A stretch of 64,000 bases of DNA, taken from Azolla caroliniana (lineage: Eukaryota > Plantae > Polypodiophyta). Location: positions 19,158,001 through 19,222,000 of the forward strand of contig JBHGNT010000012.1 in assembly GCA_043228905.1 (NCBI GenBank). The letters run 5' to 3'. Made by a program: the position numbers and the translations under genes. The notes below the pieces were generated by a model. The model was not told the origin of the DNA. It saw nothing but the letters and a program-made list of their open reading frames with translations, and searched no databases. This document shows, in pieces, positions 1-64,000 of the stretch; the first letter of the stretch is position 1; each line of letters starts with the position of its first letter.

Positions 1-646
1 GAAATCTCTGTCCAAAAGTGGTTGTCTTTATGGATGATGTAACGACCTTCCCTTGTGCTATAAAAGGGGAAGATGAAGATTGATTTAGGGATTGACGGTT
101 TAGGAGGACGAAGTGTTGTCGGTTTGAGTGTCGAGCTCTCTCTCTTCTCTCTCTCCGTCTTGTGCTCTGTACTGACTCTAGGAAGAAGGTGAAGCCTTTG
201 CTCGCACAGGAAGCCCGTGACCTCTTGACCAAAGGTTCACCGTCTTGAGTTTCTGTGTGTTTGCGTGTTTTGAGAGCGCGTAGCTTTGATACTAGCTAGG
301 TCCGATTGTATTCCACTTTGTGTAATCTATTTTGTTTCATTGTATTCGATTTGTCTCTTTGTGTTGCGTACACGTTCCATTCTGTCTTCGTCTATTGTTC
401 GCGTTTACACGAATCACGAACCCACAAGTTTGTTGCTCGTTATCCATCGACCGGTCTAGAGCAAAACACATATCTGATCCTACACTCACATTTTCCGGCA
501 TCTGGAAACCGATTCGGATCGGGTACATGACCGTTAACCCGGTCTGTCGAGTATATCTGAAGGACCTTCCTACTCCCACCGGCTTCTTGATCTGAGACCC
601 CCGTTGTCCTATCCCGTTTCGACACATCCACACGAAATACCGCGAG
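1..646 (+). mobile_element. 3' part of a Ty3/gypsy-type LTR (3' or solo LTR), truncated by the window start and inserted in a copia RNase H
   Basis: TATA box ctataaaag at about 58. The end (…tgagacccccgttgtcc…gtttcgacaca…gaaataccgcgaga) resembles the reverse complement of LTR 26067-26875 and the end gaataccgcgaca of solo LTR 10784-11363. It is followed directly by copia RNase H sequence, with no PBS. Confidence 0.6.
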
Positions 647-1039
647 AATGCGCTTCCAAACATAGTGATAATGAACCTCGATGTGTTTCATTCGGGCATG
701 GAAGACCAGGTTTTGAGCTAGTTGTATGCTACTTTGATTGTTGTAGTAGATACGTATCGGCTAGTGTTGGGCAAAGTCCCAAGAACCGGTTGGCTTGGGA
801 CTTTTGTTGTCCAAGGTGGGGGATAGCCGGAATTGATTCCGGCCAGGTTTTCCTACCAACCAAAATCTAGCCGGTTCATATTTTTTAAAGCGGCTATTTA
901 TATAGTTTATGTAAAAAACAAAGGTAAGAAAAAACATACTTTTGTATTCTTCTTTAGTCTTTCCCCCTTTTTCCCCCCTTTTTGTGTTTTACTTTCCCCC
1001 TCGTTTTGTTTTTCTCCCTCTCTATCATCTGATTTCCTG

Positions 1040-1455
1040 CTCGCTATTCACTGCTCACAACTCACAACTCATTGCTCATTGCTCATTGCTCATTGCTCAT
1101 TGCTCAGTGCTCGTTCCTCCTTCCTTGTTGTTTGCTAACAACTGCTTGTTACTCATGGCTCATTACTCGTTGATGCTCATCACTGTTCACTGCTCACTGC
1201 CCACTACTCACTGCTTATTACTCGTTCATCGCCACTCACTGACCGCTACTCCTTCCTCGTTGATTGTCACTCGTCACTCACTAATTGCCACTTGTCGCTC
1301 GTTGATTGTTGATCGTCAGTCACTGATTGTCGTTCGTCACTCGCTGCTCATCATTCGTTACTCGCCACTCACCACTCGTTGATTCACATGCGTTACTTAC
1401 CACTCATTGATCGCCGCTCACTAGGAGTTGCTCATTACTCATCACTCATTACTCT
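1040..1455. repeat. Degenerate heptamer tandem repeat (CTCATTG/CTCACTG)n inside the hAT left arm
   Basis: ctcattgctcattgctcattg… at 1068-1103, decaying into ctcactg/ctcgttg variants. Confidence 0.8.
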
Positions 1456-2861
1456 CTATTTCGAGGTGAGTACACATTTTTTAGTATTAGGGTCTTGTAC
1501 CCTCAATCCATTTTCTCATATAACTATGTGAACTTGCCATTACCTTGTTTATTTTCCTTCTAGATTGTATGTTTTTACTCTACAATATTCATATTAATAA
1601 GTGTCGACTTCGTATATGTACTTTGATGACAATAAGACCTTAAGATCATTCATAAAACGTAACAATAATTAAGAGATTCATTTTACACTACATCACAATG
1701 TAGGCTTTCAATCAAACATTCATGTATGACGTTTTCAATTATCAAGTGATTTCATCACTTCTTAAACGTCTCCTGAACATTCTAAGGCAAGGATGTGGGA
1801 TCATCGCAAAGTATGTGCATTGGAGAAGAGGGTTGAATCTTCACGCTTCTTTTTAGTGGGTGAACATGAAGTTGTGAAGATGTAAGGGAACTAGGTGTGG
1901 AAAGAGATTTGCTCTTCAATTAGACGATTCTGAAATACTATTTACTTATTACAATATAACTAGATGAATCGACAAATTTGAGATGAGAATCAACATGTAT
2001 TTCAAACACATGTAGTGGAGGATAGGTTGAATTATGTACAACAAATTATCTCAACACAAAAAAAGCATGAAAAGATGATGAGAATAGAAAGGAATAAATC
2101 ACAAGGAGGCGTGTATATTGCAATGTTGCATTATTACCTTGCATTTGTATTGCCATGTTGTTTTAATATATACACCACTTTTGTAAAATATGAAGTTGAG
2201 AGCTGATTTGGTACCCAGTAGAGAATGCTACAACATTGAAAAGAATTGTTGAAAGTCTAGTTATTTAACACTCTTATTTATCTTTCATGGATCATTTAAA
2301 TGGTGAAACGTTTCATACTTGTAAATTTTACTCCAAGATTCCTTTCCCAACTTGGGCACATATCTTAACTCCAAAAACAGTTGTTTTTTATCATTTGTTT
2401 CTTGGTAAACATATTATATTCAATCAATTTTATATTCTATTACATCTTATGAGTTCAAACTCAATTATTTATGGGTTCATGAAAAGTCAACGAGCATTAT
2501 TACCTTGCATTTGTATTGTCCTTTTGTTTTAATATATACACTACTTTTTTTATCTTGATCTTTTCCTTCAATATTGTTTGCAATATATTTGTTCCCTCAA
2601 TTTATTTTACATTTACATACATTGATTTGCATGTGTGTGTAAGCTAATGTGAGCCTTCCTCTTTCTTCTTTATTTTTTGATAGATTAGAAGATCCTTAGT
2701 GGACACTTGATCCTTTATTGCCTCGAAATCTTCCATATATCCCAGGTATTTTAATTTGCTTATTCTCTTTGGAAAACATGGATTGTGTATATATGTTTCC
2801 CCTTCTTGTAAATGGAATCCATAGATTATGCTAGTCCAACGTACTCTACATTATTATTACA

Positions 2862-5040
2862 ATGTCCCACAACAAAAATATGAAAGTCAAAGGAAAGCAA
2901 ATTAGCCTCTTTACAATGCCTGGTTTAGGAAAAACTTGTCATCTTCCAATGAAGATGTGTCTCTAGAAATCCTGTAAAGGACCATCAACACTCTCAAGAG
3001 TTACTTCATGAGATGAATAGAGTTAGTAAGGCCAAACAAAAATTTCAAGAAGATTGGCCTACTAAATTTAAGTGGCTTCAAGAGGATTTGGAAACTGGTC
3101 TTTTATGGTGTAGTTATTGTAGGAGTGGTCCTCATTGTAGGTCTTTATTTGGCAAAATGGGTGCCAAAAATTTTAAGACTTCTACATTAGAAGAACGTGC
3201 AAGAAGTGTGGCCCATCAAGATGCCATTTTGTTACAAGAACAAGACAATAATGGTCTTAAAAAATGTGCATCAAAGAAAAAAGCTAGTGTGGATATAGCA
3301 ATTGAAAAATTGTTTAAATGTGCATATTTTATAGCTAAAGAGGATTTGGCATTTAGAAAAATTGGAAAGCCTCTTAAAATTGTTAAGAGAGTGTGGTGTG
3401 GAAGGCCTTCCACGAATGTACAATGATAATAAGTCTTGTGCAAGCTTTATCTTGCACATTAGCAAGGCTCTTGAAGTCGAGATATATGATAGGTTGAGGA
3501 CAAGTCCTTGGTTTGGGCTTATGGTAGATGAAGCTACCGATGTAAGCGTAACCAAGAACTTGATCCTTTACACCACATTTGTGGAAGGAAGGAAAGTACG
3601 AACCTCTGATTTGGGAGTACTTGAAGTAGAGGATGGTATAGAGAACACAATATCAGAAAACATTTTAGCGTTGTTAAAAAAGTGGAACTTAGATGTTCGA
3701 AAATTGATGGGATTTGAAAGTGATGGAGCATTTATTATGGTAGGTATATCTACATGTGTTGCTACAAGATTGATGTCATATAATCCATTTATTACTTCAT
3801 TACATTGTTGTGCACATCGAACAAACTTGTGTGTGCAAGAGGCTTCAAAGAACATTGAAGTCAAAGAAACATACAAGTAGTTAGATGCCCTTGTGAATTG
3901 GGTGGCTGCACATTTCTCGAGGAGCTCAATGCACCAAGGTGAATTAATTAAGATGCAAGATGCATTAGAATACACACAATTGTGTATACTTGAGATTGTG
4001 AAGACACGATGGCATGGTGCTATCATGAGGGTATGTGATATGTATGAACCCTTGATGAAGACTTTGCAATTCCAAATTGATGCATACAATGTATTCTTAG
4101 GTTTAAGAAACTTCAAAGTAGTGTATATGCTTCACTTTCTTGTAGATGTACTTAAAATCATGTCTACGTTAAGTATAGAATTCCAAAAGGAATATGTGGA
4201 TGTGACATGCATTGGAGGTTTGGCTATGATAGCCATTGGGGAGATAGAAGAACAATTTCTACATCATGTTATGATAGCAATAATTATCTAGTTATTCCAG
4301 AATATGGTAGAGAAAAAGGAATGCTTTCAGTTTTATGAGATGTCACAAAAGGTAATATCTATAAAAGCATCCTCATCGATAGAAGTATTGATGATGTACA
4401 ATTCCAAAATTTGTTTTCTAAGGCATTAATAGAGACAATAAAAAAGAGGCGTCAAGATCTGGTGACTCTTTCCGCATAGAAAATGTTATCACCAATGAAT
4501 ATGTCTACCGGAACTACAAACATTTTAGCATGAAAAACTATGGGTCTTAATGAGTTGAAAACACATGGAAATTTTTATTGCATTCAAAAAATGATAGATG
4601 GGAAAGCGTTTTCTCCCATAATTTGATAATGATAAATTGTATGATGAACATGCAATTTTCAAAAGGCAAGCTACCACGGAATGGCTTGGAAGAGATTTCT
4701 TAGATGTTTGGGGTATGATAAATTGTAATGATGTGTGGCAAGAAAAGCTACTCGAGCTTCTAAAGCTTTCATTGATAGGGTTAATTCAATGTTCTTCTAT
4801 GGTTGTATGTGAGAGAGGCTTTAATCGCCTAAATCTAATAAAAAATAAGTTCAAAAATAAGCTAAAAAGCAATGCGGTTGATGCATTGATATGAATCTCT
4901 ATTCAAGGACCCGCACTAGAAGAACATGACTCCAATGCCGACATTTTGTTGTGGCGAGCAAACAAGGCATATCGTCATATTTTTACAGGAACTTCTCACG
5001 AGCATGATGATGAAATCGAGGACTTCATAGAAGATCATAG
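2862..5040 (+). pseudogene. hAT transposase pseudogene (ZNF862/DUF4371-like with TTF-type zinc finger)
   Basis: ORF pieces 3013-3426, 3362-3880, 3893-4291 and 4637-4894. Motifs: KFQEDW…FKWL…WCSYCR (zinc finger), WFGLMVDEATDVS (first D), GFESDGA (second D), HCCAHRTNL (CxxH), KTRW, SSMVVCERGFNRLNLIK (catalytic E, hAT dimerisation domain). Frameshifts and stops are present. Confidence 0.88.
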
Positions 5041-8022
5041 ATTGAAATTTTGTAAATTTGATCTATTTTGTTTTGGAACTTTATATATATTAAATCTAAT
5101 TTGATCTAATATGTTGTTAATGCTAGTTTACAAAGTTTTGAAAAGTGAATTTTCTTCACAAAGTTAGTAAATTTTTTCGTAAATATATATTTTTAGTTTT
5201 TGGAATCCGAAATTTTGTGATTGATTTGATTTGGTGTTGTGCTAGAATTTTATTTATTTATTTGGTATACGCTAAAAAGATAAAGTCAACATGTTTCGGT
5301 TGACATTGTCATTGGTAGGAGCGTGACCGGTTGAAAATTTAAAATTCCGGTTAGGTTCATAAGAAGCTGGAAAGTTTCCGGTAGGGGCTAGAGACTTTGC
5401 CCAACACTGGTATCTTCTTGTCGACCAATTCATTGAAGTCCGTTAGTAGCCGCTTCAACCAAATTGCTTCACAAGTGGCTACAGTCGTGCCCTTGTATTC
5501 CGCTACTACGTTGGACAATGCAACGATTGGTTGTTTTTTGCTACTTCACGAAATTGCTCCGCTTCCAGGTGAGAAGATGAATCTGGATGTCGAACATCGA
5601 TCGGATATATTGCTAGCCCAATCGGGATCGGTGTATCCTTCTAGCCGAATAGTCGCTCCTTCCTTGTAGAAAATTCCACGATACATGGTTCCACTAACAT
5701 ACCGTAAGACTCACTTAGCACAATGCAAATGTGTGTCGTACGTGCTTTGCATAAACTGACTAAGGAGGCCGGCCGGATAGCTCAAGTCGGGTAAAATAAT
5801 AGTTACATAGATGAGACTCCTGATAATTTGCCGATATTGAGTCGGCTCACATGGTGTTCCAGAGTTTGTGTGCAACTTTAGGTTGTGATCAAGGGGAGGC
5901 GAAATTGGCTTGTGGTCAGTCATACTAAACTTGAACAAGAGATTCAATATGTAGTGCTACCTCGAGTATGTGCCAAATCTTTCTTTCGACTACTCCATTT
6001 TGTTGGGGTGTGTGTCGGCATGAGAATTGTCTCTGGATGCCTTCACCTGGGAGGTACAAGATGAATTCGTCGGGAGAAGTACTTCTTCCCTCCATCCGAC
6101 CTTAGGCATCAAATGTGCCGACTGGTTTCTTTTTTGGCTTGACTCTTGAGCTTCTGGAAGTGGAAAATCACTTCACTCTTTTTCCTCATCGGAAAGATCC
6201 AAGTGTACCGAGAGTGATCGTTGATAAAGGTGATGTAGTATCGACATCCAGCGATCGTTGGCATTTGAACCGGCCCCCATACATTCAAGTGGACTACGTC
6301 AAGGAGGCCTTTGCTTACATAGCTCTCCTTTGGAAATGGGAGTCGATTTTGTTTCCCGAGTTGGCATGCGTCGCATGCTCGATTGACTTGTTTTGACTCA
6401 AAAGTCAGGAGTCCGATAACTACTCCCTTTGACTGCATAGATCAGAGCCATTGGAGATTGATGTGGCTAATTCTCTTGTGCCACAACTCGATGTTCGTCT
6501 CGGTTTTGAGACCTTTGGCATACATTCCCAATTTTACCTCGTCCGAATCGAGAATAACCATTCGGCCTTCTCTCCGTCCTTTGGCTATGAGTTGGCCATT
6601 CTTTTCTATGAAACAACCCCACTTGTTGAAGCGGACTTGCATGCCTTGCTCCATGATTTGGCCAACCGAGAACAAATTCTTTGTTATTGTGGTAACGTGC
6701 AAGACATTCTTAATGTAGTTGTTGTTGCCCTGGCAGAGAGGGACGTTGCCGATATGCCGAATGGTGTGTGTGGTGTCGTCTCCCGTTTCCACGTAGCCGG
6801 GTTGATCGAGTGTGCGCAAGTAAATAAACCACTCTTCGTGGGATGTCATGTGATTTGAGGCGTCCGAGTCAACGAACCATACTTCTTCTTATGGAGATGC
6901 GCTAGCCAAACCGGATGTTCACATAATGTTTGTTTTGTGCCTTATGAAGAACATGCCTCCATAGTCTTCAAATTCGGAGTTAGTGGCGTAATTGATGACT
7001 TCTTGACTTGTGGAAGCCGGATCGCTTCTCTTTTTTCTGCACTCCTCTTTGCAGTGGCCGTTCTTACCACAATAATTGCAAGTAACGGGCTTGATTTGCC
7101 AACTATGTTTGCTATGAAGACTTCCCCTTCTTCTGAAGGTTCCTCGAGTATTTCCGTTTGCTTGCCGAAGGGTTGAGTTACTTTCATGATGCCAGCCGAT
7201 TCGACCTCCTCTACCTTGGCCGAACCGACCTCTTCCGCCTCGATCACGTCCTTGACCACCATCCGAATTTGAAAAGAACATTTGTCCTTCCGATGTCTTG
7301 CTCTTTGTTCTCACATGGTTCTCTTCGACCAATAACATGGATTGAAGGTCAAAGAATGAGGGAGGGTTCTCCCTCGCTAAGATTGTTGAACCATTGTGCG
7401 AGGCCACCCAACCACACTTGCACCATCTCATCCTCTTTGATGTTTATGTAGATGGAGGTGAGTGAATCACAAATATTCTTAATTTTGCTCGTGTATTCCG
7501 ATATAGTCATGTCTTTTTGTCAGATGTTGTTCAACTCTTGTTGGAGTTGAAGCTTGTGGGTGATCGTGTTTGCAACGAACATTCGTCTCAAATACTGACA
7601 CACTTCTTCAGGCGTGTTCGCATCACGAATGTGACAGAGCATGTGATCGTGGACACATGTTGCCAAACAATACATCAGGTGATTCTCCCCTTGCTCCCAT
7701 GTTGGGTAGTTGGCGTTTGTGATGTCGGGTTTTTTTCGAGCACGTCGTTGATATAGCTCCAATACCCTTGACCGACTAGGTATTGGTTCATCTTGTACTC
7801 CCAAGATGAGAAATTACTCCGGTCTAGCTTTTCGCTAGGGTGCAAGCTGCCCATTTGTGCATTCATGTTGGTGTAGTGTCTTCCTTTTGGCTTTTCTTCC
7901 CTCAGTTACGTACTCGTGAAACATAGCGACACTACGGTAGCGTATAGCCGTATTTGTCGTCGGCTTGTCGAACACACAATCGCTATGAATCAAGTGGGCT
8001 TAGTAGATATGCTAAACCACAC

Positions 8023-8034
8023 GCTCTGATACCA
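8023..8034 (-). promoter_or_regulatory. Primer-binding site (tRNA-iMet) of copia-1
   Basis: Plus-strand gctctgatacca reads TGGTATCAGAGC on minus, immediately inside LTR 8035-8475. Confidence 0.92.
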
Positions 8035-8475
8035 TGTTAATAATTAGATGATTAACAAAGGGTTAATTAGTATCTAATTATGCGAATATTTAATCACGTG
8101 TGTGATTAAGTTGCGGAAGATTATGTGATATGTGTGTGTGAGAAAGAAGGAGAGGAAGTCACACTTGAGTGGAGGATGATTAACGAGTGTAGCACAAGAT
8201 CTCTTACTTATATTAAAAAGACATCATTCAGTTACAAAAATACCCACAATGAGGTATATATACATCTCATGTGCAAAGGTGCACATGTGTGAGGAGAATA
8301 AAAGTACAAGGGTGTAAGTCCTACATTGAATGAGCGCGATAGTGGGGAATCTAAAGATCTCCTACTTAAATACTAGGAAAAAAATCCTTTATAGTCAACA
8401 TTCAAAATAAATTCTATTTATGTAACTACTAAGTTACATGGTTGACTAGACTTAGTTGCGCTTAATATCTCAACA

Positions 8476-10027
8476 TGTCCGGTCTTCACTCAGGCCCTCT
8501 CCGACTATCCTCTCGATCTCCCCGAGGGTGTGGTTGAATGAGACCACCTCCACACCGCCGCTTATCAAGTCGTCGGGGTCCAAGGCTCCGCATGCCTTCA
8601 AACGCCTTTCGACTTGCCGTTTTTCTCGGCTGACAATGTCGACTACTCTACAACCTCCTTTTTCGGAGAGACAAAATTTCCTACCTATTATACAAGTGTG
8701 GGGATTCTTCTGGGAGTCTGCATTATCGCGGCCCCACACCTTGATAGCCCTCTCTAAAAATCCTCTCGGCACTCGGTGTCGAGAGAGTCCCGATTCCTCT
8801 CGTGGTTCGGCCGAACCGTCAGAAACTAGACGAAATGCCGAGACCATCCTAGCTCTTAACTCGGGCGTAAGCTGAACCATTGTCCATCACTTTAGTCTCC
8901 ATTTGAATCGCCGTGATATATGGTTCGTTGAGTATAACCGGGTGCGAGGATGTTTCTTGCAAGAAGAAGTGTTGGTCAATCTTGACATCACCGACCTTCA
9001 CCCGAACATTTGGACATGCCCCGTGAAGTTTTTCTGTGGCATGGGTCATGCCACGTATCTTCCATCTGTGCTTGAGGTTGATCGGCTTTTTACCCTTCTT
9101 GTAGAAATCCATGGACATCAACTTGATCTCAGATCCATGGTAGATCAACACTACCACCGACTCCTTAACGTTGCAAATCCGGACCAGCATCTCCGTTGTT
9201 GCTCTTGCCCAATGCGGCCTCTATTGGCATATTCTTCCTCTATCACCACTTCGTCAACATGTGCCGCCTTGACCTCAACCGACTTTTCCGCCTCCGGCTC
9301 TGTCGAGAGCTGTTTCCTCTTCACTAGGTCAACGATGTTGTCATGGATTCATTCCTCTAAGACCATTCGTAGGTCTATCGACTTTTCGATTTCCGAGCTC
9401 AATCGGAAGCTCAGGAACTTTCCCTTTTCCTTCTCTTGTTGGCTAGCCGAACTGACATCCTCCTTCCTCAGCCCGTCCCGGGTGTCGTACTGGCGCGAAG
9501 GGCTGGCCCCTCCGGCCTTCCCGACAGGCTTGTCTTCGACCAGCACGCGGCCTCCATGAAGTCGGTTTTCTCCTCAACCGGATCATTCCATCCAGTAACC
9601 TCTCGGACCCGCCTCTCCGCGCGATCCGCCACCGAAGAACCCTTCTAACACCACTGGCCAGAATCTGGCGTCCTTTCCCATCTTGGTGTTCTCCCCTCCG
9701 ACCCGAATACAAGTCGACGCCGAGTAGTGGACGGTCTATGCGTGTCATGCCACAACCTCCTCCATCATCCTTTTCATCCCACCCCAGCCGATGTTTATTT
9801 CCAGTGGCCTCTGCATCTCGCTCGCGTGTACCCGATCATTCCAAAGGTACACCATGTTGTTCTTAAGTGCCTCAGTGAAGTCGGCACAATCTCTCCAAAT
9901 GTGGACAAACTCGTCGCACCACATGCATCTGAGGTCGTTCGGCGGGCGTCGGTCACGCAATTGACCCCGGTCTTCCCTTCGGGCCTATGCAAACTGGAGG
10001 TCACGCACCATCCTAGTCAACTCATCC
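8476..10027 (-). pseudogene. Ty3/gypsy-A internal fragment: Gag C-terminus and protease
   Basis: DELTRMVRDLQF…; CCHC knuckle CMWCDEFVHIWRDC (9745-9960 ORF); degenerate aspartic protease VVLIYHGSEIKLM…HPVILNEPY (8849-9190). Confidence 0.8.
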
Positions 10028-10783
10028 TAATCGGCACAAAATTTGTGATTGATGTCTCGAAATCGGCATCGTAATCAAATCGATAGATTCGATTGTTCCA
10101 ACTTGGGAAATTGACTTGACTTGTGTTCGAATTCGACTAGAACAATATCGGGTGAGCCAATCGGCCGCATTCCACCACCATTTGTAGTCAACTCCGAACA
10201 GAATCTAACAAGCCGATGCAGATGGCATTAACATCCAGCTCATCAGAGATGAGTCTAAGGAAGTTCGATGGATCAAACTTCAACTTCTAGAAGGAGCAGA
10301 TGCAAGACTATCTAATAGTCAAGGGGCAAATCAACCCCATTGAAATCGAAAATGCTCCAAGGATACAAACCGAAAGAATGATAGAAGCCGGACAAAATTG
10401 TCCGTGCCACAATTCAGATGCACTTGTCGAAGTCAGTGTGCTTCACAGTGCAATCGTGTTTGACATCCTTTCAACTATGGAAAACACTTATGAGAAAATG
10501 GTTGCCGCCACAAAGATATATTTGATTTGGCGTCTCTACAACCTACAAATGAAAGAATCTGACTCGGTCCAGCCACACCTGAATGAGTATGAAAGTTTAA
10601 ACTCCCAGATTTTGGCTCAAGGGACGACAATCGTAGATGAAGTGAGAGCAATGTTGCTCATGAGTAGTCTCCCCCCTTCGTGGGAAACTTTTGTCACAAC
10701 TATGCGCAATGCTTCTATTGCCGCTATGAAATACTCCGAATTTACGAGCGCAATACTTACTAAAGCAGCTTGGAGGAAATCGT

Positions 10784-11363
10784 TGTCGTGAAGATTTCCG
10801 GCTTTGGTGTGAAACCGGGATGGAATGGGCAAGTCAGCAATGTGCAACATGTGCACATGTATAGTAGGAAAATGGTGTATAGAATAAGGGGGAGAATTTA
10901 TCCCACATTGTAACGTCCCTCCCTCCTTGGGCTATAAAAGGAAGGGAGGGGTCTCTTGTGAAGGGGTTGCCTATTTTGAGTGAGAGAGGTATATCAGTTA
11001 GGTCGAGGGTTTCTATTTTGGTTTTAGGGTTTTGTCTAGGGTTTTACTATTCTTCTTCTTCTTCATACCATTTCGGGTTTAGGGTTTTGCTCAGGGTTTC
11101 TTCTTCATCATCTTCTTTACTTTACTTATCTGGTTAGGGTTCCATACAGTGTTTTCGTTCGGCCTATGTGGCCATGGTTGTAAAGCGTTTGGTGTTTCTT
11201 AATATAACTCGTTTGTGTATCTTGCCTCCATCCATTTCTATGTTTATGTCCTATTCCATCTCCTCCCCTCTCGAGCTAAGCTTCCATTCCCCCTCTACTC
11301 CCTAGTCCAAAATCCCCGCGGTCCCACCTAAGATCTTACACGTACTCGCAGAATACCGCGACA
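10784..11363 (+). mobile_element. Solo LTR (580 bp) inserted in copia-2 gag
   Basis: TGTCGTG…CGCGACA termini; TATA ctataaaag at about 10932; apparent 4-bp TSD tcgt/tcat. The gag frame resumes across it (RKS|FAKDS). Confidence 0.85.
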
Positions 11364-12926
11364 TCATTTGCAAAAGATTCGATAGATGAAGCTTATGTAG
11401 TACAAGGTTCGACCAACCGACCAAACAATCAAGGAAGAAGTTCTTCTCGAACACCGAACAATCAGCGAAGTCGGAGCAAGTCCCAGGACAATTGAATATG
11501 CAACTATTGCAAGAAACCTGAGCACATTAAAGACGATTGTCGTGCACTCAAATCTAAGAATGATAAAGCTCAACGAGCTGATCAGAAGAGTGGCCAACAT
11601 GAGGAAGTCAATTATGTCGGCTCTTCAGCCGAAGTATTGTCGACCGACCCGAACATACTATTGATTGAAAACCCAATCGAATCAAAAGTTCTGCTTACGA
11701 TTGAGGAATCAAGCACATGACTCTTGGATTCGGGTGCATCCTACCATGTGACCCCTCACAAATGTCAATTTCAGCAATACTCGACCGGACACTCCGACTT
11801 AGTGCGAGTCAAAAATTTGCAGCACTGCACTATCATCGGAATCGGCACCGTAGAGCTCAACCTCTAGAGTGGCTCTACATTAGTACTACACAATGTCCCA
11901 CACGTACTTGAGCTCTCAAGACCTTTGATATGAGTCAGACAATTGGACGAAGACGACATTTGTACCGGCTTCTCATCAGGAGGGTGGACACTCCACAAGG
12001 GGAACCTCCTGCTTGCTCGAGGACCGAAAGTACATTCTTTGTACCCGTTATACGTCACACTCAGAGAGGGTGACTTGTTCCTGGTTGATATTCTCGTGTT
12101 ATCACTATGGCATGGACGACTCGTACACCTCAACAAGGTTGGCATAACGCATTTATCTAGAGCCGGATACATCCCCAAACTCTCATTCTCCGATCATCAA
12201 TTTAGTGAGCATTGCCAATATGGAAAACAAATAGCCGCATCACACCCGACAACAACACCGAGAGCGCTCGATTTGGTCCACTTGGACGTTTTGTGGCCCA
12301 ATGCCACATCAGTCTCTCGTTAGTGCCTTGTACTTCGTCAGTTTTATCGAAGATTCGACTCGGAAGGTGTGGGCTTATCCGATCAGAACCAAAGATCAAG
12401 TGTTCTCGATCTTCCAGGATTGGCTTGCCATGGTAGAGGACTAGTCTAGTCGAATGTTGAAATGCCTTTGTATCGACAACGGAGGAGAGTTCAAGTCAGA
12501 AGAATTCGTCAAATTTTGCTTACAACACGGTATCAAACGTGAATACACAGCACCACCTAGTCCAGAGTGGAACGAAATTGCCAAGCGTATGAATCGGACA
12601 ATTCAAGAATGGATGGTATTCATGCTCCAACACTCAGAACTGTCGGATGGCTTCTGGGAAAAGGTCCTACTTACGGCAATACACAGAATCAATATTTCAC
12701 TGAGTAGGCCTCTAGGACTTCAAGTACCTCAAGAATTATGGACCCACAGGAAGCCGAATTAGGACAAGATGAGGATTTTCAGATGCGAGGCATACGCCAT
12801 CATATGGAAAGACGACCGCCGAAAATTAGAACCGAGGTCCAGGAAATGTATTTTTCTTGCCTACATACTAGACGGCGAGTTCAGATATCGACTCTAGGAC
12901 CCCGAGCATAGACAAATCTTTTGAAG

Positions 12927-13238
12927 TTCAGACGTAGTGTTCAATGAGTTGGCTATGCACAAGATGGTCGAAAGGCCTATTGAAGTCCAAAGGGTAACTT
13001 TTTCCGAACTGCCAACCCTTCATGTAGGCCCAACCGATAACACGAGGTCGACTTCACGGGTAGCCAACATCTCTAGCACCAATTCGGATGTAGTGTTCAA
13101 TGAGTCGGCTATGCACAAGATGGTCAAAAGGCCTATTGAAGTCTGAAGGGTAACTTTTTCCGAAGTGCCAACCCTTCATGAAGGCCCAACCGACAACACG
13201 AGGTCGACTTCACAGGTAGCCGACACCTCTAGCACCAA
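12927..13238 (+). repeat. 156-bp tandem duplication in the copia-2 integrase C-terminal region
   Basis: Units 12927-13082 and 13083-13238, bounded by ttcag/ttcgg microhomology. Confidence 0.92.
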
Positions 13239-13297
13239 TTCGGCTTTGGACCATCTAACTCCGATACTCGACATGACTAGTCTAATCATACCTCGAA

Positions 13298-13775
13298 GAT
13301 CCGAGAGACTGTCACAACCCCCGGAGAGGTACTCTCCTGGAATCTTCTTCACAGACGTTGGCGAACTGATGTCATACGAAGAAGCGTCGGTAATAGCCGA
13401 TTTGGCCACATGGCATCTGGCAATGGAGTCGGAAATGAACTCCATTCAGGCAAACAAGACTTGGGACTTGGTCAAATTATCGAAGAATCGACATGCTCTT
13501 CCATGCAAGTGGGTCTATAGATTAAAAGAGACGTCTGATCCGAGAGACTGTCACAACCCTTGGAGAGGTACTCTCCTGGAATCTTCTTCACAGATGTTGG
13601 CGAACCGACGTCATACGAAGAAGCATCGGTAATAGCCGATTTGGCCACATGGCATCTAGTGATGGAGTCAGAAATGAACTCCATTCAGGCAAACAAGACT
13701 TGGGACTTGGTCGAATTATCGAAGAATTGACATGCTCTTCCATGCAAGTGGGTCTATAGATTAAAAGAGACGTCT
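13298..13775 (+). repeat. 239-bp tandem duplication at the start of copia-2 RT
   Basis: Units 13298-13536 and 13537-13775, both starting gatccgagagactgtcacaaccc. Confidence 0.92.
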
Positions 13776-14490
13776 AATTTGGCCACCTCAAAATTCAAGG
13801 CCAGACTAGAAGCAAAAGGTTTTCGACAAGAATATGGCGTTGACTTCGATGAGATGTTTTCACCAGTGTTGAAAATGATGACCCTTCACTTTATGCTCAA
13901 CATAGTGATAGCCAAGAACTTGGGGCTCATTCAGCTAGATGTAAAAACGACATTCCTCCATGGTGACTTAGAGGAGTAAATTTATATGGAGCAATCGAAA
14001 GGCTTTGTGGCATCTGTTGAGTGGCAAGCTCAACCGGATCCGGATCGACTGAATAAGCCTGAGCCGGATCGGTGAGCCAGTGAGCTGGGGAGGCGGTTAG
14101 CCGGATTCATTAGTAACCGGAAGCCTAGTAGCAGCCTAGACTACTAGGAAATTAATGTCTCGTAGTTAGTGTTAGACACTTGTGTGAGCATTGAAGTACA
14201 CCGTACTTCTGTCAGTCCGTATGGACTTGTATAAAAGTGTTCACTAAACACATACGATGTACAGATTGAGTATAATTTTTTAATTGATTTTCTGTGTGCT
14301 CTCTCTCTCTCTGTCTCTCTCGTGTATTGTGTATATTCTAAGCTCTCCATTAAACCTGTGTTTCTGTGTTCGGTTTTCTATTGCTTCCGCACGCTATTCT
14401 TTTACATGGTATCAAAGAGCGAGGGTTGAGAACCTCTGTAGCCGACATAGCTTGAAAAGAAAACCAACCAAGAAGAACAGGTAAAAACCG

Positions 14491-17400
14491 ATGGATAGAG
14501 GCATGGCTAGCTCGCTTCCGACGAAGAAGCTCGATAGAAACAACTACGCATCTTGGTCCTACAAGATGCACCAGTACCTGCTTAGGCACGGTTACTAGAG
14601 CTATGTCGATGGAGCAAATGACACAGCACCCGAATCGACACACAGAGATTTCCCGGTGTGGGAACAGTTGACAAGCAGAGTATTGTACTGCTTCGCGTCT
14701 TGTGTGGGCAAACAGCTCCTAAGCTACATTCGGGATGCAAAAACGCCAAAAGATGCTTGGGGAAATCTGAAGAAGATTTTCGCCGCAAGCACTACAGCCA
14801 GGAAGCTTCAACTCGAACAGGAGCTAAGCAACCTACGACAACGCGACTTGTCGGTGACAGACTACACCTCCAAAATCAAGGACATTTGCGACTCTCTAGC
14901 CTCCATCGATGTGAATATCGAAGAAGTCGATATGGTGCAAATCTATCTCGGAGGTTTGGCGTCAAAGTTCGGAGCGTTCCGAACTGCTGTGTGTACAAGG
15001 GAGAATATGCCGTCATTTTTCGACTTACAATCGATGCTCCTTGTGGAGGAGAACCACGTCGGTGCGTCAACAAGTGCACCCACAGACAACCGGATGTTGT
15101 ACACGGAGGCGGATCGGCCCCATGGGCGCGGTGGACGAGGCGGGTCGCCTCACAATGGTAGCGGCCGGCAAGAGTAAGACCGAAGGCATAGAGAAAGTGC
15201 CGACAACAGTTCCAGACCCTCCACAAGGAGGGGAGTCAAGGCGGCAGTAGAGGCCGGCAAGCAAAGGCTGACACGAAATGTTGGTACTGTGGTAAAAAGG
15301 GCCACCGAGAAAGTGAGTGTTCGAAGAAGCGCGCTGATTCGGACAGATCTGGATCCGGCAAGGCCGGTAGAGACAACCGGCAATACTCGCACTACGTAAA
15401 AGGATCGGGAGGATCCAAAACCGGAAAAACCAGTAAAGGGCCAGCCTTGGTGATGAAACACGAGGCTAACTCGATGAAGAAGATCACTTCCGAATCGAAG
15501 GAAGTGTGGCACGTTGATTCCAGTGCGTCGAATCACATGACGAGCCACAAAGAGTGGTTCTCTCTCTTGGAGAAACCGGAACAACCAGGAGTTGTCGAAA
15601 CCGGAGACGACACTCCACACCCAATCGTGCATGTCGGAGAAGTCCCTTTGAGCCACGTCGGACAGAGGGGGGAAGTTGATGAACGTATTACACATTTCGA
15701 CCATCACGAAGAACCTGGTGTCAGTTGGACAGATTGTCGACCACGGGATGCAGGTGCGGTTTACGCATCTCAGGTGCTTCATTGAGGAAGAGGGCCAAAT
15801 CATTGTGCAAGGGCGCAAAGACAGGAGGATCTTTATTCTCGACACCAATGACGTCGGCACCGCTTTGTTCGCCAAAGGACAGAAGATTGAATCGGATATC
15901 GATCTCTGGCACAAGCGGATTGGCCATGGCAATTACCGGAGGCTTCAAGACCTACAAACGAAACAAGTTGTTTTCGGTTTGCCGAAGTTCAGTGGCCGGA
16001 AGGCCCAAATATGTGAAGCCTGCCAACTCGGGAAGCAACACCGGCTTCCATTCCCCACCAAACAAAACCGTAGCCGTAACAAGCTCGACCTTATTCATTC
16101 GGATGTATGGGGACCGTCACAGAACGTTAGTCTTGGTGGGAGTCGGTATTTCGTCTCCTTCATCGACAACTATAGTCGGCACACATGGATCTACCTCATT
16201 GAGCGGAAGAGCGAAGTCTTCGAGTGTTTCCGGAACCTGCAAAGTCTGGTTGAACGGGAAATGGAGAGGAAGATCAAGTGCCTACGGTCGGATGGTGGAA
16301 AAGAATATTTTTCCGGCCAATTCAATAGTTATCTGCAGCAAAAAGGAATTCAGAGAGAGTTCAACTGTAGATACACACTGGAGCAAAATGGTGTGGCCAA
16401 AAGGAAGAACCGGTCGATTGTCGACGCGGCAAGGGCAATGCTGGAGGAGAAGAGCATGCTCCATTTCTACTGGGCAGAGGTGGTCCGGACGATCGTCCAT
16501 ATCCAAAACCGGATCAGTGACAAGGTGTCCGCGCATGAGCTATATTTCGGACGCAAGCCGAATTTGAGACACCTTTGGATATTCGGTAGCATTGCATATG
16601 TGCATGTGTCGGATGAGAAGTGGAGGAAGTTGGATGCAAAGTTGGAGAAATGTATCTTGGTCGGTTACTCGCATGAGCAAAAGGGGTATAAGTGTTATAA
16701 CCCCCGGACGAAGCAGGTTCGAGTTAGCCGGGATGTTGAGTTTGATGAGACGGCATCATGGTATGCCTTACCGGCTCCGACTTCCGACCCTAACCCGATA
16801 CCGGAGGATGAGGCTAGTGAGCCTGAACCAGTCCAGATAGGAGATGAAGACCTCGGCACTCTAGAAGAGAGTCCGATCTCATTTCGGTTGAGTGGACAGA
16901 ATGAGCGGCTGAGTCGGGATGACCAGTCGGATGAGGAACCGGCGAGTAATGGAGACTCTGTCGTGCTCTCCCCATGCAAGGAACCGAGGAGACGGTTCAC
17001 GCGCAAAGAGAAGGGAAAGAAGAAGATGTTGGAATACGAAACCGGCAACGTTGAGTCGGATCAGAGCGAAACCGACTCCGGTCAGGAAGAAAGCGGATCT
17101 TCGGGAACAAAGTCAAAACCAGCCAAGAAGGGTCTCAAACCGGGTAACAATAAGATACGTCGGTCTTCCCACTAGAAGAACCCCGTGAAGCGGTACGTGT
17201 ACAATGAGTACATGGCGCATCACTATGCGTACATGACCAAGGTGGCGAAAGTGCGTGAGCCGGAGAGCTACGCAGAAGCGGCAAAGGACGCAAATTGGCG
17301 TGCCGCTATGAAGGAAGAAATGCGGGCACTCGATGCCAACGACACATGGGACCTAGTTGGCCCTCCCCGACACTGTAAACCGATCGGATGTAAGTGGGTG

Positions 17401-19153
17401 TACAAGGTAAAGTACAATGCCGACAGTTCGGTTAACCGGTACAAGGCCCGATTAGTGGCAAAGGGATACGCGCAGACCCACGGAATCGACTACGACGAGA
17501 TCTTTGCTCCGGTAGCGAAGATGACGACGGTTCGTGTGGTGTTGGTAGTTGCTGCGGCAAGGGGGTGGCATCTTCACTAGATAGATGTGAAGAATGCATT
17601 TCTTCAAGGAGATCTTGAAGAAGAGGTCTTTATGACCCAACCCCCCGGTTTCCAATCGGAGATGAACAAGTCGGTGGTATGCCAGCTGAAGAAGTCACTT
17701 TATGGCCTGAAGCAAGCCCCCCGAGCTTGGAATACGAAGATCAAGCACTGGTTGTGTAAGATGGGGTTTGCGGCCTCCAAGTCTGACTCTTCGTTGTTCG
17801 TCCGGCAAGGTCAAGGTGGTCCGGTCTGCATCTTGGTGTATGTTGATGATCTAGTCATCACCGAACCTGGACTCGATGAAGTCGGTCGAGTCAAGTTCCA
17901 GCTGTCGAATGCATTTGAGATGAAGGACCTGGGGGACCTTCACTATTTCCTTGGGATCGAGGTGATCTGAACCCCCGACGGCATAATGCTCTCACAGAGA
18001 CACTATGTGTTGAATATGTTCTACAAATTTGGCATGACGGAATGCCGACCTATCCCTACACCCCTGGATCGGAACTAGAAGCTCCGTCCCGACTCCGAAC
18101 CGGCATGCAATGAGAAACGGTTCCGACAAATCGTCAGAAGCCTTATATATTTGACAATCACCCGACCCGACATCAGTTATCCGGTCGGCATGATTAGCCA
18201 ATATATGCAGAAGCCGACTGTGGAGCACCTTCTATGCGCGCATCGAATTTTGCGATATGTGGGCGGCACGAAGGAACGGGGCCTGTTATACCGGCATGGT
18301 ATAACCAAAGAGCTAGTCGGCTACATCGATGCCGATTGGGCCGGCGATGCATCAGATTGCCGATCCACCTCCGGCCATATGTTTTCCCTTGGTAGCGCGG
18401 TTGTTGCGTGGAGCAGCAAAAAGCAGCCAACAATGGCCCTTTCGAGCACTGAGGCTGAATATCGGGGTGCTACTATTGCCACCTGCCACCTGTGAAGCCA
18501 TTTGGCTTCGGCAACTGTTGCAAGTCCTGCAGATCGAGGTGCCGACCCCGATCTTGCTCTATTGCGACAACATAAGCAGCATGCAACTCACCAAGAACCC
18601 CAAATTCCATGCTCGCACAAAGCACATAGAAGTGCACTACCACTTTGTGCATGACCGTGTCCTGAGCGGTGAAGTCGAACTTCGGTATGTTCATACGGAT
18701 CGGCAAGTTGCCGACATCTTCACCAAACCGCTCGAATCGAACAAGTTGCAACACTTCACCGAAATGCTTGGTGTTCAGCATCTCGACGTGCCACACTTGA
18801 GGGGGAGAACTTGCAAAGACACTGGAACGGGCAAAGGCAAAGAGACTATCGGTTGCGCTGGTAAGGGAAGAACCGACAAGGGGAGAGACAAGAAGAAGAA
18901 AGGAGCCGAGTCGACAAAGGAAGTTGACACATCCGAACAAGTCGGAACCGCCGCCGCCGCCGGCAGAGTCAAGAAGGACAGAGCCACCAAGACCCGGACA
19001 TGGTCTGATGTGGTGAAGGGTCTGGAATCGGAAAACGAATTGGGAGCGACCAATTCAGACAAGAGCTGGAACGAATCGGAGACAGCTGATTCGGTTCAAC
19101 AGACGGATTCGAAAGAACCAGATCAATTCAAGGCCAAGATGATGAGAAGATAG
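14491..19153 (+). pseudogene. copia-3 gag-pol polyprotein (Gag-PR-INT-RT-RH) with several stops and frameshifts
   Basis: MDRGMASSLPTKKLDR…; CWYCGKKGHRESEC; WHVDSSASNHM; LWHKRIGH…CEACQLGK…LRSDGGKEY; CKWVYKVK…YVDDL; DADWAG…SSTEAEY; YCDNISS…HARTKHIEVHYHF…ADIFTKPL. Confidence 0.93.
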
Positions 19154-19239
19154 TGAAGGTCGACGCTAAAACGAAGGAATCGGCGAATCGGCGAGCACTG
19201 AAGTCACAACAGCGAGGGAGTTGAATTGGGCCTGTTGAA

Positions 19240-19344
19240 TAGGGCTCGGCAACGGCTCAGCTTGGCTTGAGCCTCGCCAAACCGGATAAACCGTTTAAGC
19301 CGTTTATAAACTTTAGAGAGAGGGGGAGAGAAACAACAGACAAG

Positions 19345-19375
<31 letters not shown>

Positions 19376-19474
19376 TGAGGGAGGGAGACTAAACAGACGA
19401 TGGGAGAGAGAGTGAGGGAGGGAGGGAGAACTACACAGACGAGGAGAGAGAGAGAGGGTGGGAGACAACATATA

Positions 19475-19508
<34 letters not shown>

Positions 19509-19831
19509 ACACAGAGGGGGGAGAGAGAGAGAGAGGGAGAGAGTCTAGACCACAGACGTGAGAGAGAGTGGGAGGGAGAGCTTGTACAATGTATACTATA
19601 TAGTATATAGTATATAGTGGATCATCTAAGAGAGAGGGGGATGTAGAGAGAGAGAGAGAGAGAGAGGGAGGTTTCTAAACCGGTTTCCAAACTGTTTACC
19701 AAACCGGTTTAGCCTAAACCGGTTTGTGAACCGGCTCGGCTCGGCTTGGCTCAGGTTTGAGATCCCGTAAACGGTTTGGCTTGGATCAGGCCAAACCGGC
19801 TAAGCCTAAACCGAACCATTGCCGATCCCTA
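19240..19831. mobile_element. Non-autonomous hAT-type MITE (592 bp) with a GA-microsatellite core
   Basis: TIRs tagggctcggcaacgg / ccattgccgatcccta. Perfect 8-bp TSD CTGTTGAA (19232-19239, 19832-19839). Clustered AAACCG/CGGTTT subterminal motifs. Confidence 0.92.
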
Positions 19832-19972
19832 CTGTTGAACAGACAAGCCGACCGAGGAGGTCGAGATGCGCAAAAACAGAAGGGTCACGGCAAACGGGAC
19901 CGGACCGGACGAGGAGCGCGAGCGAGGCAAAGTGACGCCAGAAGGAGTCGGGTGGAAGGACCGGCTGCCATG

Positions 19973-22900
19973 TGAAAAGAGATATGATGATAGAAAAGAG
20001 AGAGAAGGAAGATATAGAAACCCAAATCTACAAAGATATATTAATAAGGAGTGATGATCATAGAAACAAGAGAAAGAAGATACATAAACTCAAGCCTACA
20101 AGGATAAATTGATCACTAGAAAAACGCACTACATGAATAGGCAAGAAAAACACCACAAGAAAAAAGCTCCCTCACCACCTCACTCTTCTTGCTTTATATG
20201 AAGTTCTCCTCTAGTAGATAAGTTTCGCTTGCTTTCTTTTCCACGCTTTTTTTACAGCTTTTCCATCTCCTATTCTTAGCTATGATACAACGATCTTCTA
20301 ATCGTCATATCTCCCTCATCCATGTTCCAAATTTAGAGTTTTAAAAAGCTACGGATAGCTCTCGTCATAAGCTTTCTAACCCATATTTGCACATTATATT
20401 TGGCTTCCAAACGAATGAGTTATGAGCATTTGTTTCTGACTGCGTTTTGGTGGTTTGCTTTTTCTCTTTTTACTTTTCTCCATCTTTATTGCTTTTATTT
20501 GGACTTATCCACGAGATGTTGGTTCATGTCCTTGTCCTCCAAATGTGAATCCTCCCTACCTTATATTCTTTTAGTGTCCAATAGCTTGAATTCTAAAAAT
20601 AGTTTCACATTTAGCCCTCCCCCTTGCTTCTTGGTGAACCATTTATGGTGAACCCTAAGCTACTAATAAAACTAAAGGTTCTCCTTCGCCTTATTCATGG
20701 CTATAGACAAAGAAGGAGAAAATAAATAGAAAAGAAACAAACTATGTGAGTAAAACCCCCGCTAGTCGATAGGAAAAACCTCACACTTCTAAACACACAC
20801 ACATACACATTGACAATTGCCATCACCATCTTTCTCCTTGTCAACACAAAGAAAGAGGTTACAACAATTAGTATATCTTCATCAACTTTCCAAACAGAAG
20901 TAGGTCTATGTGATACATAACTCTTGATAGAAGTAAGCATGTTAACATATGAATAAATCTTTCGAGCGAGCGAACCTTTTGTACAAATACCTTCAAAGCT
21001 TCGAGACTTGTCAGAATTGTCATTTTTTGAATTATGTCAATCTTTGCTTCATCAACATGACTTTCTTCTTGGCACACCACATTCTCCACATTACCTTGTT
21101 TTTTATGCATGACCATTTCATCTAGAATCTCATCTCGAAAAGGAAGCAAAAATAAATCTCGTTTGGTTGAATCATTCAAGGATTGGAAGTTGACGTCTTT
21201 CTCCTTTGGAACAACCACAATAAGTGAGACAAACTTCAAATTCTCCAACTTGATGTGGTGTTTGATGCCTTCTACTCTTATCTGTGAATACTCATTTATG
21301 AATAACTTTGTAAACTTAAAAAAGAGAGAAATAAACCTTAGATCCTCTTCTCCTTGGACATCGTTTGAAATCATCTTCTTTTTCCCCTTTAGGGTGATAA
21401 TACTTTTCTCTTCAATGACTTCTTCTTCCTCCTTAGACACCATGTGGAATGATTTGTTTTCCCTATCCCACGAATATTCATCAATTGTTATGCTTTCCTC
21501 TTCTTGCTTGCCAATGTCGATAGATGATTCCTTCTCCTTTATACATTTGATTAGTTGTGGTGGATCCTTTGATGGTGATAAGTTAATGATACTCCAATCA
21601 TGCATTACAAGTAAATCTCTTGGCTCTTGGTCAAATTGTTGTTGAAGAGTTGATGCCCACATAACTTTGTTGCTACTCAATGCAAATCCAAAACATAAAT
21701 CATGCACGAACACCTTCATACACTGCAACTTGGCACTTACCAATGCTTCCTTACACGCATTGATCTCCAAAAGCCAATCTCCAGCTATCACTTCTAGGTT
21801 ACCTTCTTCATCTTGCAACTTCGTTGTGGGTACTTCACCATCAACAACTTCTTTTGTCATATCTTCCATTTCATCTTGCACATATTCATCATCAACCACC
21901 ATATCACTTGTTGTATCAATAATGTCCTCAACATGATGTACATTGGCATCACCATCCATAACATCGCTTCTCATAACTATCTCCTTAGATTCGTCTTTCA
22001 CATCATCATTCTTTATATCATGGTTGTCCTCATGAACTAGATGGGGGGACTCCACATTCATCACCTCTTCTTCATTGTCTCTGGAATCACCTTCATAGAC
22101 ATCATTATAACTCCAAAAATTAGAATAATGATATGAGGGAACCTGTTGAATCGGACATTGCAAGTAGGCTGGTTGTTGGCTCATGACCGATCCACAATTA
22201 TTATAGCTTGGATTTATGGTATATGACGCCGATAATCCATATGCTTCACCGAATAACAACTTCTTCAATTGTTGATCATAACTTTGACATACTCGAAGCA
22301 AATCATGGAAAGACCTTGGGTACTTCATATGCACTTCATATTGAAAATATGGATCTAGCCCTGCTTTGAATCTTTCCATCTTGAAGTATACATCTTCAAC
22401 GCCTCCAACAAGTCCAATCCAAGTGGACCATATATCCAAAAACGTCTTCTCATACTCGAGGTAGCACATTGGTGAAACCATACGCAATTGGAAAAGTTCT
22501 CTTCGTAGATCTGTCGCATCGCGAACTCCATATCGTGCCATTAGTTTGATGATGAATCGGTAGATCCAACCATCAATTAGTGGACAACCGTTCCTCCCGT
22601 TATACGGAAAGGATCGACCCTCCCTGGAGCGCCAAAAATGAAAAGAGATATGATGATAGAAAAGAGAGAGAAGGAAGATATAGAAACCCAAATCTACAAA
22701 GATATATTAATAAGGAGTGATGATCATAGAAACAAGAGAAAGAAGATACATAAACTCAAGCCTACAAGGATGAATTGATCACTAGAAAAACGCACTACAT
22801 GAATAGGCAAGAAAAACACCACAAGAAAAAAGCTCCCTCACTACCTCACTCTTCTTGCTTTATATGAAGTTCTCCTCTAGTAGATAAGTTTCGCTTGCTT

Positions 22901-23275
22901 TCTTTTCCACGCTTTTTTTACAGCTTTTCCATCTCCTATTCTTAGCTATGATACAACGATCTTCTAATCGTCATATCTCCCTCATCCATGTTCCAAATTT
23001 AGAGTTTTAAAAAGCTACGGATAGCTCTCGTCATAAGCTTTCTAACCCATATTTGCACATTATATTTGGCTTCCAAACGAATGAGTTATGAGCATTTGTT
23101 TCTGACTGCGTTTTGGTGGTTTGCTTTTTCTCTTTTTACTTTTCTCCATCTTTATTGCTTTTATTTGGACTTATCAACGAGATGTTGGTCCATGTCCTTG
23201 TCCTCCAAATGTGAATCCTCCCTACCTTATATTCTTTTAGTGTCCAATAGCTTGAATTCTAAAAATAGTTTCACA
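19973..23275 (-). mobile_element. Young 3.3-kb non-autonomous LTR retrotransposon (TR-GAG-like, Ty3/gypsy-derived)
   Basis: Two 637-bp LTRs (19973-20609, 22639-23275; TG…CA; about 4 mismatches by eye). Perfect 5-bp TSD CCATG (19968-19972 / 23276-23280). PBS TGGCGCTCCAGGGAGGGT (minus, 22617-22634). PPT GCAAGGGGGAGGGC (minus, about 20614-20627). One internal ORF. Confidence 0.96.
20868..22541 (-). CDS. 557-aa Gag-like protein fused to non-catalytic RT remnants (first ATG after the PBS; the open frame extends to 22691)
   Basis: N-terminus fits the retrotransposon Gag capsid pattern (ELFQLRM…YLEYEKTF…KMERFKAGLDPYFQYEV…PRSFHDLL). Acidic linker. The C-terminal 150 aa align by eye with RT segments of the gypsy pol at 31082-34507. 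No stops. Confidence 0.85.
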   Translation of the reverse strand: MARYGVRDATDLRRELFQLRMVSPMCYLEYEKTFLDIWSTWIGLVGGVEDVYFKMERFKAGLDPYFQYEVHMKYPRSFHDLLRVCQSYDQQLKKLLFGEAYGLSASYTINPSYNNCGSVMSQQPAYLQCPIQQVPSYHYSNFWSYNDVYEGDSRDNEEEVMNVESPHLVHEDNHDIKNDDVKDESKEIVMRSDVMDGDANVHHVEDIIDTTSDMVVDDEYVQDEMEDMTKEVVDGEVPTTKLQDEEGNLEVIAGDWLLEINACKEALVSAKLQCMKVFVHDLCFGFALSSNKVMWASTLQQQFDQEPRDLLVMHDWSIINLSPSKDPPQLIKCIKEKESSIDIGKQEEESITIDEYSWDRENKSFHMVSKEEEEVIEEKSIITLKGKKKMISNDVQGEEDLRFISLFFKFTKLFINEYSQIRVEGIKHHIKLENLKFVSLIVVVPKEKDVNFQSLNDSTKRDLFLLPFRDEILDEMVMHKKQGNVENVVCQEESHVDEAKIDIIQKMTILTSLEALKVFVQKVRSLERFIHMLTCLLLSRVMYHIDLLLFGKLMKIY

Positions 23276-25293
23276 CCATGGAGACTGACACTACGATCCG
23301 ACCTCAAGTTGAGCTTGAGGGGGAGTGTTGAGTGGCAAGCTCAACCGGATCTGGATCGGCTGAATAAGCCTAAGCCGGATCGGCATCCGAAAGGATGAGC
23401 TAGATCGGTGAGCCGATGAGCAAGTGAGTCAGTGAGTTGGGGAGCCGGTGAGCCAGATCCATTAGTAACTGGAAGCCTAGTAGCAGCCTAGACTACTAGG
23501 AAGTTAATGTCTCATAGTTAGTGTCAAACGCTTGTGTGAGCATTAAAGTACACCGTACTTCTATCAATCTGTATGGACTTGTATAAAAGTGTTCACTGAA
23601 CACACACGATGTACAGATTGAGTATAATTTTTGAATTGATTTTCTATGTGCTCTCTCTCTCTGTCTCTCCCGTGTACTGTGTATATTCTAAGCTCTCCAT
23701 TAAACCTGCGTTTCTGTGTTCAGTTTTCTATTGCTTCCGCATGCTATTCTTTTACAGCATCCGGCCAGGAACATCTAGTATGCTGAGTAAGGAAGAGTCT
23801 ACATGGTCTGAAAGAGGCACCGAGACAGTGGTATAAGAAGTTCGACGACTTCATCCAATCAGTCGGGTTCTCAAAGATGGACCACTAACTCTTCACCAAA
23901 ACGGCTCAAGATGGGTCACCCATCTTCCTCATCATATATGTGGATGACATGCTACTCTCCGGCCGGCATGCCGGTGAGCTCGCTGAACTTGTTCGGCAAT
24001 TGCAGTTGAAATTTGCCATGAAGGACCTCGGTTCGGCAAGACACATTCTCGACATGAAGATAAGTCGAAATCGAAATCGACGACAATTGTTTCTGTCTCA
24101 ATCTGACTATGTTAGCCATGTCCTAGAATGCTTCAACATGCACTCGGCCAAGTCTCAACGAGACTGCCCAACATCCGGTCCGGAGGGGGAAGATATGAAG
24201 TTGGTACCATATGCATCGGCAGTAGGCTCCTTGATGTACGCGATGGTCGCGACACAACCTGACATTTCTCACGTCGTCGGAGTCGTCAGCAGATTTATGC
24301 ACAATCTTGGCCAACCGTATTGGAACACAATTAAACATGTGTTCAGATACCTTGTGGCACAAAAGACTATGGCATCCTATTCGGCCCAAATGATACTTCA
24401 GGCGTAGTCAGCTATACCAACTCAAACTTTGCAGGCTGCATGGACAATCGAAAATCGACAACCGGATATTGTTTCAAATTTGCCAATGGAGCAATATCAT
24501 GGAAATCGAAACTTCAGGAGTGTATTACCACATCAACGACCGAGGCTGAATATGTAGCTAGTTGATTGGCGCACACGTTTCGACAAGTTGACTCCGACTC
24601 AACTCTAGTTTTCTATAATGACAGTAGTCATGGTGTTGTTGCTCTATCGAAAAATCCGGTTCATCACAACTACTCCAAGCATATCAACGTTCGATATCAC
24701 TTCGTTCGAGAATACGTCATTTTAGGGAAAATCGGCCTTGAGAAGATGCCTACAACCGATAATGTCGCTGATGAGTCGGACAATCGACATCGACAGTTCA
24801 AAGCTTGGCTTTAGTTCTTCCAACCACAACCGACTCAGCCTTCTGTTCTTGAATTGTGCCGATTTGAACAAAACCAATATGTTTGATAACTTTGTATAAT
24901 CTGTAACTCTTATTTATTCTTTTTACAGATTTTTGGTTTCTACGCCCATTACATGGGAGTGTGGAATATGGGTCTCTAATGGCCATATTCACACTATCCC
25001 TATGGACAATCTAGGTTTAGGACATGTTTGTAAATATGTCAAAGGCAATTTCCCTAGCCTAGTTAGTATATAACGGGCTTGGTAATCTAGTTCAAAAGTT
25101 GTTGTTATTGTTAGAGAGTTGTTGGCTCCATTGTATTGTAACCATCTCTCAATAAGAACTATTACATTGTGTGCCTCTTGATCTCTCCCTCTCTCTCATT
25201 CTACTCTTAGATCTTGCTTTCACTTGTACACTCGGTGATCATCATCAAATGGTGTTGTTGATGTTTCCGCACTGACTGCCTCAATTCCCAACA

Positions 25294-26875
25294 CCGTCGA
25301 CCACGTTGGCCGGAGTCAGGCCTGACTTGAGCCTTCTTCTTGTCTCTTCCAACGGAGTCAGCACTTCCTCCGCCATCTTCTTAGCAGTCAAGCTGGCTGT
25401 TGTCGACCCCACGTCGTTCCATTCACATCGTTTGTCGAAACGGCTGCAGACTCTCTTCACGACAGTCCAGTCGGTTGTGAGCCCCTCGTCCGTCTCCAGT
25501 AGGAGACCAACCTTCTCCTGATCAAGAGGATCGATCGACTTGATGAAGAGAAGGACCTTGCTCTTGTCGAGCACTATCCGGTTCAATGCCGACAACCGCA
25601 CGAATCGCTTTTTGAACTCCTGGAGAAGCATTGATGTGTTTCTTCCTTTGTCGGGTGACTCGACCCATTCCATAAGCTCTCGTTTTGACATTCGAAGTGA
25701 GTCATCGATGTTGTACCTCTCGAGGAGTCGCTCCACGAGCTCTGACCAGTTATAGTAATCAATCTGAATCTCAAGCACCTCTGCGTGGATGCTTTGTGTG
25801 ACGACTCACAAGAATCCAGACAACCATCTGTCCGCCGGGATGTCCCGCATTAGCATTTTGGCTTTATATGCCTCCAAATAGGTCAAGACTTCTTTACCAT
25901 TGAATCGGCCCGTCGTGCCGACTATCGTCTCTATGGCCCTGTCAAGACCACTCGCGCTCTCCCGAGCATTCACTAGACGGTTGACAACCACCGTCATTGC
26001 TTCCGCAAGCTCGCTTCCCCTCATCTTGCTCCTTTGCCGCCCCCTTCACGTTGGGTTCACCAAAGATGTCGTGGAAATCCATGAGTATGTGTCGAAACAA
26101 GGCAGAACCACCGGGGTCTCGGACTAAGGAGTCAGTAAGAGAAGTAAGAGAGGGTGAGATGATTATCGGGATCGTTTCCGGATGACTTCGCTGGTGCACG
26201 GGCTCAGACATGCAAACATTCCTAGACCTGTCACCGGGTAACAACGATGAGCTCATGGGTTCAGACGCTCAAGTACACACGCAGATGAGAGGGAGCAAAG
26301 ACAAGAATACAAGCAGAGACAGAAAGACATAGGAAATCCGGAAAAACAAAGAGTCGGTCGATTAACTTATAATAAGAGAAATACAACTGGACTTGGTCGG
26401 CGATGGAGCTTTGAGTGGTCCACACTCACACACGGACACTAGTGAGCCTCTGATCAGGAGCACACGGGCTTCTCGCGAAACAGAGGCCTCAGAGTACAAC
26501 GATAGAAAACTAGTGACGAGAAGTGAGCAAACGACTTTGAAATCCAACATCACTTCGTCCCCCTAAAACGATGGATCCCCAAACAATTTCAAATCTCCCC
26601 TTTTATAGCACAAGGGGAGGCTGTTACATCATGCATAAAGATAGTCGTTTTCTATCAGTGATTCTTCCTCTATTCTCTCTCACATCATATCCTATTATTC
26701 CTCTCTTTCTGTGGGACATTAAAGTACCCATTAACTACTCTACCTAGTACTTACAAATACTATATCTATATTTACATGTCTTTGTATATTGGTCCTTGCT
26801 CATGTGCATACTTGCACACCCCCGTTCACGTGTGTCCAGCTAGTTCTCTCCTTGTGGCCGGAATCCCCCACGACA
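25294..26875 (-). mobile_element. Ty3/gypsy-A 5' end: 809-bp LTR, tRNA-Trp PBS and Gag N-terminus
   Basis: LTR 26067-26875 with TGTCGTGG…CCACGACA inverted termini. Gag IVGTTGRFNGKEVLTYLEAYKAKM…WSELVERLLERY…KVLLFIKSID (25281-26024). It continues, after nested copia-2, at 10027. Confidence 0.88.
26046..26062 (-). promoter_or_regulatory. Primer-binding site complementary to the tRNA-Trp 3' end
   Basis: Minus-strand TGGTGAACCCAACGTGA against plant cytosolic tRNA-Trp 3' end …TCACGTCGGGTTCACCA (16/17, tRNA recalled from knowledge). It lies 4 nt from the LTR. Confidence 0.8.
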
Positions 26876-28774
26876 ACGTATTAATCTAATGATGGTCATG
26901 ATCATGATCATGATCATTTTTAATATTGAGCTGTTTCGAGGACTGATACGATCGAGTTGTTTCAAGGATTGATAAAATTGAGTTGTTTTGAAACATATCA
27001 AGCTAATGATGATCACAATGCAAACCTAAAGATTGGATATAACAATATCATATCTTATAGCAAGCCAAGGCCTAGGTAAAGGGGTCCATATATCAAAAAC
27101 ATGAAAGTGGATGCTCCTAGAGACACAACACAAAGGACTAAGTGATTCCAAATATCATTATTGACAACAAGTTTAGTGTAAATGTGATTAATAACGCCAC
27201 TTGCTAGGGTCGTGACACTACCAATTGGGACAAATGCATGTTCTAGCTAGGCATGAGGAACACCAGCTCAGTACGACCCCTTGGCCATGTTAAGGACCTC
27301 CTCGTCTCTGCAAGGGGCATTCGTTTCACATTTCAATTGTAGTTCTCTGGTTGCTTGAAGTTGGATCATACCCATTCCTCTTGGGTCAAGCATAATTGAC
27401 TATGGCGTACATGACCTGGTGTTGAGGCAAGACGAAGGTCAAGCAACCGACAACTCCCTGACCAACTCGGCATTACCACTTGACACCCCTTCACATCTAG
27501 AGCATTAGAATTCTCTAAGAGATAGCTAATATGAACCTTGAGGCATAGACGGATTATCATGTAACGATCATCCCTCTTTTCGAGAGCCCTACCAACACAC
27601 ACACCCCACTAATTGAGTTTTCAAAAGACCCACCACCAAAAAGGACACTTACGATACTCGATCAAATTGTTCATTGTTTTTGCATGTGCGCATAATTCCT
27701 TGGAGTGGGTGTTGTTGATCTCCCAACATGTGTCACATACCAATTTGGGAGAACTAGTCAACATCAACATGGAGGTTGACCCTCAACTAGTAAAAATCAA
27801 AATGCATCATGTCATTTCATCGAGAGCTATGGTTGACCTCATTTGTGAGTATCGAGATGCCTTTGCTCAGTCCTATGGGAACTTGGGGTGCTTGGATCCT
27901 AGATTCTACCAACATCAAATACATTTGAAGTAGGACACCACCCCCATCTAGCAACAATGGTATTGAATGAACCCCAACTATGTCACTCTCATCAAAGAAG
28001 AAATCAACAAACTTTATGGGTGGGTTTCATATGGCAGTCAAGAATTCCATGTGGGTGTAGTTGTTGTTTCATGAAGAATGGTAAAATCCAAGTTTGTGCC
28101 GACTATCACAAACTTGGCACAAATAATTACCTAAATACATCAACAAGCCACAAAATGTATAGTTTTCTTGTTGGTTTCAATGACAATGTTTAGATCTAGA
28201 TGAGAGCCAAGGACAAAGAGAAAATGGTCTACATTGTCGAATTGGGCATGCACATAGACATTCTCATGATGTTTGGCCCCAAGATAATCCTTGCTATATT
28301 TTGATGCATCACTGTCCAAATCTTTGAAACAAATGTTGGCCGGTCAGAAGAGCAAGGACAAGTGGGAAGGCGGAATCGGATCGGATAATAGGAAGTAAAT
28401 AATAGTATATTTATTATTCGGAGGGACGGATCCGGTACAGTTGTACCGATCCGGATCCGGACCGATTCGGATGCCGGTTGCCTAAGCGCACCGATTGTAA
28501 CCTTGCCGGATGCCTATAAAAGGATCCGATGATTTGTAAATGCTTGACGGAAGTAATACAATTATACTTATTGCGTGTTTATCTTTGTCTTTGTATTGTT
28601 TTACCGTCTGTGCTTAGTGTAATCATCTTACGCGTGTAACCTAGCATCCAATCCTTACCACCCCTTTGGAGAAGTGTCGGATAGACACTTGTGTTGAGGC
28701 TAGTCCGGCCAGGCATACAACACTATTTTGGCGACCACGATTCCTGCAAAGTGCAGAGGACAACCGGGGGATGG

Positions 28775-31700
28775 ATGTCTAGACCAAACGACGACCACAT
28801 CACCGAACGAGGGAGACGATACACCAAACGAGAGCAACGACGGGAAGCCCTGCAGCAAGCCGTCGACGAGATCCGGCGAGATCGGTCATTCTCCAGAACT
28901 CTTCGGAGAGTCGCAGAAGAAGCACTGCAATTCCGGGTTCTGCAAGTCCCCGACGAAGGCAGTACCATAACAGGCCTGCAAGAGGTGGAAACGATACTAC
29001 AGACGCTCGCCGGTGGCGACGGAGACTCGGAAGCACTCGCAACACTCGAGGCGGAGTCGGAAAGCGACGGAAGTGTTGCGTCCCGGTATAAAAGCAACCA
29101 CGACACACCAAACGACCTGAGGGAAGAGGAGTCGGAAGACTCAGTAACACCGGAGCCAGAGGAAGAAATAACCTTGGAGTTCGGTGACCGGCAATCGCCG
29201 AGGGAGGCTGACCGGATACTGACAACACCCGCGAAGGAACCGAAGGACCGGACACCGGCAACACCCGCGGAGGAACTGAAGGAGCGGATACCGACACCAA
29301 CCGCGGAGGAACCGAAGGTTCTCACACCGACGCCAACAGCGGACAGAGAGCGGAGAGAGCAGGAGAGTCAGTTGGACGACACGATGTCGTACCCATACCC
29401 AAAGTACTGGGATGAGCCCGACGCGGAGGCACACATGTACGCATTCCTCCAAACATGGGAAGCCAACCATGTTTCCCAAAGACTGACGGAGCCCGAAGCC
29501 GAACGATCCAAAGTCGCCGAATTCGGCATGACCTTAGAAGGACTGGCGGCCCGATGGCACGCAAAGCACTTACCGGGCAGCTTTGCCACATTCGATGCCT
29601 TGAAGGCCAAACTCCTCAGGCTTTTTCACAGACAAGTTGAGCAAAGGGAATTGGTCAGGCAGTTCTACACCACCCGGCAGGAAGAGAATGAGACTGTGCC
29701 ACATTTCATCATTCGGTTTCAGACCCTGCACAGCCAACTGACGAGAGCACCACCCGAAGACGAAGCCAAAGCAGTCTTTTTGGCCGCGCTAAAAGAGCCA
29801 CTTCGAACGATGTGCGGAGTCCTTGATTTCCGCACCAGCACAATGGACCAAATTATTGATCGGGTCTTAGAAATGGACAAGACTAGCTCCTTCTTGTTGA
29901 TGGGGATGTTACACCGGGCACTCCCGAAGGAGGAAGACCTGAGGTTCCGACAGGCCTTACAATGCACAACATGCCTAAATTCGGGCCACTCAACGGTAGA
30001 CTGCAACCTGCAGACACAATGTATGATCTGCAACTCTCGAGCCCATACAACGGACCGATGCGAATATAACCTGTTAAATCGGCAGGCGGCACCGGTTCGA
30101 CACATAGAACCGCGCAATCAGGACCCGGATGAGGATCGATTCCGGAGAGACGACCGCTACCAACGCGAACGTGGTAACAGATACGCTGATAAAAGACGCA
30201 ATAACTATGACCGAGAGGAGAAATGCAGAGATAGCTACCCCCGGGACCGGTACGACCGAGACGAATCCCCGGAATACGAACGACGCGGAGAAGAGAGGCG
30301 ACAAGGGAACCGGAATTTCCGACGGAATCAGAAGCGTGGATTTTTCCGAAGAGAGGAACGTCAGGAGGCAGCAAGGAATGACAACCCGGTATCGGTACCG
30401 GATAACCGAAAAACCGAAGATGACCGCCGAAGTATACCCACCCCCCAAACCGGGGACAAAGGAGAAACGAGCAACAGTCACAAGGTGTACTGTTATTACT
30501 GTCGTAAGGAGGGCCATTATAGTAACCAATGCCCAAGCAAAACCAATGACAAGCAACCGGCAGTCAACATGGTTACAGCCGAAATAACGAAAGTGCAGCA
30601 GGTCACAACCCGGTCAAAGGGGAAGGCCGCCGAGTGGGAAGCCTAGGAGGCAATCAGAAAACAAGCGGCGCAATGGATCAAGAAGGCCAATGAACAGAAT
30701 GCGGCAGAAGTAAGAGACCAAAATATGCCAAAAGACGAAGAAATCATACAACCAGGAGAAAACCCGACGTGGCAAGCGCTCCAGGACTATCAAATCGTGT
30801 TGCCGTTAGCACGGCTACTACAGTTGGTGCCACGGTTTACGGCAGACTTACAGGCATCCGTGAGCAAACCGAAGCCGACGCCAGCACCGGCATTCTTCTC
30901 CAACCCGGAGGAAGGACCAGCTGTGGTCGATACAAGTAGCCCAACGATCACGGCAATCGTGAAAGGAAAGGAAATTGCCGGAACAATTATTGACGGAGGC
31001 TCCGGGGTAAATGTCATTAGCTGACAGACATGCGACAACCTGGGCATCCGGGAATGGGAACCATGCCCCTTCTGGTTACGCATGGCGGATACCAGCTCAG
31101 TCCGACCGACCGGGCTTATCCGGGATTTGGAAGTAACGATCAGAGGCCACGTATTCCGGATATCTGTCGTGGTGCTGCAGCTGAATGTACAAGGCGCGTA
31201 CCCCCTACTGCTAGGACGACCATGGCTGCGAACGGCGCATATCAAGCAGAATTGGCAAAAGAACATGATCACATTCCGGCGAGGGAAAACAAATGTACGA
31301 GTAGCGACGCAACCACAGGTGATCGCCAGTAAGGAAGCAACTCCATTGTATGCGGAAAGCATCAACATGTTGGAGGGATTACCGGACGAGGAAGTCGATC
31401 GGTACCTCGAGGAACACCCACGAATCGTCCCACTATCTGAGGTGGATATCACGGCGGCAGTAGAACCATACATCACGACGCCGGACGAACCGGACCAAGC
31501 GGCGATCCGGGAACTGCGACAAGCGCAGGAATCCCTAGAGAGGGAGATGACGATATCCCAGAGGGTAAAAGCATCCCAACTAGAGGAGGTGGACCTCGGC
31601 ACAACAGACAAGCCCCGACCGGTAAATGTCGCAAAGGAATTGCCGAAGGAAGAAAAGAAGGCAATGGTAGCATTATTAACAGACTTCAAGGATGTGTTCG

Positions 31701-34507
31701 CGTGGTCATACGAAGACATGCGAGGGCTGGACCCCCAGCTCTATCAGCACCAAATTCACCTAAGTATGGACGCGAAAACGATCGCTCAACGCGGGTACCG
31801 GATGAATCCGAATTATGCAGCGAAGGTGAAGGAGGAGATTGATAAGCTCCTCCAGGTCGGATTTATCCGACCGGTCAAGCAAGCAACCTGGCTGAGTCCG
31901 ATAGTGGTGGTCCCAAAAAAGAACGGCAAAATCCGGGTATGTGTGGACTACCGGAAACTAAATGCCGCAACGGTGACCGATGCGTTTCCACTACCATTTA
32001 CGGACGGGGTGTTAGATGTGGTGGCCGGCCACGAAGTTTACAGCTTCCTAGATGGATTTAGCGGTTACAACCAAATACGAATGAACCTGGCCGACCAGGA
32101 GAAGACAACGTTCGTTACGGAATGGGGAGTGTTCGTCGCGGTCGTGATGATGTTCGGACTAAAGACCGCCCCAGCGACCTTTCAAAGGATAATAATGGAA
32201 ATTTTCGGGGAATATATCCCTGGTTTTATGCAGGTCTTCCTTGACGATTTCGCGGTCTACAGCCGGCACGGAGAGCATCTCGATCACCTCCGGCTATGCT
32301 TAGAGAAGTGCCGCGAGTACCGGTTGAGTCTGAACCCGGCCAAGTGCGTCTTTGGAGTGGCAAGCGGCAACTTGCTAGGGCACGTGGTGAGTAAGGAAGG
32401 AATCGCGGTAGATCCGGATAAAGTAAAGGCGATTCTCGAGGCACCGGCACCAAATAACGCAAAGGCTTTAAGCCGGTTCCTGGGCCAAATAAGGTGGCAT
32501 AGCCGGATGATACGGCACCTCGCAGACTTCACTACACCATTGCATGCCGCCGTACACAGGGTACCCTTCCTATGGGCGGAGATGGAGGAGAAAGCCTACC
32601 AAGCGCTAAAGGTTATGTTGTCGCAAGCTCCGGTGGTGCAACCGCCGGATTGGAGTAAAAGCTTTCACGTCTTCGTCGACGCGTCGGACGTAGCAATCGG
32701 CAGCGTTCTGATGCAACTCACGGAGCCGAAATGGTACCGGCCGGTGTACTACGCAAGCCGGAAACTCTCAAAAGCCGAACGGAACTACTCTACGACGGAA
32801 CACGAGGCATTAGGAATGGTGTATAGTGTCACAAAGTACAGGCACTATCTGCTCGGAAGGAAGTTTTCCTTCCATGTCGACCATTCGGCACTACTCTACC
32901 TGGTCTCGAAGGCATCCCTGACAGGAAAAATTGCACGATGGACACTGCTGTTACAGGAATTTGAATTCGACATTTTCCACCGACCCGGGGCGCAGCATGC
33001 GGTAGCGGACCACCTAAGTAGACTCGAATCCGGAGAAGCAGGGGACGGCGTACAGGATGAGTTCCCCGACGCCGAGTTGTTCCGGATCACGACGGAACCG
33101 GCAACAGATGCAACGGTAGCCGATGAAGACAAGTGGCTAATCGAGATGCATCAGTTCCTGAGCACCGGAGTACCCCCGGAGAACATGGACCGCGATGAAA
33201 GGAAAAGGGTAGCAGTAAGAAGCAGACATTTCTGCTTGGTTGGAGACACCCTCTATCACAAGGGGGCAGATGGCATCTGGAGACGAGCAGTGCAGAGCAA
33301 TGAGAAGGATCTAATCCTCAGGGAAGCCCATTGTGGAATTGCCGGCGTGCACTATGCCGGCGACGCAACCGCTCGGAAAATATGGCAGAGCGGACTGTGG
33401 TGGCCCACCACCCTAAAAGATGCCGTGAAGTATAGCAGAGAATGTGATTTGTGTCAACGACTGGGCCAGCCCACGGAGCAGGCCCGGATGCCACACCACC
33501 CAGTCTTGCCATTGGAACCATTTCAAAAGTGGGGTTTGGACTTTGTCGGTCCCTTCAAGCCACCGGCAATGCAAACCGGAAATCGGTATGTCATAGTGGC
33601 GACCGACTATTGCACCAAATGGGTGGAAGCGAAGGCCTTACGGGACAACACGGCCGCGTCCACGGCAAAGTTCCTGTACGAGTGCATATGGTGCCGGTAT
33701 GGATGCCCGATCGAGCTTATAAGTGACCAAGGAGGACACTTTCTCGGGCAGGTAGTAGAAAGCCTGACGTCATTTTACGCGGTGGTACATAAAAGGAGTA
33801 CTCCCTACTACCCTCAAGCCAATGGACTAGCGGAATCGACGAACAAAACTCTGCAGAACATCCTACGAAAAATCGTCAACGAGAACCGGACCGACTGGGA
33901 TACGAAATTGCAGAGCGCGCTATGGGCGTACCGAACAACGTACAAAACCAGCATCCGGACAACCCCGTTCCGACTAGCATTCGGCTTAGAAGCGGTCATG
34001 CCAGTAGAGTTCCAGATCCCCAGCTTACGAATCCAGGTAAAGGAGCGCTTAAGTGAGAAGGAGTCCGAACGAATCCGGCTGGCGACGTTGTTGGAATTAG
34101 AAGAAAACCGAATAGCCAGCTTAGTACAACTCGAACTGGAGCAAAGGAGGAGAAAAGCTTTCGTGGACCGACACCGGCATGGCAACGAAAAGGAGTTCGA
34201 AGTCGGAAAACCGGTGCTACTGTTCCAGACACGGATGGGGAACATGCCGGGAAAGTTGCGGTTTCGGTGGACCGGACCGTTCTGGATCACCAAGGAGCTC
34301 AGCACGTTGTCTGGAGAAGTCATCGGTAAGTGGTCAAATGGGTTTCGGCTAAAGCCGTATAAGGGACATATGCCAGCCAACCCGTTCAAGCAAGACCCGA
34401 AAATCCGGCACGATGAGGAACCAACACCGACAGACGCTGCTGCAGAAATCCGGACCAAGGAAGAACCGACACCGATACCGACAAAGACTATCCCGGAAAA
34501 CCGATAG
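28775..34507 (+). pseudogene. gypsy-C single-frame gag-pol broken by two in-frame stops (TAG 30644-30646, TGA 31022-31024)
   Basis: ORFs 28691-30646, 30725-31024 and 31082-34507 share one frame. Gag (LEGLAARWH…FYTTRQEENETVPHFIIRF); three CCHC knuckles; PR IIDGGSGVNVI; RT FLDGFSGY…MMFGLK…FLDDF; RH VFVDASD; INT H-H-C-C, WGLDFVGP, ISDQG, GLAES, RWTGPF. Confidence 0.93.
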
Positions 34508-35022
34508 AAGGAGATTCCGGTATCAGCGCGAACCGACCCGAACAAATCGGGCGGGACCGGAAAATGACGTGGTCCAAAAAAACAAAAACAAAAAAAAAAA
34601 ATCAAAGTAATGATGATGGGGAGATCACAAGAGGTGGGAGCGCCACCATTCAATGAAGAGGCGCCATGAAGTGAAGGAGGACGTGCGCGTACTTGCTATT
34701 TAAAGCATAGAACGTGGGCACCGACGTACGAGGTATTATGCACGCGCGGCAATCAAGAGAAGAATTGCTAATGATGACAGGAGATATGCACACGCGGCAA
34801 CCAAGAAAGGACATACTAATTATGGCGGGAGATAGACATGCGCGGGAACCGAAAAAGGGCGGCTCGAGGCAAAAGCCACTATATAAGACATAGGCCTGCG
34901 AAGGACTTACTTTTTACGAATTTTCCTACACACAGGCGCAGAAGCACAGAAGAGCAATCCGACGCACAGAGCACGCACATCCCAATCCCGAACAACAGAC
35001 AGCAGAAGAAGAATCTGAACCA

Positions 35023-37892
35023 ATGGCACTGTCAGAAGAGGCACGCCAATGGATGATAGAGAACGGGTTAGAAGGATTGATGCGGATCGCCGACACTCCA
35101 CCACACGCAGAACCGGAGCAGGCGGCAACATCGATTGATTTATCAGAAGTCACGGAAGGAGCGGTGCAGGCGCTCACGGGGATAAAAGTAGGAGGACTTC
35201 AAACGATCGAAAACCCTTCAAGTCAAATCCTGTTCGAATATTTCGGTGAGTATTCCATTAGCAGCAAGGCATACCGAACAAAGGGTGGAGAGAACCTGTT
35301 GTTCGGAGAAGTGACCCGCGCCATGATGGAGTACGGATTCGTGAATTCTCGTCCCCCGACCATAGCCAGGTACCAGGCAGCGTTCGTAATTGCAACGTAC
35401 GAAGGATTACAAGTGGACTGGCTCCATTTCATAACCGAAGGATTGAAGGAGGCCATCAAGAACCTTGTGGAAGGAAAAAAGCCATGGGCCGGGATAGCAC
35501 AATGGCTAACGGTGTTAGTCCCACCGGTGCTCCCCATCAAACAAAAGAAAAGAGGTCGGCAGGAGACGACGCCGAAAAAGGTCACAAAGCGCCGACAGAT
35601 CCTGGAGAAACACACCCCCGGATGGACCCAGGAAGAATCAGAACAGCGAGAGGAAGGACCATCCCAACAGCAACAAGAACCGGCAACAAAGGCAAAACCG
35701 GCGAGGAAGACCAACAAGGAACCGGCCGAGGAAGAACCGATAGCGCTCAAACCAATCAATATAACGCTGCGACGGCCGGAACCGGAACCAGAGGACTTTA
35801 TACAAAAGGTCCGTCTGATAGCCGCACCGGAGGAGGAAGCTGAGACGGAAGAAGACTCATCCGAACCACTGGTAAGACTCCCAGCAAGACAAGGTCGGGA
35901 GAGACGGGCGAGAGGACCGGCTCCACCAGTTGACAGAACTCAGCAGAGGGCGCAAGGACCACCTCTAGTAGCCGGGGCGGAAGCAGTACCGGAACCCGCA
36001 TCGAGGGAAGCAGTACCGGAACCGGTTTTGCCGGACTTCAGAGAACCGGTCATTCCGGAGAAGAGGAATGAACAAGTGCCGGAGCCAGAGAAAAGGTCGG
36101 AAAAACAGCCTGAGTTAAGAAGTAGAAGTGAGCAATGCTACTCCGACACAGGAAGCACAAAGCCACAATGGCTGAGATGGCTTTCGGAGCAGGTGTCGGG
36201 AGTAGCGGACCAGTTAGAGGAAGAAGAAATGCGTAGGCAACACCTGACGCATACAACAACCCAGGAGTTGGTCGCGCTCCGAACACAGATCTAGGAGTTG
36301 CAAGGGGAGCTGTTGCAGGCGGGGGAAAGAATTCAACAAGCACAAGTTGTCACCGAGTCGGTCGGGACAACAAGGAAGCAACCAGAACCGGAACCGGAGA
36401 CGAGTTAAAAGCTCAGGAGGCATTAAGGGAAAAAGAAAGGGAGCAGCGGAAAGCGGTGGAGGACGACAGACGAAGAATGGAAGAAGGCCTCCGGAAAGGC
36501 CAAGCCACTAATGACCGACTGCAAGAAGAAAAAGAAAAGCTGCAAAAGGAGAAGGACCAACTGCGTCGACAGGCCGAGCAGGAGATAGAGCGACTGTAGG
36601 AAGAACTCCGACAACAGAAGGACCGGGACGATCGGTTAAGAGCTCAGGTGAGCCGACGCTTGAAGCAGAAGACGGAGGACTTCGACTGACTCTACCGAGA
36701 TCACAAGCAGGCCGAGTCGGACAACAAGAAACGGGCAGTAGACTACGATCGGCAAATAGAGAAGCTGAAAGAACAGCTCAAAGAGACCCGATTGGACCTG
36801 GCTAAGACAATGGACGAGGTCAGTGCCAAAAAGGAAGCATTGTCGGCGGAAATAACCCAAGCGACGGAGAGAAGGAAGGAATTAGAGGTGCTAAGGCGGG
36901 AAAAGCTGGATCTGACCAAGATCCGGAATGAAGAAAAGGAAAGATCGACCTTCACGCTCAACAAACTACAAAGTGCCTATGAAAAGCAGAGAGCGGATTA
37001 CGAAGCCCAGGCTCAGATAATGGCCGACATTATAAAACGGGCAAGGAAGGAAAAGCAAGAAGCTTATGCGCATGCTAAAGCGGGGGTTGACCAGATCAAG
37101 CTCATCATGTCATGTTGGAGTACCCGAGCTCAGGCAAGCATCAACGAAAGTACGGAAAAGCTATGGAAGGAGTGGTCACAACAAGCAGCCGAGCTGCAGA
37201 CACTCTGAGCTGATGCCGAGAATCGGAGGAAGACCGGTGACAAGTTCTACAAGATGGATGAAGAAAGTATCATCGCCATTCGGGAAGAATTGTCGGAGGA
37301 TTTCTACGCTTTAGCGGAAGAACATCTCAAAGAAATCTGAGGGTTGGTAGAGAGGTTGGATGACGGGCAGCTCGCAACTCAGTTGGAGTTGGAGAAATAC
37401 GAGTAGGACCGGTTACGACAGGAAGCCGAGGGAAGAACGATGCCAATCACTATAAGTGAGGGAGAGCGACCGGTTGAAGCTGAACCAACCGACATCGAAC
37501 AACCCCGACAAGGAATACCCGAAGAAGAACTTCCGGTCCAAGAAAATCAAGAAGAGCAGGTGCAGACCAATGCCGGGGAAGAAGAAGAGCTGAGACCGGA
37601 AAACACCGGAGTAGAGGAAGAAGGCGCACTGAACCGACCAGTCGAGACCGGAGAAAGCGACACTGGTAACAAAACAGAGCCTGGAACGGAGGAAGAACAG
37701 GAAGAACCCGGACGGAGCGGTGAGGAAGCACCGGCACCACAGAATCAAGCAGAGCCAGAGCAGCAAATTTTTACGGAACAGCCAACCCAACCGGAGGTCG
37801 GAGACCAGGCAGGCAAGGAACAGGAATTGGAGGAAGAGGCACCACTTGACACCTTCGAGCGGAGTTTGCTCGATATTTTGGAGGAAGACTGA
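35023..37892 (+). pseudogene. Extra sense-strand ORF of gypsy-C (about 950 codons originally): globular N-terminal domain, long coiled coil, acidic tail
   Basis: ORF pieces 35023-36294, 36792-37208 and 37440-37892; the last two are in one frame joined through TGA/TAG codons. E/K/Q/R-rich heptad-like sequence. TATATAA at 34880-34886. Confidence 0.75.
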
Positions 37893-38896
37893 GGCCGGGA
37901 GTGGGTTCGAAGTGCAAGGCATTTTCCCACGGGCGTGCCATGTGTTGGCCGGTCAGAAGATCAAGGACAAGTGGGAAGGCGGAGTCGGATCGGATAATAG
38001 GAAGTAAATAATAGTATATTTATTATTCGGAGGGACGGATCCGGTACAGTTGTACCGATCCGGATCCGGACCAATTCGGATGCCGGTTGCCTAAGCGCAC
38101 CGATTGTAACCTTGCCGGATGCCTATAAAAGGATCCGATGATTTGTAAATGCTTGACGGAAGTAATACAATTATACTTATTGCGTGTTTATCTTTGTCTT
38201 TGTATTTTTTTACCGTCTGTGCTTAGTGTAATCATCTTACGCGTGTAACCTAGCATCCAATCCTTACCACCCCTTTGGAGAAGTGTCGGATAGACACCTG
38301 TGTTGAGGCTAGTCCGGCCAGGCATATAACAACAAACATATATACCCTCCTTCATGTAGGTGTTCCTTGACGATATGTGGTGTTTTAGTAGACATTGACA
38401 TACTCAAGCACATTGTTACAAAAGACGACATTGTCATCAACTCTAGCAAAGCAAAAACCCCACTTGATGTGCCAATTCTTAAAAATGTTAAACAACTGTA
38501 TTCATCATTACCTTGTTGATCTCACGCTACCACTCCATACCGTTGTTCATTGAATGTCATTTAAATGGATGAACATCAAGATTCAGGTTTGCCACTTGAT
38601 TGAGTCTAAAATGTCCATGTATTTGTCAATGCATCCAACTAAGTGATCAACATGGTGTTGATGTAGTTGTATGACCCCAAGTTGGTATCAATTGTGTATT
38701 ACTCCATCTGCAAATTAACAAACACCAATCTTCCCCTCTTAAAGACCCACCTATGAACAAGGGGGAGGGAGACTTTAATTTTCCCCAAATGCCCTTCCAT
38801 TTGCGAACAATTTTATACACATCAAGTCTGCATATCCCTCCTTATAAAATTTAAACACACATATTCTACTAAAAATAATACTATATATAATATACA

Positions 38897-39362
38897 TGTT
38901 ACTCTTGGGCTGGACTTGGCCGCTAACACAAGGTATCCCTTCGGATAGAATACTTATCCAAAGGGATGGTCGGAGATATGGATTATTATGCATCACTAAT
39001 AAATATAACTATCTAATTATAGTTCCAAAATACATTCACCGTATCCGTCAATAAATTACATGCGTGAGATACTAAGTTATGGCACAGATGACAAGCACAC
39101 AATATAGACAACAAGATAAACAATCAATTATATTACTCGCACTACTTCCGTCTATTACAATCAATCCGGATCCTTTATATAGGCATATGGTAAGGTTACA
39201 AAACGGTGCCTCATCTGGGTACCCGATTACAAAACGGTGCGGATCCGGATCGGTACAACTATCCGGATCTATCCCTTAATACTATTCTATATATTATATA
39301 TCTTCGGCTTTATCCTCTGATTCACACCTCTGCCTCCGGATCATACTCTTCCTCAGCCAACA
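38897..39362 (-). mobile_element. Solo LTR (466 bp) of a family related to gypsy-C, inverted
   Basis: Minus strand reads TGTTGGCT…agttgtaccgatccggatccgcaccg…gtaacctt…tgcctatataaaggatccg…cttgtgttagcggccaagtccagcc…TAACA, collinear with LTR 28334-28722. No clear TSD. Confidence 0.8.
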
Positions 39363-42300
39363 TATTATCCATATACAAATACACATCATATTATCCATAT
39401 ACTTATTTTTTTTACACCTTCATAGGTAAACACATGTTTACATGTAAGCACAACACCATGTATGGGTATACATTTGTGAATAGTACAACAAACTATGGCA
39501 TATTCAAACACTTAATAATTTGTCGTTCATTTACAAGATACAATCTTAAAATGGGAAAATCATAAGTGCTTTGATACATATCAAGTGGGGAATTATTCAC
39601 ATGCAATTCTTCATCAAGGATATCATCTTCGCTAGTCCAATTCTTTGGGTGGTTCCCCTTAGCTTTCTCACACATGCACATTAATATCGCGACAATAGGC
39701 AACCACTCTGACAATGGTGTAAGCAACACACCCCCCCCCCCCCCCCCCCCCCAATTTCCCCCATCACACTCAGAGACTAATGTTGCGAAGATGTTGAGGA
39801 ACACTTACAAAGGGAAGAGGCCTCTAATACTATATTGGAAGGGTTGCTACAATTTCCCTACAAGGATATGAGGAAACCATTCCAACCAAAACTTGCATCT
39901 TCGCATGTACAACTGACGTGCAACTCTTGGACTACTACCATTGCAAGCCATATCCATGAACTCGAAAATATGGGCACAAAAATAGGCCCACACTTGCACC
40001 AATTAAGATAAAGATGCTACGATCAGTCGCCTTATTGTTAATGGTTTTATGGTTAGGGTTAATGATAATCATTATGATGGAAATAGGGTTAACGATGATG
40101 ATGATATGCATGTTGATGGTGATGGAGATGATGAGGATTGCGGGATGTACATTGAGAATCTTTGCGAGGTGGGGGGTGGTGCCTAGAAGGGCTCCACCCC
40201 CCTCCCAAGGGGGTTCAACGTGAGGGAGAAGGAAGAGAGAGAGAGAGAGAGATGACAAGAGAGAGAGAGAGAGAGAGAGAGAGAACTTTTTCTTATTCAT
40301 TCATTCCCCATAAGGGGTTAAATAGTTCAAAAAGGGTAGAACATAGGGGTGCAAGCCCCCTTCACCATTCACACTAGTCACTCACTCGCACCTCCTCGTA
40401 TCTGTCCACATGCACACACGTGTGCATGTGTTCACATACGTATCGACTCACACACACAATTACACATATATAAATTTACACATACACATCAACCCTTTAC
40501 TTTTTCACCCTTGTTACACTCAACTCTCTGTACATCTCGTACGGTAACAATTATCTAGCAACTAACTGTCAAACATTTCCGCACATTGAGAATCTCAGAC
40601 AAAATCAATGTGATTGTGGACTGTGTGTGACCATTTTAGACAACATGCAACTAATGTCACCATCTTTGTTGTGAAAATACGTGCGTGTGTGCGTGTGTGC
40701 ATGAATGGTGAGTGGAACTACTACGGTTTTGAACTAGGGAAGGTACCACTCTTCATTTTTCTTTAAGTCGAGCTTTTGATCTCAATCTATGGGGGTACTC
40801 TTGAAAAACACGCATGTGTATGTTGGAACATAGAATTGCACCTACATGTTGAGCGAGAATATTTATGCTTACGTGAAGGTGAGCTAGTGCAATATATGTT
40901 TCTTCGAAACATGAGCATGAAGTCATATGTATGTGCTCTAGTGTATGCTTGTTATTGCAATTGATGAGTTTGTGTGCACGTGAGTGTATATGTCTTTGTT
41001 TGTATTTTACACGGATGTGCATGTATGTTTCTGAATTAGAGTGTTTGAAAATATATGATAATGTGCATATCTGAACATAACTTATTTGTATGTTGCGAGT
41101 GTGCAGTGGGTGTGTATGTGTGTGAAGGTATGTACATGTTTAATTTTCTCAAGGGGAAATGGGGTTTTTGTTTTTATTGCTATGTGTGACTTGATTTTAT
41201 TGAATAGGGAGGAGCATACTAATTCCCTCCCTTCCTTTTATTAGTGAATGAAAAAGGGTGTCAGTTTCTTGGGTTCTTATGTGTGAAACGTATTCGCATG
41301 TTGGGGGCAGGTAGTTGTTTGCCACGTCTCCTTTTTCCCCTCCATCACCGCTACTTGAGGAGTGGTTGCAAGGACTTTGCCCTTTGTCTCTTCCTTTTTT
41401 CTTCCTCCTTTTCGTAATGTGGAGATTGGTTTCACACGAGGGAATCCTAGTTGGAAATCTCCAGACTCCACGTGACCCTTGGAATTCTAATCAATTAGGT
41501 AAACACAATACTAAAATGTTTTTTCCCTTCGAGTAATCGAGTTACCCGAAGGATCTTTCAACCTCGCGAGTTCCTCCTTTTCCTACTATTGTGAGATTTT
41601 GTCCACTAAAATGCAAACTTCACACGGTTTGTTGGACATCGAATTCCTCAAGCAACCTTAAAATTGGACCTTTAATTTGTTAGGTATTCTTTGTTTAGGA
41701 CACACCTTGTAGAAAATGGGTCGACCTTTCCCACGTTGTCTTCTTCGACAATGTGATGATGATGTTGCTAATTATGATGATTGTAGTGGTGGAGATGAGG
41801 TTTATCACATTGGCTTTGTAAGCGTTGAATGGCAATGCTTGGTTAAGAGTGATTAGTGTTAGGGAAGAAGAAAGATGGGGATGATGAGATTGGATAGATG
41901 AAACATGAAGAAAGAAAAAGGCAAGGTTAAGAGTAAGAGGTAAAGAAAAGATAGACCATTGAAGAAGGGAGAAAGTTATGGGTTAGCCTGTAGGCCCCTA
42001 GGCCCTAGGGTGAAGTTGGAGGTGTGTAAGTAAAAAAAGAAGAAGAGGATAAACATGAAAAGGATGAAAAGGAATAAGTAACCTAAGAACAAAACTAAAG
42101 AACAAGTCCACTTCATCCAATCATGATTCACAAGTATAAAAACTATTAAAAAGTAAGCTCCTTTTTCTTATATTTACTCTCCATGTAATGACAACCCGAG
42201 ACAATACTTGTCGAATATCAATGTCATTCTGGCAATCACCACCATGCACCTATCATTAATGTTATGGCGTGGCAACGGTTTTGCACATGAGATTGAAGAC

Positions 42301-45083
42301 CTTAGAAGGGCATATTACATCATACATATACAATAATTAAAAAGGATTGTACATGCATTTATCATTTGCAAAAGAAAACGGGTCACTATAAACAAAGATC
42401 GTATGATAATAGAGGTTCAGTCGCGGTTGGGTTCTCTTCTTGATGGAGGGAGGAAGAGAAGAATGCAAAAACCAACTTTTTGCAATGTAATGAGTACATT
42501 AATGAACTTGTCTGAATCTCTTGTACACATAAATATAGAAACGCGCAAAACTAGAAGAGAGTTATAAATTCATGATTTCACTACATTAATCTATGTTAAA
42601 TCTCAGCAAACCAAATGCAATGCTAATGAGTATCATTTTTGTGGTGCATTATATATTTTAAACATACGCATACAATGTACATATAAGGTTGTGACGTAAT
42701 GAGACAAACATGTGTGTTTTAATACTTGCAATAACATGAAAACTTCAATGAGAGGTATGTAGACATTACTATCAATCGGATGACACAATTGGTATATGTT
42801 ATTCTAGTGCGCGATACATATAAATTTGGGCATCATCAATCAAAGCTGCAAATTCTACATCGGCAATTACAATCAGAATATGAAGGACACAAGAAATGCA
42901 TTTTACACAGTGCACACAAACATCTTATTTCGAAATATGTTACAAAACATGCTCTTATTTCGAAACATGTTACACAACATGTTCTTTTTTTTGAAACGTG
43001 TTACTTTAGTGGATACAACATAAGTACATTGTCAAAATCATCTTGGATACATAAATATGACATTATGTGTTCTACACAATTCAAATGCATCACCTCTTTC
43101 TCAGTAATATATTGATATCTTTCGAAGATGACTCATAAACCTTCACCAATCGTGAAAACTTCATCCAAGTTTCCTAGAAGAAACAAACAAATCCGTCCTA
43201 AATATATAAGCTTTAGAAAAAAATCTCAAATCGCATCACATTATATTGGTTCACAAGGTTGGCCTTTCATATGTGGGTAGTAAAAAGGGACAATGGCTAT
43301 ATCGTCCTTTCCAAATGATTTTCAAAACCAAGAAGAATTGTTGGCTATGTCACTTCCTTCTTTAAGAGGTAGAGGTAAGGCATAACAAGCCGTCATTTGC
43401 TAAGGTAGAGTCCCTTTCTAACTATGAATGTGTTCAAATGACCATTGATATCGCATTTCACCCATATTTCAACCACATTTGTGTGGTTCATACGGTTTCA
43501 CACCTCGTAAGGCTTGTGACGTTTCAACAAATCAACCTCAAAGCCTCTCGAGGGCCACCTTCCCAACATTGCCCCTTTATTTGTGATTTGTCTTACAAAT
43601 GTCGTTATCTCTTTAACCATATACCTTACAATCATTATCACCATAATTGTTCGTCTCATTTTTTTGTCTCAATCAAATAATAATAAGCCCAAGCTCTTAT
43701 CTCATGCATTGAATGATGTTTTTTTAGTTGGAACAAAGACGCCTGATATTTTTTGTTGAGGGTCTTATCGGGTGCCATGTAAGAGGGAAGAGATAAGATC
43801 TAAGGTTTTCAACATAATGTCTTGTTTTAGACCTAAACCTAATGTCTTATAAAGTCATTGTGTAGGGCCTTTTAAAAAGACAATGGCATGCCATCAATCC
43901 ACTAGGCAATGACCACCGCCTCCACCCATATAAAAGAATGCCTTATAACAAAAAAGTGACACTTGAATCGATGATCACTGAGTTCCCTTTGATTTTTTTA
44001 CCAATCAATGGGAGATACTTTCATTTGAATCATTCATGTTATTTGGGTTGGATCTCCCAAGCTTAGCTATTGTTTCCTTGGTGATATTTTTATGGATTTA
44101 TTTTATTCTCATCAATCTCTCGAATATGTAAATCTACTCAGCCTTCATTTCATGAGCAAATGCGCTTCATCATGTCTACATTGTGGCAATAGATGTAGCA
44201 TCACTACTTGATAAGTTGATTGAATATCTAACAAATTAATTAATTAATTATGGTCAACAATATTTGAATACCTTTTACACATTATCATCATCCTAAGCAA
44301 ACCTATTTTTAGCTATTTATGACGTTCATTGCACCGATGTGGCACTATGAGTAATGCGGAAATATCATTCATAATATCCACCTCACTGCCCAATATATAG
44401 CATGCCCCAATACACCTACCCACACTTTGCCCTATTAACATTTATAGGCCCCATGGACTATATATCGGTGCCTAAACTCCTTGTATATGTGCCCAAAGGC
44501 CCACTCTTGCATGCTATTTATCAAATATTTATAATTAGGTTCACATGTAAATACATGTGATGAAGAAAAATAGGTAACCTATCATGTTGCAATGCCTTAT
44601 TTATCTACGAGATTTGCGGGAATTGTATTGCCATGTGAAACCTACTACCTATGTCCCTTGTTGTTCACACTCGTGCCACACCACATTGCCCACCCCCCAA
44701 CTGACTACACAGAAAACATCGTGGCATCCGAAGAAACTGAGCATCCGATCACAACCGGTGTGGATGGCAGACCCAACTAAGACTGCGAGAAACTATGGGC
44801 CTCATCCATCTGGGTGTAGACTCAGGCAATCCTATCCAAACAAGCAGTGATGTGATACACTTTATTTCTTTTGATGCGAGAATATGCAAACCCAACTGAG
44901 ACTCGAGAGAAACCGTGGGTCTCATCCATCTAGGTGTAGATGCAGGCAATCTTGTCCAACACGGGTGCGGGATGTAGATTCTCACCTTCAAAGAAATAGA
45001 GCATATCACATCACAACTTGTTTGGACGATAGACACTAAATGTGGTCGCGAGCTATGAGAAAACCACGAGGCTAATCCATTAT

Positions 45084-45520
45084 AGGTGTAGAAGACTCAA
45101 GTGATCTAGGTGTAGAGGACTCGAGCAATCTAGGTGTAGAAGACTCAGGCAATACAGGTGTAGAAGACTCCGGTAATACAAGTGTAGACTCAAGCAATCC
45201 AGGTGTAGAAGACTTAGGCAGCCTAGGTGTAGACTCAGGCAATACAGGTGTAGAAGACTCCGGTAATACAAGTGTAGACTCAAGCAATCCAGGTGTAGAA
45301 GACTTAGGCAGCCTAGGTGTAGACTCAGGCAACCCAAGTGTAGAAGACTTAGGCAATATAGGCGTAGAAGACTTAGGCAGTCTAGGTGTAGACTCAGGCA
45401 ATCCAGGTGTAGAAGACTTAGGCAATCTAAGAGTAGAAGACTCAAGAAATCCAGGTGTAGAAGACTTAGGCAGTCCAGGTGTAAACTCGGGCAATCCAAG
45501 TGTAGAAGACTCGGGCAAGC
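45084..45520. repeat. Minisatellite of 24-bp and 21-bp units (AGGTGTAG[AAG]ACTCAGGCAATCC) with a perfect 90-bp higher-order duplication
   Basis: About 19 units. 45141-45230 is identical to 45231-45320. Single related units occur in longer repeats near 44810 and 44930. Confidence 0.92.
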
Positions 45521-46101
45521 CAACTGGAAGGCGAGGTGAGAGATGAGATGAGATGAGATGAGATGGGAGTGACAGGGGGGGTATGTATTGAGGGGTGGAG
45601 AAAGGGCATGTTGTGGCAAAAAAGGTAGAATAAAAGTATGTATGCATGAAGAAGAGATTGATTCTAAGGGTTTGGGCCTAACTCACACTCTCTAACTTCC
45701 TCCTCCTGAGAGTTGCCAATGACTTCTCTTGACCCAATGACTCCTTCTCCTGAGTCCTGAGTCCTCCTCCTGAGAGTTGTCTTAAAAGGAAAGACAACAC
45801 GAGGAGTGGCCAGATTCATAATTATCTGAAACAAGGGGCCTGCTTTGGCACACTCAGAAAGTTCAAGAAGAAGAAGAAGGAGAAGAAGGAGAAGAATTAA
45901 TACATTCATCTGCACGCGAGAAGAGCGAGGGACTGCCTCGTGCCCCCTCCTTTTTCTCTTCTCTCTTCTCTTCATTCCTTTGAAAAGAAGAAGAAGAAGA
46001 AGATCCAGAAGAAGAAGAACAGAGCACCTCAAGGAACAGAGCACAACACAATAGAAGGAAAGAAGACTGACACAGAAACAGAGCAAACCCTAGGAACAAA
46101 G

Positions 46102-46104
<3 letters not shown>

Positions 46105-46148
<44 letters not shown>

Positions 46149-46285
46149 CGATGGAGGAGGAGGAGGAGAAGAATGAATAAGAATAAGATGGGGCCAAATT
46201 TCACTATACAATCCATGGAATAATGCTTCTTCTTCATCACCATCACCATCACCATCACCATCACCATCACCATCACCATCACCAT
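46105..46285. repeat. (GA)n, (GGA)n and (CACCAT)n microsatellites upstream of the WAT1-related gene
   Basis: (GA) run 46105-46145; (CACCAT) run about 46235-46285. Confidence 0.9.
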
Positions 46286-46322
46286 CTTCTTGTTTTTCTT
46301 CATCTGAAGGACCCGCCCACAT

Positions 46323-47453
46323 ATGGCTTCTTCCTCGCCTCTGCTCTACGGATTGAAGAGCTTCGGGGCTCGGCTCCTGGGAAAGACGAGCGCCGCGGTG
46401 GCAAGGCGAGGCGAAGGTGTCCACCTCCATATCCACATCTCCACCGCCTTGGTTCAGATGCTCTATGCTGGTTTCCAAGTGTTGGCGAGCGCAGCCCTCT
46501 CGGTCGGGGTTAGTCGATATGTATTCCCTGTCTATCGGAATGTCATTGCGTCCCTCTTCCTCGCCCCCTTTGCCTTCTTCCTTGAAAGGTGAGTTCTCTG
46601 ATCGGAAAACCCTTCTTCACAAAAAGCATTCAATTTCATCCTATCCCATCCCATCCCTTACTGTACTCTGGTTGTACCTTCTTATTTGATTTCATCTCTC
46701 TCTCTCTCTCTCTAGATACCATAGACATGGATATGGATTCTTAATGTTACCATTTCTTGTTCATTTCCTTCTTACCAATTATTTTGATTAAGTTTGATAC
46801 ATTTTGGCGCTTTATTATGCTCTCAAATGTGTCCAGAACAAAGAATCATCTCTCTCTCTCTCTATATATATATATTAACTAGGGTTTAGAGAGCGCCTGG
46901 TATAGTAATTAGGGTTTAAGGAGAGAGATGCTCTTGTTATAATAACAAGGATTTAGAGAGACAGATTACTTTGTAATGTCCACGGGGAAATGGATTACGA
47001 TCAATGGGATGGGATTGAGCCCATGGCCAGAAATGTTATTTCTGTATATATATATATATTAACTTGGGTTTATATTGAGAGATGCTATTACCATAGTTAA
47101 TGGGGTTTCTCTCATGTGCATCTAGTAATTGCTGATCTCAAATGGAAACATAACAATATATTCATACATGTTACCAACAAGCATATGCTGAAACTGAGGT
47201 TTCTTCTACTTGTAATGCCAGGCAACATAGAAGACCTCTCACCCTCATCAAGCTATCCCAATTCATGCTATGTGGTTTTATTGGGTAAGTGTTGTTATTG
47301 CCGATTGTTCATTCTCATGGTGTCTCTATATGTAAGAAAAAGAAGATATTAGAGAGAACATGTGATCAATCTTTTTTTACATTATCACTCTTATTGTTCT
47401 TAATTACTAGTTGCATATGCTTTGTGGAAAGAAAGAATGGAAGGAAAGGAAAC

Positions 47454-47532
<79 letters not shown>

Positions 47533-48986
47533 TGTGTGTGTGTGAGCTCATGTTTTCTATGTTGATATACTAAATCTGGACCACAATCTTCAAAATCTAG
47601 ATTGTCTCTTTTCTAATCTGTCGGGCCTGCACACACTATACAGAGTGTGCGTCAATCAGACCCTTTTTCTCGCGGTTTGTATTATACTTCTGCAACATGT
47701 GCTTCGGCGGTTTCAAAACCTTGTTCCCGTGTTCACGTTTGGTATTTCGGCATGCCTGGGGTAAAAACTTAAAAAGACCTCTAATCTATTCTCTGTTGCA
47801 AATAACATTAAGAGGAGCTTTCCATTTGAATGCTTCTTTGTTTTTTTTGCATTTTGTTCTAGAATCGAGAAAATACGAATAATGAGGAGGGAGGGTCNNN
47901 NNNNNNNNNNNNNNNNNNNNNNNNNNNNNNNNNNNNNNNNNNNNNNNNNNNNNNNNNNNNNNNNNNNNNNNNNNNNNNNNNNNNNNNNNNNNNNNNNTCC
48001 AAATTTTAATGAAAGCATTTAGTTAAGAGATGGAAATATTGTGATAGATATTTCATGACAGGAAAATACAAAAGCTGGTTTCTAACTAGATAGTAAAATT
48101 AAACCTCAGTCAAATGTTATTAGTCCTTTTCATTTAAATAGCTCTTAAAATTTTCCCAGTTGAAAATCTAACACGTCTCATCTCTTAAAATATATGTAAA
48201 GATGCTCATTTGACATTCTCGCCTTTCATCATGCCAGACGCCGATCTTGAGGGACTATCCAGCTCATCTATCAGTAACGGCATTCACGTATGCCCTAGGG
48301 GCACTTCAACTTGCCGTTATCGCCATATGTGTTGAAAGAGATCTTTCCACATGGGCATCAACATTTTACTCGGACATACCTGCTGTCCTGTATGGGGTAT
48401 GTATGTAGAATGGCATGGAATCTCTACCCGTAACAATAGTTCTTTGAAGCACATCTTTAATTCTTTTTATTGATCAAACTTATGAGTGCATGCATGCATG
48501 CAAAACACAGGGTCTTGTGGCCTCTGGTATAGCAATGACATTACAAGGTTGGTGTGCGCATAAAGGAGGACCTGTGCTTGTTGCGGCTTATCAACCCTTG
48601 CAAACAATCATCGTGGCTATATTATCTTCACTTTTCTTGAAAGAAACATTCTACCTGGGAAGGTAAGAACTCTGGAAAAGCCCATTGCCTTGGAAAAAAT
48701 TGTATCGTCATAGAGAGAAAAGTTTTGTACGACATGGTTTTCTATGTCAAAGTGATTGGTATCATAATGCTTGGCATTTTTCTGTTCTAGCTTGCTTGGT
48801 GGATGCCTTATAGTGATTGGACTATATTTTGTCGTGTGGGGGAAATCGAGAGAAAGAAGAGTTGAAGCAATGGAATTGGAGGATAACATCATTTCAGGAG
48901 ATTGTGATTCATCACCAATTTGTTCTGTCGATATTCAAGAGGTCCTACAAGAACCCTTACTTGGGGGTGCAAATGCAGACAAATGA
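46323..48986 (+). CDS. WAT1-related / UMAMIT (EamA, nodulin MtN21) transporter. Exons 46323-46588, 47222-47284, 47644-47760, 47863-(gap), 48238-48396, 48511-48662, 48791-48986
   Basis: Family motifs VQMLYAGFQVL…FPVYRNVIASLFLAPFAFFLER | QHRRPLT…GFIG | VCVNQ…FQNLVPVFTF | IEKIRI…G | ILRDYPAHLSVTA | GLVASG…QGWC…GGPVLVAAYQPLQTIIVA…E.FYLGS | LLGGCLIVIGLYFVVWGK…EPLL. GT-AG introns. Exon sizes 63/117/159/152 bp are typical of this family. Confidence 0.93.
47898..47997. other. Assembly gap (100 N) removing most of exon 4 of the WAT1-related gene
   Basis: The run of N begins 35 nt into exon 4 (…IMRREG). Confidence 0.99.
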
Positions 48987-50289
48987 AAGATGCAAACCAT
49001 AACTTATTCATCACTCTTGATCTCATATGACTATCACGACTTAACCTTGTATAGTAGTAATTTTGACCCCAAAGAGAGATTTGACCATGCTATCACATCA
49101 TACCCATGGTTTTGCCTCTAGCAAGGCCCTTCAGATATTAATAAGCATCATCATTAACCTTCTTTATAGCTGGTTAGGAGAAAGTTTCGATAGATCGATA
49201 CGTTCGGTATGTGACACTCAGGGGGACCAATATCAGACAAAGGTTAAAGAATCATCCCTAATGATTGCATTCACTTTGATGCAATGCCAATTTATTGTGA
49301 ATTTACAAATGACCAAAGATTGCTGGACTCACTTGAACATTGTCGAAACTCTTTAAGAAATCATCCGAGAATAATCAAGTTGTATACTTTTTTTCCTTAA
49401 TTGGATAAACTACATAAATAACCTTTACAATCCAAAATTTAAACAAGGATAGAAAAATAACATTTGTGGTAACAGTCGCCATTCTTAATGTGTTTTAGAT
49501 AAAGGATCTTCATCTTTGAAGCAAATGTGTATCAAATGGACCATCAAACTTTGTTTGGAGCTAGCATTTTTTAAGGTGGTTATGTCCCTCTAAATTTGGC
49601 CTGAAGTTGCGCTGCTTGATGATTGAAATGCAATAAGCTGAGCTCAATATTTTATTTTTTCAACCTTTGATGTAATATTTTGTATAACTGATGATGGGTG
49701 CAACACTTTGGTGACCTTTGTAAATTCTCCATTACTCTAGCTAATAGTAATGTACTTGCAAGCAAATTCGTATGCTTTACTACCATGAGTGTGATGCTTG
49801 GGCCACGCTAATGAGAGAAATGGAACTTTTAACTTCTAATGATATTGTAAACAATTTCCATAGGTTCAATGGAAAAAAGGAAAGATTGGAAAGCAAAGTA
49901 TGAAACAAATATGTACTTATATGGTAAGTGTGTAAAACAAGAGGAAGATTTTATCCCTCTTTGTAATTTATACATGTATTGGGTTTAAGAATCTCACTAC
50001 TAACATATTTGTCTATGTATCTATCCATCTACATGTGATGATGTTAAGTATATAAAGTGCCATAGAGTTGTTTCTCTTATTGTATGTTTCATACCAGTAC
50101 TAAGACGGATTGTTCATGTTTCATACAAATAGGTTTTCTCAATGACAGAAAACCAATTGGATCCAATCTATCCTACCATTTGCCTTTTTGGCATTGACTA
50201 AAACTCTACAACATGAAGTTCCCATAGTTAGTTAGCGCCTATTATTAATTTGCATGAGCCTTTGGCTCAGGTATATTTAATGTTATTAT

Positions 50290-52520
50290 TAAGTTTCTCC
50301 TGGAGGTGTCTTTGTATTTCTTGTACTTGTGTCCATAATTTGCTCTTGCATTTTATTTTCTCCAAAAACTTTGTCAATTATATTTTTGAATGAAACAAAC
50401 AAGAGAGTTTAAGAGTTCGGTGGCTTATTGTGAAGCATTCCTTTATGAGACAATATGCATCTAGGAGTACAAGAAAGGGCTTGGGTACACCATACACGGT
50501 ATTAAGTTTCAAAGTTTTTATGTGTTTCAAAAGGTAGATTGCCATAAAATTGTTTGGCTTTTCTATGCTCCTAATTTTGGAAGTTAATGCATGCCAGTTA
50601 ATATAAGGAAAATGATTATTAGGAAATGCGCAAAACACTTTCTTAACATGACCATTACAAGAAGATATTTGATAGAGCTTTGAGCTACCATCCCAAACTT
50701 ACATATTGAAATGGATCGATTAGTCTCAAATCTCGAGATGAAAGTATAATTATTTAATAGTTTGCTACTTAGAGCATGGAAGCATGTACATAAAGGGTTG
50801 GGACATGGTGTACCAACATGTGAGGAGGAATACTTAAGACAACACTTAGTGTGGAATTTGAATATTCGTTTGTCGTCAGGGCACATGTTGGGGTCCTGTA
50901 CGAGATTGGATTGGGCCAAGCTCAATGTAGGGCCATGAGCGTCAGTTGATGTGTGGAAATCCTTTCTTACTTTGCATATAAATGAAAGGTCAGAATATTT
51001 AACCTCCTTGAGAGGGGGGCAGACTATGTGGGACCAGGTGCAAATGGTTTTTGGGCACTCATCCTCTATGGTATGGTCATTTAATCCTCCCAGGTGGGAA
51101 GGGGCATTTACGAGGCTTCAAGTGATGGTGGGGGTAATGGGATATTTGTCTTGCAGATGGTTTCAAGACTAGGATGTGGAGGAAGTGTTGAATACGAGTG
51201 TATAATGGCCGTATTCACATTGTCCCTTTGGATAACCCAAGTTTGGGCCATTTCTGTAAATAGCATAAAGGGCAGCTGCCCTAGGATAGTCACTATATAA
51301 AGTGACTTTGTAACCTTTAGTGAAGGTTGGTTGTCATTTGTAACTGTTGCTATTAGAATATAACGTTTCCTTTGTGCCTCTCTCTCCCTCTCCCTCTCCC
51401 TCTGTGTCTATCTTGCTCATGCATACACAGGTTCTTCTTCATCACGAATGTTGCTTGCACTTCTGCATTGACGGCCTTGTCCCCAACAGGAAGATGGCGT
51501 TATATGTAGATCAACGATACAACCAGAGATCTTGCAATATGGGTCCTTGCTTATGATGGATCTAAGTGGATCATCGACCCACAAGTCAATGCAGTCAAGG
51601 AACATTGGAAATTGAGAATTTTTGAAAAGAAACCCTTGATAAGGTTGCAATGGGATCCGGGGGAATTTTGGTGGAAAGATCCATTTGACCGTTTGGAAAA
51701 AGGTGTGGTTTTTTTTAGTACTCACTTAAGATTGGATGACACATTTTGGCAGTTGAATGCAGGACTGCACCACATGCTAGTCAATTTTGGACCCATCAAG
51801 GGGTCACATCTAAATTTTTAGCAATGTTTTGGAGGACATTATGGGCAAGGAAACAAGATATGAAAATAAATGTCTTCCAATGGCTAGTAATACATAGAGC
51901 ATTACTGGTCGGCCAATGGTTGCAACAATCAGGTGGATCGACTGCATGCATCTATTGTAGTTGCTAGATGGAGACATTTAAACATTGCTTGTGGGAATGT
52001 CAGGCTGCACAACAAGTTTGAAGAAGAGTGTTCCAAATTCTAACCTTTATGTGTATGGATGACGGTTTTTCGTGGGGTATGGTAGTATGGGCTACGATAG
52101 CACAAATGATGTGGCCATATGAGGCATGCCCAAATGATTCGATTATTAGAATTCAAAGAGGAAGGATAAGGGTGGTGCAATGAAGTCATATGGAAATTCC
52201 TTAGATGTTAAGGCAATGCGAAAGGTATGGGAGCTGCTATACACCACCACAATATGGTTTATTTGGACAACTAAATGTTCTAAGGTGTTTGATAATAATA
52301 TTGTTCATCCCGTGGAAAGTGTACGGAACGTCTGCATGCATATGGTGCATACCTTCAAAGGGTGGTATGATGAAATTAAAGGTAAGACAGATGCTGCAAT
52401 GTTGTAACGACTCAAATTTATCGCCTATTGGAAGAAGGGCCCTTTTCTCACACCACAAAATGCAAGACCCATGTGGTGCTTAGCACCACCAGTATGGTTG
52501 TTCCCACCACCAATTACATA
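50290..52520 (+). mobile_element. Decayed LINE (L1-like) ORF2 3' portion
   Basis: zf-RVT-like FWRTLWARKQDMKINVFQWLVIHRAL…CIYCSC*METFKHCLWEC and WELLYTTTIWFIWTTKCSKVFDN. Many stops; the 5' boundary is approximate. Confidence 0.75.
51027..51488 (+). mobile_element. Possible solo LTR inside the LINE remnant
   Basis: tgtgggac…gtccccaaca quasi-inverted termini; TATA ctatataaa at about 51294 followed by tgtaac and a CT tract. No TSD found. Confidence 0.4.
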
Positions 52521-52542
52521 GCTAGGTTATTGAGTGGTAGAA

Positions 52543-55500
52543 TGTTGATACTATCTATCCTTTAGGGATGGGGACCCATGAAAGAGTGCAACATATCAAG
52601 GGAAGCTTGACGGTAGGTCAACATTCTTGTAACAAATGTGTAAAGAATCGGGTATGATTCTTGTGAACGGAATAGATATGAACTGTGTGTGTGTATGAGA
52701 GAGAGAGAGAGAGAGTGAGAGAGACAAGGAGTAAGACACAGAGAATATGTAAGGCAAAGTATGTTAACAAAGGAGAAAGACTCAACGGTTGCGCGGTTGC
52801 GGAATCCACGCCTTATTGCGTAGTGTCTTCAGTACTCCCCCTCAAGCTTGGCAAGTTAGGTATTGTCAATCCGAGATCGGTCATGAATTTCCATAGCTTG
52901 TCGGCTCCTAAGGCTTTAGTGAAGATGTCGGCCGTTTGAAGATTTGTGCTAATGTGTTGTAGGTCGACATCGCCAACTAGAACGCGCTCTTGGATGAAGT
53001 GATAGTGCACTTCGATGTGCTTTGTCCGCGAGTGGAACACTGGGTTCCGAGCTAGGTAGATACTGCTCATGTTGTCGCAGTAAAGGGAAGTCAGATCCTT
53101 GATGGGTACGCCCAGATCCTTGAGTATCCTTTTGAGCCATACGGCTTCATATGCGGCCACTGCCGCGCCCCTATATTATGCTTCTATGCTCGAAAGAGCG
53201 ACGGTTGGTTGCTTTTTGCTGCTCCAAGATATTGCTCCGCTGCCGAGGGAAAAAACAAATCCGGAGGTTGATCTTCTATCGGCTTTGTAGCCGGTCCAAT
53301 CGGCGTCTGTGTACCCCTCGAGTCGTATTGGCATCGTAGTCTTGTAGAGGATGCCACAATCCATTGTGCCGCTCACGTATCATAGAACTCACTTAGCGCA
53401 ATCCAAGTGAATATCACGCGGTGTTTGCATGAATTGACTAAGGAGACCGACTGGATAACTGAGATCGGGTTGAGTGATCGTGAGGTAGATGAGACTCCTG
53501 ATGAGTTGCCGATACTGAGTTGGCTCACACGCTTTGGTGCCGGAGTTCGCATCTAGTTTGCGATTGCGATCGAGCGGGGTTGCTGCGGATTTGCACTCAG
53601 CCATACGGAACTTGTATAACAAGTTGAGGATGTAGTGCAGTTGAGAGATCATGATTCCGGCCGGAGTCCGAATTACCTCGATGCCGAGGAAGTAGTGGAG
53701 CTCCTTCATGTCTGTCATCTCGAACTTGTCGGAAAGGAGGGATTTGACCTTATTGATATCGACGAGATGCTCATTCCAATGACTAGGTCATCCACATATA
53801 AGATGATGACGATCGGACTTGTGGAATTGCTTCGTATGTAGAGGGAGTTGTCCGATTTTGACATACGGAAGCTGATTTGATGAAGATATTGCATTATCTT
53901 CAAATGCCAAGCATGCAGTGCTTGCTTGAGGCCGTAGAGTGGCTTCTTGAGTCGGCATACAACTTTCGGATGGGTGCTCGAGTTGAAGCCGGGTGGTTGT
54001 ATCATGTACACCTCCTCTTCTAATTCGCCTTGTAGAAAGGCGTTCTTGACGTCCATTTGATGGAGGTGCCACCCTTTCACCACGACAAGTGCAATTACGG
54101 TCCATATCGTCGTCATCTTTGTAACCGGGGCAAAGGTCTCCTCGTAGTCAACTTTGTACGTTTGGGCGTAGCCTTTTGCTAAGAGTCACGCTTTGTAGCG
54201 GTTGACAGAACTGTCAACGTTGTACTTCACTTTGTAAATCCATCTACATCCGATAGCCTTTTTGTGTGGTGAGGTGGGAACGAGATCCCACGTCTCGTTC
54301 TTGCCTAGTGCCTGCATCTCTTCATTCATGGCTTCGATCCATCGCGGATCCGTGGCTGCTTCGGAAAATGTTTCCGGCTCGCGTAATGTCGCCAGTTGAG
54401 TGTGAGTTGACTCATTGTCGTCGAAGCGATCGTCTTCGTATTCCTACATTTTCGCCTTGCCTTTGTCCATCTTCAGGCTAGGCCGTGATGTGCTTTGATC
54501 GCTCAAAGGCTCTTGTGGTCCACTTAGTCGGGTCGTGATCAGACTTTCTTCGAACATGCGCGTAAGGCGATCTTCATCCTCTATCTCTAGTTCGACGGAT
54601 TTCGGGTCGAGCGGAGTCGGAGTCGAAGTTGTCTCTAGTGCGTACCAGGATGCAGACTCGTCAAAAACGACATCTCGACTTACTTGAGATTTTCGAGTTG
54701 AGGGGTTGTAGCACTTGTACCCCTTTTGCTCCAGTGAGTATCCTACGAGGATACATTTCTCCGACTTCGCGTCAAGCTTTTGACACTTCTCGTCGGGGAT
54801 GTGCACGTACGCTATCGTGCAGAATATCCGGGTGTGCGATAAGTCCGGCTTCTTTCCGAAGTATTTTTCGTGCGGAGTGACCTCGTGCACTCCGGATGTT
54901 GTGCACCGGTTCATTAGGTAGACGACCGTATTTGCAGCTTCGGCCCAATATGATTTGGGCATATGCTTCTCGTTCATCATGGCTCGCACTACTTCGAGGA
55001 TGTGCCGATTTTTGCGCTTGGCTACGCCGTTTTGTTGCGGAGTGTGTCGGCAAGTGAATTCTCGTCGGATTCCTTCCTTTTGGAGATACGCCGTGAAATC
55101 GCTCGAGAAGTACTCCTTGCCGCCATCTGATCGAAGGCATCGTACATGACGACCAGTGGCTTTTTCGACTTCGTTTTTAAACCTTTGGAAGTGTTCGAAC
55201 ACTTCACACTTTTGCCGCATCGGATAGAGCCACGTGTGCCTGGAGAAGTTGTCGATGAAGAGCACGTAATATCGGCATCCGCCGAATGTAGCCGTCTGTG
55301 CTGGTCCCCATATGTTGGAATGGACTACATCGAGTAGACCTTTGCTCACGTTCCGCTCTTTCGGGAATGGGTGTCGGTGTTGCTTGCCGAATTGGCACAC
55401 TTCGCATACACCTTCAATCTCCTTCTCTTTGAATGTCGGGAGTCTGAGGACGACTCCTTTCAATTTCATTGCTTTGAGTTTGTTGAGATTGATGTGGCCG

Positions 55501-56127
55501 ATTCGCTTGTGCCATAGCTCTCTGTCAGAGTCGGCTTTCATGCTTTTTGCGAACATGGTGGATGTCATCTCGTGTGAATCGAGAATGAACATCCGGTCCT
55601 CTCTTCTTCCATGCGCGATGATTCAGCCCTCTTTTTCGATGAAGCACCCTTCTTGATTGAATCGTACTTGCATCCCTTGCTCAACAATTTGGCCGACCGA
55701 GATCAAATTCTTCGTGATGGTGGGAACATGCAAGACATTTTTAATGTATGTTTGCTTACCTCTTTCGCCGAACGGAACATTGCCGATGTGCCGAATTGGG
55801 TGCGTAGTGTCATCTCCGGTTTCGACATAACCGGGTCGCTCCGGCTCTCGAAGTTCGAGAAACCATTCTTTATGAGATGTCATATGGTTTGAGGCTCTGG
55901 AGTCAACAAACCATACATCCTTCGTGGTGGCTGAGCTTTCCGCAATATCCGCATTCGGTTGCGTTTTGAAGGCTCGGGCTGGAGTGGAAGCTCCCCCTTC
56001 TTGCGAGTCGGTGTGCCGGTCCCCATATGTCGCAAAAATCCTTGATCTTCAAGGTGTATGTCGTGATGAACATGTCCCTTTGTTGAATGTTGTTCAACTC
56101 TTGGCAGAGTTGAAGCCTTCTTGCGGT
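52543..56127 (-). mobile_element. Ty1/copia relic (copia-4), 5'-truncated
   Basis: Gag fragment QELNNIQQRDM; PR VDSRASNHM; INT 54444-55592 (LRSDGGKEY); RT QMDVKNAFL…LYVDDL; RH TDADW…HSRTKHIEVHYHF…ADIFTKAL. PPT GAGGGGGAG (52835-52843, minus). Probable 3' LTR 52543-52834. Confidence 0.9.
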
Positions 56128-56602
56128 ATAGATAGTATAAATAAGAAGAAAAAAGTATAATGTGATAGTTGAAAGAGTTGACCCACTTATAGATCATTTT
56201 CTCTAAATTTATAACCTTGTGGTTAGGGTTCAATGGTTTGGGCCGCCTACCCCATGTTCCAAGCATTTGACGGTCACTTCCCAATAGGGTTCTCAGGACA
56301 AACATGCATATGAAGGCCAACACAAATAAGTTCCAAATATATGACGAGCTCATTAAGGCTTTTGAATGGAGAAATTGAGCTCCCAACTCTTTGATAAGAT
56401 ACATTAACTCTTAGTAAAGATAGACAAGTTCGAAAGCCAAGAGAGCCTCATTTAGGGCTTATTTGTCTTTTACTAGGAAAATAGATAAGTTCAAAAACCA
56501 TGAGAAGCTGATTAAGGACTTATGAATGGAGAAATCTAACTCTCAACTCTTTGATAAGAAACAATAGTCGTGTAGGAATAAAAGAATGTTAGAGTATGAG
56601 AG

Positions 56603-57120
56603 TATAAGTACGAACACATAAGAAGCATGGACCTCAATCATGTATATCCTTCAAGAAAGACATTACGTCGAAATTAGAGGCAATATCCATGTAGAGAAGG
56701 GCAAGGAAAAAGAAGGCCAAGAAGTCTAGGCCTCTAGTACTGTAGACTAGGCATTAGTGAACATAGTTGAAACTCATATACGTAGAAGAACAAAGAAAAA
56801 AGTGTTACCCGTAGGAGTGTATGGGGCAGTATGATAAAGGGATTGTTGTATATGTGTAATATATAAGTACGAACACATAAGAAGCATGGACCTCAATCAT
56901 GTATATCCTTCAAGAAAGACATTATGTCGAAATTAGAGGCAATATCCATGTAGAGAAGGGCAAGGAAAAAGAAGGCCAAGAAGTCTAGGCCTCTAGTACC
57001 ATAGATTAGGCATTAGTGAACATAGTTGAAACTCATATACGTAGAAGAACAAAGAAAAAAGTGTTACCTGTAGGAGTGTATGGGGCAATATGATAAAGGG
57101 GTTGTTGTATATGTGTAATG
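56603..57120. repeat. 259-bp tandem duplication within a probable old LTR-like segment (about 56130-57356)
   Basis: Units start tataagtacgaacacataagaagc at 56603 and 56862. Downstream are ctatataaa (57241), …gtaaca (57356) and tggcgccc (about 57385). Confidence 0.85.
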
Positions 57121-57890
57121 TATACGAGTGTGAGTGAGGATAAATATGTGTATGAACACACATGCACAATTATGTGCATGTGTACAAGAATGTAACAATC
57201 TTTTTGTAATGGTCATATTATATAACTGTTATATAATGTACTATATAAACTCCCTAGGGGACATGTAATGAATATAGAACTTTTCCCTCTCATTTTTGTG
57301 TCTCATTGTTTCTCCCTCTTTCTGTCTGTCTGTCTCTCTCCCCCTCATGCGTAACATTCTTGGGAGGGGGGTGGAGCTGTTCTTGGCGCCACCCCCCACC
57401 CAATAACAAAAAGTGGCACAAATAAGCTTATGGTGCAATGAATGTTGGACCTAGAATCATTCAAAGAGGAAATCGATAACCATTCCATGAGAAATTGTCA
57501 ATACAACTCAAGTAATCGCCAAATGGAAGTGTTAGTACTAATGGGACAAGAACAAGGATGGTTGGAAGTTGGGCAAGTCACACATAACACTCAAGGTGGA
57601 ACAAAGAAGGTGGTTAGGGTGGATATCCTTCAACTACAAGAAGTTGGGACATTGAGGGCATGAATATACCTTGAAGCTTAGGTAAACAAAATAGAAGACG
57701 GGAGAATTCTTCCACCTACAATATTTTTACCTCTCAACAATAACCATTATTGTCCTCACACCAAACCACAATTTGGAGCTTGGCTTATCACTTGATGAAT
57801 ATGGAAGATGTTTATGCAACGGAAGATGAGGACTTGCAGGTTGGTGTCAAACAAACAACAACACAGATAACTAGAAGAATAGATATGCAC

Positions 57891-59489
57891 TGTTAGCAAG
57901 ATTCAAAGATCAAGAAGCACAGACAGTTATACTCAATTAAGCTCAAAAGGCCGACTTACTTATTCCCTCCAAAAACTCTTGGTCTTTGTTACAATGACTT
58001 AATTGGGCTTTATATAGTTAAGCCCTAACTAGGTTGTGTGTTAACACTAGAGATACAATTGGGTAGAGTCGAACTTTTATGCCTACAAGCTCTCCGTAAA
58101 AGGATTACTCTATACGGTATACAATCTGTTGGGGTTATCTCCCCCGTAAACCTAGATTACAATTTGAATCTAAAGTTACAATTGTATAATTACAAGTGGA
58201 TCGGCTTATGGCCGAATCGGTAGAGGTTACGTCTGAATCTGGCCTAATTATGCTAGTGTCCAGATCTGGTATCGTCCGGATGGGTTTTTTGGATTGGCCG
58301 GATCGGATGGTGTTTGGATAGGCTCGTCAGTCCGGATTGGATCGTGTCTGATTCCGCCTTTCGGCCTCTAGTCATCCTTTGGCTCTCTACTTGCGTTTGC
58401 TCTTGTGATCCTCATTGGATCCTTGATCGGTCTTCGGCTCCACTTGTCCCTCGATCATCTCCTTTCCAGTTGACTTCCTCACACATAACTGCATTCTTAA
58501 CCTCCAGCTTCTTCAACTTTGCCTTTTCACCTCGTCCGGTTGGGCCTGCCTTCGACTTACCTGCTGCATCCGTTTGTTTGGCTCTTTGTTGCTCGGTTGC
58601 ATGTCGTAGTCCCATATGCTCTCTTAGTGCTCTGAAACACTGTTCTAGGAGTGGCTTTGTCAGGTTGTCGGCGATATTCACCTCCGAGGTATTTATCTTC
58701 CGAACTTCGAGGTTTTTCTCAGTTACAAGCTCCCAGATCCTGCCATTATGCACTCTTGCCCGTTGCCGAGTCGGACTGTGCAACCGGCTCCGGCCGAATA
58801 GTCCGAGAGCCATTCAATGTCGGGGTCACGTGAAATGTGGCGTCAGAGTCCAGTAGCCATGTTCGTGCGTCCTGAGCACTATATAGGACTTCACCGGTCG
58901 AATAGTCTTCCAAGGAAAAGACTTCTCTGAACTGTGATTCAACAACATTGACTTGGTTGCCTGTGAAAGAACGGTTCGAATCGGATTGTCCTTGAGTCCG
59001 ATCGAATCTTCGACCATTCTCATTTCTTTCTATTGGCTAGTAGTTAGAAATGTTGTGGTTGGCCTTTCTGCAATGTGTGCAGAAAGCGTTCGACCAACCA
59101 TTCCTTGATTTTGATCTTTGCCGATCGTCCCTCCTCTTCGGCCGACTAGTACTTTGGTCGACTCTTCCAACTGGCTTGATTGAGTGGTGGGCTTCTACCG
59201 AATCATCGATGGTGAGACCCATAGATCATCATCGTATGTCCTCTGTCAGGACTTGTTCGATTGCTTCATCCAAATTGAAATTCGGACCATTGTTGGCGAA
59301 TGTCGTACGGAAGACTTCCCAACTCGCTGGCAAGCTTGAAATGAGGGAAAGGGCCTTAACTTCTTCTTCAAAGTTAATCCCTTGGGAGGAGAGTTCGGAC
59401 AACTCTCGACTGAAGGTGTTGATGTGGGAGGTTGTTGGATACGACCCTCTCATCTTCATATCGAATAATTGTCTTATCAATATGAGTTT
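57891..59489 (-). mobile_element. Internally deleted Ty1/copia relic (copia-5), cut by copia-6
   Basis: Gag IRQLFDMKM…ALSLISSLPASWEVF (59229-59480); knuckle CTHCRKANH; PR WLLDSDATFHVT (about 58830-58860) followed within about 70 bp by the RNase H end IWELV…NIADNLTKPL. LTR-like sequence ends at 57891. Confidence 0.75.
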
Positions 59490-62400
59490 TATTGAGAGAC
59501 AAGCTCAACATCGGCCGGATCGGCTGAAGAAGCCGAGGACCGGATCGGTTGGGACCGATCGGTTAGGCCGAGTGCGTAAACCGGGAGGTCGTTAGGAAAG
59601 ATATTCCGTGAGGAATATATTTGGGAGTTAGTGTAGGAGCTCTTGATGAGCATTGAAGTACTGTCAGTACTTCGGTCAGTCCTCTTAGGACTTGTATAAA
59701 AGTGTTCACTGAGCACATCTTATGTACAGACTGAGTATTATTGTTGAATATAGTTCTTGTGTTCTCTCTCACTCTCTCTGTCTCTCCCGCGTATACTACG
59801 TAAGCTCAAGCTCTCCATTAAACCTGAGTTTTCTTCCTTCTGTTCGGTCTTCATACCTGCTTCTGCATGCTACTTTCTACATGGTATTAGAGCGCGAGGC
59901 TTGAGAACCTCTCTGCAGTCGACACATCTTGACGAAGAAGAACGATGGATAGAGGCATGGTGAGCTCGCTTCCAACAGAGAAGCTCGACAGAACCAACTA
60001 TGCGTCTTGGTCTTACAAGATACACCAGTACCTGCTCGGGCACGGCTACTGGAGTTATGTCGAAGGAGCTAATGATGCAGCACCCGAATCGACACACAGA
60101 GACTTCCCGTCGTGGGAGCAATCAGCGAGCAGGGTATTGTACTACTTCGTGTCATGTGTGGGCGAACAACTATTGAGCTATGTTCGGGATGCAAAGACGC
60201 CAAAGGGTGCGTGGGAAAATCTGAAGAAGATTTTCGCCGCGAGCACCACAGCCAAGAAGCTTCAGCTTCGACAGGAGTTGAGCAACCTACGACAACGCGA
60301 CTTGTCGGTGGCGGACTATACCTCGAAGATCAAGGATATCTGCGACTTCCTCGCCTCCATAGAGGTGAACATCGAGGAGAGCGAGATGGTCCAGATCTGT
60401 CTCGGAGGTTTGGCGTTGAAGTTCGGAGCGTTCCGAACGGCTGTGTGTACCCGGGAGAATACGCCGTCCTTTTTGGACTTACAGTCGATGCTCCTGGTAG
60501 AGGAGAACCACATGGGTGCGTCGACGAGCACGCACACCGACAACAAGATGTTGTACACGGAGGGAGAAAGGCCCCGTGGTCGTGGCGGACGAGGCGAGTC
60601 AGTACGCAATGGAAGCGACCGACGAGATCAAGGAAGAAGGCACCGAAGTGATGCCGACAGCAACTCCGGACCCTCCGGAAACAGGGGGAGTCGAAGCGAT
60701 GAGAACTGGCAAGGGAAGGCCATCGCAGAGTGCTGGTACTGTGGCAAGAAAGGCCACAGGGAAAGTGAGTGCTGGAAGAAGCGCGCCGATTTGGAGAGAA
60801 CCGGTTCCGGAAATGGCTCCGGACATACCGACAAGGGAAATCGGCAATGTTCGCACTACGCCGAAGACTCTGGGAGAGCCGGAGAAGGGTTTGTCTTCGT
60901 GACGAGACACAAAGTAAACTCAATGAAGCAGACCACCCCGAGATCAGACGAGGTGTGGTACGTAGACTCTGGCGCGTCAAACCACATGACGAGCCATAAG
61001 GAGTGGTTCTCGTACCTTGAAAAACCGATACAACCTGGAGTAGTCGCAACTGGAGACGACACTCCGCATCCGATCGCGAATGTCGGAGAAGTTCCCCTTA
61101 GCCATGTTGGGCAGAAAGGGAAACTCATGAACGTGCTACACGTCCCGACAATCACGAAAAACTTGGTCTCGGTCGGACAGATCGTCAACCAAGGGATGGA
61201 GGTTCGGTTTACACACCTCGGGTGCTTCATTGAGGAAGAAGGCCGTGTGATTGCGCAAGGGCGCAGAGACAGGAGGATGTTCATCCTCGACTCCATTGAC
61301 GGCGGCACCGCAATGTTCGCAAAGGGAAGAAAAACCGAGTCGGACATCGACTTGTGGCATAAGCGGATAGGCCACGTCAACTACCAGCGGCTTCAAGATC
61401 TGCAAACGAAACAGGTAGTATTCGGATTGCCCAAATTTAGTGGCCGAAAGGCACAAATTTGTGAAGCCTGCCAGCTCGGGAAGCAACACCGACTTCCTTT
61501 CCCAAACGAGCGAAACCGGAGCCGGAATAAGCTCGACCTTATACACTCCGATGTATGGGGGTCGGCACAAAACGTTAGTCTTGGCGGGAGCCGATATTTC
61601 ATCTCCTTCATCGACGACCACACGCGGCACACGTGGATCTACCTCATTGAGAGGAAGAGCGAAGTCTTCGACTGTTTCCGAGACCTCAAAGGGTTCGTGG
61701 AAACGGAAATGGGACATAAGATCCAGTGCCTGCGGTCGGATGGTGGGAAAGAGTACTTTTCTGGTCAATTCAATGGTTATCTACAACAAATGGGAATTCG
61801 GCGTGAATTCAGTTGTAGATACACGCCGGAGCAGAACGGCGTGGCCGAGAGGAAGAATCGGTCGATTGTGGAAGCGGCACAGGCAATGCTGGAGGAGAAG
61901 AGCTTGCCCAAGTTCTACTGGGCCAAGGCGGTAAGGACCGCGGTATACATCCAGAACCGGATTGGAGACAAAGTGTCGGCGCACCAGCTATATTTTGGAA
62001 CGAAGCCGAACTTGCGACACTTGAGGGTGTTCGGTAGCATTGTGTATGTGCATGTACCGAAGGAGAAAAGGAGGAAGCTGGACGCAAAGGCCGAGAAGTG
62101 CATCTTGATCGGTTACTCGGACGAGCAGAAGGGTTATAAGTGCTATAACCCTCGCACCAAACAAGCGCGTGTCAGCCGCGACTTTGTGTTTGACGAGTCC
62201 GCGTCCTGGTACCTGCCCCCGACTCCGAACCCTGCCCCCAATCCGAGCTCTGACGATGAGGTCAGCGAGGCCGAGATGCCTCCGAATGAGCCCGAAATCG
62301 AGACCCGCGAAGAGAGTCCGATTTCACTTCGGTTAAGTGGACCGATTGGACGACTGAGTCGATACGACCAGTCCGATGAAGAGCCGGCGAGTAGTGGAGA

Positions 62401-64000
62401 TTCGGCCGTGCATTCCCCGTGCAGGAAGCCGAGGAGACGGCTTATGTGCAAAGAGAAAGGGAACAAGAAGGTGTCGGATTTCGGCACGGATAGGAACGAG
62501 TCAGACCGATGCGAGTCCAACTCCGAGGGAACCGGTGACGAGTCTTTAAAGGTGAAGACCGCGTCGACCGAGAAGGCCTCGACATCGGCTAATGTGAGAT
62601 TACGCCGATCTACCCGCCAGAAGAATCCTGTTTTGCGGTTCAGATACAACGAGTACATGGCGCATCATTATGCGTACATGACCCGTGTAGCGGAAGTGCG
62701 TGAGCCGGAGAGCTACGCAGAAGCGGCTAAAAACGCGAATTGGCGTGCCGCGATGGAGGAAGAGATGCACGCATTGGTGGAGAACGAGACCTGGGACCTG
62801 GTTGACGCACCAACTAGGGTAAAACCGATCGGGTGTAGGTGGGTGTACAAGGTCAAGTACAACACCGATGGCTCCGTCAACCGGTACAAGGCTCGGCTAG
62901 TGGCAAAGGGCTACATGCAGAAACACGACATCGACTACGATGAGACTTTTGCGCCGGTCGCGAAAATGACGACCGTCCGTGTTTTGCTCGCAGTACTGCG
63001 GCGAAGGGGTGGCACTTACATCAGATGGATGTAAAGAATGCGTTCCTGCATGGTGACCTTGAGGAACAGGTGTACATGGTACAACCCCCCGGATTGCACC
63101 CCGGAACGAACTCCTCGGCAGTATGCCGACTGAAGAAGTCCCTTTACGGACTGAAGCAAGCCCCGCGTGCCTGGAACGCGAAGATCACGCAACAACTACG
63201 TCGGATGGGCTTCGTCACGTCAAAATCAGACTCTTCCCTGTTCATCCGGAAAGGTCGACTCAGACCGGTTAGTATTTTACTATATGTTGATGACTTGGTC
63301 ATCACCGGCGCCGACCTAGGTGAAATTGACTGCGTGAAGCTCCAGCTTGCGGCATCGTTCTACATGAAGGATCTGGGGGACCTTCATTACTTCCTCGGGA
63401 TCGAAGTGATCCGTACCCCCGAAGGCATATTGATCAACCAACGTCATTAAGTGCTGGGTATGCTCTTCAAACTCGGGATGGACGACTGTAAGTCCGTCTC
63501 GACTCCTCTGGACAGAACCGTCAAGCTTCGTCCCGATACGGGAAAGGTATGCGACCCGACGAGGTTCCGACAAATTTTCGGAAGCCTCATATACTTGACC
63601 ATCACCCGACCCGACCTCAGTTATCCGGTCGGGGTGATCAGTCAGTTCATGGCGCGACCTACCGAGGAGCACCTTCAGTGTGCGCAATGCGTACTTCGGT
63701 ACGTAAGCGGCACTAAGGACCGCAGACTGCTATATCGGACCGGTGCAACCGTGTAGCTAGTCGGCTACACCGATGTTGATTGGGCTGGCAACGCCGCCGA
63801 TTGCCGATCCACGTCTGGATACACGTTCTCCCTCGGGAGTGCCGCGATCGCGTGGAGCAGTAAGAAGCAGCCGACAGTTGCACTGTCGACCACCGAAGCT
63901 GAGTACCGAGGAGCGGCTGTCGTGACATGCGAAGCCATATGGTTGAAGCGGCTACTTATGGACCTGCAAGAGGAGGTGTCAGATCCGACGACGATCTACT
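59490..64000 (+). mobile_element. Ty1/copia element (copia-6, same family as copia-3) running off the window end
   Basis: 5' LTR 59490-59881 homologous to 14015-14406; PBS tggtattagagc at 59882-59893; gag-pol follows. Confidence 0.95.
59945..64000 (+). pseudogene. copia-6 gag-pol: open for 1029 aa (Gag-PR-INT-RT start), then a frameshift near 62995 and stops at 63448 and 63754
   Basis: CWYCGKKGHRESEC, WYVDSGASNHM, LRSDGGKEY, QNGVAERKNR, CRWVYKVK; then MDVKNAFL…LYVDDL; TDVDWAG…STTEAEY. Confidence 0.93.

Follow-up and report, generated by a model that had tools for sequence, protein, structure and literature searches.

The 64-kb window (the whole stretch of Azolla caroliniana DNA that was analysed) contains an LTR element whose sense strand is the minus strand. 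Its features are listed below in the order in which they are read along that strand, with protein segments given as residues of the single ORF.

19968-19972 and 23276-23280: target-site duplication CCATG, 5 bp, flanking the element
22639-23275, minus strand: 5' LTR, 637 bp, TG..CA ends
22611-22634, minus strand: PBS, starting TGGCGC, 4 bases past the 5' LTR
20868-22541 (read 22541->20868), minus strand: single ORF from ATG to stop, 557 codons plus stop
22248-22541, minus strand: residues 1-98, C-terminal domain of the Gag capsid (CA); no CA N-terminal domain precedes it
21771-22247, minus strand: residues 99-257, acidic stretch with 25% D+E and a net charge of -32
21357-21770, minus strand: residues 258-395, remains of the C-terminal half of the protease and of the linker to the RT, active site lost
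21102-21356, minus strand: residues 396-480, pre-RT segment with the relic of the RT fingers, without a 34-39-aa block and a 5-aa block
21084-21113, minus strand: in-frame palm-deletion junction, where partner residues 786-890 are missing
20871-21101, minus strand: residues 481-557, RT thumb-start relic and hydrophobic end
20615-20632, minus strand: PPT, purine-rich, 5 nt ahead of the 3' LTR
19973-20609, minus strand: 3' LTR, 637 bp, TG..CA ends

In the LTR alignment, the two repeats differ at 4 of 637 bp (3 transitions and 1 transversion; K2P 0.0063; 99.4% identity). The PBS (read 22634->22618) occurs once within the window and is identical in all copies of the family and in an autonomous relative; a tRNA gene search of the window found none. 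With LTRs, target-site duplication, PBS and PPT all present, the element is by structure an LTR retrotransposon, and a recently inserted, defective one. The initial annotation had described a recently mobile element with 637-bp LTRs differing at about 4 sites, a perfect target-site duplication, PBS and PPT, and an uninterrupted ORF of 557 aa, which is confirmed.

A Pfam scan of the ORF returned nothing, even at E<=10, with the Gag models and RVT_1 included. No D[ST]G, CCHC or YxDD was found by a motif scan of the ORF, and the xDD motif is absent from its RT-derived part. Because no working protease, RT, RNase H or integrase is encoded, the element would have to be copied and inserted by the proteins of a partner; the earlier view of a trans-dependent element is supported.

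The pieces of the ORF can be mapped by comparison with a complete gypsy polyprotein, Tat-like and closely related, that is encoded on a metagenome contig (L001) and whose Pfam domains include RVT_3 (a second RNase H). Three BLASTP matches join the two proteins, colinear in gypsy domain order: residues 1-98 with residues 79-170 of the autonomous Gag (58% identity, E 3e-31), residues 258-480 (E 2e-21), and residues 477-557 with partner residues 891-970 (E 4e-9). On this similarity, the element is assigned to the Tat-like lineage of Ty3/gypsy as a derivative that itself carries relics only. Within the second match, residues 258-395 align to residues 499-~660 of the autonomous polyprotein, and an ESM Atlas lead for the same residues points to aspartyl protease clusters (scores 0.76-0.84). 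For the acidic stretch (residues 99-257), no homologue was detected beyond the family. Missing from the ORF are the palm, ~105 aa corresponding to partner residues 786-890, which would hold the DGYSGY, PFGL and FIDD motifs, and ~34-39 aa of the RT fingers. The RT that is left consists of ~47 aa of fingers and ~60 aa of thumb start, and the last 23 aa of the ORF are hydrophobic and do not align to the partner's RT. As the palm with its catalytic Asp motifs is absent, the ORF encodes no functional RT.

These assignments modify the initial annotation of the ORF as Gag fused to a palm-less RT. The in-frame deletion of the palm and the loss of a second block, which lies in the fingers, were both correctly recognized. 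The term Gag holds only for the capsid C-terminal domain, the N-terminal one having been lost along with the zinc knuckle, and the description as Gag and RT only overlooked residues 258-330, the relic of the protease C-terminal half. Fingers and thumb are represented by the short pieces given above, which do not make up a fingers-plus-thumb domain. Similarity to RT was also expected at the level of profile and structure: residues 437-480 match the RT of the window's own gypsy element (BLASTP E 1e-6), and a family profile compared with PDB sequences found Ty3 RT (4OL8) at no better than E 0.17, the match lying in the fingers motif, but the tail is predicted to be unfolded. The ORF has no BLASTP match in the Gag of the window's own gypsy element, and capsid homology appears only with the closer partner. 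That gypsy element (28334-38242) was considered as a helper and rejected, as it is without the PBS in question.

With regard to folding, AlphaFold gave a confident model for residues 5-98 only (pLDDT 83-94). Past residue 98, pLDDT is below 35 everywhere and about 20-26 in the acidic stretch, and the tail folded alone reaches a mean of 37. Foldseek matched the capsid domain to Arc, PEG10 and Ty1 CA-CTD structures (TM 0.7-0.82, normalised to target), and the p22 structure was listed too. If the capsid domain alone mattered, stops in the tail would be expected to be tolerated.

The same architecture is found in P0001-P0005, L008, L009, L011 and further cluster members. Nine full-length copies share 79-99% protein identity, and every type I and type II relative has the same palm junction. 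In L005 and L015, which represent an older form with fewer deletions, Gag is complete, Asn replaces the catalytic Asp of the protease, and the palm junction is again the same. Since all relatives, including this less deleted form, have the junction in common, the palm deletion is ancestral and inherited; the expectation that the deletion junctions are not unique to this element proved correct. On the other hand, deletions in the fingers relic vary by subfamily, with 34-39 aa absent from all type II copies and 13 further residues lost in one subfamily. Divergent, low-coverage relatives (L014-L017 and L019) carry stops and frameshifts.

The initial annotation also proposed to look for an autonomous partner with similar LTR ends and PBS, and such a sequence exists on a metagenome contig. 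In earlier work, partner pairs were recognised by an autonomous element of one and the same genome having an identical PBS, identical LTR termini and a conserved PPT region (PMC11302176). On L001, the autonomous relative directly follows an LTR that is 95% identical to that of the element and has the same PBS, while on L002 the 3' end of pol and a downstream gag (with a frame break in gag) lie on either side of a non-autonomous interior; this LTR-sharing layout may be a repeat-caused assembly artefact. The element and the autonomous sequence on these contigs, which are metagenomic, possibly chimeric and from a source other than the element's genome, have in common the PBS plus ~25 nt, the LTR (95%) and the 183 nt before the PPT (94%). 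A complex prediction for ORF residues 1-100 with residues 1-175 of the helper Gag scored 0.02, a value that bears on binding in neither direction.

The frame is open in 9/9 full-length copies, with 0 stops seen over the nine against 9.1 expected, in a sample biased towards open frames by the 6/9 copies that came via ORF-based catalogues. The other three were retrieved without reference to ORFs, by a DNA pattern and tblastn, and differ from one another by at least 132 substitutions; they contain 0 stops against 6.1 expected (P about 0.002). Under neutrality, about 4.6% of substitutions would give rise to a stop. All gaps among the nine copies, at 5/5 distinct positions, are multiples of three. 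In L011 and L013, a segment of ~130 nt has been replaced, in frame and stop-free, by non-homologous sequence; a compensated frameshift was considered at this place and rejected, as the DNA alignment shows the replacement. The type II copies and fragments found at the DNA level (L008, L009, L011, L012 and L013) are all open, with the qualification that short-read contigs of repeats may be collapsed consensus. The frame is therefore kept open beyond chance. In our reading, it is the open frame between the capsid C-terminal domain and a conserved C-terminal helix that is maintained, and not the pseudo-RT.

Constraint on the amino acids across the ORF is weak, most residues drifting almost freely. 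Omega for the whole ORF is 0.63, with out-of-frame controls at 0.72-1.63, and a synonymous fraction of 0.30 was obtained where neutrality predicts 0.25 (p 0.057). In the C-terminal part, the maximum-likelihood omega is 0.74 and the likelihood-ratio test against omega = 1 is borderline (2dlnL 4.9). Divergence along the element is uneven, ~2% in the capsid part versus 20-25% in the RT relic, which points to recombination and weakens tree-based estimates of omega. Pairwise between the two main clades, omega in the RT relic is below 1 in all comparisons (0.45-0.60). The fingers relic has a synonymous fraction of 0.32 versus 0.25 (p 0.16), which is no significant constraint. Residues 481-557, the thumb-start block, are the best-conserved part of the tail, with invariant columns and variable third codon positions, and their synonymous fraction is 0.46 versus 0.25 (p 0.02 uncorrected, failing correction for six blocks). 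Among family members, the capsid part has diverged little at synonymous and non-synonymous sites alike, so that protein-level selection on it cannot be claimed. Selection on the RT-derived part, as put forward in the initial annotation, is not borne out by the borderline omega, the unconstrained and further shortened fingers and the low pLDDT of the tail.

The element is best explained, with a probability of about 0.6, as a recent insertion belonging to a multi-copy, non-autonomous Ty3/gypsy family that arose from a Tat-like autonomous element, is mobilised in trans and has its frame maintained. The family would have been formed by stepwise internal deletions from an autonomous element with Gag, zinc knuckle, protease, RT, RNase H, second RNase H and integrase, and the proteins of a Tat-like partner would carry out its copying and insertion. 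The RT pieces would then be relics of one ancestral palm deletion rather than a purpose-built pseudo-enzyme, and would be drifting almost neutrally, shrinking further in some subfamilies and, as predicted, remaining unfolded. As to why the frame is kept, the preferred mechanism supposes a protein with two useful ends, the N-terminal capsid C-terminal domain, which could join the helper's Gag lattice, and the conserved C-terminal helix. The ends may be linked by a tolerant, acidic, largely disordered spacer, in which any stop would remove the C-terminal end. A similarly weighted alternative holds that translation over the full length shields the genomic RNA, for instance from nonsense-mediated decay; a literature search found no paper connecting such decay with open frames in non-autonomous LTR elements.

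A more specific version of the two-ended protein is that of a selected "hitchhiker", whose capsid domain docks in the helper's Gag lattice and whose thumb-derived helix contacts the polymerase or a membrane across the disordered acidic spacer. It might favour its own RNA during packaging and reverse transcription, or else act as a brake on the helper, as Ty1 p22 does. That the frame is kept and the sequence of the spacer is not would then be accounted for, but in such detail the proposal is improbable.

Plain decay, in which the ORF has no role and is open through in-frame ancestral deletions, the youth of the copies and the preferential cataloguing of intact ones, is likewise improbable. The near-neutral amino-acid change, the predicted lack of folding in the tail, the broken frames of the divergent relatives and the ORF-based origin of most of the full-length copies are all consistent with it. 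However, it does not account for the three copies retrieved at the DNA level, in which the substitutions between them have produced no stop, nor for the gap positions that are all in frame, the stop-free replacement in L011 and L013, or the open state of every type II copy and fragment found by DNA.

It is rather doubtful, too, that the product is a regulator similar to Ty1 p22, a truncated Gag that poisons or tunes helper particle assembly and so acts as copy-number control or as a competitor, not a contributor. The only confident fold is a CA C-terminal domain that starts from a new ATG, the type of truncation known from Ty1 p22/p18, and structures of Ty1 CA-CTD and p22 are among its Foldseek matches. 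It was reported that p22 inhibits particle assembly through Gag binding (PMC4599808, PMC8458377). Like p22/p18, the ORF begins inside Gag, with an N-terminal truncation that leaves the CA C-terminal domain, and matches in fold; but p22, whose inhibitory function is demonstrated, is the product of an internal transcript within a complete copia-type element (PMC4599808, PMC8458377), whereas here a gypsy-type non-autonomous element carries the truncation as a fixed feature of its DNA, a 460-aa tail follows, and any function is putative. In addition, inhibition of the helper would also cut the element's own spread, and the low divergence of the capsid part at both classes of sites means that protein-level selection on it is not demonstrated.

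The least probable explanation is the one first proposed, that a Gag-pseudoRT fusion is selected as such, its palm-less RT being an adaptor or decoy by which the helper's Pol is bound, recruited or hindered: the palm junction and frame conserved in all relatives, the well-kept thumb-start block with its variable third positions and the inter-clade omega values below 1 favour it, but common descent alone predicts a shared junction, the fingers relic lacks significant constraint and has shrunk, the C-terminal omega is borderline, and AlphaFold predicts no domain in the tail to be folded, whether it is modelled separately or with the rest of the ORF.

Gag-encoding non-autonomous LTR retrotransposons have been described as TR-GAG in Coffea and Arabidopsis and as RLG_Quinta and RLG_Sabrina in wheat (PMC11302176, PMC13570524). 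Similar to these, the present element has no RT or integrase and a single ORF with Gag homology, has its PBS and LTR ends in common with a candidate autonomous partner, and shows inter-lineage recombination. In such elements, the Gag-like ORF is sometimes joined to a domain of unknown function, as with DUF1 in Quinta. Unlike them, it keeps only the capsid C-terminal domain, is not matched by the Pfam Gag model, and has an ORF that continues through protease and RT relics under weak constraint. By the TR-GAG definition, it lacks the pol functions, but it does not carry a complete GAG and nothing else.

A survey of sugar beet reported 15 non-autonomous families in which one or more POL domains, for example RT, persist in partly decayed form, 8 of which also have GAG/PROT remnants (PMC13570524). 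An architecture of this general sort, in which gag and protease remnants accompany an RT in partial decay, is already on record (PMC13570524). Tandem arrangements and LTR/interior reshuffling, as in those families, are seen here on L001, L002 and L008 (PMC13570524). Whereas the sugar beet families have patchy domains and no conserved continuous frame was reported for them, the frame is open in every sampled type II copy (PMC13570524). The non-autonomous Athila elements of Arabidopsis belong to the same Athila/Tat branch and form whole families that are pol-less with intact ORFs; they likewise show recombination among distant lineages and raise the same question of whether their proteins aid propagation (PMC2410132). 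However, they encode complete Gag and Env-like ORFs with purifying selection reported, in contrast to the truncated Gag and near-neutral amino acids in an open frame found here (PMC2410132). As a story about RT, the element is ordinary, its pseudo-RT being a relic.

Non-autonomous LTR elements are usually viewed as parasites at the RNA level, and their coding remnants as noise. In this family, a 557-codon frame has stayed open in lineages that are 10-20% apart, even as most of the amino acids drift. The stepwise series, from a complete element through a palm-less, protease-dead intermediate to the compact form, could show how such parasites originate. If a genome census confirms the pattern, the family would offer a testable case of whether translation of a parasite, or its truncated capsid, matters for packaging and copying by the helper.

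The element under study occupies positions 19973-23275 of the window and comprises the following features:

19973-20609 and 22639-23275, coding strand minus: LTRs of 637 bp each, starting with TG and ending with CA
Both sides of the element: target duplication CCATG, read in the flanks
22634 to 22618, minus strand: primer-binding site (PBS), beginning with TGG, 4 bases past the 5′ LTR
5 bases ahead of the 3′ LTR (its end), minus strand: PPT, an 18-nt purine run
22541 to 20868, minus strand: ORF of 557 codons, ATG to stop in a single frame

The two LTRs differ at 4 sites (3 transitions and 1 transversion; K2P 0.0063), which gives an age of approximately 0.2-0.5 million years on assumed general plant rates (0.7-1.3e-8 substitutions per site per year), from which the rate of this genome may differ. 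Within the 64-kb window the PBS sequence occurs once, and no second sequence resembling the element was found. Since repeats of 263 bp (14072-14334 and 23424-23686, 89% identical) bracket both the element and copia-type pol ORFs, this copy probably sits inside an older copia-type element (14072-23686). Copia integrase ORFs lie at 15676-17175, and a second, related copia copy is present at 59938-63295. The window also contains short tandem duplications at 12927-13775 and 56603-57120 (units of 156, 239, and 259 bp, each present twice at 92-97% identity), an assembly gap of 100 N at 47898-47997, and a gypsy element (28334-38242) with a 423-aa ORF 3′ of pol (35023-36294) that lacks a Pfam match.

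No Pfam match to the ORF was obtained even at E<=10, and the D[ST]G, CCHC, and YxDD motifs are all absent from it. The sole match to the gypsy pol of the same window is at ORF residues 437-480, with 41% identity (E 1e-6). On the metagenome contig L001, a copy of the element precedes, in this order, an LTR that shares 95% identity with that of the window copy, the same PBS, and a long gene encoding a polyprotein with Gag, zinc knuckle, aspartyl protease, RVT_1, RNase H, a second RNase H (RVT_3), and integrase, the last assigned from precomputed Pfam hits on the full 1730-aa gene. Judged by its domains, this architecture is Tat-like gypsy. The ORF is colinear with this polyprotein (hereafter the partner) along three aligned blocks, namely ORF residues 7-98 with partner residues 79-170 (58% identity, E 3e-31), 258-480 with 499-785 (E 2e-21), and 477-557 with 891-970 (E 4e-9). 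The make-up of the ORF follows piece by piece from this alignment:

Residues 1-98, minus strand: C-terminal part of the capsid region, aligned to the partner
Residues 99-257, minus strand: acidic stretch, net charge -32, with no detectable homologue
After the acidic stretch: protease relic (C-terminal half) and protease-RT linker, aligned to the partner
Next: RT fingers piece, without a 34-39-aa block and without a 5-aa block, aligned to the partner
After the fingers piece: start of the RT thumb, aligned to the partner
End of the ORF: 23 hydrophobic residues, unalignable to the partner

The RT palm, which in the partner spans residues 786-890 and carries the DGYSGY, PFGL, and FIDD motifs, has no counterpart in the ORF, so that the palm-less RT described in the initial annotation is correct. 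What it labelled Gag is just the C-terminal half of a capsid; the protease relic had been overlooked, and the surviving portion of RT is small.

In the AlphaFold2 model (19-row alignment), residues 5-98 form five helices (pLDDT 83-94), while all later positions stay below 35. The folded part matches capsid C-terminal domains in Foldseek (target-normalised TM 0.7-0.82), including the Arc C-lobe, PEG10, Drosophila Arc, Ty1 CA-CTD, and the Ty1 p22 structure. The RT-derived tail folded by itself, with intact RTs in the alignment, reached a mean pLDDT of just 37; as both alignments were shallow, low values in the tail are weak negative evidence.

Nine full-length copies of the same architecture, with protein identity of 79-99%, were found by protein and DNA searches (the window copy and those on L001-L004, L007, L008, L009, and L011), together with partial copies on L012 and L013 and further relatives among the listed cluster members. 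These represent a compact form (type II). Less deleted relatives (type I; L005, L006, and L015) have a whole Gag with zinc knuckle, a protease with Asn in place of the catalytic Asp, and the 34-39-aa fingers block lost in type II; the intervals are L015:139-2700 and L005:1-1929. Their palm junction is exactly that of type II, and the C-terminal end is also the same. Because type I keeps more pieces with these same boundaries, the deletions can be ordered: a complete element gave rise to type I (palm-less, protease-dead, and truncated), which then lost the capsid N-terminal domain, knuckle, protease N-terminal half, and fingers block to yield type II, and 13 further fingers residues were lost last in one subfamily (L001-L004 and L009). 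The palm deletion is a single old event inherited by all, neither recurrent nor designed. Two other relatives, P0036 and P0052, have differing partial deletions within the palm. Deletion derivatives appear to be common in this gypsy lineage, and internally deleted RTs seem to arise in it repeatedly. The L015 Gag is nearly identical to the autonomous L001 Gag across ~330 residues, which suggests either that the autonomous and the defective lineage recombined recently or that the contig is chimeric.

Approximately 4.6% of random substitutions in the ORF would yield a stop. Among the nine copies, whose repeat contigs may be collapsed consensus sequences, 9.1 stops were expected from the observed missense changes and none was observed. 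Six copies came from ORF-based catalogues, and the test was rerun on the three found by DNA pattern and tblastn; these are at least 132 changes apart, with no stop against 6.1 expected (P about 0.002). Gaps among the nine copies are multiples of three at 5/5 distinct positions. In L011:2874-3302 and L013:1-150, ~130 nt of the protease-relic region is replaced by non-homologous sequence, in frame and stop-free. Stops and frameshifts do occur in L014-L017 and L019, which are divergent relics of low coverage and for the most part type I-like. Maintenance of the frame is clear.

Constraint at the amino-acid level is weak. Comparing the two main clades pairwise by the Nei-Gojobori method gives an omega of 0.44-0.56, and the maximum-likelihood estimate is 0.63 (kappa 2.3), compared with 0.72-1.63 for the same alignment in five wrong frames. 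In the C-terminal part, omega is 0.74 (2dlnL 4.9 against omega = 1; twelve sequences including type I). A conservative column-wise count gave 60 synonymous and 141 non-synonymous changes, a synonymous fraction of 0.30 versus a neutral expectation of 0.25 (p 0.057). The fingers relic is not distinguishable from neutral (0.32, p 0.16), and the thumb-start helix is the sole block standing out (0.46, p 0.02, uncorrected for six blocks). Divergence ranges from ~2% across the leader and capsid region to 20-25% within the RT relic, and copies have exchanged LTR types; the family is therefore recombinant, and one tree only approximates its history.

The PBS and ~25 bases after it are common to all copies and autonomous sequences. 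In L002, the autonomous 3′ end and the 3′ untranslated region of the element are 94% identical across the final 183 nt before the LTR. Autonomous sequence with the same PBS, as anticipated earlier, was seen only on metagenome contigs, namely L001, where the LTR is also similar, and L002; the gypsy element of the window, which lacks the PBS, was ruled out for this role. In L001 (1-6909), L002 (1-6916), and L008 (1-3539), LTRs alternate with interiors of differing elements. L002 runs from an autonomous pol 3′ end through LTR, non-autonomous interior, and LTR to a gag with a frame break, and L008 from the 3′ terminal part of a first non-autonomous subfamily through an LTR to a second. Such layouts could be genuine LTR-sharing tandems, which are known from sugar beet (PMC13570524), or short-read assembly paths through repeats. 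Either way, the same LTR family adjoins autonomous and non-autonomous interiors in those metagenome samples. At least two LTR types, mutually unalignable by blastn (L002:2075-2786, L008:877-1612, and L011:1248-1955 versus window 19973-20609), are joined to the same interior, whose identity across leader and capsid part is 94-99%, and the two LTRs flanking the L002 interior are only 74% identical. These sequences point to LTR swapping or modular evolution inside the family.

On this comparative evidence, the element is best described as a trans-dependent deletion derivative. The pseudo-RT is a relic, and the maintained frame is the non-trivial point. A need for the capsid domain alone would not account for the stop-free 460-codon tail, which favours one of two explanations. 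The protein may be useful at both ends, with the capsid C-terminal domain at one, a conserved C-terminal helix at the other, and a tolerant acidic spacer in between; alternatively, translation to full length may be needed for protecting the RNA. By analogy with inhibition by Ty1 p22 (PMC4599808, PMC8458377), a p22-like inhibitory role of the truncated capsid is possible. The proposal that the RT part acts as an adaptor or decoy for a helper Pol appears unlikely, having no backing from the constraint or folding data.

Non-autonomous Gag-encoding elements include TR-GAG, Quinta (Gag plus an unknown domain), and Sabrina (PMC11302176). It was also reported that Athila families without pol keep ORFs under purifying selection (PMC2410132), and that sugar-beet families retain GAG/PROT remnants and a partly decayed RT (PMC13570524). 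The present family fits this class of gag-bearing or relic-bearing non-autonomous LTR elements, although it falls outside TR-GAG as strictly defined, its Gag being incomplete and extra relics being present. Unlike the described cases, it keeps one continuous frame across relics while its sequence changes near-neutrally.
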